Part shown: piece by piece, positions 1-50,381 of the stretch
How the letters are laid out: the number at the start of each line of letters is the position of its first letter
How positions within the stretch are numbered: the stretch's first letter is position 1
Sequence record: SRR20825006_252
DNA: 50,381 nucleotides
Strand: one strand, 5' to 3'
Position numbers and translations under genes: made by a program
The notes under the pieces: model-generated
What the model was told of the DNA's origin: nothing
Database searches by the model: none
The model's input: only the letters and a program-made list of their open reading frames with translations

Positions 1-1
1 G

Positions 2-34
2 CTTTTCGTGCTGGGCGTGGTGATGTGCCTGTAA
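2..34 (+). CDS. 3' end of an upstream gene, probably a membrane protein (partial)
   Basis: Frame 2 reads LFVLGVVMCL-stop, a hydrophobic C-terminus running off the window edge; too short to identify. Confidence 0.3.
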   Translation, partial: LFVLGVVMCL

Positions 35-109
35 TTGGCCGTAGCACCGGTGATGCAAACTGTTGACCATGCGTCCGTGTTGCGATCCGCCGACGGTGAA
101 TGTGAACAC

Positions 110-126
110 TGTCTGATTTTCGGTCA
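110..126. promoter_or_regulatory. Putative enhancer (UAS) site 1 for the sigma54 activator, upstream of apcA
   Basis: TGTCTGATTTTCGGTCA, an imperfect 17-bp palindrome matching the sites at 10610 and 10644. Confidence 0.6.
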
Positions 127-141
127 CGCCGCGTTGCGGCA

Positions 142-158
142 TGTCTTGAAATCAAACG
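142..158. promoter_or_regulatory. Putative enhancer (UAS) site 2 upstream of apcA
   Basis: Reverse complement CGTTTGATTTCAAGACA matches CGTCCGATTTCCGGACG at 12/17 positions; starts 32 bp (about 3 helical turns) after site 1. Confidence 0.45.
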
Positions 159-196
159 CAGCGCTTTCACTGGGCAGTGTTTCACACCCATGCGTG

Positions 197-238
197 AATA
201 ATAAATAATTATAAAACAAATGGTTAATTAAATTTATC
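197..238. promoter_or_regulatory. AT-rich tract with IHF-like site between the UAS and the sigma54 promoter
   Basis: Nearly pure A/T run in a GC-rich region. AAACAAATGGTTA (214-226) is one mismatch from WATCAANNNNTTR, at the usual position for IHF-assisted looping. Confidence 0.5.
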
Positions 239-264
239 CTGCTTTTTCCCCTTTTTTCACGGGC

Positions 265-280
265 TGGAAAAGAACCTGCA
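265..280 (+). promoter_or_regulatory. Sigma54-type -24/-12 promoter of the apc operon
   Basis: TGGAAAAGAACCTGCA has exact GG-N10-GC spacing; a near-identical copy lies at 10724; a sigma54 activator and rpoN are in the locus. Confidence 0.7.
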
Positions 281-413
281 TCTCTTTGGGTTGGATCGAC
301 GGTCCGGCCAAGGGGAGAGGAGCCCCCGTGGCCTTAGCGATCGTGATCCCAGCGTAAGACACGCTCTTTACCGCAGGTTCACTGCGCAACAAGGATGGGA
401 GGAGAGATGCACG

Positions 414-2348
414 ATGGCATTTCAGATCAATATTGATAACGGAGGGACGCTGACCGATGTGTGTATCATGTCGGACGACGGCGTTCAAAAGACCAAGGTT
501 CTGACCACGCCTTATGATTTGTCGAAATGTTTTTTCGAGGGTCTGACCAAAGCCTCCGAGGTGGTCTATGGCGCCACGGACGTCAAACGTCTGCTCGAAG
601 AGGTGGACCTGATCCGTTATTCGACCACCCAGGGCACAAACGCGATTTGTGAGCGCAAGGGGCCGAAACTGGGCCTGGTGCTCGACACGGACTCCAAGGA
701 TCTTGTGGCCTCACTGCGCGACCATGATCCCGAAGTCTATGACGCGCTGATCGGGGATCGGGTCGCCTTTGTCGATACGGCGACCTTGAACAGCGACGCC
801 GCCGAAGTCGATGTGGTCAAGGTGATCAACCAATTGACCGCAATGGGCGCGAACCGTCTGGTGGTCTGTTTCAGCGGCACAGATTTTGGTGACGCAGAAG
901 AGTGCGTCAAGAAAATCGCACTGCGCAAATACCCGCGCCATCTGTTGGGGGCGGTGCCGGTGCTCTACGCGTCGGATTTGACCGTCGATGCCAATCCAGA
1001 TCGGCGGGCATGGTCGGCGTTGATCAACTCTTTCCTGCATCCGTCGATGGAGGCGTTTTTGTACAACGCCGAAAACCGTCTGCGCGCGTATCGCACGAAG
1101 AACCCGCTGTTGATTTTCCGCAATGATGGCGACGCCTCGCGCGTGGCCAAAACCGTGGCGATCAAAACCTATTCGTCCGGTCCGCGGGGCGGCATGGAAG
1201 GGGTCAAGACCTTTGCCGCGCTCTACGGTTTTCGAGACACGGTTTCCATCGACGTCGGCGGAACCACCACGGACATCGGCCAATGTACCGAGGGGCGCGT
1301 TGCCGAAATGCGGCGCGGTCATGTGGAAGGCATCAGCGTCTCCTTTCCATTGTGTGAAATCATGTCGGCGGGGGCCGGGGGCAGCTCGATCTTCCGGGTG
1401 AAAGATGGCCAGATTGTCATCGGTCCCGAAAGCGTCGGCGCATTGCCGGGTCCGGCCTGTTTCGGGCGTGGCGGCAAAGAGGCGACCATCACGGATGCCA
1501 GTTTGCTTTTAGGGCTCCTTGATCCGATGTCGTATTTCGGCGGCGGTATGGGGCTTGATCTTGCGCGCGCAGAAGCGGCGGTGATGGCCAATGTGGCCGA
1601 TCCGTTGGGTGTGAACCTTGAAACGGCACTGCTTGCAATGTCGGATGCGTTCGAGGCGAAAATTGCCGAGGAACTGCATCGTTGCACCACGATTTCTTCT
1701 GATACGGTGATGATGGCCTTTGGCGGCGCTGGACCACTGAATGCTTGCGGTGTGGCCGAAAAAGCCGGGATTTCCCGTGTGGCTGTGCCTGCAATGGCGG
1801 CAGTATTTTCGGCCTACGGCATCGGGTCTTGCGACGTGTCGCAACGCTATGTGGTCGGTCTTGAGACCTGTGACACGGCATGCCTGAACGCGACTTTGGA
1901 CACGCTGAATGTCAAAGCCGCCCGCGATATGTTCGCGGAAGGGTTTGAGCCGGGCAGCTATACGATCATGGCTCAACTGGTGGCCCAGACCGATGCGGGC
2001 GAAGTGGTGCGACCTCTGACCGAAGGGGAGGATTTCCCAACAGAACTGGCCGGAGCGATGTCGGTGGAATTGGAACTCAGCGCGATCAAGAGCCTGCGCC
2101 AAGGGGACACGGGGCACATCGCGGTCACGCGCAAAGCCGCCGCCAAAGCGTCGGAACACCGCATGGTTCTCGTGCCTGAGAAAGGCCGGATTGATCTGCC
2201 TGTCTACGCCTTGGGAAGCCTGAAAAAGGGTGATTTTGCGGCTGGTCCGGCCATCCTTGAAGAAGACTATTTTACCGCTCGCGTGCCTGCGGGTTGGGGT
2301 TTTGTCGTCAGCGAAGCGGGCGACGTGATTTTGGACCGGGAGGGCTGA
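414..2348 (+). CDS. apcA: Acetophenone carboxylase-like alpha subunit (hydantoinase A/oxoprolinase family, ATP-binding)
   Basis: Motifs INIDNGGTLTD, IDVGGTTTD, GAGGSS, GPESVGALPGPACFG. RBS GGGAGGAG precedes ATG 414 (ORF track start 291 is too far upstream). Order and sizes match apcABCDE. Confidence 0.85.
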   Translation: MAFQINIDNGGTLTDVCIMSDDGVQKTKVLTTPYDLSKCFFEGLTKASEVVYGATDVKRLLEEVDLIRYSTTQGTNAICERKGPKLGLVLDTDSKDLVASLRDHDPEVYDALIGDRVAFVDTATLNSDAAEVDVVKVINQLTAMGANRLVVCFSGTDFGDAEECVKKIALRKYPRHLLGAVPVLYASDLTVDANPDRRAWSALINSFLHPSMEAFLYNAENRLRAYRTKNPLLIFRNDGDASRVAKTVAIKTYSSGPRGGMEGVKTFAALYGFRDTVSIDVGGTTTDIGQCTEGRVAEMRRGHVEGISVSFPLCEIMSAGAGGSSIFRVKDGQIVIGPESVGALPGPACFGRGGKEATITDASLLLGLLDPMSYFGGGMGLDLARAEAAVMANVADPLGVNLETALLAMSDAFEAKIAEELHRCTTISSDTVMMAFGGAGPLNACGVAEKAGISRVAVPAMAAVFSAYGIGSCDVSQRYVVGLETCDTACLNATLDTLNVKAARDMFAEGFEPGSYTIMAQLVAQTDAGEVVRPLTEGEDFPTELAGAMSVELELSAIKSLRQGDTGHIAVTRKAAAKASEHRMVLVPEKGRIDLPVYALGSLKKGDFAAGPAILEEDYFTARVPAGWGFVVSEAGDVILDREG

Positions 2349-2351
2349 GCC

Positions 2352-2750
2352 ATGAAGATTCCGATGACGGAATATCTACGAATTGATCTGGAAACCGAAA
2401 AATGGGAGTGCCGGGTGTGCGATCACGTGATCGCGCCAGCGGGTGGCAATTACAAGGAAGGATTGTTGGTTCACAACCGTGATCCGCGTGAAATCCATCC
2501 GCCGATCATCGACCCGGACAAATACCGCTTCACCTTTAGCCCAGACCCGGAATGGGTGCGTATTCTGGAATTCTGCTGCCCAAGCTGCGGCACGCAGGTT
2601 GAAACCGAATACGCCATTCCGGGCCACCCCCCGCTTTGGGACATGCAGGTCGATGTGGCCGCATTGAAAGCGCAATGGGCCGCGCGTGGTCCTGCGGCGC
2701 TGCCGGATGCGGGTCCCGTGGTGATGCCCGAACGGGGCCATAGCCACTGA
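2352..2750 (+). CDS. apcB: Acetophenone carboxylase-like beta subunit (small Zn-binding, acetone carboxylase gamma family)
   Basis: 132 aa with two CxxC pairs (WECRVC, FCCPSCG) and a C-terminal PGHPP; second gene of the operon. Confidence 0.85.
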   Translation: MKIPMTEYLRIDLETEKWECRVCDHVIAPAGGNYKEGLLVHNRDPREIHPPIIDPDKYRFTFSPDPEWVRILEFCCPSCGTQVETEYAIPGHPPLWDMQVDVAALKAQWAARGPAALPDAGPVVMPERGHSH

Positions 2751-2866
2751 CCATGAGGCACTGAAAATGACGCCAAGACCCGCGCTGTGATGGCGCGGGT
2801 GACACCGGGGGTGTGTTCGCAAGGTCGAGGAGACTTGCCGCCTCCGCAGCACATAAGGGAGAGAGT

Positions 2867-5023
2867 ATGAAACGTGTATCCGTTGATATCGGCGGCACCT
2901 TCACCGACTGTTTCGTCGTTTGGGGCCAGCAATATATCGAAACCAAAGCTCTGACGACGCACCACAACCTTGCGATGGGCTTTAACGAAGCTCTGGGCAA
3001 AGCCTGCACCACCTTGGGTTTGGGGTTGGAAGAGATTTTGGGCGAAGTGGACAGTGTGCGCTATGCGACAACGCTGGGCACCAATGCCCTGATTGAACAC
3101 AAAGGTCCGAAAATCGGCATGTTGGTGACGGCGGGCTATGAGGCGACTGTGCCGCTGAGCCGGGCGCGTGGCTATGGCGAAGGTTTGGACAACCTCGGCC
3201 AACAAGACATGCCCAATGCCCAGCGTCCCGATCCTTTGGTGGAACCGCACATGATTTACGGCGTGCGCGAACGGTTGGATTTCGAAGGCAATCTGGTGAT
3301 GAAGCTGGACGAAGAAGACGTGCGTCGCCAGCTGCGCGGATTGGTGGATCGCGGCGCACAGATCATCGTGGTCGCCTTGGTGAACTCGGTTGTGAACCCG
3401 GCCCACGAACAGCGCATCGAAGAGATTGTGTTGGAGGAATATCCGTCGCATTTGCTCGGCGCGATTCCGGTGATCCTGTCGCATCAGGTGGCGGGCCGCA
3501 AAGGTGAATATGTCCGTGCAACCTCGGCCATTGTCGATGGCTATCTGCATTCGACCATGTATCACGCGCTGTCGGCGCTTGAGCAAAACCTGCGGGCGCA
3601 TAAATACGAAAAACCGATGCTGGTGATCCACAATTCGGGCGGTATGGCGCAATTGAACTCGACCGATGCGCTGCAAACCATCCATTCGGGGCCCGTATCC
3701 GGGATCGGTGCGTCCGAGCACCTGTCTTTGCAGGCTGAATTGGGCAATGTCGTTGCCACCGACATGGGCGGCACCAGCTATGACATTGGGATCGTCGTCG
3801 AGGGTGGGATCAAGCACTATGATTTCAACCCGGTCATCGACCGCTGGCTTGTCTCTGTTCCCATGGTGCACCTTGTGACGCTGGGCGCGGGCGGCGGCTC
3901 CATCGCCTCCTATGACCGGATGTACAAAACGGTGAAATGCGGGCCGGAAAGTGCGGGGTCCGATCCGGGTCCGGCCTGTTACGACCGGGGCGGGATGCGC
4001 CCCTCCGTCACCGATGCCGATCTGGTTTTGGGTTATCTGGACGCGGAAAACTACGCGGGTGGGTCGATCCCGCTCAATCCACGCCGGGCCAAGACCGCGA
4101 TCGAGGATGCGCTGTGCGACGAGTTGGATTGCGATGTGATCGAAGCCGCCAAGCTCATTCGCGAAAAGGTCGATGACAATATGGCAAACGGTCTGTTCAC
4201 CGAGCTGCGCGCGCGCGGCTATGACCCGAAGGACTTCACCATGTTGGCCTATGGTGGGAACGGTCCGCTGCATTGCTGCGGCATTGCGCAGAACCTCAGC
4301 ATCGACAAGATCCTGGCCCCGCCCTTGTCCTCCGTCTTCTCGGCCGTGGGGGCAGGCAACATGCATCAGCTCCATATTCACGAGCAGTCGCTCTACATGG
4401 TGCTTTATGACAGCAACACCCGCCACATCTTTGATGACTACGATCGGTTCAATGCCATCGTGGCGGAGTTGAAGGAAAAAGGCACCCAAGACCTGTTGCG
4501 TCAGGGCGTGCCGCTGGAACAGATCAGTCACGATCTGGAACTCGATATGCGCTATGGCAACCAGTTGGTGCAAACCACGGCTGTGATCCCGCACCATGAG
4601 CTCCATGGTCCGGCGGATGTGTTGGCGATGATTTCGCAATTCTCCAACGATTACGGCAAGCGCTTTGGCGAAGGCTCTCAGGCACCTGAGGCGGGCATCC
4701 GCATCAACACCATTCGTGTGGCTGCCTATGCCAAACACGAGACGGTGAAATTCGAAGACATCAAGCCGTTGGACAAGGCGGATCGCAAGGCTCCGCCCGC
4801 TCCGCAAAGCCATCGGACCTGTCATTTTGTCGGCTTTGACGCGGCCTTTGAGACCCCGGTCTGGGCGCGCAAGGACATTGAACCCGGTGTCGAGATCGAA
4901 GGGCCCGCGATTGTTGCCTCCGAAGTCACGACCTTTCTGGTGAACCCCGGCTGGACCTATGTCGCGGCAAAACAGGACGCGTCGTGGTTCTTGCGCAACG
5001 AAACGCCGATCACCCGCCATTAA
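2867..5023 (+). CDS. apcC: Acetophenone carboxylase-like gamma subunit (hydantoinase A family)
   Basis: MKRVSVDIGGTFTD, TDMGGTSYD, GPESAGSDPGPACY; RBS AAGGGAGAG before ATG 2867. Confidence 0.85.
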   Translation: MKRVSVDIGGTFTDCFVVWGQQYIETKALTTHHNLAMGFNEALGKACTTLGLGLEEILGEVDSVRYATTLGTNALIEHKGPKIGMLVTAGYEATVPLSRARGYGEGLDNLGQQDMPNAQRPDPLVEPHMIYGVRERLDFEGNLVMKLDEEDVRRQLRGLVDRGAQIIVVALVNSVVNPAHEQRIEEIVLEEYPSHLLGAIPVILSHQVAGRKGEYVRATSAIVDGYLHSTMYHALSALEQNLRAHKYEKPMLVIHNSGGMAQLNSTDALQTIHSGPVSGIGASEHLSLQAELGNVVATDMGGTSYDIGIVVEGGIKHYDFNPVIDRWLVSVPMVHLVTLGAGGGSIASYDRMYKTVKCGPESAGSDPGPACYDRGGMRPSVTDADLVLGYLDAENYAGGSIPLNPRRAKTAIEDALCDELDCDVIEAAKLIREKVDDNMANGLFTELRARGYDPKDFTMLAYGGNGPLHCCGIAQNLSIDKILAPPLSSVFSAVGAGNMHQLHIHEQSLYMVLYDSNTRHIFDDYDRFNAIVAELKEKGTQDLLRQGVPLEQISHDLELDMRYGNQLVQTTAVIPHHELHGPADVLAMISQFSNDYGKRFGEGSQAPEAGIRINTIRVAAYAKHETVKFEDIKPLDKADRKAPPAPQSHRTCHFVGFDAAFETPVWARKDIEPGVEIEGPAIVASEVTTFLVNPGWTYVAAKQDASWFLRNETPITRH

Positions 5024-5033
5024 GTCAATCTGC

Positions 5034-5060
5034 CCCCCGGCGCGGAGGAGGCGCCGGGGG
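5034..5060 (+). other. Intercistronic stem-loop between apcC and apcD
   Basis: CCCCCGGCGC-GGAGGAG-GCGCCGGGGG: perfect 10-bp stem with no U-tract, so more likely a stabiliser or processing site than a terminator. Confidence 0.6.
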
Positions 5061-5085
5061 ACGTACCCCTTTGGAGGAGAGTCCC

Positions 5086-7356
5086 ATGAACGAGATGTCA
5101 ACACGGGCGAAAACGCCCACACTCGAAGAAATGAACCTGATCAAGAAGTTTCTTGATGACACCACCCTGTTTCTCGGTCCTGACCCGGAGATCATGCAAA
5201 ACCATGACCTGATGCCGCGCACCGAGATCGAAGACGACGCCATCGGCAAGGTCAGCGATGCCCATACCGTGGCTAAAATCCGGGATCGCATCCAATCGGG
5301 CTGTGATGAAGGCTATGAGATGGTCGAACAGATGGGTGCCGCGCCCGGTGCAAAATGGGGTGACGTGATCACCGGCGTCTATTCCGCCAGTGGTGATCTT
5401 GCCATTGCCTCGGCGGGGGGCGTGTTGATCTTTTCGGCGCTGGTGCACCACCCGATCAAGTTCATCATCAAAAACTGGATGGATGACCCGACGGTGGGTG
5501 TGAAGGATGGCGACGGCTTCATCCACAATGACTCGCGCTACGGCAACGTGCACAACACCGACCAGTCGATGATCATCCCGATTTTCCACAAAGGAAAACT
5601 GGTGTGCTGGGTCGCCTCGACCGTGCACGAAGGCGAGAATGGTGCGATCGAGCCGGGCGGCATGCCCTCCATGGCCGAAAGCCCCTCTGACGAAGGGCTG
5701 AAAATGTCGCCTTTCAAAGTGGTTGAAAACTACCAAATCAAACGCGACATCCTAACCTTCCTGCAAAACTCGGTGCGCGAGCCAAAGCTGCAGTACGAAG
5801 ACATGAAGGTGAAGCTGTTCGCCTGTCTGCGCATCAAACAGCGGATCGAAGAGACGCTGAATTCGGATGGTCCCGAGGCCCTGATGGCGACGCTGCGCCT
5901 GACCATGGAACAGGTCCGTGCCGAGGTGAAACGCCGGATTTCGGAATGGCCGGACATGACCGTGCGCAGCTACATCATTCAGGACTCCACCCTGCGTGAA
6001 AACTGCGTGGTCAAGATCAACTGCAAACTGACCAAGACCGGCGACCGGTTGATTTTCGACTTCCGGGGATCAAGCCCGGAGTTCACCAACCGCGCCACCA
6101 ACACGATTGTTGCAGGCCTCAAAGGGATGCTGGCGCAGGTTTTCCTGTGCTATGTCTGGCCCGATCTGCCGCGCGGACAGGCGGCTTTTGCGCCCATCGA
6201 GGTGATCACCGATCCGCATTCGATCGTGAACTGTTCCTATGATGCGCCAAACTCGCAGTCCTTGATGTCGATCTTCACCGGTTTCACCGCCGGACAACAT
6301 GCGGTGGCCAAGTTCCTGTATTCCTGCCCGGAAAAATTCACTCGGGTGCATGCGCCGACCTTCAACATGATCAACACCTTCATCTGGGGTGGGGTCAGCC
6401 AGCATGGCGAAACATTGGGCAACCTTTGTGCCGATCTGAACGGCATGGGCGCGGGGGCCACGGCAAGCCGCGATGGCGAACATGCTTTGGCTCCGATCTT
6501 TGCCACCATGGCCGACATCGGCGAGCAGGAGCTGAACGAGGAGGAAGTGCCCTTCTTGCAGCTTGTGTCGAAGAAAATGACCCGTGACGCCATTGCGCCC
6601 GGCAAATATCGCGGTGGTCAGGGCTATACGATGATGGTGGCTACCAAGGATTCCGAACAGTGGGGGTTCATGACCACGGCGCAAGGGGCGAAAATTCCGC
6701 CGCTTCAGGGCCTGTTCGGCGGCTATGCCTGCGGCACCTATCCTTTGTCTAAGGTCAAGGATGTCGATGTCTATGATGTGTTGATGAACGAACCGGAGCG
6801 GTTCCGCCACTCGATCGAAGAGATCATGAACGAACAACCGTTCGAGGACGCCGATTATTCGACCCATCACATGGGCATGGGCTTTGAGATTTCGAAACGC
6901 GGCGAGTTGTTCATGATCAGCCAAGGTGCGGGTGCAGGCTATGGTGATCTTCTGGAACGCGATCCGGAAAATATCATCAAGGACATCGAGGAGGGACTGA
7001 TCTCCCCCGAAGTGGCCGCACGCCTTTATAAAGTGGTCTTTGATGCCGCAACGCTGGCGATTGATTTTGACGCCACCGAGGCCGCGCGCGCCGAAGAACG
7101 TCAGGCCCGGATCAAACGCTCGGTCCCCTATGCCGAGTTCGTCAAAGGCTGGAACAAACCAAAGCCGCCGGCGCATCTGCAATATTTCGGATGTTGGGGC
7201 GACGATGTTGGCACGCTCTATATGGGCGCGCCGGACATCACCCGCCGGGGCGACCAACCGCGTCCGAATTACATGATGCACCCCAAGGACGTGCGCATCG
7301 CGGAACTCGAAGCGCGGCTTGAGGCTGCAGGTGCCATGGGAGACGAAAAGAAATGA
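5086..7356 (+). CDS. apcD: Acetophenone carboxylase-like delta subunit (hydantoinase B family, metal-binding catalytic subunit)
   Basis: FIHNDSRYGNVHNTD, VHEGENG, PGKYRGG, GAGYGDLLERDPE motifs of hydantoinase B / Acx alpha; RBS GGAGGAG before ATG 5086. Confidence 0.85.
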   Translation: MNEMSTRAKTPTLEEMNLIKKFLDDTTLFLGPDPEIMQNHDLMPRTEIEDDAIGKVSDAHTVAKIRDRIQSGCDEGYEMVEQMGAAPGAKWGDVITGVYSASGDLAIASAGGVLIFSALVHHPIKFIIKNWMDDPTVGVKDGDGFIHNDSRYGNVHNTDQSMIIPIFHKGKLVCWVASTVHEGENGAIEPGGMPSMAESPSDEGLKMSPFKVVENYQIKRDILTFLQNSVREPKLQYEDMKVKLFACLRIKQRIEETLNSDGPEALMATLRLTMEQVRAEVKRRISEWPDMTVRSYIIQDSTLRENCVVKINCKLTKTGDRLIFDFRGSSPEFTNRATNTIVAGLKGMLAQVFLCYVWPDLPRGQAAFAPIEVITDPHSIVNCSYDAPNSQSLMSIFTGFTAGQHAVAKFLYSCPEKFTRVHAPTFNMINTFIWGGVSQHGETLGNLCADLNGMGAGATASRDGEHALAPIFATMADIGEQELNEEEVPFLQLVSKKMTRDAIAPGKYRGGQGYTMMVATKDSEQWGFMTTAQGAKIPPLQGLFGGYACGTYPLSKVKDVDVYDVLMNEPERFRHSIEEIMNEQPFEDADYSTHHMGMGFEISKRGELFMISQGAGAGYGDLLERDPENIIKDIEEGLISPEVAARLYKVVFDAATLAIDFDATEAARAEERQARIKRSVPYAEFVKGWNKPKPPAHLQYFGCWGDDVGTLYMGAPDITRRGDQPRPNYMMHPKDVRIAELEARLEAAGAMGDEKK

Positions 7357-8174
7357 GCCAAACCCTAGCAGACGATCTGCCCGATGGTTCGGGTACGAAG
7401 GCGCTGCGGGTCTGGTTGAAGTCGTCGGGTTATGCCCGGCGGCTTTTGCTGGGCGAAAGTGGCGATCCATGGGCGGACGGGGCGGCGAAATACCTGTCTT
7501 TCTTCTCTCAGGCGCGCGGGTTGCTGCGGGCCGATGTTGCGGAGGTGGATTTGGGCGATTTGTTCCGCTCCTGGGTCCATCGCCATCCCGCGTTGCGCGC
7601 CGACATGGCCAGTAAAAAGCGCGCGACCTATCCGTTGCGGCGGATGCTCGAAGAGGAGGGGCCGCGCCAGCTTTTGGACGAGGTGACCGAGGCCGTTGCC
7701 GCCAATTTGCAAGCTCAGGTGCCAATGGTTCTGGCGATGCCCGCACCGGGCGCCTGGTTGGCCGAGGCGCAACAGATGGTCGATCGCCCGGCTGAGGTTG
7801 ACGAGGATGCGGTGGAAGATGCAGCCATGTATATGGCCGATTTCCTGCGCTGCGTGTCGGCGCGTCCGGTGGGTGGGCTGTTGCTGGAAGAGGGGGGCAG
7901 CCCTGGTCCGGCCAACCGCTATTCCCCGATCCTGAATGCTGCCAAACATTACCGTTGGGCCGTGGTCGGGCGCGATGTCGCCCCAGAGGCGGCGGCGGTG
8001 TTTGACGCCACCATAGGCACGGATGCAAGCGCCAAAGGCCGGGATGTCAGTTTTGATCTGTTTGGACAGGGCACTTTGCCTGCCATTGGGTCCGGCCAGT
8101 TTGCCTTTGCGGAAATTCCTGTCGGTCATGCGCCAGAGGCGGTGCTGGACGCGATTGCCCAACTGCGGGGGTAG
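7353..8174 (+). CDS. apcE: Probable acetophenone carboxylase epsilon subunit
   Basis: 273 aa, ATGA-coupled to apcD. Position and size match the fifth Apc subunit; the call rests mainly on synteny. Confidence 0.6.
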   Translation: MSQTLADDLPDGSGTKALRVWLKSSGYARRLLLGESGDPWADGAAKYLSFFSQARGLLRADVAEVDLGDLFRSWVHRHPALRADMASKKRATYPLRRMLEEEGPRQLLDEVTEAVAANLQAQVPMVLAMPAPGAWLAEAQQMVDRPAEVDEDAVEDAAMYMADFLRCVSARPVGGLLLEEGGSPGPANRYSPILNAAKHYRWAVVGRDVAPEAAAVFDATIGTDASAKGRDVSFDLFGQGTLPAIGSGQFAFAEIPVGHAPEAVLDAIAQLRG

Positions 8175-8264
8175 TTGCACGGGTCATTTGTCCCAAATTC
8201 CGTCCCTCCCCACGGGCGGATTTGACCAGTGGGTGGACGTTTTCAAACCGACGCCGAGGTCAGC

Positions 8265-8294
8265 ACGGCGCCCCTCCTCCGGGGCGCCGTTTTC
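8265..8294. terminator. Intrinsic terminator-like hairpin between convergent apcE and the activator gene
   Basis: ACGGCGCCCC-TCCTCC-GGGGCGCCGT followed by TTT. Confidence 0.65.
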
Positions 8295-8300
8295 GTGAGG

Positions 8301-10307
8301 TCAGTGTTGAACCGTACGTAGGATCGCAACGCTTTCCTTGAGGCCAAACCGTTCCAGTTTGACGTAGAGCGTACTTTTCGCGATCCCCAGATCACGCGCA
8401 ACAGAGGTCAAGTTGCCCTGATGCGCCCGGATTGCGGACATGATGGCCTCGCGTTCAGCCAGTTCCAGAGGGCTGATCCCCGCATGATCCGGCGGGGGGG
8501 TGTCAGAGATCAGATCATGTGGCAGACCAAGCTCAGAGGGTAAATGTTCGGCCTCCAAAAGGTCGCCATCGCAGACCAGAAGGCTGCCCTCCAAGGCGTT
8601 GCGCAATTCGCGAATGTTGCCTGGCCAATCATATTGCTCCAAGGCGCGCCGCATGCCGTGCCCGATCCGGGGAACCGTTCGGTCATACCGGGCCGCGATC
8701 TGCGTCAGGAAATACTCCGCGAGCGGCACAATATCGCTACGCCGGTCGCGCAAGGGTGGAAGCGCCAAAGACGTCACTGCGATCCGGTAATACAAATCCA
8801 TCCGGAACCGACCCGCTTGCACTTCGGCTTTGAGGTCTCGGTTGGTCGCGGCGATCAGGCGAAAGCGGACTTTGCGTGGATGGTTCTCACCGATGCGGCA
8901 AATCTCGCCGGTTTCCAAAACCCGCAACAGATGCGGTTGCAGATCGAGAGGCATTTCGCCGATCTCATCCAAGAACAATGTGCCACCATCGGCGGCTTCA
9001 ATTTTCCCCATCATGCCGCCACGTTTGGCCCCGGTAAATGCGCCCTCCGCATAGCCGAATAATTCGCTGGTCAAAAGTTCGCGCGAAAACCCGCCGCAAT
9101 TGACCGCCATGAACGGGCCCTTCTGGTCCGGCCCCATGTCGTGAAACGCATGGGCAAAAGCATCCTTGCCGACGCCGGTTTCGCCCAACAACAGCACGGG
9201 AACCGAGGCTTTCGCCAGTTGTCGCGCCCGATTCAGCGCCGCCACATAGCGTGGTGCGGCGCCGATCAGGCGGTTAAACGCATCGGTTGGGGCGGAGTGC
9301 GGGCGGGGGATGTCATGTATTTTGTTGCGCTGTACCAAGGCATTGCGGTCGGGCAGTACAAGGATCGAGCCAAGGCGATGTCCCTGCACATGGACGGGTT
9401 CGATCCAGTCCCGATCCACCCAAGACGGCATTTTCTCGGGCACGAGCTTGCCATCCCGCCACGGCAATGTCAGGTCGCGAATGGTGAGCGCCGGATCATT
9501 GCGGCCCTTGGCCAGTTGCGTCATCAACGCGGCGGCACTGTCATTGGCTTTGACGGCGCGGCCTTGACGGTCAAAGACAATCAACCCGTCGCTTCCGGCG
9601 TTGTTCAGCCGGTCGAGATAGTGGTCAAGCAGCCGATACCGCAATTTCATTTCCTGACGCGCAAGACGGTTTTCGATCCGTCCAGACGCGGCGACCGCCA
9701 GCGCCAGCGCGTGACGGCTGTAGCTGTCTGTCAGGCCGGAAATATCAATCGCGCCAAGGATCGTATGGCTGATCGGATCGCGGATCACACTGGCCGAACA
9801 GGACCACCGTTTGATCCCGGAACAGAAATGTTCGGAGGAATGAATCTGAATCGGTTGGCCGATTTCAAGCGCGGTTCCGATGGCGTTGGTTCCACAACTG
9901 GCCTCACTCCAGCTTGCGCCGGGCATGAGATGAATGTTTTCAGCCGGGTCGCGCAAAGAGGTGTCGCCCTCAATCGACAAAACCACACCGGCCGCATCCG
10001 TCAGCACCATGACGGTTCCGGTTTCGTGTAAAAAATCGCGCGCGGATTGCATCACCGACACGCTGGCCCGTACAAGCTCCGTGTTGGTTTCCAAGAGGCC
10101 ATACAGAGGATCGCCCTCAAGGGGAACCGGGGCCTGATCCCGTGTGGGATCGACCTTGCCCTGGCAGCGGCGCCAAGAGTCGTCAATCAACCGACGCAGC
10201 GCATCGGAACCAGGTTCATCACCTTGTAGAAACCGTTCCCAAGATGTCATAATTTGCCGATCATTCTCTGGACGTGAAAATGTCTGGCGCAAGGCGGTTC
10301 CCGGCAT
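8301..10307 (-). CDS. Sigma54-dependent enhancer-binding activator, GAF-AAA+-Fis HTH (AcxR/AcoR-like)
   Basis: GAF segment [10 protein letters not shown]...EHF; Walker [41 protein letters not shown]-terminal HTH. RBS GGGAGGAG precedes ATG 10307. Confidence 0.92.
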
Positions 10308-10609
10308 TGCAGTTCTCCTCCCAGTGTTGCGTGAGTGGTGGCTGCTTCCTCCCCGAAGCAGATGGTCCACCAGCCAAGACAGCGACCGAAATCGCGTCTT
10401 TGCGCATTTTTATGGCGGTAGTTTAACAGTCTTTGCCTTCTCCACCACAATTATTGCGTTTTGGCCTGTCTGTGCGCGGGCACCATGAGCCCTCTGCGGC
10501 GGGGCTGTGAGGCCGTTTGTTTTCTCGCGCCGCACATCATGCGCGTCGCGCAGTGAGAGCTTTTTAAGCGGTGAAGCGGCCGTCCTTACGGTACGCAAGA
10601 TGGTGCCGC

Positions 10610-10626
10610 CGTCCGATTTCCGGACG
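10610..10626. promoter_or_regulatory. Putative enhancer (UAS) palindrome upstream of the COG0523 gene
   Basis: CGTCCG-ATTTC-CGGACG, perfect 6-bp arms; same motif as 110-126. Confidence 0.65.
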
Positions 10627-10643
10627 CTTCTCAGACTGTGCCC

Positions 10644-10660
10644 AGACCGGAAACCGGACG
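10644..10660. promoter_or_regulatory. Second putative UAS upstream of the COG0523 gene
   Basis: Reverse complement CGTCCGGTTTCCGGTCT; starts 34 bp after the first site. Confidence 0.6.
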
Positions 10661-10723
10661 CTTTGGCGAGGGGGTTTGGTGCTCGCTCGCGGCAAGCCGT
10701 TGTTTGGCCTGCAAAGTCGTGGG

Positions 10724-10739
10724 TGGAACGAAACCTGCT
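10724..10739 (+). promoter_or_regulatory. Sigma54-type -24/-12 promoter of the COG0523 gene
   Basis: TGGAACGAAACCTGCT has GG-N10-GC spacing, lies about 30 nt upstream of ATG 10772 and closely resembles 265-280. Confidence 0.7.
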
Positions 10740-10771
10740 TCTCATTTGGGTGGATGGATGGAGGAAAACCG

Positions 10772-12022
10772 ATGACAACGCCCGAAAACCTTGCTGTTTT
10801 GGCGCGCCCTGCGGACGTGGGGCGGGTGCCCGTGACCCTGTTGACCGGGTTCTTGGGGGCCGGAAAAACAACACTTTTAAACCAGCTCATGCGCCTGCCC
10901 GAAATGGCCTCTGCGGCTGTTTTCATCAATGAGTTTGGCGAAATTGGCATTGATCACCACCTTGTAGAGCGAATCGATGAGGCCTTGGTGATTCTCGAGT
11001 CTGGCTGTGTGTGTTGCTCGGTTCAGGGCGATCTGATCGCCGAATTGAAGCGGCTGCATGACCGCATGGCGCGGCGCGAGATTCCGCAGGTGTCACGTGT
11101 GGTGATCGAGACCACGGGTTTGGCCGATCCGATGCCGGTGGTGCGGGCGTTGATGGAGGATCGGTTTGTGTCCGCCCGTTTCCGTTGTGACGGGATCGTC
11201 ACGGTGGTGGACAGTGAACATGCTTGTGCCCAGTTGGCGCATCATCGTGAGGCTCGGGTTCAGGTCAGCATGGCGGACCGGATCGTCTTGTCGAAAACCG
11301 AGCTTGCAACGCGGGCCGCGCGGGCAGAATTGACCAAAGTGTTGACGGCGCTGAACCCTGCCGCACCGCGGGTGAGTGCGGCGGAGGCGGTTGACGCGGT
11401 GGGCACTGTGTTTGGCGGCGGGCTTTATGCGCCGGAACAGATCCCGCAGGACCTTGATGGGTGGTTGCAGTCTCACACCCCCTCAGGGCCGCGCCCGAAA
11501 ACGATCTCCCTGCCGTTTCCTGCGGCAACACAAGACCACCATAGCGGCCGCGTCCGCAGCTTTTCCGTACGCTTGTCGGAGCCGGTGGCCTGGCGGGGCT
11601 TTTCTGTGCGGATCGGGGAACTCCTTGCGCGCTGGTCGGGTCAGATTTTGCGCCTCAAAGGCATTGTGGCCGTTGAGGGGATCGACACACCAACCGCCAT
11701 TCAATGCGTGCAGGATACGGCCTATGCGCCCGTGCATATGGCGCGCTGGCCAAAACAGGATGCGACCGGGGCATTGCGTGCGGGGCAGGGCGCGGTGGTG
11801 GTGATCGGCGAGGATTTGACGGCTGAGGATGAGCGGGCCATGCGCGCATTGTTGACCGATTTTCCGGCGGATAGATTGGCCCTGCGCCGCGCGGCGGCCT
11901 TGCCGGGCTTGGCCACGCGCAACTGGCTCAACGAGCGGATGCCCCTGGCCTCACGATCGGGGATGAGCTCTGAGGCATTTGTGATCCAACCGCGGTTTTT
12001 GCATGACGCGCGTGTAACATGA
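10772..12022 (+). CDS. COG0523/CobW-family G3E GTPase metallochaperone
   Basis: LTGFLGAGKTT, INEFGE, GCVCC (CxCC), ETTGLADP, SKTE and CobW_C-like ILRLKG; RBS GGAGG before ATG 10772. Confidence 0.9.
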   Translation: MTTPENLAVLARPADVGRVPVTLLTGFLGAGKTTLLNQLMRLPEMASAAVFINEFGEIGIDHHLVERIDEALVILESGCVCCSVQGDLIAELKRLHDRMARREIPQVSRVVIETTGLADPMPVVRALMEDRFVSARFRCDGIVTVVDSEHACAQLAHHREARVQVSMADRIVLSKTELATRAARAELTKVLTALNPAAPRVSAAEAVDAVGTVFGGGLYAPEQIPQDLDGWLQSHTPSGPRPKTISLPFPAATQDHHSGRVRSFSVRLSEPVAWRGFSVRIGELLARWSGQILRLKGIVAVEGIDTPTAIQCVQDTAYAPVHMARWPKQDATGALRAGQGAVVVIGEDLTAEDERAMRALLTDFPADRLALRRAAALPGLATRNWLNERMPLASRSGMSSEAFVIQPRFLHDARVT

Positions 12023-12066
12023 GAGTTCAATATGCCCCCAAGCAGACGGTCGCGTGCGCGTCACCT

Positions 12067-12639
12067 TCACTCGACAACAATGATTTTAGACACCAGCTCA
12101 GCCGTGTTGCGCGCCCCCAGCTTTTTCATCAGCCGGGCGCGGTGAACTTCGACGGTGCGATGGGAAATACCAAGCGTGAGACCGATCTCTTTACAGGTTC
12201 GCCCATTGACAACATGCCGGGCAATGTCCTGTTCGCGCGGGGTCAGATCGACCGAGCGCGCCACCTGTTCGGCCACTCTTTCAAAGGCCCAAATCGTCAA
12301 AGCGAAAGGGTCCGCGGGGCTCAGCGTCACACCACGCGCCCGCACCCAGCAAATCGTCCCATCGGCTGTTTTCATAAACCTCTGATCTTCATAGCATGTA
12401 TGGTTGGCCATTTCGGTTCTGGCCCGTGCGCCGATCAGGTTGAAATCGGCGTGACTGGGATAAAGCAGCCGAACCGATTGGCCTTCAAGCGTTTCGGCCT
12501 TGTAGCCGAGCATGGCCTGCGCCGCCTTATTGGCGCGCAAAATCTGGCGATGCGCAAGGATCAGTTGCGCGATGGGAGATTCAATAAATCCAAGGTCGCT
12601 CAGAGAGGGATTGGTGATCATGGGGGCAGTATAGCGCAT
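12067..12639 (-). CDS. PAS-domain LuxR-family transcriptional regulator
   Basis: N-terminal PAS-like segment and C-terminal LTPREQDIA...TCKEIG..LGISHRTVEVHRARLMKKL; alternative start at 12621. Confidence 0.88.
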   Translation of the reverse strand: MRYTAPMITNPSLSDLGFIESPIAQLILAHRQILRANKAAQAMLGYKAETLEGQSVRLLYPSHADFNLIGARARTEMANHTCYEDQRFMKTADGTICWVRARGVTLSPADPFALTIWAFERVAEQVARSVDLTPREQDIARHVVNGRTCKEIGLTLGISHRTVEVHRARLMKKLGARNTAELVSKIIVVE

Positions 12640-12655
12640 CCGCAGGGGCTGCCTA

Positions 12656-12689
12656 TACGTATTTGACTACGTAGGAATACGCATAAGTA
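12656..12689. promoter_or_regulatory. TACGTA repeat array in the divergent LuxR/thiolase promoter
   Basis: TACGTA (12656), TACGTA (12668), TACGCA (12678), TAAGTA (12684); likely operator of the adjacent LuxR. Confidence 0.5.
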
Positions 12690-12779
12690 GTTGCCCTAAT
12701 ATCGCTGCGCTGCACAGGCAGGCAGGGTGGTGCAAGCACCACAGGGGCGGACTAAATGGCAATCACAAAGGAGAACAAC

Positions 12780-13946
12780 ATGACCGGCATTCATATCGTG
12801 GGCAGTGGCCATACCGCGTTTGGGCGGCTCGATGCCCGAAGCCTGGAAGACCTGATCGTCGAAGCCACGCGCGAGGCTTTGTCGGAGGCCGGGATCAGCG
12901 GCAAAGACATTGATGCGGTGTATCTAGGACATTTCAATGCTGGCATGTCCGACGATGGGTTTGCCTCATCCTTGATCCATCAGGCCGACGACCAATTGCG
13001 GTTCAAACCGGCAACACGGATTGAAAACGCCTGTGCCTCGGGGTCGGGGGCGGTTTACGCCGGGATGGACGCCATTTTGGCGGGTCGGGCCAAGCGCGTT
13101 TTGGTGGTGGGTGTCGAAAAAATGACCCACCGCAGCACAGCCGAAGTGACCGCCTCTCTTGGCCGCGCCGGGTATCAAGGCGATCCGAGCGAGGCCGGGT
13201 TGAGCTTTCCGCAAGTGTTCGCCATCGCGGCCAAAGCCTATGCCGAGCGCTATAGCGATCCGATGGAGGCCATGGCGCGGATTTCGTCGAAGAACCATAA
13301 AAATGCTCTGGCCAATCCACTGGCCCAAATGCGCCGTGACCTGAGCTTTGAGCAATGCAACGAGGTGACCGAAAAGAACCCGCTGATCGCGCCGCCGTTA
13401 CGCTTGTCGGATTGTTCACTGATTTCCGATGGTGCCGCCGCCGTGGTGCTCAGTGCCGATCCGGCGGCCCATGCGCGCAGTGCGCATATCCGGGCCGCCG
13501 CGCATGTGTCGGATTTCCTGCCGATGTCGCGGCATGATATCCTGCGGTTTGAAGGTCCAAAACGGGCCGTGGCACAGGCCTATGCGGAGGCGGGCATCAA
13601 GGTGGATGATGTGGGATTTGCCGAGGTGCATGACTGTTTCACCATCGCGGAATTGCTGATGTACGAAGCGCTTGGCCTGTGTGACGCGGGGCAGGGGGCG
13701 ACTGTGTTGGCTGATGGCTCTGTCTATCGCGGCGGACGGTTGCCGGTGAACCTGTCGGGCGGGCTCAAGGCCAAAGGCCACCCTGTCGGGGCGACGGGCG
13801 TGTCGATGCATGCGCTGTCGTTTCGGCAATTGACCGGCACGGCGGGGGAGATTCAGGTGGCTGCCCCGCGTATTGGCGTTGTGGTCAATATGGGTGGCGC
13901 GGCCGTGGCAAACTATGCCACCGTGTTGGAAACGGGCCACGTCTGA
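12780..13946 (+). CDS. SCP2-type thiolase (acetyl-CoA acetyltransferase-like)
   Basis: IENACASG (nucleophile Cys), VGVEKM, EVHDCF, KGHPVGATG; RBS AAGGAG before ATG 12780. Confidence 0.9.
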   Translation: MTGIHIVGSGHTAFGRLDARSLEDLIVEATREALSEAGISGKDIDAVYLGHFNAGMSDDGFASSLIHQADDQLRFKPATRIENACASGSGAVYAGMDAILAGRAKRVLVVGVEKMTHRSTAEVTASLGRAGYQGDPSEAGLSFPQVFAIAAKAYAERYSDPMEAMARISSKNHKNALANPLAQMRRDLSFEQCNEVTEKNPLIAPPLRLSDCSLISDGAAAVVLSADPAAHARSAHIRAAAHVSDFLPMSRHDILRFEGPKRAVAQAYAEAGIKVDDVGFAEVHDCFTIAELLMYEALGLCDAGQGATVLADGSVYRGGRLPVNLSGGLKAKGHPVGATGVSMHALSFRQLTGTAGEIQVAAPRIGVVVNMGGAAVANYATVLETGHV

Positions 13947-14135
13947 GCAAAGGCGTGGCTGAGGGGAGGAGCGCATGAGCTTGGCCGACCTGTCAGGGAG
14001 CTTTGGGGATCGGGTGGCCAGTGCCATTTTGGGCTCTGTGTCACAGCGCGCGCGCCATGGTTGGGCCACAGCGGGCGGTTTGATCCGGTCCGATCTCATG
14101 GTATTCAAACCACTTCTGTTGTTGGGTTCAACACC

Positions 14136-15431
14136 ATGAGAGGCCCCAGTCTGCATCAGGTTCAATACCCGGCACAGCGGATGTCTCAGACGATGCAACG
14201 TGCGCTCAATCTGTTGCAAATGGACAATGCCGAACTGAGCGGTCTTTTGATCGAAGAGGCCGCGCGCAATCCCCATGTGCAGGTCACGTTGCCGATGCCC
14301 GAAGACCCGGTGCCGCCGCGCAAGCACAGGCATTGGGGCACGCCCGGTCTCATGGCCGGGGCCGCCGATTTTGATCCCGATCGCATGGGCGCCCAGGCGG
14401 CCGGTCTCTACGCCCATGTTCAGGCGCAGGTGGGGCTTCTTTTTAAAACCGCAAATGAGCGCGCCATTGCCGAGGTGTTCGTCTCTGCGCTCGATCTGTC
14501 GGGCTGGTTGGGCGAGACGGTGGAGGAGGTCGCCCGCGCGGCGGGCTGTTCTCCTGAGACGGCGGAACAGGTGTTGCGCAGATTGCAGGGGGTTGAACCC
14601 ACCGGGCTGTTCGCGCGGTCGCTGGCCGAATGTCTAAGCCTACAATTGGCCGAGGCACAGGCCTTGGACGCGCCGATGCAGCGCTTGCTGGACAACCTTC
14701 CGGCCTTGGCGCGGGGCGATACGGCGGTGTTGTTGGATCGGTGCGGTGTGGATGCCAAGGAATTGGGTCGTATGGTTACGCTTTTACGCAGCCTTGATCC
14801 CAAACCGGGCGCGCAATTCGACTCCGGCCCGGCACCCCGTCGCGCGCCTGATCTGATCGTCAGCCGGGATGCACAGGACAGGTGGCAGGTGGTGATGAAC
14901 CGGGCCAGCACACCGGAAGTTCAAGTGGCGCGTTTGGCCGAGCCGACCAGTAAGGAGGGTTTGGAAACCGCACGATGGCTGGAGCGTACCTTGTCGCGGC
15001 GCAACCAAATGATCCTGCGGGTTGCGGGCTATGTGATTGCGTTTCAGCACGCGTTTCTGGAACAGGGGCCGACGCAGTTAAAGCCATTGACCAACGCCGA
15101 GGCGGGCGCGGCCCTGGGTCTTCATGAAACCACGGTGGGGCGTATCCGCAACGGGCTTTTGCTGCAATTGCCCGCGCGCGTGCTGGCGCTGGATGCGTTT
15201 TTTGGCCGGGGGCGCGTGGCGTGTCGTAATGGTGGCAGTCTCGCCGGGGATGCAATTGTTGCCATCATCCGATCCCTGGTTGCCACTGAACCGCCAAAGG
15301 CCCCGTTGACCGACGCTCAACTGGTGGACGCCCTTGCCCAACGGGGTATCACGTTGTCGCGTCGGACATTGGCCAACTGGCGCAAGCGCGCCGGGATCAA
15401 GGCCGCCTCAGACCGCAAATGCGCCAAATAG
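14136..15431 (+). CDS. rpoN: RNA polymerase sigma-54 factor, divergent paralogue
   Basis: Gln/Leu-rich region I (QRMSQTMQRALNLLQM...NP), EPTGLFARSLAECLSLQL, LDPKPG, HTH LGLHETTVGR and RpoN-box-like SRRTLANWRK. Start 14136 chosen by homology. Confidence 0.9.
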   Translation: MRGPSLHQVQYPAQRMSQTMQRALNLLQMDNAELSGLLIEEAARNPHVQVTLPMPEDPVPPRKHRHWGTPGLMAGAADFDPDRMGAQAAGLYAHVQAQVGLLFKTANERAIAEVFVSALDLSGWLGETVEEVARAAGCSPETAEQVLRRLQGVEPTGLFARSLAECLSLQLAEAQALDAPMQRLLDNLPALARGDTAVLLDRCGVDAKELGRMVTLLRSLDPKPGAQFDSGPAPRRAPDLIVSRDAQDRWQVVMNRASTPEVQVARLAEPTSKEGLETARWLERTLSRRNQMILRVAGYVIAFQHAFLEQGPTQLKPLTNAEAGAALGLHETTVGRIRNGLLLQLPARVLALDAFFGRGRVACRNGGSLAGDAIVAIIRSLVATEPPKAPLTDAQLVDALAQRGITLSRRTLANWRKRAGIKAASDRKCAK

Positions 15432-15496
15432 GCCGCCCCGGCCTAAACCGAAGATATGACAAACTGTTGTGCCAGCTCATCGTCTTGCCCATGAGA

Positions 15497-16273
15497 TCAG
15501 GGGATCACGCGCTTGATCTCGGCAACAACGAGGGCAGGGGCGGTTTTTTGGATGTAGTGGCCACTGGCCACCGGAACCACTCTGGCCTGCCGAAAGCCTG
15601 TTGCAAACCGTTCGGCATAGGAGATCCAAAGCCCGCGCCAGCGCGCATCTTCGCCAAGACCACCCTGCTCGGCCACCATAATCGTGATCGGCATATCGCG
15701 CAGCGCGCTTAGGTCCGCCAATGCGGCCTCCGTCTCCGGCGCCCCTGCCAGTTCGAGTTGCTCAGTGTCGGACATGGTCAGACGCAAAAGCGCAGGCACC
15801 TCACAGCCACGCAGACCCGTCAATTTGCACTGAGCCGTAAAGCCCGGCAGGCGCGGATCAACCAAAACGATGCCCGCAACCTGTTCGGAATGGTCCTTGG
15901 CGAATTGCAGCGCATAAAGCGCTCCCAGCGAATGGCCGACAAGAATATAGGGCGCTGCAACGGTTTGCTGTGCCAATTCCTGTGTGAGGTGAGTGGACAC
16001 CTCTGCGCCGGTGCGGCGTCCGTCGCGGTCACCGGGCCATGGACGTCCGACAAGCAGCGAGGGACCAAGCCCATAGCCCGCGCGGGTCCAGGCAAACCGC
16101 CCAAACTCGGGCGGGAGGGCCACGCCGTCCCAGACGTCAGCGGCATCGCCAAGCCCCGCTTCGAAGACGACCGTCGGGCCGGTTGTGGCGCGGGTGACGT
16201 CTGGGGATGGGCCGGCACAGGCGGCCAAGGCCAGACAGAGTAAGAGACGGGTTGAGGGACTGAGCATGGACAT
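15497..16273 (-). CDS. Alpha/beta-fold hydrolase, predicted lipoprotein
   Basis: Signal peptide with lipobox LAAC, VVFEAGLGD, GHSLG nucleophile elbow, SGHYIQ; RBS AGGAG before ATG 16273. Confidence 0.85.
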   Translation of the reverse strand: MSMLSPSTRLLLCLALAACAGPSPDVTRATTGPTVVFEAGLGDAADVWDGVALPPEFGRFAWTRAGYGLGPSLLVGRPWPGDRDGRRTGAEVSTHLTQELAQQTVAAPYILVGHSLGALYALQFAKDHSEQVAGIVLVDPRLPGFTAQCKLTGLRGCEVPALLRLTMSDTEQLELAGAPETEAALADLSALRDMPITIMVAEQGGLGEDARWRGLWISYAERFATGFRQARVVPVASGHYIQKTAPALVVAEIKRVIP

Positions 16274-16404
16274 GGAAACTCCTGAAGGATGAGGCCTGAA
16301 GATGGTCTCGAAAGCGGGGCCAAAGCGACCGGTCCAAGCGGTCCGGTCCTTGTCACGCTGAGTCACCTCGTCCAGATTGCCCACGACAGCCAAGAGGACA
16401 TCAG

Positions 16405-17526
16405 ATGTCGGACACTTTGATTGGAATGGCAGTGATGGCGACACTGGCCCTTTGGGTGCGGGGGCGTGGTTTCGATCGGCGGCTTTGGCCCGCAAGCCGC
16501 GCGCTCATTCTCTTTAGTGCCGCGTTGGCGGTGGCCCTGATCCTTGACGCCACCCGATGGGCGGACTGGGAGGTGTTTATTCTTCCGATGCTGCCCCTGG
16601 CGCTGGCCTATCATCTCGACGCCTTGGCCGGAGAGGTGCAATGGCGGAGGGGAGATGCTCTAGTTGGGCTCAGTGGCGTGCTTTGCTTGCCCTATTTGCT
16701 CATGCCTGCTTCTGCGCTTCAGGCCATTGAGGCGGGCCAGATGCCCGATCTTGATCCGCGATTCCTGTTGGTGATGCTGGCCGGGGTTGGGCTGTTCTGG
16801 GCGCTGTTGATGTGGGCGACGACACTTTCGGGCCTGCGGATATGGCGGACCCTGCGCGACTACCGCACCCGCTTGGCACAGGTTATCGCACAGCCGCCCT
16901 CGCCCCGGCTAAATGGTGTCGCACTCCTTGGTGGCTTTCTGGCCTGCGTCTTCGGTCTGCACCTTTTGGACCTTCTGGCCCTTGGCTCTTTGCTGGGAGG
17001 CCAAGCGGGCGATCTGTTTCTTTTGGCGCTCATCCTTGGCGTTGCTTTGCATGGATTGAGCCTGCGCGAGGTTTGGCCCGACTGGGCCGATGCGGCGATC
17101 CGGTCGCCAGTTGACGCCGCGGACACAACACCAAGCTATGCGCGTTCGGGTCTCGACGCGGCGGCGATCACCCAATTGCTGGGGCGTCTCGATGCGGCGA
17201 TGGCGCGGGAGTCTCTGTGGCGCATTCCCGGATTGACCCTGTCCGATCTTGCAACAGCGGCGCGCGCGAAACCATTTTATGTCAGCCAAGCCCTCAACCA
17301 AGGCCGTGGCGAAAGCTTCTTTGATTACGTCAATCGCGCGCGCGTGTGCGAGGCGCAACACCTTTTGCGCGACAGCGATGACACAATCCTCGACGTCGCC
17401 TATGCTGTTGGGTTCAATGCAAAATCAACCTTCAACGCGGCGTTTCGCAAACATATGGGGATGACACCAAGCCAATGGCGCAGGGCCGAGCCGGTTGGAC
17501 GGGACGCCACCGGAGGAACAGGCTGA
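16405..17526 (+). CDS. Membrane-anchored AraC-family transcriptional regulator
   Basis: Several N-terminal hydrophobic helices; C-terminal AraC signature (SFFDYVNRARV...ILDVAYAVGFNAKSTFNAAFRKHMGMTPSQWR). Confidence 0.9.
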   Translation: MSDTLIGMAVMATLALWVRGRGFDRRLWPASRALILFSAALAVALILDATRWADWEVFILPMLPLALAYHLDALAGEVQWRRGDALVGLSGVLCLPYLLMPASALQAIEAGQMPDLDPRFLLVMLAGVGLFWALLMWATTLSGLRIWRTLRDYRTRLAQVIAQPPSPRLNGVALLGGFLACVFGLHLLDLLALGSLLGGQAGDLFLLALILGVALHGLSLREVWPDWADAAIRSPVDAADTTPSYARSGLDAAAITQLLGRLDAAMARESLWRIPGLTLSDLATAARAKPFYVSQALNQGRGESFFDYVNRARVCEAQHLLRDSDDTILDVAYAVGFNAKSTFNAAFRKHMGMTPSQWRRAEPVGRDATGGTG

Positions 17527-17566
17527 TAGGGGCTGCGGACGCTTTCTTATGCAAGGTCCCGGACCC

Positions 17567-18619
17567 ATGACACCCTTCACCCGACGCCTTTTTTTGTCTC
17601 TTCTGGCTGCGTTACCCACAGCCTGCGCCGCCCCTGCGCGCCGCCCGCAAGACCCCGCAACGCGGCCCTATCCGCATCGCACCGTCACCATCCCGCGCGC
17701 GACCAGCGCATTGGCGGGAGAGATCGTGTCGCCTACTGGTATGGGCCCCTTTCCTGCCGTTCTGCTTTTATCTGGATCGGGACCGCAAGACCGCGATGAG
17801 ACGGTGGCGGGGCATCGCCCCTTTCTCCTGCTCTCGGATGCGTTCGCACGCGCCGGGATCGCCAGCCTACGCTACGACAAGCGCGGGGTGGGAAGCAGCG
17901 CGGGGGATTTTGCGACAGCAACAATCACCGATTTCGCACGCGATGGTGGGGTCGCATTCGACTGGCTCGCCACACAACCCGAGATCGACTCGGATCGGAT
18001 CGCATTGCTTGGCCATTCCGAAGGTGGGCTGACCGCCCCACTTGCAGCACGCGGGCGCAACGTGGCGGCTCTGGTTTTGATGGCGGGGCCGGGTCTGCCA
18101 ATGGAACGGATCATCCGCCGACAGACCGAGGTGATCGCCCAGCAAAGCGGCGCAAGCGCAACCGAGATCATCCAGTTCGATCACGCCCTTGCAGAGATCT
18201 TTGAAGTGCTGCGCCATGCCCCAGATGCCGTACAGGCAAAACCCGGCATCGAAGCCGCGGTTGCGGATTTACCCCGGCAGGTGCGCCGCCATTTCATGGA
18301 TATGCTCGCCACCCCTTGGGGACATGACGCCGTCCGCCACGATCCTCGCACCGTACTTGAGGCGTTCCCCGGCCCGGTTCTCGCGCTTTTTGGGGCGAAA
18401 GATGTTCAGGTCGATGCCATCGCAAACGCCGCTGCGCTGCGCGCCCTTGTACAGAGGCACCCGGCGTTTCAAGTTCAGATCTATCCGGGTCTGAACCATC
18501 TTTTTCAACCGAGCGACACGGGCAGTCCGCAGGACTACGCGCGGATCGAGACGACGATGGCACCGGAGGTGATTACCGCGATCATACATTTTCTGAGACA
18601 GGCGTTCTCTTTATTTTAA
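17567..18619 (+). CDS. Alpha/beta hydrolase (S9/S15-like), probable Tat-exported lipoprotein
   Basis: TRRLFL twin-arginine motif followed by PTAC; SGSGPQDRDE, RYDKRGVG, GHSEG, GAKDVQV, LNHLF. Confidence 0.85.
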   Translation: MTPFTRRLFLSLLAALPTACAAPARRPQDPATRPYPHRTVTIPRATSALAGEIVSPTGMGPFPAVLLLSGSGPQDRDETVAGHRPFLLLSDAFARAGIASLRYDKRGVGSSAGDFATATITDFARDGGVAFDWLATQPEIDSDRIALLGHSEGGLTAPLAARGRNVAALVLMAGPGLPMERIIRRQTEVIAQQSGASATEIIQFDHALAEIFEVLRHAPDAVQAKPGIEAAVADLPRQVRRHFMDMLATPWGHDAVRHDPRTVLEAFPGPVLALFGAKDVQVDAIANAAALRALVQRHPAFQVQIYPGLNHLFQPSDTGSPQDYARIETTMAPEVITAIIHFLRQAFSLF

Positions 18620-18866
18620 GGCGCCCACGGGTTCTGACGCCTCCTTTCGGTTTCGGTTCTGCGCAAAATCTGGCAGCGTCAAGTGGGTGTCGGCAGGGGT
18701 TTTGAAGGGTCGATGTCAAGGGAGTGCCTGATCCGAAGGCTGTGATGGTGTATGTGGTGTTTTTTGCCTGAAATCTGTGGATTCAAGCGACCTCAACCAC
18801 CCCGTTTCCAGCATCGGCGGGCGGTTGCAACCCGTGTGACGGAAGGAGCTGACCCTGTGCGCCCCG

Positions 18867-20000
18867 TTATCGGGAAGGATCGCCATCGGGATGATCCCAT
18901 TCAATGGGCAAATCAAAGGCCACGGACCAATTGAAAAGCGGCGAGTCGTCAAGCGCGCACTGTTCCGTATCCGAGTCCCGGAGGCATCCGCGTGCCCCTT
19001 CGAGCCGCCCGGATCGTCCAGACGTGCCGTTGTAAAGCGCGTAGCTGACACGCGCGGAGCGCGCCGGGGGACGGTCGAGCACAAGGCGGATGCGGCTTGG
19101 ACCCGCCGGTTCAACCGCGATGATGTGGCTCTGTGGGTCATGCAGCGAAAACCCATACTGGCCGGGGTCGCGCACATGCTCGGTATCAAAACACAGCGGT
19201 TCCACGGGCACGTCAAAGTCGATCAAAACGGTGTTGTCGCTATGGGTCAGTCGGCGCGGTTGAAGCGGGTGCCAGTCTTTGCCCTCCTGCGCCAACCGCC
19301 GATAGGCCTTGGCAAAAAGGGCGCCATGCCGCCGGGTGGAGGCAGCATCAATATGAGCCCAATCTATGTAGTCATACTGGTATTTTGGCCCCACCAGAAC
19401 AAGTTGAGGATGGGTCAGCGCGGCCTGAAATTGCATCTGCGGCGTGCGAAAATGGCGCCGATCCCCGCTGCAATAGCCGGAAATGCTTGAGGTTTGACAC
19501 AGCAGCATCGGCATCGGCTCTGTTGTGTCAAAGATGTCTGAGAGCGCAGAGGCAAAATCCTGATGCCATTGCGCAAGGATGCGGTCGTATTCCGCGGTGC
19601 CTTGCGCCCCGTCGGTTTCCCCATGCAGCACCAAAATCGCGCCAAACTGGACCTCCGGCACATGGGTCTTGGCCATTTGGGCTTGGGCGATCACCTGTTC
19701 AAAAACGTGGCTTGGCCCGCCTTTTCGCAGCACTGCATAGGGCTGACCGGCCCAACCTTGCCCGGCCAAAATGAGCGGGTCAGAAGAGGTCTTTAAGAGC
19801 TGTGCCGCAAAGCCGCTGGCGATGGTTTCCGTGCCGGTTTCGCGCAGAGGACCAAGCCGCGCTGTCAGTGGCTGGCCATTTCCTCCGACTGGGCCGCCGT
19901 CAAAACACAGGGCATGATCCCGCGCCACGGGATCAACCGTCATTGCCGGGGCGCGTCCCGTCGCAAGACTTTGTCCGGTGATCAAAAATAAATGCGTCAC
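18867..20000 (-). CDS. SGNH-type carbohydrate O-acetylesterase (SASA/CE6-like)
   Basis: N-terminal LITGQSL (catalytic Ser), VLHGETD, DWAH (DxxH). GTG start at 20000 inferred, just after the LysR stop. Confidence 0.65.
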   Translation of the reverse strand: MTHLFLITGQSLATGRAPAMTVDPVARDHALCFDGGPVGGNGQPLTARLGPLRETGTETIASGFAAQLLKTSSDPLILAGQGWAGQPYAVLRKGGPSHVFEQVIAQAQMAKTHVPEVQFGAILVLHGETDGAQGTAEYDRILAQWHQDFASALSDIFDTTEPMPMLLCQTSSISGYCSGDRRHFRTPQMQFQAALTHPQLVLVGPKYQYDYIDWAHIDAASTRRHGALFAKAYRRLAQEGKDWHPLQPRRLTHSDNTVLIDFDVPVEPLCFDTEHVRDPGQYGFSLHDPQSHIIAVEPAGPSRIRLVLDRPPARSARVSYALYNGTSGRSGRLEGARGCLRDSDTEQCALDDSPLFNWSVAFDLPIEWDHPDGDPSR

Positions 20001-20007
20001 TTGGATC

Positions 20008-21021
20008 TCATGGCAGAGGGCGGTTTGATTTTGTCGCCCGCGCCGCGGGGCTGGCGGCACTGAGCAAGGCGGGTTTGGGACAGGCGGCTTCTCTCAAAAA
20101 GGCTTTCTCAAGCACTTTGGCCTGTACTCCGAGATACTGCACAAAGGCTTTCAACAGCGGTGTTTGATAGGTGCGGGACGGATAGACCGCGTAAATTTTA
20201 CGCTCCGGGGATCGCCAGTCCGGCAGGACATTGACGATGTGACCGGCGTCAAGTTCGGCCCGCGCGCTCCAGATCGAGGAATAGGCAAGGCCTGCATCGG
20301 CCATCGCGGCGGCTGTTGTGGCATCCCCTGAGCGGGTGGAAATGCGCCATTTCACCGGGATGGTGACGGTGTCTTGCCCGTTTGATAGCCGCCAGTCTGT
20401 GATCGGGGGGCTGCCAAAAACCACGCATTCATGGGCGGAAATATCCTTTGGGTGCGCAATCGCAGGGGCGTTGCGCAGATACCCGGGAGAGGCGCACACA
20501 ATCCGATAATCCGTCGCGATCGCCACTGCGATCAGAGAAGAGTTCGGCAAAACCGCCTGACGGATTGCGAGGTCCACACCGGAATCAATCAGGCTGACGA
20601 TGCCATCGTCATCGAGCAAATGAATGGACACATTGGGGTGTAACGCCTGAAAACCAAAAACGATTTTGGCCAGAAACAGTCGGGCAAAAGAGGTGGACGA
20701 CGTGATCGTGAGAGTCCCGGAAATCTCGTCTTTGCGCGATTGAATGCTGTTTTCAGCCCTCTGTATTCCTTCAAGAATGACCCGGCACTGTTCATAAAAA
20801 TCCTGTCCGCTCTCTGTCACCGACAGGCTCCGGGTTGAGCGCGTGATCAGGCGTACCCCCAATAAATCTTCAAGTTTTGACAGCCGTTTGGAGACTAGGG
20901 CGAGAGAGAGGTTGAGGTCCCGTGCCGCCTGCGACAGCGACCCTGCCTCGACAATCGTTGTAAAGATGGTGAGATCCTGGATGCTGTTGATATGCGTTGA
21001 ATAGGGGGTCTGTGCTCGCAT
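20008..21021 (-). CDS. LysR-family regulator (CrgA/DmlR-like)
   Basis: GSLSQAARDL...VSKRLSKLEDLLGVRLITRSTRSLSVTESG, GVDLAIR; RBS AGGAG before ATG 21021. Confidence 0.92.
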   Translation of the reverse strand: MRAQTPYSTHINSIQDLTIFTTIVEAGSLSQAARDLNLSLALVSKRLSKLEDLLGVRLITRSTRSLSVTESGQDFYEQCRVILEGIQRAENSIQSRKDEISGTLTITSSTSFARLFLAKIVFGFQALHPNVSIHLLDDDGIVSLIDSGVDLAIRQAVLPNSSLIAVAIATDYRIVCASPGYLRNAPAIAHPKDISAHECVVFGSPPITDWRLSNGQDTVTIPVKWRISTRSGDATTAAAMADAGLAYSSIWSARAELDAGHIVNVLPDWRSPERKIYAVYPSRTYQTPLLKAFVQYLGVQAKVLEKAFLREAACPKPALLSAASPAARATKSNRPLP

Positions 21022-21258
21022 CTCGACGTCTCCTAATAAACTGACTTTACACAAGTTTTACAAAATGAGGCGCGCAGTGCGACCTGTGGGAGATGGCTAT
21101 ACTCAATAAGACCAGAGTACCAAATTGCTCAGTTCTGCAAAGACCCTATCCATTATTTGATGTGCCCCTGACGTAAACGCGCGCGGTTCAGGGCAGGAAT
21201 GCCTTGTGAATGGGCAGGTTTTCGATTGAGCGCTGATGCGTGCAGATCAGCCCCTCCC

Positions 21259-21285
21259 GCATTATTGCTGAATCGTCAAGAATGC
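21259..21285. promoter_or_regulatory. LysR-type operator (dyad containing T-N11-A)
   Basis: GCATTATTG-N9-CAAGAATGC inverted repeat (one mismatch) between the divergent LysR and MFS genes. Confidence 0.55.
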
Positions 21286-21418
21286 CTCGCCAAATGAGTG
21301 GCTACTGACCAATCCCTCCACAGAGATACTGAAGTCACCCGGAGGCCGCGCCCCTGATCGGTGCGGCCGGATCACTCTGCGCCTTGGCGCAGATTTCTGT
21401 CATTCGAAAGGGATCGAA

Positions 21419-22906
21419 ATGCCCACAGATGCCAACCCTGAACTGAATGCCGCAAAACTGGCGGCCCCTGATACCAAAATGACATCAAAGCTTTGGCGTA
21501 CGCTTGTCATTCTTTTGTTAGCCCAATTTATGATGGCCGTCGATTTTTCCATTCTCAACGTGGCCTTGCCCGAAGTCGGCGCCGCACTTGGGTTTTCTTT
21601 GGGCGGGATGCAGTGGATTGTCACATCCTTTGCGCTCACAGCCGCTGGGTTTACCCTGTTTTTCGGGCGGCTTGGCGATTACCTCGGCCGGCGAAATCTC
21701 TTTATTGGCGGGATGGTCCTTCTTGGCATCTCTTCGCTTGTGGGGGGTATGGCCGAAAGCCAAACCGTGTTGTTGTCGGCGCGTGTCATGCAAGGCCTGT
21801 CCACCGCCATGGTGACGCCCACCGCCCTCTCTTTGATGACCACCTCTTTCCCCGAAGGACCACTGCGGGATCGCGCGCTGGGGATGAATGGGGCGATCAT
21901 GTCCGCCGGGTTTACCACCGGGGCTGTTCTCAGTGGGGTGTTGTTGGACCTTTTGAGCTGGCGTTGGTTGTTCTTTGTCAACGTGCCCATCGCCGCCATT
22001 GTCGTGGTGTTTGCACCGATGTTGATCAAGGAACCCGCGCGCGATCCCAGTGCCCGCAAGATGACGCTGGATATGCCCGGTGCGATCACTGTGACCGCCG
22101 CCGTTTTGTCGCTGGTCTACGGGATCACGGCGCTCGGCAACCACGGTTTGGAGGCCTTCCTTGGCATCGAATCCATGGTTTTGAGCGTGGTTCTGTTCGG
22201 TGTCTTTATTGTTATTGAGAAACGCTCGGCGGAGCCGCTTGTGCCGCTCAACATTCTCAAACGTCGCTCGGTTGCCTTGGGCAATATCACCGGCCTGTTG
22301 GCGTTCGCGACGGAAACATCGCTTGTGTTCCTCATGACGCTTTATCTGCAAGAGGTCTTGCAACAGTCGGGAACGGTGACCGGCCTGGCCTTTGGTATTC
22401 TCGGGGCAGGGACCGTTTTGGGCGGGGTGATGGCCTCGCGGGTGATCTCTCTGATTGGTCATCGTGGCACACTTCTTGCGGGCTTCGCGCTTCAGGGCGT
22501 GGCCACTGCGGCGCTGATCCTCTTGACCACAAACCCCGGTTCGATTCCGCTGATGCTGATCGCCACCTTCCTTGGCGGGATCGGCAACATGTTGGCGATC
22601 GTTGGCTTTATGACCGCCGCCACCTCGGGTTTGCCGAACAAACAACAGGGGCTGGCCACGGGGCTTGCCATCCTGACCCAGCAATTCGGGATCACCATCG
22701 GCATTCCGATCATGAGCGCGATCGTGTCGGCGCGCATCCTGTCTCAGCCCGATCTCGCGGACTTGAGTGCGCCCGAGCGCATATTGGGAGGTGTGCTTTT
22801 TGCCATCGCGATCAACGTTGCGCTGGTTGTGCTGGGCTTTCTCGTGGCGCTGCTGCTTCGGCCAGATCGAGCCCCAGACGGCGCTGAGACCGTCACACAA
22901 AACTGA
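21419..22906 (+). CDS. 14-TMS MFS exporter (DHA2/EmrB-QacA-like)
   Basis: DFSILNVALP, GRLGDYLGRR (motif A), WRWLFFVNVP, EKRSAEPLVP. Confidence 0.9.
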   Translation: MPTDANPELNAAKLAAPDTKMTSKLWRTLVILLLAQFMMAVDFSILNVALPEVGAALGFSLGGMQWIVTSFALTAAGFTLFFGRLGDYLGRRNLFIGGMVLLGISSLVGGMAESQTVLLSARVMQGLSTAMVTPTALSLMTTSFPEGPLRDRALGMNGAIMSAGFTTGAVLSGVLLDLLSWRWLFFVNVPIAAIVVVFAPMLIKEPARDPSARKMTLDMPGAITVTAAVLSLVYGITALGNHGLEAFLGIESMVLSVVLFGVFIVIEKRSAEPLVPLNILKRRSVALGNITGLLAFATETSLVFLMTLYLQEVLQQSGTVTGLAFGILGAGTVLGGVMASRVISLIGHRGTLLAGFALQGVATAALILLTTNPGSIPLMLIATFLGGIGNMLAIVGFMTAATSGLPNKQQGLATGLAILTQQFGITIGIPIMSAIVSARILSQPDLADLSAPERILGGVLFAIAINVALVVLGFLVALLLRPDRAPDGAETVTQN

Positions 22907-22913
22907 CGCCTCC

Positions 22914-22949
22914 GCGGGCGGGTCCGAAAGGTCCCGCCCGCTTCCTTTT
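22914..22949 (+). terminator. GNRA-loop hairpin with U-rich tail between the MFS and acyltransferase genes
   Basis: GCGGGCGGGTCC-GAAA-GGTCCCGCCCGC followed by TTCCTTTT. Confidence 0.55.
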
Positions 22950-22971
22950 ATCCCACAAACAGGAGTTTACC

Positions 22972-24183
22972 ATGACACAAACCACCCCCACATCAGGACC
23001 GTTCCAAAGGTCGAAAGCCGCCAGGCCGGCGATGTCTTCCACAACCGATGGTGATCGCTTGCCACGGCTTCCCTCCTTGACCGGACTGCGCTTTTTCGCG
23101 GCTTTCGCGGTCTTTCTATTTCATGTCAGCCTTTTTACCTCGCCCTTGCCGCCCTATCAGCCGACGAACCCGTTTGGCGCGACGCCCGTGGGCGACACCA
23201 TTGAGCAGCTCTTTCGCCAACTCGGCTATGTCGGTGTGAGTTTCTTTTTCATTCTGTCCGGCTTTGTGATCACTTGGGCCACGCCCCAATGTTTTTCGAT
23301 CCGTGGCTTTATGTGGCGGCGTATGCTCAAAATCTATCCACCACATGTCGTGGTCTGGGCGATCTCGCTTGTGCTCTTCGCCGGTGTCTATACCTCGCCG
23401 CAAACCGCCATTCTCAACCTGACGCTGTTCAGCACGTTCAGCACGGACCCAACCGTCTACGTCAGTGTCAATCCGCCGTCGTGGTCCCTTTCAAGCGATA
23501 TGGTGTTTTACCTGCTGTTTCCGGTGCTCATGCCACTGGTCCGCCTGATCCCGGAACCGCGCCTTGGGCAAAGCCTGCTTGCGTTGCTTTTGGGCATGTT
23601 GGCGGTGATCCTCATCACCACTTATCTCGTCCCAAGCGAACCCAAGTCGCCGATTTCACCGATCTCCGGCACGCAGTTTTGGTTCAACTATATCTTCCCA
23701 CTGCCACGCATGTTTGAGTTTGTAATCGGCATGGTGGCGGCACGGATGTTGGTGCTGGGACGGTGGCCCCGGATCGACCTGTTGTCCTCTTGCGTGATGT
23801 TGATCGCCTCCATTGCGATCGCCAAGCATCTGCCGTTTCTCTACACCTTTGGCATTTGTTATATCTTGCCGCTGACCGCCCTGATCACCGAATGCGCGGC
23901 GCGGGATCGCGAGGGGCGCTCTCCGGTCTTTTTGACCAACAGGCTGACCCTCTGGCTTGGTCAAGTCTCCTTTGGTTTCTACCTCTGTCAGGGTGTCAGT
24001 ATCTTTTGGTTGAGCAAACAGCTTGGCCTACAGGACCTCTCTGTTGTCGGCGGCTTGACTGCCATTGCGCTGTATTTTTCGGCGTCGCTTTTGGGGGGCT
24101 GGCTCTTGTTCCGCTTTGTCGAAGAACCGTCGATGAAACTGGCGCGTTGGATTTTGTCGCGCCGCAAATTGCGCACGGCATAG
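22972..24183 (+). CDS. Acyltransferase family 3 (membrane O-acyltransferase)
   Basis: LPSLTGLRFFAAFAVFLFH, GVSFFFILSGFV, RRMLKIYP, WSLS, LGQVSFGFYL, RFVEEP. Confidence 0.9.
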   Translation: MTQTTPTSGPFQRSKAARPAMSSTTDGDRLPRLPSLTGLRFFAAFAVFLFHVSLFTSPLPPYQPTNPFGATPVGDTIEQLFRQLGYVGVSFFFILSGFVITWATPQCFSIRGFMWRRMLKIYPPHVVVWAISLVLFAGVYTSPQTAILNLTLFSTFSTDPTVYVSVNPPSWSLSSDMVFYLLFPVLMPLVRLIPEPRLGQSLLALLLGMLAVILITTYLVPSEPKSPISPISGTQFWFNYIFPLPRMFEFVIGMVAARMLVLGRWPRIDLLSSCVMLIASIAIAKHLPFLYTFGICYILPLTALITECAARDREGRSPVFLTNRLTLWLGQVSFGFYLCQGVSIFWLSKQLGLQDLSVVGGLTAIALYFSASLLGGWLLFRFVEEPSMKLARWILSRRKLRTA

Positions 24184-24246
24184 CGCATAGATGCGGTGGA
24201 CCGGGCTCGCGCCCACAAAGGGAATGGGCAACCAAACGGTTGCCCG

Positions 24247-25176
24247 TTACGCGTCATCGCGGCGCGGGGACGGTTGATCGACGCGCCCATAGCGCGCCAG
24301 ATAGTCGAGCAAAACCCGTATCCGCGCCGGAAGCGCGCTGCCGATGCCAAGCCGGACCGCATGAAAGGGCTCCACATCGCCCGGATTGTAACTTGGCAGA
24401 ACCTCGACCAATCGGCCGGCTTTCAGGTCATCCTCGATGGTGAACCGTGCCAGCCGGGCAAGGCCGAGACCGCTCAAGGCCATGTGCCGCACCCCTTCGC
24501 CATCGCTGGCCTGAAGGCGCGGATCGGCGTTCAGGTCCATCACCTCGCCATTGAGCGCAAAAGGCCAGGGTTTGTTTTTGCGCCGATAGGCAAATCCGAT
24601 CAGGGTGCATCCCGCCAAATCCTCCAGACATTGCGGCATCCCGACGCGATTCAGATACGTGGGGGCGGCGACGACCAGCCGCTGTGAGGCCCCCAACGAG
24701 CGCGCGACAAGAGCCGAAGAGGGCATTTCTCCGGCGCGAATGGCAAGGTCGGCCTGAGCCTCGATCAAATCAACGACATGATCGGTCTGACTGACCGTGA
24801 TGGAGAGTTGCGGGTATTTGGCGATCAAATCCGGGAGGATCGGATACAGCCGATGTTGGGCATATGAGGCCGATGTGGTGATGTGCACCGGTCCGGCCGG
24901 GGTCCGTCCCGCTCCGGCTTCGCGCTCTGCGGTGTGAAGGGCGGCCAGAATTTCGAGTACCCGTAAATGCAAATCCCGGCCTTCACTGGTGAGGGTCAGT
25001 GCACGGGTTGAGCGCAGGACGAGCACGGCCCCGACGCGTTCTTCCAGCCGGGCAATGGTTTTTGAGATCGCAGACGGCGTCAATCCAGACGCGCGCGCCG
25101 CCGCCGAAAAACTGCCTTCCGCGACAACCAGTGCGAAAATTTCTAGGGCCCTAAGCCGTCCGGGATCGCCAAGCAT
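24247..25176 (-). CDS. LysR-family regulator
   Basis: GSFSAAARASGLTPSAISKTIARLEERVG...RSTR; divergent from the MFS gene, with a T-N11-A-type dyad at 25175-25196. Confidence 0.92.
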   Translation of the reverse strand: MLGDPGRLRALEIFALVVAEGSFSAAARASGLTPSAISKTIARLEERVGAVLVLRSTRALTLTSEGRDLHLRVLEILAALHTAEREAGAGRTPAGPVHITTSASYAQHRLYPILPDLIAKYPQLSITVSQTDHVVDLIEAQADLAIRAGEMPSSALVARSLGASQRLVVAAPTYLNRVGMPQCLEDLAGCTLIGFAYRRKNKPWPFALNGEVMDLNADPRLQASDGEGVRHMALSGLGLARLARFTIEDDLKAGRLVEVLPSYNPGDVEPFHAVRLGIGSALPARIRVLLDYLARYGRVDQPSPRRDDA

Positions 25177-25275
25177 TGTGCCTACAATTCATAAATCCTG
25201 TTCCTTCGAGAGGTATACTCTAAAATCGGCGGCCATGACAGGGTGTGTGACATCTTCGTTCCATGGAGGACCAAA

Positions 25276-26433
25276 ATGCCACCTGCTCTCATCGCTCTCG
25301 CCCTTGGCGCCTTCGGCATCGGCGTTACTGAATTTGTCATTATGGGGTTGCTCGTCGAGGTTGCGGACAGTCTCTCGATCACCATCGCCACCGCCGGCAC
25401 GTTGATTTCTGGCTATGCGCTTGGGGTTGTGTTCGGCGCGCCAATTCTGACGATCCTGACCGCGCGTTGGCCACATCGTCAGGTTCTTTTGCTTTTGATG
25501 GCGATTTTCATTCTCGGCAATCTCGCCTGTGCTTTGGCCCCAACCTATCAAACGCTTTTGGCGGCGCGGATTGTCACCGCTTTGACCCATGGCACATTCT
25601 TTGGCGTCGGCTCGGTGGTCGCGCAAAGCCTTGTGTCGCGAGAGCGCCAGGCCTCCGCCATTTCCATTGTCTTCACCGGGCTCACCTTGGCCAATGTTTT
25701 GGGCGTGCCGTTTGGCACATGGCTTGGGCAACACACCGATTGGCGCATGACCTTTTATGCGGTCGCCGCCATTGGCGTTGTCGCCGCTGTGGTCATGGCG
25801 GTGCTGTTGCCGCGCAGCCATGCGCCAACAGAAATCAGCGATTGGCGCGAAGATTTGACCGTGTTGCGCCGGGGTGGCGTGTTGCGGGGATTGGCGATGA
25901 CCGTGTTGGGCTACGCGGGCGTGTTTACGGTCTTCACCTATATCGCCCCGCTTTTGACCCGGACGGCGGGCCTGCCTGAGGCGGCCGTGTCGCCAATCCT
26001 TTTGGGCTTTGGCTGTGGTTTGGTGTTTGGCAATGTTCTTGGTGGACGCTTTGCCGACCGGGCGCTTGGGCCAACCGTTTTGGGCAGTTTGGGCGTTTTG
26101 GCGCTGGTGCTGTTTGGCTTTGGATTTGCGGCGCAGGGGCAGGTGAGTGCCATTGTGTTGACCATTGCACTTGGGGCTGCTGGCTTTGCCACCGTCGCTC
26201 CGTTGCAAGCCTGGGTCATGGCGCAGGCCACCGGCGCGGGCCAAGCCCTTGTGGCCTCCTTCAACATCGCCGCCTTCAATCTGGGCAACGCGCTTGGCGC
26301 ATGGGTCGGGGGGTCTCTTTTGGCGGCTGGGTTTTCTTATGAGGACCTGCCGTTTGCTGCGGTTGTGTTTCCCTTGGCCGCGCTTTTGCTCGGGGCCATC
26401 TCGCTGAGGCGCGATGCCCGCGTTCCTGCCTAA
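25276..26433 (+). CDS. 12-TMS MFS transporter (DHA1, YdhP/YtbD-like)
   Basis: ALGAFGIGVTEFVIMGLL, HGTFFG, GLTLANVLGVPFG, NIAAFNLGNALGAW; RBS GGAGG before ATG 25276. Confidence 0.9.
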   Translation: MPPALIALALGAFGIGVTEFVIMGLLVEVADSLSITIATAGTLISGYALGVVFGAPILTILTARWPHRQVLLLLMAIFILGNLACALAPTYQTLLAARIVTALTHGTFFGVGSVVAQSLVSRERQASAISIVFTGLTLANVLGVPFGTWLGQHTDWRMTFYAVAAIGVVAAVVMAVLLPRSHAPTEISDWREDLTVLRRGGVLRGLAMTVLGYAGVFTVFTYIAPLLTRTAGLPEAAVSPILLGFGCGLVFGNVLGGRFADRALGPTVLGSLGVLALVLFGFGFAAQGQVSAIVLTIALGAAGFATVAPLQAWVMAQATGAGQALVASFNIAAFNLGNALGAWVGGSLLAAGFSYEDLPFAAVVFPLAALLLGAISLRRDARVPA

Positions 26434-26459
26434 CATCTTATCTTCAAAGGACTATCATC

Positions 26460-27500
26460 ATGGACTATCGTCAATTGGGCCAATCCGGTCTGCGCGTCCC
26501 CGTTCTGAGTTTCGGCGCGGGCACCTTTGGCGGGACCGGCCCGCTCTTTTCCAACTGGGGACAAACCGAGGTGGATGAGGCGCGCGCGTTGATCGACCTG
26601 TGCCTCGACGCGGGGGTGACCCTGTTTGACACGGCGGATGTGTATTCCGCCGGGCGGTCGGAAAGCATTCTGGGTGCGGCTCTTGAGGGACGGCGTGACG
26701 CGGTTTTGATCTCGACCAAGACAGGCTTGCCGATGGGCGACGGGCCGGACGAATGGGGCGTGTCGCGTGGGCGTCTTGTGCGATCGGTGGAGGCGGCATT
26801 GACGAGATTGCGCACCGATCGCATCGATATTTTGCAACTCCACGCCTATGATAGCCACACCCCGCCGGAGGAGATTTTGAACACCATCGACATGTTGATG
26901 CGGTCCGGCAAAGTGATCCATTGGGGGGTTTCAAACTATCCGGGATGGGCGCTTATGCAGCTTTTGGAGCGGGCCGATCAGATGAACGTGCCGCGCCCTG
27001 TGGTGCATCAGGTCTATTACTCTTTGGTGGGACGGGATTACGAATGGGACCTCATGCCGCTTGGCGCGCATGAGGGGGTGGGGGCGATGATTTGGAGCCC
27101 GCTTGGATGGGGTCGTTTGACCGGAAAATTGCACCGTGGAGGTACGGTGCCCGCCGTCAGCCGATTGCACGAAACCGCCTCCATGGGCCCGCCGGTCGAT
27201 GACGCATTGCTCTATGATGTGTTGGATGTGCTCTTTGAGATCGCGGCGGAAACCGGGCGTAGCGTGCCACAGGTGGCGATCAATTGGCTCACCCAGCAAC
27301 CCACGGTTTCGAATGTGATCATCGGCGCGCGCAACCGGGCGCAGCTTGTGGACAATCTTGGCGCCGTGGGCTGGTCACTCGATGCCGAACAATCTGCCCG
27401 TTTGACCCGTGTTTCGGAACGCGATGCGGCCTATCCGGCGGCGCAGTATCGTCGCCAAGAAGGCTTTGCCCGCCTGTCTGCCCCGCTTGTGAAGGCTTGA
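26460..27500 (+). CDS. Aldo/keto reductase (Tas/aryl-alcohol dehydrogenase-like)
   Basis: YRQLGQSGLRV, FDTADVYS, ISTK, LRTDRIDILQLH, GVSN, WSPLG. Confidence 0.92.
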   Translation: MDYRQLGQSGLRVPVLSFGAGTFGGTGPLFSNWGQTEVDEARALIDLCLDAGVTLFDTADVYSAGRSESILGAALEGRRDAVLISTKTGLPMGDGPDEWGVSRGRLVRSVEAALTRLRTDRIDILQLHAYDSHTPPEEILNTIDMLMRSGKVIHWGVSNYPGWALMQLLERADQMNVPRPVVHQVYYSLVGRDYEWDLMPLGAHEGVGAMIWSPLGWGRLTGKLHRGGTVPAVSRLHETASMGPPVDDALLYDVLDVLFEIAAETGRSVPQVAINWLTQQPTVSNVIIGARNRAQLVDNLGAVGWSLDAEQSARLTRVSERDAAYPAAQYRRQEGFARLSAPLVKA

Positions 27501-27525
27501 GCCAGAGCAACACCTGAGAGAAAGC

Positions 27526-27553
27526 TGGGGGCGGAGGTCGCCCCCATGATTTT
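27526..27553 (+). terminator. Terminator-like hairpin after the AKR gene
   Basis: TGGGGGCG-GAGGT-CGCCCCCA followed by TGATTTT. Confidence 0.45.
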
Positions 27554-27586
27554 GACAGCACCGCGAGAGGCGGCAAGGATATTTCA

Positions 27587-28006
27587 ATGATTGAACTTGA
27601 CCATGTGACACTTCGGACCGCGCATTTGGCGGCAACGCGCCAGTTCTTTATCGACCTTTTTGATCTGGAGGAGGGGGAGCGGCCCCTTGAGATCCAACAA
27701 ATTCCGGGGCATTGGTTGTATTCCGGCGATGCGCCTGTGGTGCATCTCATCGGCAGCTATGGCCGTGGCACCCCCATTGATGGCGAGATCATTGATCACA
27801 TTGCCTTTCGCAGACGGGGCTATCACGATTTCATCGCGCGGCTCAAAGCGCGCCGTTTGCCTTATTCTTGTATGTCACTGAAAGGCTTGGCCGAGCATCG
27901 CGTGTTCTTGCGTGCCCCCGGTGGGCAATTGATCGAAACGGTGTTTCGCGGCGAAGACGCGCGCCGGGCCTTTGATGACCTTGGGTTAGAGCCGACCTAC
28001 GGATGA
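27587..28006 (+). CDS. VOC/glyoxalase-family protein
   Basis: LDHVTLR, GHWLY, VHLI, IDHIAF, FLRAPGGQLIE: His/His/His/Glu VOC metal-ligand pattern. Confidence 0.85.
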   Translation: MIELDHVTLRTAHLAATRQFFIDLFDLEEGERPLEIQQIPGHWLYSGDAPVVHLIGSYGRGTPIDGEIIDHIAFRRRGYHDFIARLKARRLPYSCMSLKGLAEHRVFLRAPGGQLIETVFRGEDARRAFDDLGLEPTYG

Positions 28007-28178
28007 CCGGCGGCCCCGTCCAAGGGGGCTTCGCATGTGCAGCAATCACGTTTTGGAAAGGATGTCTCAACACGGGGACGACTACTCGAGGTTCGGGAAT
28101 CGACGTTTCATGAGGGCAGGGCGGTACCGCAAAGCCCGACAGGAATTTTACGTCATCCCAATCTCGAAGGAGTGTTTC

Positions 28179-29852
28179 ATGACCACAGTGTCCCGTCGCA
28201 GCTTTATTGGCTCCGCTTTCGCCGCAGGTGCGGCCGCATCCGGGGTGACCATCCGACCCGCTCATGCCGACACATCGACCGTCGCCCCCGCGCCAATTGG
28301 AGTGCAAACCGGGCAGCGGATCACGGCAGAGGACGCGCGCTTTCAGGCGCTGCGCACGGGCAACAACCAGCGGTTTTTGTCGACACCAGACTATGTGCGC
28401 ATGATCCACACACCACAAGATGCCTTGCTGGCCACCCAAGAAGCGCTTGATCTGGGCAAAAAATTTACCGTCCGCTCTGGCGGGCATTGTTTTGCTGATT
28501 TCGTCTGCAATCCCGAAACCGAAGTGATCCTTGATATGGCGCCGATGCGGGCGGTTGGGTTTGATGAGACGGTTGGTGCGTTTTATGCCGAGCCGGGTGG
28601 GATGCTGATTGATGTCTATGAACGCCTTTACAAAGGCTGGGGTGTGACCCTACCGGCGGGCATTTGTTATTCGGTGGGCGTGGGCGGGCATATTGTTGGC
28701 GGCGGCTACGGGCTTTTGTCGCGCAAATATGGGCTGACCGTGGATCACCTCTCTATGGTGGAGGTGGTTGTCGTGGACGAACACCGGCAAGCACATCTGG
28801 TGCGCGCCAGCTCGGACCCGGAGGATCCGAACCATGATCTGTGGTGGGCGCATACCGGTGGTGGGGGCGGCAATTTCGGCGTTGTCACGCGCTACTGGTT
28901 CCGCACGCCCGGTGCCGAAGGCAGCGACCCCGGCGCGCAATTGATCCGCCCCCCGGCCGAAGTTCTGGTCAGCGCGGTTGCGTTTGACTGGGATCAGTTG
29001 ACGGAGACGAATTTCACCCGGCTGATCGAAAACTTCAGCCATTGGCACGCGAGCAACAGTGCCCCCGACAGCCCATACACCTCCCTGAGCAGCCTTTTTA
29101 ACGTCAGCCATCGCGCCACGGGTGCCATGGGGATGTTCACCCAAGTCGATGGCGACGATCCCAATGCCGCCACTCTTCTTGCGGAGTATATGTCGGCGCT
29201 GCTTGAGGGCACCAACATCGTTCCGCGCCCGATGCTCACCCCGATCGGTGAACTTCCCGCGATGCCGGATTACCTCGAAGGGGCGCGTCTGCCTTGGCTG
29301 CAGGCGACCAAACTTGTGGGCTCGAACAATCCGACCATCACCAATCCCACATCGCGCGGCGGTCACAAATCGGCCTATATGAAACAGGGCTTTGATCGCC
29401 GCCAAATTGCCGCGCTTTACAAACACATGAGCCGCGAAGACTTCACCAACCCCGACACGATGTTGGTGCTGTTTTCCTTTGGCGGTGCGGTGAATGCCCA
29501 AGCCCCGGATGCCACCGCCAACGCTCAGCGCTCCTCGATCTACAAAATGTGTTTCCAGACCTTTTGGAGCGATCCAAAAGACGACGCGTTTTACCTTGGC
29601 TGGTTGCGCGACATTTACGAAGACGTTTTTGCCGCAACGGGCGGTGTCCCGGTGCCCAACGAACAGATGGACGGGTGCTACATCAACTATCCCGATCGCG
29701 ATATGGCCGACCCTGCGCGCAACCGCTCCGGCGTGCCATGGTCCACGCTCTACTACAAAGACAATTACCCGCGGCTGCAAAGCGTCAAGGACCGCTACGA
29801 CCCCGGCAATGTCTTTTCCCATAGCCTCAGCATTCGCAACTCCTCGACCTGA
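28179..29852 (+). CDS. Tat-exported BBE-like (VAO/PCMH) flavin oxidase, AknOx/Dbv29/hexose oxidase-like
   Basis: SRRSFI twin-arginine signal ending AHA; VRSGGHC (His-FAD); AGICYSVGVGGH (Cys-FAD); WWAHTGGGGGNFGVVT; YINYPD; LYYKDNYPRL..VK..YDP.NVF. RBS AAGGAG before ATG 28179. Confidence 0.9.
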   Translation: MTTVSRRSFIGSAFAAGAAASGVTIRPAHADTSTVAPAPIGVQTGQRITAEDARFQALRTGNNQRFLSTPDYVRMIHTPQDALLATQEALDLGKKFTVRSGGHCFADFVCNPETEVILDMAPMRAVGFDETVGAFYAEPGGMLIDVYERLYKGWGVTLPAGICYSVGVGGHIVGGGYGLLSRKYGLTVDHLSMVEVVVVDEHRQAHLVRASSDPEDPNHDLWWAHTGGGGGNFGVVTRYWFRTPGAEGSDPGAQLIRPPAEVLVSAVAFDWDQLTETNFTRLIENFSHWHASNSAPDSPYTSLSSLFNVSHRATGAMGMFTQVDGDDPNAATLLAEYMSALLEGTNIVPRPMLTPIGELPAMPDYLEGARLPWLQATKLVGSNNPTITNPTSRGGHKSAYMKQGFDRRQIAALYKHMSREDFTNPDTMLVLFSFGGAVNAQAPDATANAQRSSIYKMCFQTFWSDPKDDAFYLGWLRDIYEDVFAATGGVPVPNEQMDGCYINYPDRDMADPARNRSGVPWSTLYYKDNYPRLQSVKDRYDPGNVFSHSLSIRNSST

Positions 29853-29947
29853 CGGCGACACTATTCGGACTGAAACTCTGCGTCACACGTTGCCCCAGCC
29901 AACGGTGTCTCTCACCGTGCCTTCCTCCCCCTTAGAAAGGACCTCCC

Positions 29948-31183
29948 ATGAAAGATTCTGTGAACAACACTATGAAAAACCCCGTGAAAAACGTCGCTTT
30001 CGTTTTTGGAACCCGCCCCGAAGCCATCAAAGTCGCCCCGGTGATCCGGGCGATGCAGGACCGGTCGGACATGCGCCCCATCGTGATTTCCACCGGGCAG
30101 CATCGCGATATGTTGCAATCGGCCATGACGGAATTTGACCTCAAGGCGGATGCCGATCTCAACATTATGAAACCGGGGCAGGGGCTTGATCAAATCACCG
30201 CCCGGATCATCACCGGGCTGGGTGCCCCGCTCAAGGACTTCGGCATCGACGCGGTTGTCGTCCATGGCGATACCGCCTCGACCTTTGCCGGAGCGCTTGG
30301 TGCTTTTTACAACCGTGTGCCTCTGATCCACCTCGAAGCAGGGCTGCGCAGTGGCCATATTTCATCGCCCTTCCCCGAAGAAGCGAACCGCAAACTGGTC
30401 TGTCAAATCTCTGATCTGCACCTTGCCCCCACTTTGGTGAGTGCCGACAATCTGTTGCATGATGGGGTGGACCCCGACCGCATCCGGGTGACGGGCAACA
30501 CCGTTGTCGATGCGGTCCGTTGGGCCGCCGCCCAGCCGGTGCCGGAGCATCAAGACGACCCGCTGGCCTTTCTTGAGGGCCCTGACTCCCGACCGATCAT
30601 CATTGCCACCGTCCATCGCCGCGAAAGCTGGGGCGCACCGATGCGCGAGATCGCCCAGGCGCTTGTCGATATTGCCCGCACCCATGATGTGCGCATCGTG
30701 ATGCCGCTGCATCTCAACCCGGTGGTCCGTGAGGCGATCCTTCCGATCGTGTCGGGCGAAGACAATATTTACCCGATCGAACCGCTGCCCTATCGCCAGT
30801 TTTGCCGCCTGATGATCAAGGCGCATCTGATCGTTTCGGACAGTTCTGGCGCAGAAGAGGAAGGCCCCTCCCTCGGCAAACCCACGCTTGTTTTGCGCGA
30901 TGTGACCGAACGGCCCGAGGCGATCACTGCGGGGGCCGCCGTTCTGATCGGGCGGACCCGTCAGGCGGTGCGAACCAAAGTGAGCGCGCTTTTGACCGAT
31001 CACATTCTCTATGACGGCATGACCCGCGCCAGCGGCGTTTACGGTGATGGTCAGGCCACTGCGCGGGTTTTGGAGGCGCTTTCGGACCTGTTCACCGGGG
31101 TCATTTCAAATGCCATTCCGGGGATTGATTTCGGGGCAATGCCGGGCAAACCGCAGTTCGCCCAGACTCAGCCCGCCGCCTGA
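29948..31183 (+). CDS. wecB: UDP-N-acetylglucosamine 2-epimerase (non-hydrolysing type)
   Basis: FGTRPEAIK, TGQHRDML, VHGDT, HLEAGLRS, PFPEEANR, VTGNTVVDA, TVHRRE, LRDVTERPE; alternative start at 29972. Confidence 0.88.
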   Translation: MKDSVNNTMKNPVKNVAFVFGTRPEAIKVAPVIRAMQDRSDMRPIVISTGQHRDMLQSAMTEFDLKADADLNIMKPGQGLDQITARIITGLGAPLKDFGIDAVVVHGDTASTFAGALGAFYNRVPLIHLEAGLRSGHISSPFPEEANRKLVCQISDLHLAPTLVSADNLLHDGVDPDRIRVTGNTVVDAVRWAAAQPVPEHQDDPLAFLEGPDSRPIIIATVHRRESWGAPMREIAQALVDIARTHDVRIVMPLHLNPVVREAILPIVSGEDNIYPIEPLPYRQFCRLMIKAHLIVSDSSGAEEEGPSLGKPTLVLRDVTERPEAITAGAAVLIGRTRQAVRTKVSALLTDHILYDGMTRASGVYGDGQATARVLEALSDLFTGVISNAIPGIDFGAMPGKPQFAQTQPAA

Positions 31184-31194
31184 TCTGACAGGGT

Positions 31195-31221
31195 GTCGAA
31201 GCCGGGGGAACCGGCTTCGAC
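31195..31221 (+). other. Intercistronic 11-bp perfect hairpin upstream of the AUDH-cupin gene
   Basis: GTCGAAGCCGG-GGGAA-CCGGCTTCGAC with no U-tract. Confidence 0.55.
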
Positions 31222-31241
31222 GGTTCGCGAAAGGAGATGAA

Positions 31242-32063
31242 ATGACCACGCTCACAACACCGCAAAGGGACTTTGGCCTGACTGGGGAGCAAACAGATGG
31301 TGACATCCGAGCGCTGAGTTTCAGCACGCCCAATCTGCCGGTCCGGGTGTTTCAAAACGGGGGGCATGTCGAGATTGGCAGTCGCGCCATCGTGGTGAAC
31401 CCTGATGTGACCCCCGTGCCGTTCTATCCGTCGGGCCTACGGGACCATATTGCGCCGCTTGGGGCGGCGTTTTTGCGCGAGGTCTCGCTGCGCAGCGACA
31501 CGACGCTTGTCACTTTGGCGTTGGATCGGCTGTCGGTGCCGGCGGATCTGTGTTCCGCGCCCGGATGGCGCAGGCTGGATACATTGCCGGGTATGGCGTC
31601 TGTGCCGGGGGCTGCGGGTCTGCCCCTGTTTCGATCCCCCAGAGATCGGGTGACAACGATTCAGGCCACCCCGGATCGCCTTGCACCGACCCTGCCGCCG
31701 GGTCCGCCGCAGTGTTGGGGCGTGTTTATGAACCTTTGGTTTGCCCCTGCGGGCACGTCCTGTCTGATCCACAACAGCCACCCGTTTCTTGAATACCATG
31801 TGCAAATTTCAGGGGATGGCGCGATGCAAAAATTTCGCCGCAATGACCCGAGCACTCTGTACGAAAATCAATATCTCGCCCCCGGCGCAGCGCACGGCAT
31901 TTACGCGGTTCAACCCGCTGGGGACGGCAGCTTTCTTTACCCATGGCACCAGTATGTCGCACGCACCGATTGCCTCTGGCTTGCCGTTGAACTTGTGCCC
32001 GAAGGCCCCGCGCCAAGGCCACACACATCGGACACTCACACTGGGCAGTGTTGCCACCACTGA
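31242..32063 (+). CDS. Stand-alone aldos-2-ulose dehydratase/isomerase (AUDH) cupin-domain protein
   Basis: NLWFAPAGTSCLIHNSHPFLEYH...AHG...YPWHQY...WLAVE resembles the AUDH isomerase cupin motifs (HNH..E.H, YPWH); RBS AAGGAG before ATG 31242. Confidence 0.72.
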   Translation: MTTLTTPQRDFGLTGEQTDGDIRALSFSTPNLPVRVFQNGGHVEIGSRAIVVNPDVTPVPFYPSGLRDHIAPLGAAFLREVSLRSDTTLVTLALDRLSVPADLCSAPGWRRLDTLPGMASVPGAAGLPLFRSPRDRVTTIQATPDRLAPTLPPGPPQCWGVFMNLWFAPAGTSCLIHNSHPFLEYHVQISGDGAMQKFRRNDPSTLYENQYLAPGAAHGIYAVQPAGDGSFLYPWHQYVARTDCLWLAVELVPEGPAPRPHTSDTHTGQCCHH

Positions 32064-32077
32064 AGGAGACGACAGAG

Positions 32078-33382
32078 ATGAATATTCAGAAAACCCCCGC
32101 CCGTCCGACCTCCGAAGCCGGGCCTCAGGCAAAGACATCCCCGCTTATGATTCCGGTGTTTGAACCCGAATTGGTGGCGGATCATTTGCGCGACGGCTAT
32201 TGGCTTGAAGCGCCGGATCTCAATCAGGATGGCAAGCCCGATCTGTTTGGATACGGGCTGCGGCTTGGTGAGATTTATTGGTATCAAAATGGCGATTGGA
32301 CCCGTCGTTTGATCACCGATGGCGTCAGAATGCCGGTTGGGGGCGACTACGCCGATATTTCCGGCAATGGCTATCCCGACCCGATCATCTGTTATGATCT
32401 TTACGGCGATATCGGCACCATCGTGGATGCAAAAGAGACCGGGGGCAAAATCGACTGGATCGAGAATCCGGGACCGGGGGTAGAAGAGACCAAGCGATGG
32501 ACACGCCATTATATTGGTCGCGCCACCGGGATGCATCGTTTGCGCGCCGGGTATTTCACCCAGACCGAGCGGCTTGAAATCATTGGGTTTCCGATTGTGA
32601 CCAAGGGCAATGTGCATGGGGTGCTGCCGCTGGTGATGTTCACGCAACCCGACGATCCTCTGACGGCGGAGGAATGGCCGATGACCACCATCGATGACAT
32701 GAGCTACCGCATGTTGCACGGGGCAGAGAAAAAGCGCGGCCTCATCCCCGGTTCGGATCGTGACTCTGTCTTGGTCGCCTCGGACGAAGGGGTGACGTGG
32801 ATTTACTATGATGCGGACACAGCCACTTGGCAGCATGTGCGGATCGGCACAGGCGAGACTTCGCAGTTCGAGGAAACCGGGTTTAAGGGCAGTGGCGATC
32901 TTGATGCAGGGCGCATTGATGGCGTTCCGATGAGCTATGTCGCCGCGATCGAGCCGTTTCACGGCAACACGGTCGCCATCTATACCCGTGACCCCGAAAG
33001 CGATCCGGCCACCGCCGGTTGGACCCGGCAGGTTCTGGATGTCTACGGCGACCCCAATGAAAATGGCGAAGGCCCCGGCCATCAAATCCTCTGCGCGGAT
33101 TTCGATGGGGATGGCGATGAAGAGTTCCTTGTGGGGCTGCGCGGACCATGGCCGTGGCAGGGGGTCATGTATTACAAAATGGTCGATAAAAAAGCCGGTG
33201 TTTTCGCCAAATGGCGGGTCTCCGATGATTCCGTCGCGCGGATCGCCATGGCTGATTTTAATGGGGATGGGCGACCGGATTTCGCCACCATCGCCTATTC
33301 CGTCGACAATTATTATCGCGCCAAACAGGCGCGGTTGATGGTATTTCGCAACCGCATTGGTGATGAAGAACCGCTTCGGTAA
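32078..33382 (+). CDS. Aldos-2-ulose dehydratase beta-propeller (FG-GAP repeat) protein
   Basis: DGYWLEA, GMHRLRAGYFT, MLHG, IEPFHGN, GPGH, DFDGDGDEE, IAYSVDNYY and repeated DxxxDG blades, as recalled for the fungal AUDH dehydratase domain; RBS AAGGAG before ATG 32078. Confidence 0.8.
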   Translation: MNIQKTPARPTSEAGPQAKTSPLMIPVFEPELVADHLRDGYWLEAPDLNQDGKPDLFGYGLRLGEIYWYQNGDWTRRLITDGVRMPVGGDYADISGNGYPDPIICYDLYGDIGTIVDAKETGGKIDWIENPGPGVEETKRWTRHYIGRATGMHRLRAGYFTQTERLEIIGFPIVTKGNVHGVLPLVMFTQPDDPLTAEEWPMTTIDDMSYRMLHGAEKKRGLIPGSDRDSVLVASDEGVTWIYYDADTATWQHVRIGTGETSQFEETGFKGSGDLDAGRIDGVPMSYVAAIEPFHGNTVAIYTRDPESDPATAGWTRQVLDVYGDPNENGEGPGHQILCADFDGDGDEEFLVGLRGPWPWQGVMYYKMVDKKAGVFAKWRVSDDSVARIAMADFNGDGRPDFATIAYSVDNYYRAKQARLMVFRNRIGDEEPLR

Positions 33383-33430
33383 AGTCCCCTCTGGAACGAA
33401 ACATCATCGATGCATCTGACTAAAAATGAT

Positions 33431-33464
33431 CTTTGCACCGGGCGGGGCGCTGTCCGGTGCAAAG
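33431..33464. terminator. Hairpin terminator between the convergent AUDH operon and the catabolic operon
   Basis: CTTTGCACCGGGC...GTCCGGTGCAAAG, a 13-bp stem with one G-U pair. Confidence 0.65.
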
Positions 33465-33517
33465 CTGTGTGATCCGATGTTGCTGTACAGCCTCACAACG
33501 CAGCGATGATCCGACCC

Positions 33518-34348
33518 TTACGGGTCAGAACGGGCTTTGGCGATCAGCGCCCTGGATCGTGTGAGCGCTTCTGCGGCGCGGCTTTGGGCATCCACGGTTT
33601 TGGCCTTGTCGATCTGGGCCACCTCGACACTCAAAACAATGTCACGCGGCAAGGCGCGCACCATGGCGATCAGATCAATCCCGCCGTCGCCGGGCAAAAG
33701 CCGTGCGCCTCGGGCAATCTCGATCATCCCGGCATCGGACGGATCATATGGCTTAGGACCATCACAAAGCTGGGCGTAGTGAATGAGCGCGGGGGGCAGG
33801 TTTTGAATCTGCGCGACCGTCCCGCCCGCCCGGTCCCAATGCAGCGCGTCGATCAGAACGCCGCCGTTGGCGCACCCCGCCGTTTCCACGATACGTTGCG
33901 CCTCGGGCAGGGTTTTGACCCCGGTCCAGGGCATGAACTCCAGATCCCCGGTCAGGTCATATTCGGCTGCGAGATCGCAAAAGGCGGCAAAGGTTTCGGT
34001 GAGCCGATCATGATTGGTATCATCGCCCGCAACAAGCACGTTGCGCGCGCCAAGCCTTTGACCGAGGGCTAGAAAATCACGGAAATCCTCGACATCCGTG
34101 TCTGGTTTAAGCCGGGCGATTTCAATATCGGCAATGCCGATCCCAGTCTCATCAAGGGCCGCTTTCACCAAAGCTTCAACTGCCGGATCAGACAAGATCG
34201 GATAGGGGGCCTCGGTTGGGGCGGCGGGCAAAAACCGCAGCCCCACAAGGTCATACCCCGTGGCCGCCGCAATGCGCACGGCCTCATGAGGCGGGACCTC
34301 ATGCGTGGTCAAAAAAGCAAGAGAGAATTTATGGGGCATGGCACTCAC
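33518..34348 (-). CDS. Sugar phosphate isomerase/epimerase (xylose-isomerase-like TIM barrel)
   Basis: AAATGYDLVGLR, LEFMPW, LIDALHW, YAQLCD, RLLPGDG, SVEV metal-ligand pattern; alternative start at 34339. Confidence 0.85.
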   Translation of the reverse strand: MSAMPHKFSLAFLTTHEVPPHEAVRIAAATGYDLVGLRFLPAAPTEAPYPILSDPAVEALVKAALDETGIGIADIEIARLKPDTDVEDFRDFLALGQRLGARNVLVAGDDTNHDRLTETFAAFCDLAAEYDLTGDLEFMPWTGVKTLPEAQRIVETAGCANGGVLIDALHWDRAGGTVAQIQNLPPALIHYAQLCDGPKPYDPSDAGMIEIARGARLLPGDGGIDLIAMVRALPRDIVLSVEVAQIDKAKTVDAQSRAAEALTRSRALIAKARSDP

Positions 34349-34956
34349 TTCAGCGGTGAAAACGGCAAGGGAAGGGCGATGGCACTGGTCATCTGTGGGG
34401 TGAGCCAGTCAGGGCCGCCTTTGGCCGGCCATTTGCCGTCCGCGACCGATTGGCTGCGCGCCTTGATGCGGGCCTCAAGCGAGCTGTAGGGCCAGATTTG
34501 CGTGACACGCGGCGCACCATCAAGGCCCCACATCGCCATGGTCAGCGGCGAATATTCCGAACGTGCCGGCATAGCGCCGCGCCATTTGTCTTGGGTGACG
34601 GACACTCCGTTCAGCTTGGCCTTATAGGTGCGAAATTCGTAGATCGGCCCATAGGTGCCGGGGGTGATCGGGGCCATGAAATCAAAGGGTTTGTAGCTGT
34701 CAAACCGCAGGTCGACCAAATGCTCCATACAGCCCATCGGATTGTCGGACATCACAGCGCGTTCGCGTTCGTCCATCATCTCGTCCAGCGTCTCGAAACC
34801 GCGCAAAACATAGACCTCGTTGAGGGTGCCGATGTCGGTGCCAAATGCCCCGAGCAGCGTGCCTTTGCCCGCTGCAAGCCAATTTTGCAGCCCGTCCGAG
34901 GCCTTTCCTGCGCCAAAGATTACGGTCTTGAGCGTTGCGATTTCGTAATAGGCCAT
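34345..34956 (-). CDS. NIPSNAP-family protein (two domains)
   Basis: YYEIATL...GTLNEV and PIYEFRTY...IWPYSSLEAR...LPLPFSPLK; RBS AAAGGA before ATG 34956. Confidence 0.88.
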   Translation of the reverse strand: MAYYEIATLKTVIFGAGKASDGLQNWLAAGKGTLLGAFGTDIGTLNEVYVLRGFETLDEMMDERERAVMSDNPMGCMEHLVDLRFDSYKPFDFMAPITPGTYGPIYEFRTYKAKLNGVSVTQDKWRGAMPARSEYSPLTMAMWGLDGAPRVTQIWPYSSLEARIKARSQSVADGKWPAKGGPDWLTPQMTSAIALPLPFSPLK

Positions 34957-34957
34957 G

Positions 34958-36706
34958 TCATGCATCCTTTGTGTGGTGTGAAAGAGAAGGGGTCAGGCCT
35001 TTGATTGGTTGACCTGAAACTCGGCGGCCGACGATGTAGCCAAACGTCATGCCCGGCCCGAGGGTGATGCCGCCAGACGGGTAATGCCCGCCCATGATCG
35101 AGGCGGCGTCATTGCCGATGGCATAGAGCCCGGGCGTCGGCGCTCCGTTTTGCCCAAGCACCTGCCCGTCGGCGGTGGTTTTGATCCCGGCAAATGTACC
35201 AAGGCTGCCGGGCACGAGTTTGACCGCATAAAACGGCCCGCGCTCCAATGGCCCCAAGGTCGGGTTTGGACCTTTGTGTTTGGCCCAGCCTTGGACGCGG
35301 TTGTACAGTGACGCGCCGCGGTGAAACACCGGGTCGTGACCTTCGCGCGCGCCGTCATTGAACCGCGCGATGGTCTGTGCAAGCGCCTCGGGGGGCAAGC
35401 CGCACTGCGCCGCCAAATCTGTGATCCGTCGCCCGCGTTTGAGGTAGCCGGAGCGCAGATAGCGGGTGAGCGGGAAGGGAAAGGGCTTGGCCCAGCCGAT
35501 GCCAAATTGCCTCTGCGCCCGGTGATCACAGATCAGCCAAGCCTCCGGCGCGCAGCCCTTTGGCGTCACCGCAAACAGGGCTTTCATGAACTCATGATAG
35601 CTGTCGGCCTCGTTGACGAACCTCTGCCCACGCATATCCACCGCGATGAATCCGGGTTTGGCGCGATCAATGAGATGAGGGAAATTTTTGAACCCACCCT
35701 CACCATCCGGGACGCGGGACACGGGCGCCCATGCGGCGGGTTCAGCGAGGCTCATGTCAAGCGCCGCACCAACCGTTTCAGCCAAACGCAAGCCGTCGCC
35801 GGTGTTTGATTTGGGCGCAGCAGAGGCATGCGCGATGGTGTCGGTGTGGGCAAAACTGTGTGTTTGTCGCAGGGCATCATGCGGGTAGCCGCCCGTCGCA
35901 AGCACCACACCTTTGCGGGCGGTGATGCGGATTGGCGTCCCTTGTCGGATCACGGATGCACCCACGATCCGACCCTTATCATGGCGCAGGCGGGTCACCG
36001 GACTGTCATGCCAAAGCTGAACCCCGCTGTCCGCCGCCCCTTTCAAAAGCTGCGCCACAAGGGCATTGCCGCCCACAAGCTGCATCGAACGCCGATAGCG
36101 CGCCAGATCATAGAGATGTTTGGCCAGCCGTTTGGTGACATGCCACAGCGCGCTTGGGGAGCGGGTCGCATTGAAAAAATGTGCCATATCCGCACCGCTG
36201 CCAATGCCCATGCCCCAGAGCGACACGACATCGAGTGGCGGCCGCAGCCGCGCCATCAAAGGGCCAAGTTGACGCCCATCATAGGCCGCGGCGGTCACGG
36301 ATCGCCCGCCTTCGGCGGCACCGTCATGGGCGTAAAAGTCAGGCACATGATTGCCATCAACCCAGGTCATGACGCCGATCTCTTCGAGAAAGCGCAGCAT
36401 GTCGGGACCGTTTTGTAAGAACGTCTCTATGCGCGGGTCATTGGCGCGATTGCCCAACAGGGCGCGCAGATAGCGGCGGGGTTTGGCGTCGGGCTCAGTG
36501 ATCCCGGCGCGGATCGCCTGTGGGTTCTGTGGAATCCAAAGCCAGCCGCCGGACCATGCGGAGGTACCGCCGAAAACGCCGGTTTTCTCGGCCACAATGA
36601 CCTCAAGCCCTGCCTTCGCAGCCGTGATCGCGGCACACAATCCCGCTGCGCCTGATCCAACGATCAGAACGTCGCAGGCGGTGACGCCCGCCGTTTCGCT
36701 GTCCAT
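34958..36706 (-). CDS. FAD-dependent oxidoreductase, KstD/fumarate reductase flavoprotein-like (paralogue 1)
   Basis: DVLIVGSGAAG, GGTSAWSGG, GVVLATGG, RFVNEADSY, GLYAIGN, YPSGGITLGPG. Confidence 0.9.
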   Translation of the reverse strand: MDSETAGVTACDVLIVGSGAAGLCAAITAAKAGLEVIVAEKTGVFGGTSAWSGGWLWIPQNPQAIRAGITEPDAKPRRYLRALLGNRANDPRIETFLQNGPDMLRFLEEIGVMTWVDGNHVPDFYAHDGAAEGGRSVTAAAYDGRQLGPLMARLRPPLDVVSLWGMGIGSGADMAHFFNATRSPSALWHVTKRLAKHLYDLARYRRSMQLVGGNALVAQLLKGAADSGVQLWHDSPVTRLRHDKGRIVGASVIRQGTPIRITARKGVVLATGGYPHDALRQTHSFAHTDTIAHASAAPKSNTGDGLRLAETVGAALDMSLAEPAAWAPVSRVPDGEGGFKNFPHLIDRAKPGFIAVDMRGQRFVNEADSYHEFMKALFAVTPKGCAPEAWLICDHRAQRQFGIGWAKPFPFPLTRYLRSGYLKRGRRITDLAAQCGLPPEALAQTIARFNDGAREGHDPVFHRGASLYNRVQGWAKHKGPNPTLGPLERGPFYAVKLVPGSLGTFAGIKTTADGQVLGQNGAPTPGLYAIGNDAASIMGGHYPSGGITLGPGMTFGYIVGRRVSGQPIKGLTPSLSHHTKDA

Positions 36707-36773
36707 TGTCCTGCTTTCGTTTCACAGCGCGAAAGTCGTTCGCGCATTCGGGTCAGATGACAGGACCTTGCGG

Positions 36774-37601
36774 TCAGCCAGCCTGACGGGTTTCGGTTTC
36801 TGCGGGCAGGGCCCGGTTGCGGTTGAAAAAGAAAGACGCCTCTGCCGCCCCGCCAATTTCATCGGCGGCTTCGCGCAGAAGCGGGTGGAATTGGTCCATC
36901 AATTCGGGTGTCACACGCACACCCGGACCGGCGATGGACAGACAGCCGATCACAGCATGGTCTTCGCTGCGAAAAATGGGAACAGCCATCGCCGCCATCC
37001 CGGCATGATAGCTGTCGGACATGGTGGCATAGCCGCGTTTGCGGGTGTCAGCCAGAGAGGCCAGCACCTCTGGAATCGAGGTAGGCGCGCCCGGCCCCAT
37101 GGCAAAATCCGCCCGCAGCCCTTGCGCACCAATTTTCTCAAGCGCTTGCTCATCCGTCAGTGTTGACAGCCAGGCATGTCCACCCGCCGAGCCGGCCAAA
37201 TGCACCTTGATCCCCTGTTCACGACCGGGGTCATAGCGCAGGCCCGCAACCGCGCCCTGCGCCACGCCGACCCAGACAAGATCCTCGCCATCAATCACGG
37301 ACAGGCGAACGAGTTCGCGCGAGTCCGCCGCCAAGCGATCGAGGATGGGCTGCGCAATGTCGGGCACGCCGGTGCGGGCCAAAAACGCCAACCCGATGCC
37401 TGCGAGTTTGATGGTGAGAGCGTAATCGCCTTGGTTCCTGAGTTGTCGCACATAGCCGTATTGCGACAGTTCTTTGAGCAATCGATGCGCTGCCGAGGCG
37501 GGCATATCCAGCTCGCTCGCGATCGCGCTCACTTGAACGCCTTCGGGATGTTTCCCAAGAAGTTCAAGGATCGAAAGGGTTCTCTCCATCACACCGGACA
37601 T
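36774..37601 (-). CDS. IclR-family transcriptional regulator
   Basis: ERTLSILELL...IASELDMPASAAHRLL..L...GYV; C-terminal RKRGYA...AMAVPI...CLSIAGP. Confidence 0.92.
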   Translation of the reverse strand: MSGVMERTLSILELLGKHPEGVQVSAIASELDMPASAAHRLLKELSQYGYVRQLRNQGDYALTIKLAGIGLAFLARTGVPDIAQPILDRLAADSRELVRLSVIDGEDLVWVGVAQGAVAGLRYDPGREQGIKVHLAGSAGGHAWLSTLTDEQALEKIGAQGLRADFAMGPGAPTSIPEVLASLADTRKRGYATMSDSYHAGMAAMAVPIFRSEDHAVIGCLSIAGPGVRVTPELMDQFHPLLREAADEIGGAAEASFFFNRNRALPAETETRQAG

Positions 37602-37604
37602 CGC

Positions 37605-38687
37605 TTACTCCATCATCGCTTTTGGCTTTGGCGACGTGTTTATCCTGTGTGTGCCAAGCGGAACAGGGCGTCTTTGTGTGATGGACCCACGGATCGCCTC
37701 GATCACCGCTATGTTGCGTGCGCCATCGGACAAGGTGATGCGAGGGGTTTCATTGCCTTTGATCACGGCAGCAAAATGGCGGATTTGTTCGATATAGCTG
37801 TCGGTCGCGACCCGATCGAGCAGCCGATTGACCTGAGGCACAGTCCAATCGCGGGGACCCTCATGGGTCCAGAACGACAGATCCGGCAGGCTCATCCCGG
37901 CCTGTGTCCCGGCAAACATATGCGAGACGGCGGGCATCGCCGGAAACCGCGCCGGATTTTCGCCCGCGGTCGTGTCCCAGCACCACGGCCCGACGCCCGC
38001 ATCGGTCAGCGCAATGGTGATCAACCCGCCGGTTTCAAGGCGCAGGATCACTGCGGCGGTGTCTTCGACGTCAAAGCCGCGTTGACTGTTTGAGGTGAGG
38101 GCCGTGACCTCTGTGATTTCGCCAAACAAATGCCGCACGAGGTCGATTTCATGGATCAAATTGATCAGGATCGGCCCACCTGCGCCCGGTTCGCGCCGCC
38201 AGGCAACGTCGAAATAGCGGGCATCCTTGTAGAGCGTGGCGGAGATTGTGCCGCTGACCAATGTGCCGAAACGGCCCTCGGTGATGGCCGTTTTAGCGGC
38301 TTGAACGATCGGGTTGTGGCGACGGTGGTGACCGACAAGCCCCGGCACCCCTGTGCGATCTGACAGGGCCACCAAAGCCGCGCAGCTATTGGCCGTGTCG
38401 CCCAAGGGTTTTTCGACCAGCACAGGAAGGTCCGCACGGATCAATGTCATCGCCTGCGGCACATGAAGCGCATTTGGCGTGGCAATAATCACTCCGTCTG
38501 GGTGCAGCCCAATCAGGGCTGCAAGTGTTTCCAGATGGGGGCACTCCAAGTCTTTGGCGAGGGATTTGCCCGACTCAAACGGATCGACAATGGCGACAAG
38601 ATCGCTGCCGGGACAGGCGCGGATCGCATCGGCATGGGTGCGCCCAATGATGCCGCCCCCAACAATGGCCAATCGTGTCTGTGTCAT
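37605..38687 (-). CDS. Gfo/Idh/MocA-family NAD(P)-dependent oxidoreductase
   Basis: AIVGGGIIG, ATPNALH, VEKP, VGHHRRHNP, NLIHEID. Confidence 0.92.
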   Translation of the reverse strand: MTQTRLAIVGGGIIGRTHADAIRACPGSDLVAIVDPFESGKSLAKDLECPHLETLAALIGLHPDGVIIATPNALHVPQAMTLIRADLPVLVEKPLGDTANSCAALVALSDRTGVPGLVGHHRRHNPIVQAAKTAITEGRFGTLVSGTISATLYKDARYFDVAWRREPGAGGPILINLIHEIDLVRHLFGEITEVTALTSNSQRGFDVEDTAAVILRLETGGLITIALTDAGVGPWCWDTTAGENPARFPAMPAVSHMFAGTQAGMSLPDLSFWTHEGPRDWTVPQVNRLLDRVATDSYIEQIRHFAAVIKGNETPRITLSDGARNIAVIEAIRGSITQRRPVPLGTHRINTSPKPKAMME

Positions 38688-38734
38688 GTGGGTCCTCCCT
38701 CAGACAGGTGTTTCGGAGCACCTGTGCTTTCCAC

Positions 38735-38852
38735 AACTATATCAACCAAAGCTTAAAATAAAACAAGATTTAAAAGTTGAAAGAGTTTCTATTTTAAGAC
38801 ATGCTGATGAAAGAATTAGGGCGTTTGGTATAAAAGTCTTGTTAAATAAAAG
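38735..38852. promoter_or_regulatory. AT-rich divergent promoter region with an imperfect palindrome (candidate IclR operator)
   Basis: Sharp A/T enrichment; AAAGTTGAAA-GAG-TTTCTATTTT at 38773-38795. Confidence 0.5.
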
Positions 38853-38876
38853 GCTTGAGCGCTCAGGGAGGACTCT

Positions 38877-40625
38877 ATGCTAAAAGAATCGCGCTCTGGC
38901 GCACAGCTCGAAAATGGCGCCAGCTACGATGTGGTCGTTCTTGGGGCGGGGGCGGCAGGCCTGTCTGCCGCCGTGTTTGCGGCTCTTGAAGGCGTGCGCG
39001 TTTTGCTGGTGGAACGCACAGAATTCCTTGGAGGCACCTCGGCTTTGTCGGCGGCAACCACATGGGTGCCAAACACCCGGTTTCGTGATGAGTTGGGGGC
39101 GAAAGACAGCGAAGAGTCTGTTCTGGCGTTTCTGGATCGTGCCGTTGGGAACCGCGCGCCGCGTGCCCTGCGCGAGGCCTTTGTCAAACGCGGCCCCGGC
39201 GCGATCCATCGCCTTGAAGATGAGACAAACGTCCGGTTCCGGGGTCGTCCTTTCCATCCCGACTACTTGTTTGAACTCGAAGGCTCGACCGCCTTTGGTC
39301 GCGCGCTTGAGCCTGTGCCCTTTGACGGCGCGTTGCTGGGCGATGACCTAAAGCTTGTGCGTCCACCGATCCCGGAATTCACTATTTTGGGCGGGATGCA
39401 GATTGACCGTGATGACATCGCGCATTTGCTCAAGATGAAGAAAAGCCTGCGTTCGCTGGCCTATTCGATACGCATCGTCGCACGCTATTATTTGCGCAAA
39501 TGGGCGCATGGTCGCGACACGCGTCTGTTGATGGGCAATGCGTTGATCGGGCGGTTTCTCTATGAGGCGCGCAAGCGTGGGGTTGAGATTGTCACCCAGA
39601 CCAAAACCACAGGATTGACGCCCCTCGGAGAGGGAGCGTATCGGCTTACTTTGGAGCAAGGCGGGCAGTCTTTTGACATCACAGCGACCAAAGGGGTGGT
39701 GCTCGCCTCCGGCGGCTTTGCCCGTCACCCCGTCAAACGTCAGACCATGATGCCCGCGCCGACGCCGCGCGTGTCGCCTGCCGCGCCGGGGCATACGGGT
39801 GAGTTGCATGACATCGTTCTTGGGCTTGGTGCGCATTACTCTAACAGTGCGGCGCAGCCGTGTTACTGGGCGCCGGTGTCGATCCGCAAACGGGCGGACG
39901 GCACAGAGGCCGCGTTTCCACATTTCGTGTTGGACCGTTCGAAGCCGGGGATCATTTCGGTTGGGCGCGACGGCAAGCGGTTCGTCAATGAAAGCCGCAG
40001 CTATCATGAATTCGTCTCCGCCATGTATGCGGCCGACAAGGACGGGTCGCATATTCCGACGTTCCTTATTGCCGACGCGGCAGCGGCGCGTAAATACGGC
40101 ATGGGCATGATCCATCCGGGGACCAGGGATTTTGGACCGTTCATCGCCGAAGGCTATCTGACCGAGGGGCGTGATCTGACTGATCTTGCCGCGCAACTTG
40201 GCATTGATGGCACAAACTTAGGCGCCACCGTGGCGCGGTTTAATGAGTTGGCAAAGCAGGGCGTCGATCAGGATTTTCACCGCGGTGAAACCGTCTATGA
40301 GCGCGCCAATGGCGATGCCACGCATGACGGGCCAAACCCAACCCTGCGCCCGCTTGGCACGGGGCCGTATTATGCGGTCAAACTTTATCCGGGCGATATT
40401 GGCGCGGCTCAGGGTCTTGTTACCGATGAAAACGCCCGTTTGCTGACGGAAAATGGCGCCGTAATCGACGGGCTTTATGCCGCCGGGGCGGACATGAATT
40501 CGGTCATGGGCGGGGTCTATCCCGGCCCCGGCATCACCATTGGTCCGGGCATCGTTTTTGGCTCGATCGCGGCGACCCATGCCGCGCAGCGCAAGACCGC
40601 CCACACAGATCGGATGGCATCATGA
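38877..40625 (+). CDS. FAD-dependent oxidoreductase, KstD-like (paralogue 2)
   Basis: DVVVLGAGAAG, GGTSALS, HPDY, GVVLASGG, RFVNESRSY, YPGPGITIGPG. Confidence 0.9.
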   Translation: MLKESRSGAQLENGASYDVVVLGAGAAGLSAAVFAALEGVRVLLVERTEFLGGTSALSAATTWVPNTRFRDELGAKDSEESVLAFLDRAVGNRAPRALREAFVKRGPGAIHRLEDETNVRFRGRPFHPDYLFELEGSTAFGRALEPVPFDGALLGDDLKLVRPPIPEFTILGGMQIDRDDIAHLLKMKKSLRSLAYSIRIVARYYLRKWAHGRDTRLLMGNALIGRFLYEARKRGVEIVTQTKTTGLTPLGEGAYRLTLEQGGQSFDITATKGVVLASGGFARHPVKRQTMMPAPTPRVSPAAPGHTGELHDIVLGLGAHYSNSAAQPCYWAPVSIRKRADGTEAAFPHFVLDRSKPGIISVGRDGKRFVNESRSYHEFVSAMYAADKDGSHIPTFLIADAAAARKYGMGMIHPGTRDFGPFIAEGYLTEGRDLTDLAAQLGIDGTNLGATVARFNELAKQGVDQDFHRGETVYERANGDATHDGPNPTLRPLGTGPYYAVKLYPGDIGAAQGLVTDENARLLTENGAVIDGLYAAGADMNSVMGGVYPGPGITIGPGIVFGSIAATHAAQRKTAHTDRMAS

Positions 40626-41554
40626 GCCGCTGGCAAGACAAGCCAGTTTTGGTGACTGGCGGGACCGGATTTCTTGGGGCTTTCGTCGCGCGAGACCTCG
40701 TGGCCCAGGGGTTGCGCCCGCGGGTGTTTGATCGACATCCCAACGCCGAGACGCTTGATTTCGTGCGGGGGGGCCTGTCGCAGAGCTGTGAGATCGTTGC
40801 GGGGGATGTGACCCGGCGCGAGGATGTGGCACGGGGGATGGAAGGCTGTGGTGCTGTTGTCCATCTCGCCGGGCTGATGACCGTCGATTGCAAGGCCGAT
40901 CCGCTGCGCGCCGCTCAGGTGAATCTCATCGGCAGTCAGACGGTGATGGATTTGGCGATCAAGAATGGCGTGGAGAGATTGGCCTACGCGTCGAGTTCGG
41001 CGGTTTATGGATCGGGGGAGGGCATCTTGCCAAATCCCGAAACGCTTTATGGCGTGCACAAACTGGCGATTGAGGGCATGGCGCGCTATGCGTGGCTGGA
41101 TCACGGCCTGCCAAGCGTCGGATTTCGCCCCTATATCGTCTATGGCCCCGGTGTGAGCAGGGGCATAGCAGCCGGGCCGTCGATTGCATTGCGGGCGGCT
41201 GCCCTTGGACAATCTGCCACAATTCATTTTTCCGGTCCCGTGGGATTTGTCCATGTCTCAGACGTTGCACGGGCCTTTGTGGCCGGGCTTTTTGACGCTT
41301 GGGAGGGGGCACAGATCTACGACCTGCATGGGGTCTCGGCCACGGTTGATGACTTTATCTCAGCGCTCAAGCGGGCGGTGCCGGATGCCACGGTTTCGGG
41401 CGAGGGGCCAAGGCTGAAAACGCCGGTATTGCTCCAAGGTGGGGGGCATTCTGATTGGTTCGATGCGCTGCCTGTAACCTCTTTGGAGGAGGGGGTTGCC
41501 GCTACTTTGACCCATTGGCGCATGACTTCTGACATACAGGCCACATGTCTGTGA
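40622..41554 (+). CDS. NAD-dependent epimerase/dehydratase (extended SDR)
   Basis: VLVTGGTGFLG, VVHLAG, ASSSAVYG, YGVHK, VYGPG; ATGA-coupled to the upstream flavoprotein. Confidence 0.9.
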   Translation: MSRWQDKPVLVTGGTGFLGAFVARDLVAQGLRPRVFDRHPNAETLDFVRGGLSQSCEIVAGDVTRREDVARGMEGCGAVVHLAGLMTVDCKADPLRAAQVNLIGSQTVMDLAIKNGVERLAYASSSAVYGSGEGILPNPETLYGVHKLAIEGMARYAWLDHGLPSVGFRPYIVYGPGVSRGIAAGPSIALRAAALGQSATIHFSGPVGFVHVSDVARAFVAGLFDAWEGAQIYDLHGVSATVDDFISALKRAVPDATVSGEGPRLKTPVLLQGGGHSDWFDALPVTSLEEGVAATLTHWRMTSDIQATCL

Positions 41555-41691
41555 GAGGGCGACGACCCCGACTTTGGGGTCTAGCGAATTGTCCAAGTTA
41601 TATGGAGTGCCGTCCATTCTTAAATCGGCAAAGGATTGCAATTTTGAGGGCGAGGTGACGTTGCGTGAGGCGCGTCAGGGAGGAGGATGGG

Positions 41692-42489
41692 ATGGACGTG
41701 ACACTTACGGGGGAGACCGTGTTGTTCCCGATCGCCGGGGATCCGATTGGTCAGGTGAAATCGCCGGGCCTGCTGACGGAAATCCTTGTGGCGCGTGGGA
41801 TCAATGGGCTTGTCATTCCGACGCATGTGACGGCGGCGGCGTATCCGGCCTTTGTGGCGGCGATGAAAACGACACATAATGTGCGCGGCTTGATCGCGAC
41901 CGTGCCCCATAAACAAGCCACGCTCGCGCTGTGCGACCAGCCCTCCGAGCGGGCGCAATTCGCCGGCTCCGTCAACGTGATGCACAAGCGCGAGGACGGC
42001 ACTTGGGAGGGCGACAACACCGATGGCCAGGGCTATCTGAACGGCGTTGCGGCCTGTGGCTATGAGGTTGCGGGCAAACGCGCGCTTTTGGTTGGTGTCG
42101 GCGGCGCGGGCGCCGCGATTGCATATGAAATCCTCGCACGCGGTGCCGCTTATTTGGCGATTCACGAGGCGGATGAGGCGCGCCGAGACGCCGCGATTGC
42201 ACGGCTTGATGCGCGGTTTCCCGGACAGGTGGGGGTCGGATCGTCAGACCCAACGGGGTATGATTTCATCGGCAATGCGACACCCGTGGGGATGCGCGAA
42301 GGCGATCCGCTGCCGATTGAGGCCGACAAATATCAAAGTCATCAATTCGTGGCCGACTGCATCACCAAACCAGAGATCACGCCGCAGCTTGCAATTGCAC
42401 AGGCCAAAGGCTGCGCCACCATGCCCGGGCTTGGCATGTTCAACGCACAAGCGGATCTTTTGGTGAACGCCATGACAGGAACACCATGA
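41692..42489 (+). CDS. Shikimate/quinate dehydrogenase-like protein
   Basis: GDPIGQVKSP, TVPHK, GSVN, GDNTDGQG, GVGGAG, NATPVGM; RBS GGAGGAGG before ATG 41692. Confidence 0.88.
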   Translation: MDVTLTGETVLFPIAGDPIGQVKSPGLLTEILVARGINGLVIPTHVTAAAYPAFVAAMKTTHNVRGLIATVPHKQATLALCDQPSERAQFAGSVNVMHKREDGTWEGDNTDGQGYLNGVAACGYEVAGKRALLVGVGGAGAAIAYEILARGAAYLAIHEADEARRDAAIARLDARFPGQVGVGSSDPTGYDFIGNATPVGMREGDPLPIEADKYQSHQFVADCITKPEITPQLAIAQAKGCATMPGLGMFNAQADLLVNAMTGTP

Positions 42490-42559
42490 CAGCAATGAAA
42501 GCGGGAAAACAAAACACATAGCCCCGTTTCAACGACCAGCATCAATCAGGGAGGATACT

Positions 42560-43687
42560 ATGCTGAAAACGCTTCTGACAGGGACCGCGCTTGCCGCAGG
42601 TCTGGGATGGGCCGCACAGGCGGACACACTTAAAATTGCCAACATCGCCGAACTTTCGGGTGCCGGGGCCGCAGCTGGGTCGGTCTGGGCCGATGGGGTG
42701 CATTTGGCGATTGATGAGATCAACGAGACCGGCGGCATCCTTGAGATGCAGGTCGATATGTCGGAATACGACAGCCAAACCGACCCGCTGCAAAGCCGGG
42801 CCCTGGTGCAAAAAGCCATTGATGAGGGTGCTTTTGCGCTGTTGGGGACGGTGTATTCGTCTTCGACCGTGGTGAACATGTTGGTCGCGCAACAAAACGG
42901 TATTCCGCAATTCACCGGCTCCGAGGCCCCTTCGATCACCCAAAAAGGCAACCCCTATATTTTTCGCACCACCTTTGGCGCGCAAAAGGGCATGCCGAAA
43001 ATCGGCACCTATCTCAAAGACGGTCTGGGGGTGAGCAAAGTGGCCATCGCTTGGGCCAATACGGAATATGGCAAGGGCGGCCATGATGCCTTTGTCGATG
43101 TGGCCAAAGAGATAGGGCTTGAGATCGTGTCTGATGTGCCCTCCGAGCAGGGCCAGGCGGATTTTTCCGCCGATATTCTCAAGATCAAAAACACTGGCGC
43201 TGAAGCCGTGTTTATTTATCTGACCGAAGAGGAAAGCGCGCGGTTTTTGATTGAGGCCAAAAAGCAAGGTCTCAACATTCCGATGGTGGGCGACACGGTT
43301 TTGGCGTCGCAAAAGGTCATCGACCTGTCCGGGGGAGCCGCCGAGGGTGCCTTGGGTCATGTCGCACTTTCGGCGGACGCCCCCGTGCCGCTGTTGCAGG
43401 CGATGAGCGCGAAGTTCACCGAGCGGTTTGGCTATCGCCCCGATCACAACGCGATCAAAGGCTATATCGGTGCCTATGCGATCAAATACGGCACGGAGAT
43501 CGTTGGCGAGGCGGACAGCCAAAAACTGACGGATGCATTGCATGGCACCTGTCTGGATGCGGCCACTTATCCCGGCGTTTTGATGGACATTTGCTGGGAT
43601 GAAACCGGCGAAGTGTCGCGCGAAAGTTTCATGGTTGAAGTCAAAAACGGCGCACAGGACATCACGACCATTCTGCCGCCGAACTGA
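42560..43687 (+). CDS. ABC transporter substrate-binding protein, LivJ/K-like (copy 1)
   Basis: Signal peptide ending AQA; ELSGAGA, AIDEINETGGILE, PYIFRT, ADFSADILKIK. Confidence 0.92.
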   Translation: MLKTLLTGTALAAGLGWAAQADTLKIANIAELSGAGAAAGSVWADGVHLAIDEINETGGILEMQVDMSEYDSQTDPLQSRALVQKAIDEGAFALLGTVYSSSTVVNMLVAQQNGIPQFTGSEAPSITQKGNPYIFRTTFGAQKGMPKIGTYLKDGLGVSKVAIAWANTEYGKGGHDAFVDVAKEIGLEIVSDVPSEQGQADFSADILKIKNTGAEAVFIYLTEEESARFLIEAKKQGLNIPMVGDTVLASQKVIDLSGGAAEGALGHVALSADAPVPLLQAMSAKFTERFGYRPDHNAIKGYIGAYAIKYGTEIVGEADSQKLTDALHGTCLDAATYPGVLMDICWDETGEVSRESFMVEVKNGAQDITTILPPN

Positions 43688-43700
43688 GACAGGCCACCCG

Positions 43701-43729
43701 CCCCGCGCCTCATATGACGGGGCGCGGGG
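43701..43729 (+). other. Stem-loop after binding-protein copy 1
   Basis: CCCCGCGCCTC-ATATGAC-GGGGCGCGGGG. Confidence 0.55.
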
Positions 43730-43816
43730 TGATCCGGCAAAGGCGCGCTATGACGCCAGCCGATTGCACAGCTCTGATGATCCAAATCATCAGGGGAACA
43801 CATGGGAGGAATGGAT

Positions 43817-44947
43817 ATGAAACGTAGAGTTTTTACGGGTGTGAGCCTGAGCGTCATGATGATGGCGATGTCCGCGCATGCTGAGATGGTGAAAATCGCT
43901 AATATTGCGGAACTGTCGGGACCTGGGGCTGCCGCAGGGTCGGTGTGGTCCGACGGCGTCGATCTTGCGATTGATGAGATCAATGCACAGGGTGGAATCC
44001 TCGGGATGCAGGTTGATATGTCAAAATACGACACACAAACCGACCCACAGGTGAGCCGCGCCTTGGTGCAAAAGGCCATTGATGAGGGCGCATTTGCGCT
44101 TTTGGGGACGGTGTATTCCTCTTCGACCGTGGTCAATATGTTGGTCGCCCAGCAAAACGGCATCCCACAATTCACCGCCTCCGAGGCCCCGTCGATCACG
44201 CAAAAGGGCAACCCCTATATTTTCCGCACCAATTGGGGTGCGCAAAAGGGCATGCCCAAAATCGCGACCTATCTCAAGGATCAGCTTGGGGTGAGCAAAG
44301 TGGCCGTCGCTTGGGCCAATACGGAATTTGGCAAAGGCGGCCATGACAGTTTCGTTGAAAACGTCAAAGCGGTCGGTTTGGACGTTGTGGCGGATGTGCC
44401 CTCTGAACAGGGCCAAGCGGATTTTTCCGCCGATGTTTTGAAGATCAAAAACTCCGGCGCTGAGGCGGTTTTCATCTACCTCACCCAAGAAGAAGCAGCA
44501 CGGTTCCTGATGGAAGCTGTCAAACAGGGTCTCGACATTCCGCGCATTGGCGACAGTGTTTTGACCTCTGAGAAGGTCATTGATCTTGCGGGTCCGGCGG
44601 CCAATGGCGCCAAAAGCCATGCCGCCCTCACCATCGCCGCCTCTGATCCTTTGGTGCAAGAGTTCGCGGCAAAGTTTTCTAAGCGCTTCGGTTATAGCCC
44701 CGATTACAACGGGATGAAGGGCTATATCGGGGCGTATACGATCAAATATGGCACGGAAATGGTCGGCGAAGTGAACAGTCAAAAACTCGCCGATGTTGTG
44801 CACGGGCTGTGTCTTGATGCCAAGACCTACCCTGGCGTTTTGATCGACATGTGCTGGGACGACGTCGGTGAAGTGTCGCGCCAAAGCTACATGGTGGAAG
44901 TCAAGGGCGGCCGTGAAACGGTCTCCGAGGTCCTCCCCGCCAACTGA
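43817..44947 (+). CDS. ABC transporter substrate-binding protein, LivJ/K-like (copy 2)
   Basis: Signal peptide ending AHA; close paralogue of copy 1; RBS GGGAGGA before ATG 43817. Confidence 0.92.
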   Translation: MKRRVFTGVSLSVMMMAMSAHAEMVKIANIAELSGPGAAAGSVWSDGVDLAIDEINAQGGILGMQVDMSKYDTQTDPQVSRALVQKAIDEGAFALLGTVYSSSTVVNMLVAQQNGIPQFTASEAPSITQKGNPYIFRTNWGAQKGMPKIATYLKDQLGVSKVAVAWANTEFGKGGHDSFVENVKAVGLDVVADVPSEQGQADFSADVLKIKNSGAEAVFIYLTQEEAARFLMEAVKQGLDIPRIGDSVLTSEKVIDLAGPAANGAKSHAALTIAASDPLVQEFAAKFSKRFGYSPDYNGMKGYIGAYTIKYGTEMVGEVNSQKLADVVHGLCLDAKTYPGVLIDMCWDDVGEVSRQSYMVEVKGGRETVSEVLPAN

Positions 44948-44976
44948 GGTTCGCAACGCATGCGGCACCGCTCCGC

Positions 44977-45008
44977 GACCTCTGTTCCATCGGAGCAGAG
45001 GGTCTTTT
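44977..45008 (+). terminator. Hairpin with U-tract between the binding-protein and permease genes
   Basis: GACCTCTGTTCC-ATC-GGAGCAGAGGGTC-TTTT; typical partial terminator or stabiliser that raises binding-protein output over permease output. Confidence 0.55.
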
Positions 45009-45027
45009 AACACTAAAACGGGAAGGA

Positions 45028-45912
45028 ATGGCGATGGCCGAACTCCTGCAAATCCTCATATCGGGCCTGTCGTCCGGTGCGATTTATGCCTTGGCCGCCG
45101 TGGGGTTCACCCTGTTGTGGCAGGCCTCGCAAACCATCAACTTCGCGCAGGGCGAATTTGTCATGTTGCCTGCCTTTTTCGTGTTGGCGGGGATGACTTT
45201 GTTTGGACTGCCGCTTTGGGCGGCCATCCTGACCGCCTTTGTGCTGTCGATCGTGATCCTTGGCGCGATGTTCAAAAAGCTGGTGGTAGAGCCGATGCTG
45301 CCGCATGGCACGATGCCTTTGGTGATCGCCACCATTGCACTGGGGCTTTTGATGAAAGAAAGCGTCAAGGAATTTTATTCCGCCCAAGGTCAGCCCTTTC
45401 CATCGCTGTTTCCGCAGCATGTGATGAATGTCTTTGGCGCGTCGGTGTCGGTTCAGGATCTCTGTAACCTTGCCGTGGCCTTTGCCGCGATCATCGCTTT
45501 GCAATTGTTTTTGCAACGCACCCGGACGGGTCGCGCCATGCAAGCCACCGCGCAAGATCCGCGCGTGGCCGAAATCCTTGGCGTCGATGTGAAACGGATG
45601 GTGATGTACACGTTTTTGATCAACGGTGCCTTGGCCGCCATCGCATCGATCCTGATTTCGCCGGTCTATCTGGCCAAATTCTCCAACGGGGAAACGCTTG
45701 GTATGATTGCCTTTATCGCGGCCATCGTCGGCGGGTTTAACCAAATCCGAGGCGCGCTGGTCGGCGGGCTTTTGATTGGCGTTCTGGACAATCTTGCCGC
45801 GGTTTACATCTCTGCCGAATATCGCACGGCAATCCCGCTTATCCTGCTCATCGTCATCATCATGGTGCGCCCACAAGGCATCATGGGCACGTCCGAAGGG
45901 AGGACCGTATGA
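45028..45912 (+). CDS. Branched-chain amino acid-type ABC permease (LivH-like)
   Basis: GAIYALAAVGFTL, INFAQGE, RTRTGRAMQA, AAIVGG, RPQG; alternative start at 45034. Confidence 0.92.
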   Translation: MAMAELLQILISGLSSGAIYALAAVGFTLLWQASQTINFAQGEFVMLPAFFVLAGMTLFGLPLWAAILTAFVLSIVILGAMFKKLVVEPMLPHGTMPLVIATIALGLLMKESVKEFYSAQGQPFPSLFPQHVMNVFGASVSVQDLCNLAVAFAAIIALQLFLQRTRTGRAMQATAQDPRVAEILGVDVKRMVMYTFLINGALAAIASILISPVYLAKFSNGETLGMIAFIAAIVGGFNQIRGALVGGLLIGVLDNLAAVYISAEYRTAIPLILLIVIIMVRPQGIMGTSEGRTV

Positions 45913-46880
45913 CCGCTTTCCGCATTCTTTTCCTGATCACTTTTAGTGTGGCTCTCCTGTTCGCACCGATCGGGCAGAGCAACTACATCATCTATATCCT
46001 GTGTTCCTGGCTGATCTTTTCGATCTCCGCCATGGGGCTGAATCTGACGCTCGGATACGCCGGCCAAATCAGTTTGGCGCAGGCCGCATTCATGGGGATC
46101 GGGGCCTATGTCACGGCACTTTTGACCATGGCGGGCATACATTGGCTCGTCGCGGTGTTTTGCTCGATCTCCGCGACCTTCTTGATCGGTCTGGCTTTGG
46201 GCTACCCGGCGCTTCGGGTCCAACACCATTTTCTGGCCTTCGTCACACTTGCCTTCAATGCGCTCGTCTTTCTGGTCTTGCGCAACGAGGAATGGCTTAC
46301 AGGCGGCTCGCTGGGCCTTGTCGGCATCCCGCGCCCGGTGTTCGGCCCTTTCGACACCATGAAGCAACTGCCGTTCTATTACTTTACGGTTGTGTGTTTC
46401 CTGGTGACGGCGGGCGCGATGGCATGGATGTTGCATTCGCCTTGGGGTCGCGCGTTCAAAGCGCTGCGCGAAAATCCGATCCGGGCTAATTCCTTGGGTC
46501 TCAACACAACCCGCATGACGCTTTTGGCCTTTGCCATCGGTTCGTCCATGGCCGGTCTGGCCGGTGCGCTGCAAGCGCCCTTGGTGCAGTTCATCGAACC
46601 CGGCTCGTTCACGTTGATCCTGTCGCTTAAAATCCTGCTCATGGTAATTGTCGGCGGCTCTGGTTATTTCTTCGGTCCCATTCTTGGCGCGGCTCTTGTC
46701 GTGCTGTTGCCGGAAATGCTGCGCTTTACCGATGGCTATTACCTCATCATCTACGCGCTTCTGGTGCTTGTGGTCATGATCTTCTCACCGCAGGGGCTTT
46801 TAGGGCTTGGGCGTAAACTCCTGATCGCGATGAAACCTCGCAAAGAGCGCGGCGATCTCAAACAGGGAGCACAGTTGTGA
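45909..46880 (+). CDS. Branched-chain amino acid-type ABC permease (LivM-like)
   Basis: GLNLTLGYAGQISLAQAAF, SPWGRAFKALREN, MVIVGG, PQG. Confidence 0.92.
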   Translation: MTAFRILFLITFSVALLFAPIGQSNYIIYILCSWLIFSISAMGLNLTLGYAGQISLAQAAFMGIGAYVTALLTMAGIHWLVAVFCSISATFLIGLALGYPALRVQHHFLAFVTLAFNALVFLVLRNEEWLTGGSLGLVGIPRPVFGPFDTMKQLPFYYFTVVCFLVTAGAMAWMLHSPWGRAFKALRENPIRANSLGLNTTRMTLLAFAIGSSMAGLAGALQAPLVQFIEPGSFTLILSLKILLMVIVGGSGYFFGPILGAALVVLLPEMLRFTDGYYLIIYALLVLVVMIFSPQGLLGLGRKLLIAMKPRKERGDLKQGAQL

Positions 46881-47629
46881 TGCAAACTGAAACCGTTCTA
46901 TCGGTCAAAGACATGACCAAACATTTCGGACCGATCAAAGCCGTCAATGGTGTCTCATTCGAGGTGAAAAAGGGCGAAATTCTGGGCCTTATTGGTCCGA
47001 ATGGCTCCGGCAAATCGACGCTGTTCAACTGTATTCTCGGACAACTGGCGCCCAGTTCGGGCACGGTTCAGATCAACGGCAAATCTGTCGCGGGCGCACA
47101 GGCGCATGATCTCAACCGGCTTGGCGTTGGCCGCACCTTCCAACAGCTTTCAGTGTTTCCACAAATGTCGGTGATCGAGAACATCATCATGGCGGGTCAA
47201 GAGCACCATGGCACGATGTTCACCCGGCTGTTCGGCAAATCGGACGCGGGGCTGACCGGCGCTGCAGAGGATATGATCGAATTCTTCCGTCTCGGGCATC
47301 TGCGCGACGAGATGGCGGGGTCCTTGTCCTATGGCCAACAAAAGCTGTTGGATGCGGCTATGGCGTTTATGGCAGGGCCGGGGTTGGTGTTGCTTGATGA
47401 GCCGGCGGGCGGGGTCAATCTGACCATGCTGCAATATCTCAAAGAGCGTTTGATCACCTACAACCGCGAACATGGCACCACCTTTGTGGTCATCGAGCAC
47501 AACATGGAATTCGTGATGTCGCTGTGCACGCGGATCATCGTGTTGGCCGAAGGCGAAATCATCGCCGAAGGCGCGCCCGAGGACATCCGCGCAAATCAAA
47601 ACGTCATCGATGCATATCTGGGAGGCTGA
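46877..47629 (+). CDS. ABC ATP-binding protein (LivG-like)
   Basis: GPNGSGKST, RTFQ, LSYGQQK, LLDEP, IEHNM, VIDAYLG. Confidence 0.93.
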   Translation: MMQTETVLSVKDMTKHFGPIKAVNGVSFEVKKGEILGLIGPNGSGKSTLFNCILGQLAPSSGTVQINGKSVAGAQAHDLNRLGVGRTFQQLSVFPQMSVIENIIMAGQEHHGTMFTRLFGKSDAGLTGAAEDMIEFFRLGHLRDEMAGSLSYGQQKLLDAAMAFMAGPGLVLLDEPAGGVNLTMLQYLKERLITYNREHGTTFVVIEHNMEFVMSLCTRIIVLAEGEIIAEGAPEDIRANQNVIDAYLGG

Positions 47630-47630
47630 C

Positions 47631-48362
47631 ATGTCGGCAATGTTGGAACTGAAAAACCTCTACGGGGGCTATGGCAAAATCACCATTCTCAATGGCACGA
47701 CATTTTCCATCCCGCGCGGTACGATCACCACGGTGATCGGCCCGAACGGGGCGGGGAAATCGACAGTGTTCAAAGCCATTTTTGGGATGCTGGATATTCA
47801 ATCCGGCTCCATCATGTTTGATGGCGAAGACGTGACGCGTTCGACGCCGAAACAGATGATCGGTCATGGCGTCACCTATGTGCCGCAGGGCCGCAATGTC
47901 ATCCCGCAGCTTTCTGTGTGGCACAATCTGGAAATGGGCGGGATCACCTCCTCCGATCAACCGAGCGTGAAACGGCGGATGGAGCTGGTCATGGATCAGT
48001 TCCCGATGCTGCGCAAATTCAAAGACCGCAAGGCGATTGAATTGTCGGGCGGACAGCAAAAACAGCTCGAAATCGCACGCTCGCTGCTGCTTGATCCGAA
48101 ACTTGTGCTGATTGATGAACCCTCGATCGGCCTGTCGCCCAATCTGGTGCAGGAGGTGTTTGAAACCCTGAAAACCCTGCGCGACGAGGGTGTGACGATC
48201 CTGATGGTCGAACAGAACGCCAAAGCCGCACTCGCGATGTCGGATGACGGGATCGTGTTGGAACTGGGACAAATGCGGATGCACGAGCGGGCCGATGTTT
48301 TGCTGGGCGATCCCAGAGTGGGCCAGCTTTTCCTTGGTGGTCACATGGAGGAGGTGGCGTAA
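47631..48362 (+). CDS. ABC ATP-binding protein (LivF-like)
   Basis: GPNGAGKST, VPQGR, LSGGQQK, IDEPSIGLSP, VEQN; RBS GGGAGG before ATG 47631. Confidence 0.93.
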   Translation: MSAMLELKNLYGGYGKITILNGTTFSIPRGTITTVIGPNGAGKSTVFKAIFGMLDIQSGSIMFDGEDVTRSTPKQMIGHGVTYVPQGRNVIPQLSVWHNLEMGGITSSDQPSVKRRMELVMDQFPMLRKFKDRKAIELSGGQQKQLEIARSLLLDPKLVLIDEPSIGLSPNLVQEVFETLKTLRDEGVTILMVEQNAKAALAMSDDGIVLELGQMRMHERADVLLGDPRVGQLFLGGHMEEVA

Positions 48363-48385
48363 TCGCCACCCCCACCTTCTTGACG

Positions 48386-49162
48386 TTATTCCGTATATCC
48401 TGGGCGGGGGACGCTCCCCATCAAGGTTTGGCTCAGCCCCCCGTCCACCACAATCTCTTGACCGTTGATATAGGACGCCCGCGCCGAGGCGAGGAAAACG
48501 GCCGTATTGGCCATGTCTTGTGCGGTGCCGATGCGCCCGGTGGGCACTCGGCGCTCGCGTGCGGCTTTGACCTCAAGATTGGCATAGAACGGCTCGGACA
48601 TCGGAGTCAGAACCAGACCGGGCGAGACCACGTTCGAGCGCACGCCCTTTGGTCCCCATTCATAGGCCAGCGCCCGCGACAACATCGCCACACCGGCCTT
48701 GCCGGGCGAATAAGCGCCCGAAAAGGGCTGCGGCTGACTGGCAGAAATCGAGGCGACATGGACCAAAGCCCCGGCGCCTTTGGAGATCATTTGTTTGCCA
48801 AAGCTCTGAGCGGTGAGGAAACAGCCATCCAAGTTGACCTTGAGCATGGCTTGCCAATCCTCAATCGCCAGATCCTCAAGCGGACCCGGGCGCAGGATAC
48901 CAGCATTGTTCACCAACACATCCGCACCGCCGAGTTTGGCGATGTGATCCGTCGCCGCCTCAACAGAGCGCAGGTCGGACACGTCACAGCCAAAGCCATA
49001 TCCTCCGACGGCATGGGCCGCCGCTTCGGCCTCCTCTGCGCGGTAATCGAGGGCCACCACCGTGGCCCCCAAGGCTTTGAATGCATCCAACATGGCGCGG
49101 CCGATCCCGCCCGATCCACCAGTGACGACGACGATTTGACCTGTGAAATCAATCCAGCTCAT
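48386..49162 (-). CDS. Classical short-chain dehydrogenase/reductase
   Basis: TGGSGGIG, LVNNAG, ASIS, YSPGK (YxxxK), VDGG. Confidence 0.93.
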   Translation of the reverse strand: MSWIDFTGQIVVVTGGSGGIGRAMLDAFKALGATVVALDYRAEEAEAAAHAVGGYGFGCDVSDLRSVEAATDHIAKLGGADVLVNNAGILRPGPLEDLAIEDWQAMLKVNLDGCFLTAQSFGKQMISKGAGALVHVASISASQPQPFSGAYSPGKAGVAMLSRALAYEWGPKGVRSNVVSPGLVLTPMSEPFYANLEVKAARERRVPTGRIGTAQDMANTAVFLASARASYINGQEIVVDGGLSQTLMGSVPRPGYTE

Positions 49163-50381
49163 TTATGCCACTCCCGCCAGATGACGGCCCGTGATATAGC
49201 CAAAAGTCAGCGCCGGGCCGAGCGTGATCCCCGCACCGGGGTAGTTGCCGCCCATGATCGAAGCGCGGTCATTGCCCACTGCGTAAAGCCCGCCAATCGG
49301 CGTGCCTTGGGTGTCGAGCACTTGGCCCTCGACGGTCGTGGCCAGCCCGTCAAATGTGCCCAGATCGCCCATGACGAGTTTGAGCGCATAAAATGGACCC
49401 TCGGTGATGGGCGCTACGCAAGGGTTCGGACCCACCTCTGGGTCTGCGAGATAGCGGTTGAAACTGGTGGCTCCACGCCCGAATTCGGGGTCCGCGCCGC
49501 GCACGGCATCCTTGTTGTAGGTGGCAATCGTCTCCGTCAGCCCTTTGACGTCTATCCCTGCGTTTCGCGCCAAATCGGCAAGCGTCTTGCCGGAGACAAG
49601 ATAGCCATTTTTCAGATAGGGCGCGAGCGGCACAGGGGCGGGTTTGGCAAAGCCAAGACCGTATTTGCGGATCGTCGGACGGTCCGCAATCAGCCAACAG
49701 GCGGTCTCTGTCTCGCCCTCGCAGGCCTTGATCATCGCGGCACCGACATCGTGATAGCTGGCACTTTCATTGGTAAAGCGTTTGCCGGATTTCAACACGC
49801 CGATGATGCCCGGTTTGTAACGGTCAATCAGATGCGGAAAGGGTTTGAACCCGGTTTTTGTGGGCACTTTCGAGACGGGCATCCAGGCGGAGGTTTCCGG
49901 GAACCGCACCTCGAACTGACCGCCGACGGTGCGGCCAAGATCAATGCCGTCGCCGGTGTTGTCTTTGGGCACGGGCGAGAGATGTTCGCCGCCGCGTTTG
50001 AGATGCGGATAGGCCTCGCGGATTTTTGCAATGTCATGGGCAAAGCCCCCTGCGGCCAAGACCACGCCTTTGCGCGCCCGCACAATCACATCGCCCATCT
50101 GACCTTTGACCTTGGCGCCGACAACCGCCCCGTGTTCGGTCAAAAGGTCCCGTGCGGGGCTGTCGGTGTAGATCGGAATGTTCAGATCAAAACAGCTTTT
50201 CGCCAAACGCGCGGCCAAGGCATTGCCCGAGGTCACATGCGTGCCGCGACCATAGCGGACCACTTCGGCGGCATGCGCGGCAAGGCGTTTGGCGACATAG
50301 GCGAAAGAGCGCACACTTTTGGTCGCGTTAAAGAAATGTTTGATGTCGGCATTCGAGGAATTGAACATCATCCCCATGAAG
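49163..50381 (-). CDS. FAD-dependent oxidoreductase, KstD-like (paralogue 3; N-terminus outside the window)
   Basis: GVVLAAGG, NTGDG, FPHLIDRYKPG, RFTNESASY, GLYAVGN, YPGAGITLGP. The N-terminal GxGxxG motif is missing, so the gene is cut by the window edge. Confidence 0.9.
   Translation of the reverse strand, partial: FMGMMFNSSNADIKHFFNATKSVRSFAYVAKRLAAHAAEVVRYGRGTHVTSGNALAARLAKSCFDLNIPIYTDSPARDLLTEHGAVVGAKVKGQMGDVIVRARKGVVLAAGGFAHDIAKIREAYPHLKRGGEHLSPVPKDNTGDGIDLGRTVGGQFEVRFPETSAWMPVSKVPTKTGFKPFPHLIDRYKPGIIGVLKSGKRFTNESASYHDVGAAMIKACEGETETACWLIADRPTIRKYGLGFAKPAPVPLAPYLKNGYLVSGKTLADLARNAGIDVKGLTETIATYNKDAVRGADPEFGRGATSFNRYLADPEVGPNPCVAPITEGPFYALKLVMGDLGTFDGLATTVEGQVLDTQGTPIGGLYAVGNDRASIMGGNYPGAGITLGPALTFGYITGRHLAGVA

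Follow-up and report, generated by a model that had tools for sequence, protein, structure and literature searches.

We slightly favor the interpretation that positions 21419-33382 of the window, i.e., of the whole analyzed stretch of 50,381 nt from record SRR20825006_252, form a compact biosynthetic cassette that has spread horizontally and makes a secreted small molecule derived from a sugar; this product would probably be a reactive enone or pyranone. Judged from the sequence, the cassette appears to couple an amino-sugar enzyme with a two-piece form of AUDH, the fungal enzyme that converts keto-sugars to antimicrobial pyranones. Its core seems to consist of three co-occurring cytoplasmic enzymes, namely a UDP-GlcNAc 2-epimerase of the WecB type and two AUDH-type proteins, a beta-propeller and a bicupin. 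The original prediction had proposed a four-gene operon, but the conserved unit is a set of about seven genes that includes two putative exporters and a membrane acyltransferase. It extends upstream to 21419 and takes in a DHA2-type MFS transporter, an Acyl_transf_3 protein, a LysR regulator, a DHA1-type MFS transporter, an aldo-keto reductase, and a glyoxalase-fold ORF. We directly observed the homologies, the co-conservation, the putative export signal of the oxidase, and the similarity of the transporters to efflux families. The features of the region are:

21419..22906, + strand: DHA2 / EmrB-LmrA-like MFS transporter 2 (495 aa; MFS_1)
22972..24183, + strand: Acyl_transf_3 membrane acyltransferase (403 aa; PF01757)
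24247..25176, - strand: LysR-type regulator in divergent orientation to the MFS gene (HTH_1 and LysR_substrate)
25243..26433, + strand: DHA1 / Cmx-AraJ-like MFS transporter 1 (396 aa from GTG; an ATG lies 11 codons in)
26460..27500, + strand: aldo-keto reductase, lineage-specific addition (346 aa; Aldo_ket_red)
27526..27546, no strand assigned: GC-rich hairpin 3' of the reductase gene that resembles a terminator on either strand (terminator scan)
27587..28006, + strand: 139-aa ORF with a weak glyoxalase / bleomycin-resistance (VOC) fold, lineage-specific addition
28179..29852, + strand: BBE-like (VAO/PCMH-type) flavoprotein oxidase with a putative Tat signal (557 aa from ATG)
29948..31183, + strand: WecB-type non-hydrolysing UDP-GlcNAc 2-epimerase (411 aa)
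31195..31221, + strand: 11-bp inverted repeat GTCGAAGCCGG / CCGGCTTCGAC, located after the stop codon of wecB and before the ribosome-binding site of the bicupin gene (read from the sequence)
31242..32063, + strand: bicupin, putative counterpart of the AUDH middle domain (273 aa)
32078..33382, + strand: AUDH-type seven-bladed beta-propeller, putative metal-dependent sugar dehydratase (434 aa; PF22301)
33431..33464, + strand: hairpin with a 15-bp stem that ends the unit, without a T tail (folding)

The four + strand genes of the original prediction (oxidase, wecB, cupin, and propeller) were confirmed as ORFs, and reading of the sequence revealed a Shine-Dalgarno-like motif in front of each: AAGGAG 6 nt upstream of the ATG at 28179, AAGGA ahead of 29948, AAGGAG ahead of 31242, and GAAGGAG ahead of 32078. 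The hairpin that had been noted at 33431 folds with -27.3 kcal/mol (z -4.3; 0 of 200 shuffles folded equally well); it has no T tail and is absent from the list of the terminator scan. That scan ranked the hairpin at 27526..27546 first; it consists of 9 pairs (7 G-C) and precedes TGATTTT. A longer ORF on the opposite strand (25189-26436), which lies over the gene for MFS transporter 1, had no Pfam match. Contigs from RNA libraries overlap parts of the region; such contigs cannot demonstrate transcription.

The propeller and the bicupin together appear to be a split counterpart of fungal AUDH. The propeller matched the Pfam model AUDH_beta_propeller (PF22301) with 1.9e-50 and 171.6 bits, far above the cut-off of 27, and HMMER aligned its residues 21-424 with residues 15-431 of the AUDH chain 4a7k (E 2.2e-68). 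This speaks against a generic FG-GAP propeller, the outcome that would have refuted the original prediction. All motifs named in the original prediction are present in the translations, i.e., GMH153R, H214, PFH295GN, GPGH335, and IAYSVDNYY in the propeller and IHNSHPFLEYH and YPWH in the bicupin. The histidine spacing also fits: in a hand count on the HMMER alignment, His153, His214, His295, and His335 align with His155, His215, His295, and His337 of 4a7k, which we take to be the base or the Zn ligands of AUDH. These four residues are among the 60 invariant columns of 51 propellers, an alignment that includes eukaryotic fused AUDHs. The conserved residues are the same across all three context classes of propeller loci, and only 6 positions are specific for class A, whose 74 loci all have a WecB homologue. 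The C-terminal cupin of the bicupin bears H177, H180, E184, H186, and H236; its match to AUDH_Cupin (PF18637) was below the cut-off (E 0.012, 15.5 bits versus 25), and for the N-terminal half no sequence similarity to AUDH was detected (hhalign probability 0.2%).

The AUDH of Phanerochaete chrysosporium (PDB 4a7k/4a7y/4a7z) is the nearest counterpart of the two proteins. It is a single polypeptide of about 900 aa with a propeller, a bicupin middle domain made of two cupin folds, the second of which holds the metal site, and a lectin domain at the C-terminus. In contrast, the window encodes two proteins without a lectin domain, and the bicupin gene precedes that of the propeller. The split into two genes was found in all 74 class-A loci. 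Among the best 8000 candidates by shared words, drawn from proteins of 761-2170 aa, 6 fused forms were found, 4 of them with eukaryote source names.

The third core enzyme looks like a standard WecB. It matched Epimerase_2 with 3.6e-97 and TIGR00236 with 400.7 bits (equivalog cut-off 210.15), whereas the model for the hydrolysing NeuC (TIGR03568) gave only 78.8 bits against a cut-off of 235.9, so that the enzyme does not score as the NeuC type. The best structure matches were PDB 1vgv/1f6d (5e-102) and KasQ (7vyy, 5.8e-97). K15, D95, E117, E131, and H213 are listed as catalysis-related residues of the E. coli enzyme (PMC8869731), and the equivalents of all five are kept (1f6d alignment, hand count). 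The gene is the sole Epimerase_2 gene of a near-identical genome (G001).

The oxidase contains FAD_binding_4 and a C-terminal BBE domain, both above the Pfam cut-offs, and its nearest structures are TamL (1.1e-150), AknOx (4e-144), the hexose oxidase 2wdw (2.8e-142), and CrmK (3.7e-140), followed by GilR (1.5e-114) and the N-acetylhexosamine oxidase 7zzk (8.3e-85). In the alignment with TamL, the His of GGHC and the Cys of GICYSVG face identical residues; presumably they are the sites of bicovalent FAD attachment. The actinomycete BBE-like group to which TamL, AknOx, the Dbv29-type hexose oxidase, CrmK, and GilR belong (E 1e-150 to 1e-114) resides in polyketide or glycopeptide clusters, whereas the window oxidase is part of a small sugar-only cassette. 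The oxidase carries the Tat motif SRRSFIG, a hydrophobic stretch, and an AHA cleavage site; the TIGR01409 score of 14.0 bits is under the cut-off (16.7). In 79 of 79 class-A oxidase homologues, an RR motif is accompanied by a hydrophobic stretch, while the printed translations of propeller, bicupin, and WecB show no signal peptide in their N-termini. Because of this difference, and because the oxidase is absent near 9 of 74 loci, it seems to be a tailoring enzyme that acts late and outside the cytoplasm and is dispensable. AknOx, too, is secreted and oxidises a sugar at a late step.

Both transporters belong to MFS_1 (2.7e-59 for transporter 2, 3e-40 for transporter 1); the best NCBIfam models, TIGR00711 (191.7 bits) and Cmx/CmrA (312 bits), both describe efflux proteins but stayed under their cut-offs of 230.2 and 400, respectively. 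The acyltransferase matched PF01757 over residues 35-380 (1.7e-32, 113.3 bits, cut-off 31). The aldo-keto reductase was assigned by Aldo_ket_red (6.2e-63), and its nearest models (Kv-beta, L-glyceraldehyde-3-P reductase, and methylglyoxal reductase) were all under their cut-offs, as were Glyoxalase_4 (E 0.0046) and Glyoxalase (E 0.0068) for the 139-aa ORF.

The expected co-conservation of the four genes was borne out in the 74 class-A loci. Homologues of WecB and of the bicupin were each found in 74, of the propeller in 73, and of the oxidase in 65 loci. The acyltransferase also has homologues in 65 loci (34-51% identity), mostly immediately 3' of the propeller gene. Since oxidase and acyltransferase are each absent near 9 of the 74 loci, some of which lie at contig ends, tailoring does not seem to be universal. 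MFS transporter 1 is represented in 58 and MFS transporter 2 in 26 loci (51-62% identity). LysR homologues are restricted to 7, mostly proteobacterial, loci, and in a Streptomyces locus (L001) an MmyB-like regulator takes its place. The reductase (78% identity) and the glyoxalase-fold ORF (67%) recurred only in the locus of a Pseudoruegeria MAG (L057). No publication describing this gene combination turned up in literature searches, in agreement with the original view that no bacterial pathway of this kind has been characterized.

The cassette can be compared with two known routes. From 1,5-anhydro-D-fructose, AUDH forms ascopyrone M and microthecin; from glucosone, it forms cortalcerone. In the anhydrofructose pathway of fungi and red algae it acts after a GH31 alpha-1,4-glucan lyase, and in the cortalcerone pathway after pyranose 2-oxidase. 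The window cassette shares their logic, in that an enzyme that makes a C2-functionalised 1,5-anhydro or 2-keto sugar stands beside an AUDH-type dehydratase/isomerase. Bacterial counterparts of both were found among related loci, which contain either GH31, propeller, and bicupin, or GH15, a pyranose 2-oxidase homologue, a TIM barrel, and propeller; the bacterial GH31, which may be a lyase or a hydrolase, matched 2x2h with 4.6e-37, but maltase-glucoamylase matched better. In the window, the genomic partner is a UDP-GlcNAc enzyme instead, and with WecB as the supplier the input would be an amino sugar, unlike in the two known pathways. The window cassette furthermore adds putative exporters, the presumably secreted oxidase, and the membrane acyltransferase.

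We propose that WecB would act on UDP-GlcNAc, with the reaction of the family passing via UDP elimination to 2-acetamidoglucal. This would be the N-acetylamino counterpart of 2-hydroxyglucal / 1,5-anhydrofructose, the product of alpha-1,4-glucan lyase. With its histidine set as in fungal AUDH, the propeller may then dehydrate the 1,5-anhydro sugar or a 2-imino/2-keto tautomer, and the bicupin may isomerise the enone so formed, just as ascopyrone M is isomerised at the cupin site of AUDH. The product would be exported by an MFS pump, and outside the cytoplasm the presumably Tat-exported flavoprotein would oxidise a leftover hydroxyl and the Acyl_transf_3 enzyme would O-acylate it. In the window lineage, reductase and glyoxalase-fold protein may shield the producer from the electrophile.

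The original prediction placed the oxidase first, so that it would make a keto-sugar, possibly starting from a derivative of GlcNAc/ManNAc that WecB supplies, and the propeller and the cupin would turn this keto-sugar into an antimicrobial pyranone. Fungal AUDH is indeed fed by an oxidase, i.e., pyranose 2-oxidase, a homologue of which is paired with the propeller in 11 Streptomyces loci; 65 of 74 loci have the BBE oxidase; and its relatives include the sugar oxidisers AknOx, 2wdw, and 7zzk. Nevertheless, we regard this order as rather unlikely. The twin-arginine signal of 79 of 79 oxidase homologues, with none on the core enzymes, implies that the intermediate would have to exit the cell and re-enter, although both MFS proteins resemble exporters, and the 9 loci without a nearby oxidase retain all three core genes. 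Moreover, C2 of HexNAc bears an acetamido group, and thus the oxidase could not form a 2-ulose directly.

Two further explanations abandon pyranone biosynthesis. The cassette might be catabolic or detoxifying and deal with anhydro- or keto-sugars from outside (1,5-anhydrofructose, glucosone, or oxidised chitin fragments), which the secreted oxidase would act on, the MFS proteins import, and propeller, bicupin, and reductase process. The reductase and the glyoxalase-fold ORF of the window, GH31-linked loci that could be catabolic, and the occurrence of the host in marine metagenomes, where algal sugars abound, would suit this, but it is unlikely. It leaves unexplained a UDP-sugar epimerase in 74 of 74 loci that is the only such gene of G001, the transporters are nearest to efflux families, reductase and VOC ORF occur in just 1 of 74 other loci, and the conserved set has no kinase, aldolase, sugar ABC/PTS uptake system, or catabolic dehydrogenase. 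The presence of two putative exporters and a membrane acyltransferase in the set of about seven genes speaks for a biosynthetic pathway with a secreted product rather than for this alternative. The cassette might instead modify envelope glycans, in which WecB and Acyl_transf_3 proteins often take part: WecB would provide UDP-ManNAc for a surface polymer that is O-acetylated by the Acyl_transf_3 enzyme, with the propeller as a lectin-like or structural partner. FG-GAP/VCBS propellers are frequently binding modules (PMC8023676). Still, a role in envelope modification is highly improbable, as the conserved set lacks a glycosyltransferase, flippase, and polymerase, and the propeller keeps every residue invariant in catalytic AUDHs, has no signal peptide, and is always accompanied by an AUDH-type bicupin.

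Within the favored reading as a biosynthetic cassette, we tentatively suggest a more specific version, which may well prove wrong: WecB would be a '2-acetamidoglucal synthase', an equivalent of alpha-1,4-glucan lyase for amino sugars, and would feed free glucal to the split AUDH, yielding N-acetylamino analogues of ascopyrone or microthecin. A WecB-type first step of a secondary-metabolite pathway is known from KasQ (E about 5e-97 to the window WecB), the UDP-GlcNAc 2-epimerase that primes kasugamycin biosynthesis in Streptomyces and frees 2-acetamidoglucal and UDP in vitro (PMC8869731; PDB 7vyy/7vz6/7vza). For kasugamycin, KasQ is proposed to supply UDP-ManNAc to the pathway, whose later enzymes are not related to AUDH. 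Several observations count against both the favored reading and this version of it. The sequence of the window WecB gives no sign of glucal release, as it lies above the equivalog cut-off and has 5 of 5 catalytic residues. The conserved propeller residues, identical across context classes, would fit a 2-keto sugar better than an N-acetyl enamide, and the conserved gene set contains no amidase or deacetylase. If the suggestion is true, the end product after the secreted oxidase and the acyltransferase could be, e.g., a 5-acetamido-4-pyranone, similar to kojic acid with a hydroxyl replaced by NHAc. The cassette would then represent a third, previously unrecognised route into anhydro-sugar pyranone chemistry and a new family of amino-sugar-derived secreted metabolites common to Streptomyces and several proteobacteria.

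The four co-oriented open reading frames (ORFs) of the original prediction were read from the sequence and are real. Each is preceded by a Shine-Dalgarno-like motif, and, as had been predicted, a strong hairpin (33431-33464; -27.3 kcal/mol, z -4.3) closes the series. These ORFs and the window counterparts of further accessory genes are the following:

21419-22906: DHA2-type MFS transporter
22972-24183: Acyl_transf_3 membrane acyltransferase
25243-26433, + strand: DHA1-type MFS transporter
28179-29852, + strand: BBE-like flavoprotein oxidase (Pfam FAD_binding_4 and BBE)
29948-31183, + strand: WecB-type non-hydrolysing UDP-GlcNAc 2-epimerase (TIGR00236, 400.7 bits, cut-off 210)
31242-32063, + strand: bicupin, 273 aa (Pfam AUDH_Cupin, E 0.012, under the cut-off)
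32078-33382, + strand: AUDH-type beta-propeller (PF22301, E 1.9e-50)

By homology, the propeller is a member of the propeller family of aldos-2-ulose dehydratase/isomerase (AUDH), and the bicupin belongs, remotely, to the AUDH cupin family. The propeller was aligned with residues 15-431 of the 900-residue AUDH of Phanerochaete chrysosporium (PDB 4a7k; E 2.2e-68). The histidines singled out in the original prediction (His153, His214, His295 and His335) pair in this alignment, counted by hand, with His155, His215, His295 and His337 of the fungal enzyme. In AUDH, the conserved histidines are presumably the base or the Zn ligands. Over 51 propellers, comprising all classes of genomic context and four fused eukaryotic AUDHs, 60 columns including the four histidines were invariant, and only 6 positions were specific for class A, the context with WecB.

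The 273-aa protein is probably a bicupin that matches the AUDH middle domain, and three lines of evidence, from profiles and a structural model, favor this. A similarly weak PF18637 match was found in 9 of 10 family members. Profile-profile comparison of the bicupin family with the four fused eukaryotic AUDHs gave a probability of 95.9% (E 6e-9, residues 155-250; 96% in a repeat), with the matched motifs NLWFAPAGT.C.IHN..H.F.E.H and YPWHQY. The AlphaFold2 model is confident and all-beta (pLDDT 86, pTM 0.83). The proposal that the cupin ORF is the other half of a split AUDH was thus supported, with the caveats that the rmsd is large (7.4 Å) and that no sequence similarity to AUDH was detected for the N-terminal half in the profile-profile comparison (probability 0.2%). 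Searches of PDB chains with the single sequence or a 10-sequence profile yielded no match for the bicupin. A complex prediction for propeller and bicupin scored 0.01 (mark 0.34), which speaks neither for nor against binding. AUDH is a single polypeptide with a lectin domain, whereas the window pair falls outside that architectural definition. The bicupin is the least conserved core gene in comparison with Streptomyces (32-42% identity; propeller 66-73%), and its identity to the Pseudoruegeria homologue (L057:6001-6783) is only 55%, with 78-84% for its neighbours. A 974-aa ORF in locus L001, which looked like a bicupin-propeller fusion, was rejected as an off-frame read-through typical of high-GC DNA.

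Next to the homologies, the co-conservation of the genes was analyzed. A species-representative genome collection was searched with the propeller, which yielded 55 loci, and a second search of it was anchored on the bicupin (80 of 98 relatives kept); all loci were probed with 17 window proteins by tblastn. After removal of duplicates 110 distinct loci remained, and in 74 of them WecB lies beside the propeller/bicupin pair. In these 74 loci, WecB and the bicupin were found 74 times each, the propeller 73 times, the acyltransferase and the BBE oxidase 65 times each, the DHA1-type MFS 58 times and the DHA2-type MFS 26 times. The one propeller-less locus (L066) ends about 1.5 kb past the bicupin, and the same MAG has a propeller on another contig (L021). 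The predicted four-gene unit is therefore strongly co-conserved, but the conserved unit is larger than four genes.

Carriers of class A are mainly Streptomyces and other Actinomycetota, and further carriers are Serratia, Rahnella, Brenneria, Phytopseudomonas, Paraburkholderia, an Azospirillaceae MAG and a Pseudoruegeria MAG. The gene order of the Pseudoruegeria locus is identical to that of the window (identities of 80, 78, 67, 84, 78, 55 and 82%), including the aldo-keto reductase (26460-27500) and the glyoxalase-fold (VOC-fold) ORF (27587-28006), which among class A loci were found only there. In Cryobacterium and Actinoplanes the set is retained with a changed gene order. In Brenneria rubrifaciens the propeller match (L084:7438-8685, 55%) contains an internal stop codon and lies about 750 bp from the bicupin, and oxidase and acyltransferase are missing; this cassette may be decaying.

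For the host genome, the near-identical G001 was used, which shares 83% of sampled words with the window and has a 98% identical propeller. Within the host's own family the propeller occurs in 1 of 201 sampled genomes, namely G001, and the proteobacterial propellers are nested within the actinobacterial radiation (quick IQ-TREE, unrooted, supports 91-94). The cassette therefore looks horizontally acquired, as judged from distribution and tree. A plasmid collection contained no match to 25243-33450, and no tRNA genes were found within the window. The downstream region (33518-44947) is not conserved with the cassette and resembles a cluster for the catabolism of alicyclic acids or cyclitols. It encodes a xylose-isomerase-like TIM barrel, a NIPSNAP protein, two KstD/ChcC-like FAD_binding_2 flavoproteins, an IclR regulator, a GFO/IDH/MocA oxidoreductase, an NAD epimerase/dehydratase, a shikimate-dehydrogenase-like protein and two Peripla_BP_6 binding proteins.

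The oxidase had been predicted to be a Tat substrate. Its N-terminus is of the twin-arginine type (SRRSFIG ... AHA), and the RR signal is present in 79 of 79 class A homologues (duplicates kept), but the Tat HMM score is just below the cut-off (14.0 versus 16.7). Its closest matches were late-step tailoring oxidases of antibiotic pathways, namely TamL, AknOx, a hexose oxidase, CrmK and GilR (E 1e-150 to 1e-114). WecB is the sole Epimerase_2 gene in G001; it keeps the equivalents of K15, D95, E117, E131 and H213 and thus looks entirely canonical. The possibility that it is a hydrolysing NeuC-type enzyme was rejected based on the profile scores. For both MFS proteins efflux models were nearest, and for the reductase methylglyoxal and glyceraldehyde-3-P reductase-type models, in all cases with scores below the model cut-offs. 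An opposite-strand ORF at 25189-26436 was rejected, the real gene being the MFS on the + strand.

The strongest terminator-like hairpin of the region (27526-27546) separates the reductase gene from the VOC-fold ORF, and therefore the MFS and reductase genes may form a transcription unit apart from the oxidase-to-propeller genes. An 11-bp inverted repeat, perfect and with a loop of 5 nt (31195-31221), located between the wecB stop codon and the ribosome-binding site of the bicupin, could be an internal attenuator or a processing/stability element. Parts of 21300-33600 are covered by contigs of 90-99% likeness, which come from three RNA libraries of seawater and from a fourth library whose type is uncertain; these stem from relatives and may include DNA. 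Contigs from two seawater RNA libraries (X17 and X18), 90-95% alike to the window, join 28867 to 31925 and 30839 to 32719, passing over most of the 3′ end of the oxidase gene, wecB and the bicupin. Deletions in a relative or artefacts of assembly may explain these joins.

Bacterial AUDH-type propellers occur in three classes of genomic context, which correspond to three separate tree groups (quick IQ-TREE, SH-aLRT 94, 100 and 98). Class B comprises 11 Streptomyces loci with a GMC oxidase, a xylose-isomerase-like TIM barrel and the propeller, mostly with an upstream GH15 gene; the bicupin is absent, and the TIM barrel perhaps substitutes for the cupin. Class C comprises 18 loci from cyanobacteria, Bacteroidota, Bacillota, Paenibacillus and others. 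Thirteen of them have the propeller with the bicupin after it, and the bicupin alone was found in 5, some on short contigs. A GH31 gene is nearby in 8 of the 18 loci, and in 7 of these 8 the propeller is 5′ of the bicupin, which is the fungal domain order, while no propeller was found in L111.

Class B loci: L029-L032, L034, L036, L037, L039, L040, L044 and L046 (e.g. L034:5109-9275)
GH31-bicupin loci, from cyanobacteria, Bacteroidota and Bacillota: L041-L043, L085, L086, L111, L112 and L125 (e.g. L043:3517-10282)

In fungi, AUDH receives glucosone from pyranose oxidase and 1,5-anhydrofructose from glucan lyase. The GMC oxidase of class B is closely homologous to the pyranose 2-oxidase of fungi (1tt0 group, E about 1e-105; 9fl2, 7.5e-117), and by homology this class looks like a bacterial counterpart of the fungal glucosone/cortalcerone route. 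GH31 is the family to which alpha-1,4-glucan lyase belongs. In L043, the GH31 protein matches the lyase 2x2h at 4.6e-37, which is not better than its matches to alpha-glucosidases, and it may be a lyase or a hydrolase. The GH31-linked loci are candidates for a bacterial anhydrofructose pathway. Classes B and C thereby reproduce both fungal inputs, and this analogy supports AUDH-type chemistry of the bacterial propellers on C2-functionalised sugars. In the size range of 761-2170 aa, where the 8000 candidates with the most shared words were scored, only six fused propeller-cupin proteins were found, four with eukaryotic source names and two unnamed. According to precomputed Pfam domains, AUDH propeller and cupin are fused to a GMC-oxidase C-terminal domain in P0166 (1387 aa) and to an alpha-amylase-family domain in P0168 (1331 aa), which places supplier and AUDH within one polypeptide.

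Homologies and co-conservation are shown, together with a putative export signal and efflux-like transporter types, whereas the pathway steps are our inference. A biosynthetic cassette with WecB and a split AUDH as its basis, the general reading, is somewhat favored. WecB, propeller and bicupin have no signal peptides and hence should be cytoplasmic, and WecB would be the sole enzyme of the conserved set able to supply carbon. It would deliver the 1,5-anhydro sugar 2-acetamidoglucal or, less directly, UDP-ManNAc. The propeller would dehydrate the 1,5-anhydro sugar, the bicupin would isomerise the resulting enone, an MFS pump would export it, and the oxidase and the Acyl_transf_3 enzyme would tailor it outside the cytoplasm. 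Signs of secondary metabolism, besides the tailoring-type relatives of the oxidase, are the efflux-like MFS proteins, a sugar nucleotidyltransferase adjoining WecB in locus L002, RND efflux genes in L016 and an MmyB-like regulator in L001. The reductase and the VOC-fold ORF of this lineage would fit self-protection from an electrophile. Against the proposed pathway stand the canonical nature of WecB in the five residues, the absence of oxidase and acyltransferase, each near 9 of the 74 loci, and the points on propeller residues and deamidation given below.

The specific route via 2-acetamidoglucal is rather doubtful. This compound corresponds, as the N-acetylamino version, to 2-hydroxyglucal, which is the enol of 1,5-anhydrofructose, and WecB would thereby be the formal amino-sugar analogue of the class C glucan lyase. 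UDP-GlcNAc 2-epimerases eliminate UDP to yield 2-acetamidoglucal, as described in PMC4793188. KasQ, a Streptomyces biosynthetic homologue, is similar to the window WecB (match about 5e-97). For KasQ, 23.8% free glucal, 64.4% UDP and 9.2% UDP-ManNAc were reported after 12 h, and the released glucal was not taken back (PMC8869731). However, the conserved residues of the propeller are the same across the classes, and thus a 2-keto substrate fits better than an enamide; furthermore, the conserved gene set contains no deamidating enzyme.

To our knowledge, fungi are the only organisms in which AUDH chemistry has been characterised, and microthecin has been reported from a red alga as well. Among the full texts searched, no paper was found on a bacterial AUDH pathway, and none on the coupling of WecB, a secreted BBE oxidase, Acyl_transf_3 and exporters; relevant gene tables may be present in subscription journals and supplementary files. 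The original claim that no bacterial pathway with these genes has been characterised agrees with this result.

Taken together, by homology bacteria carry AUDH in the form of two proteins, and this in at least three distinct genomic settings, of which two mirror known fungal routes. The setting of the window links AUDH with the metabolism of UDP-GlcNAc, with exporters and with predicted extracytoplasmic tailoring enzymes, and it is shared by more than 70 genomes from distant phyla. As a candidate pathway the cassette is small, portable and directly testable, and it would lead to new enones or pyranones derived from sugars, which attract interest as antimicrobials, as antioxidants and as chiral building blocks. 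It also suggests a physiological role for 2-acetamidoglucal, the long-known side product of UDP-GlcNAc 2-epimerases.
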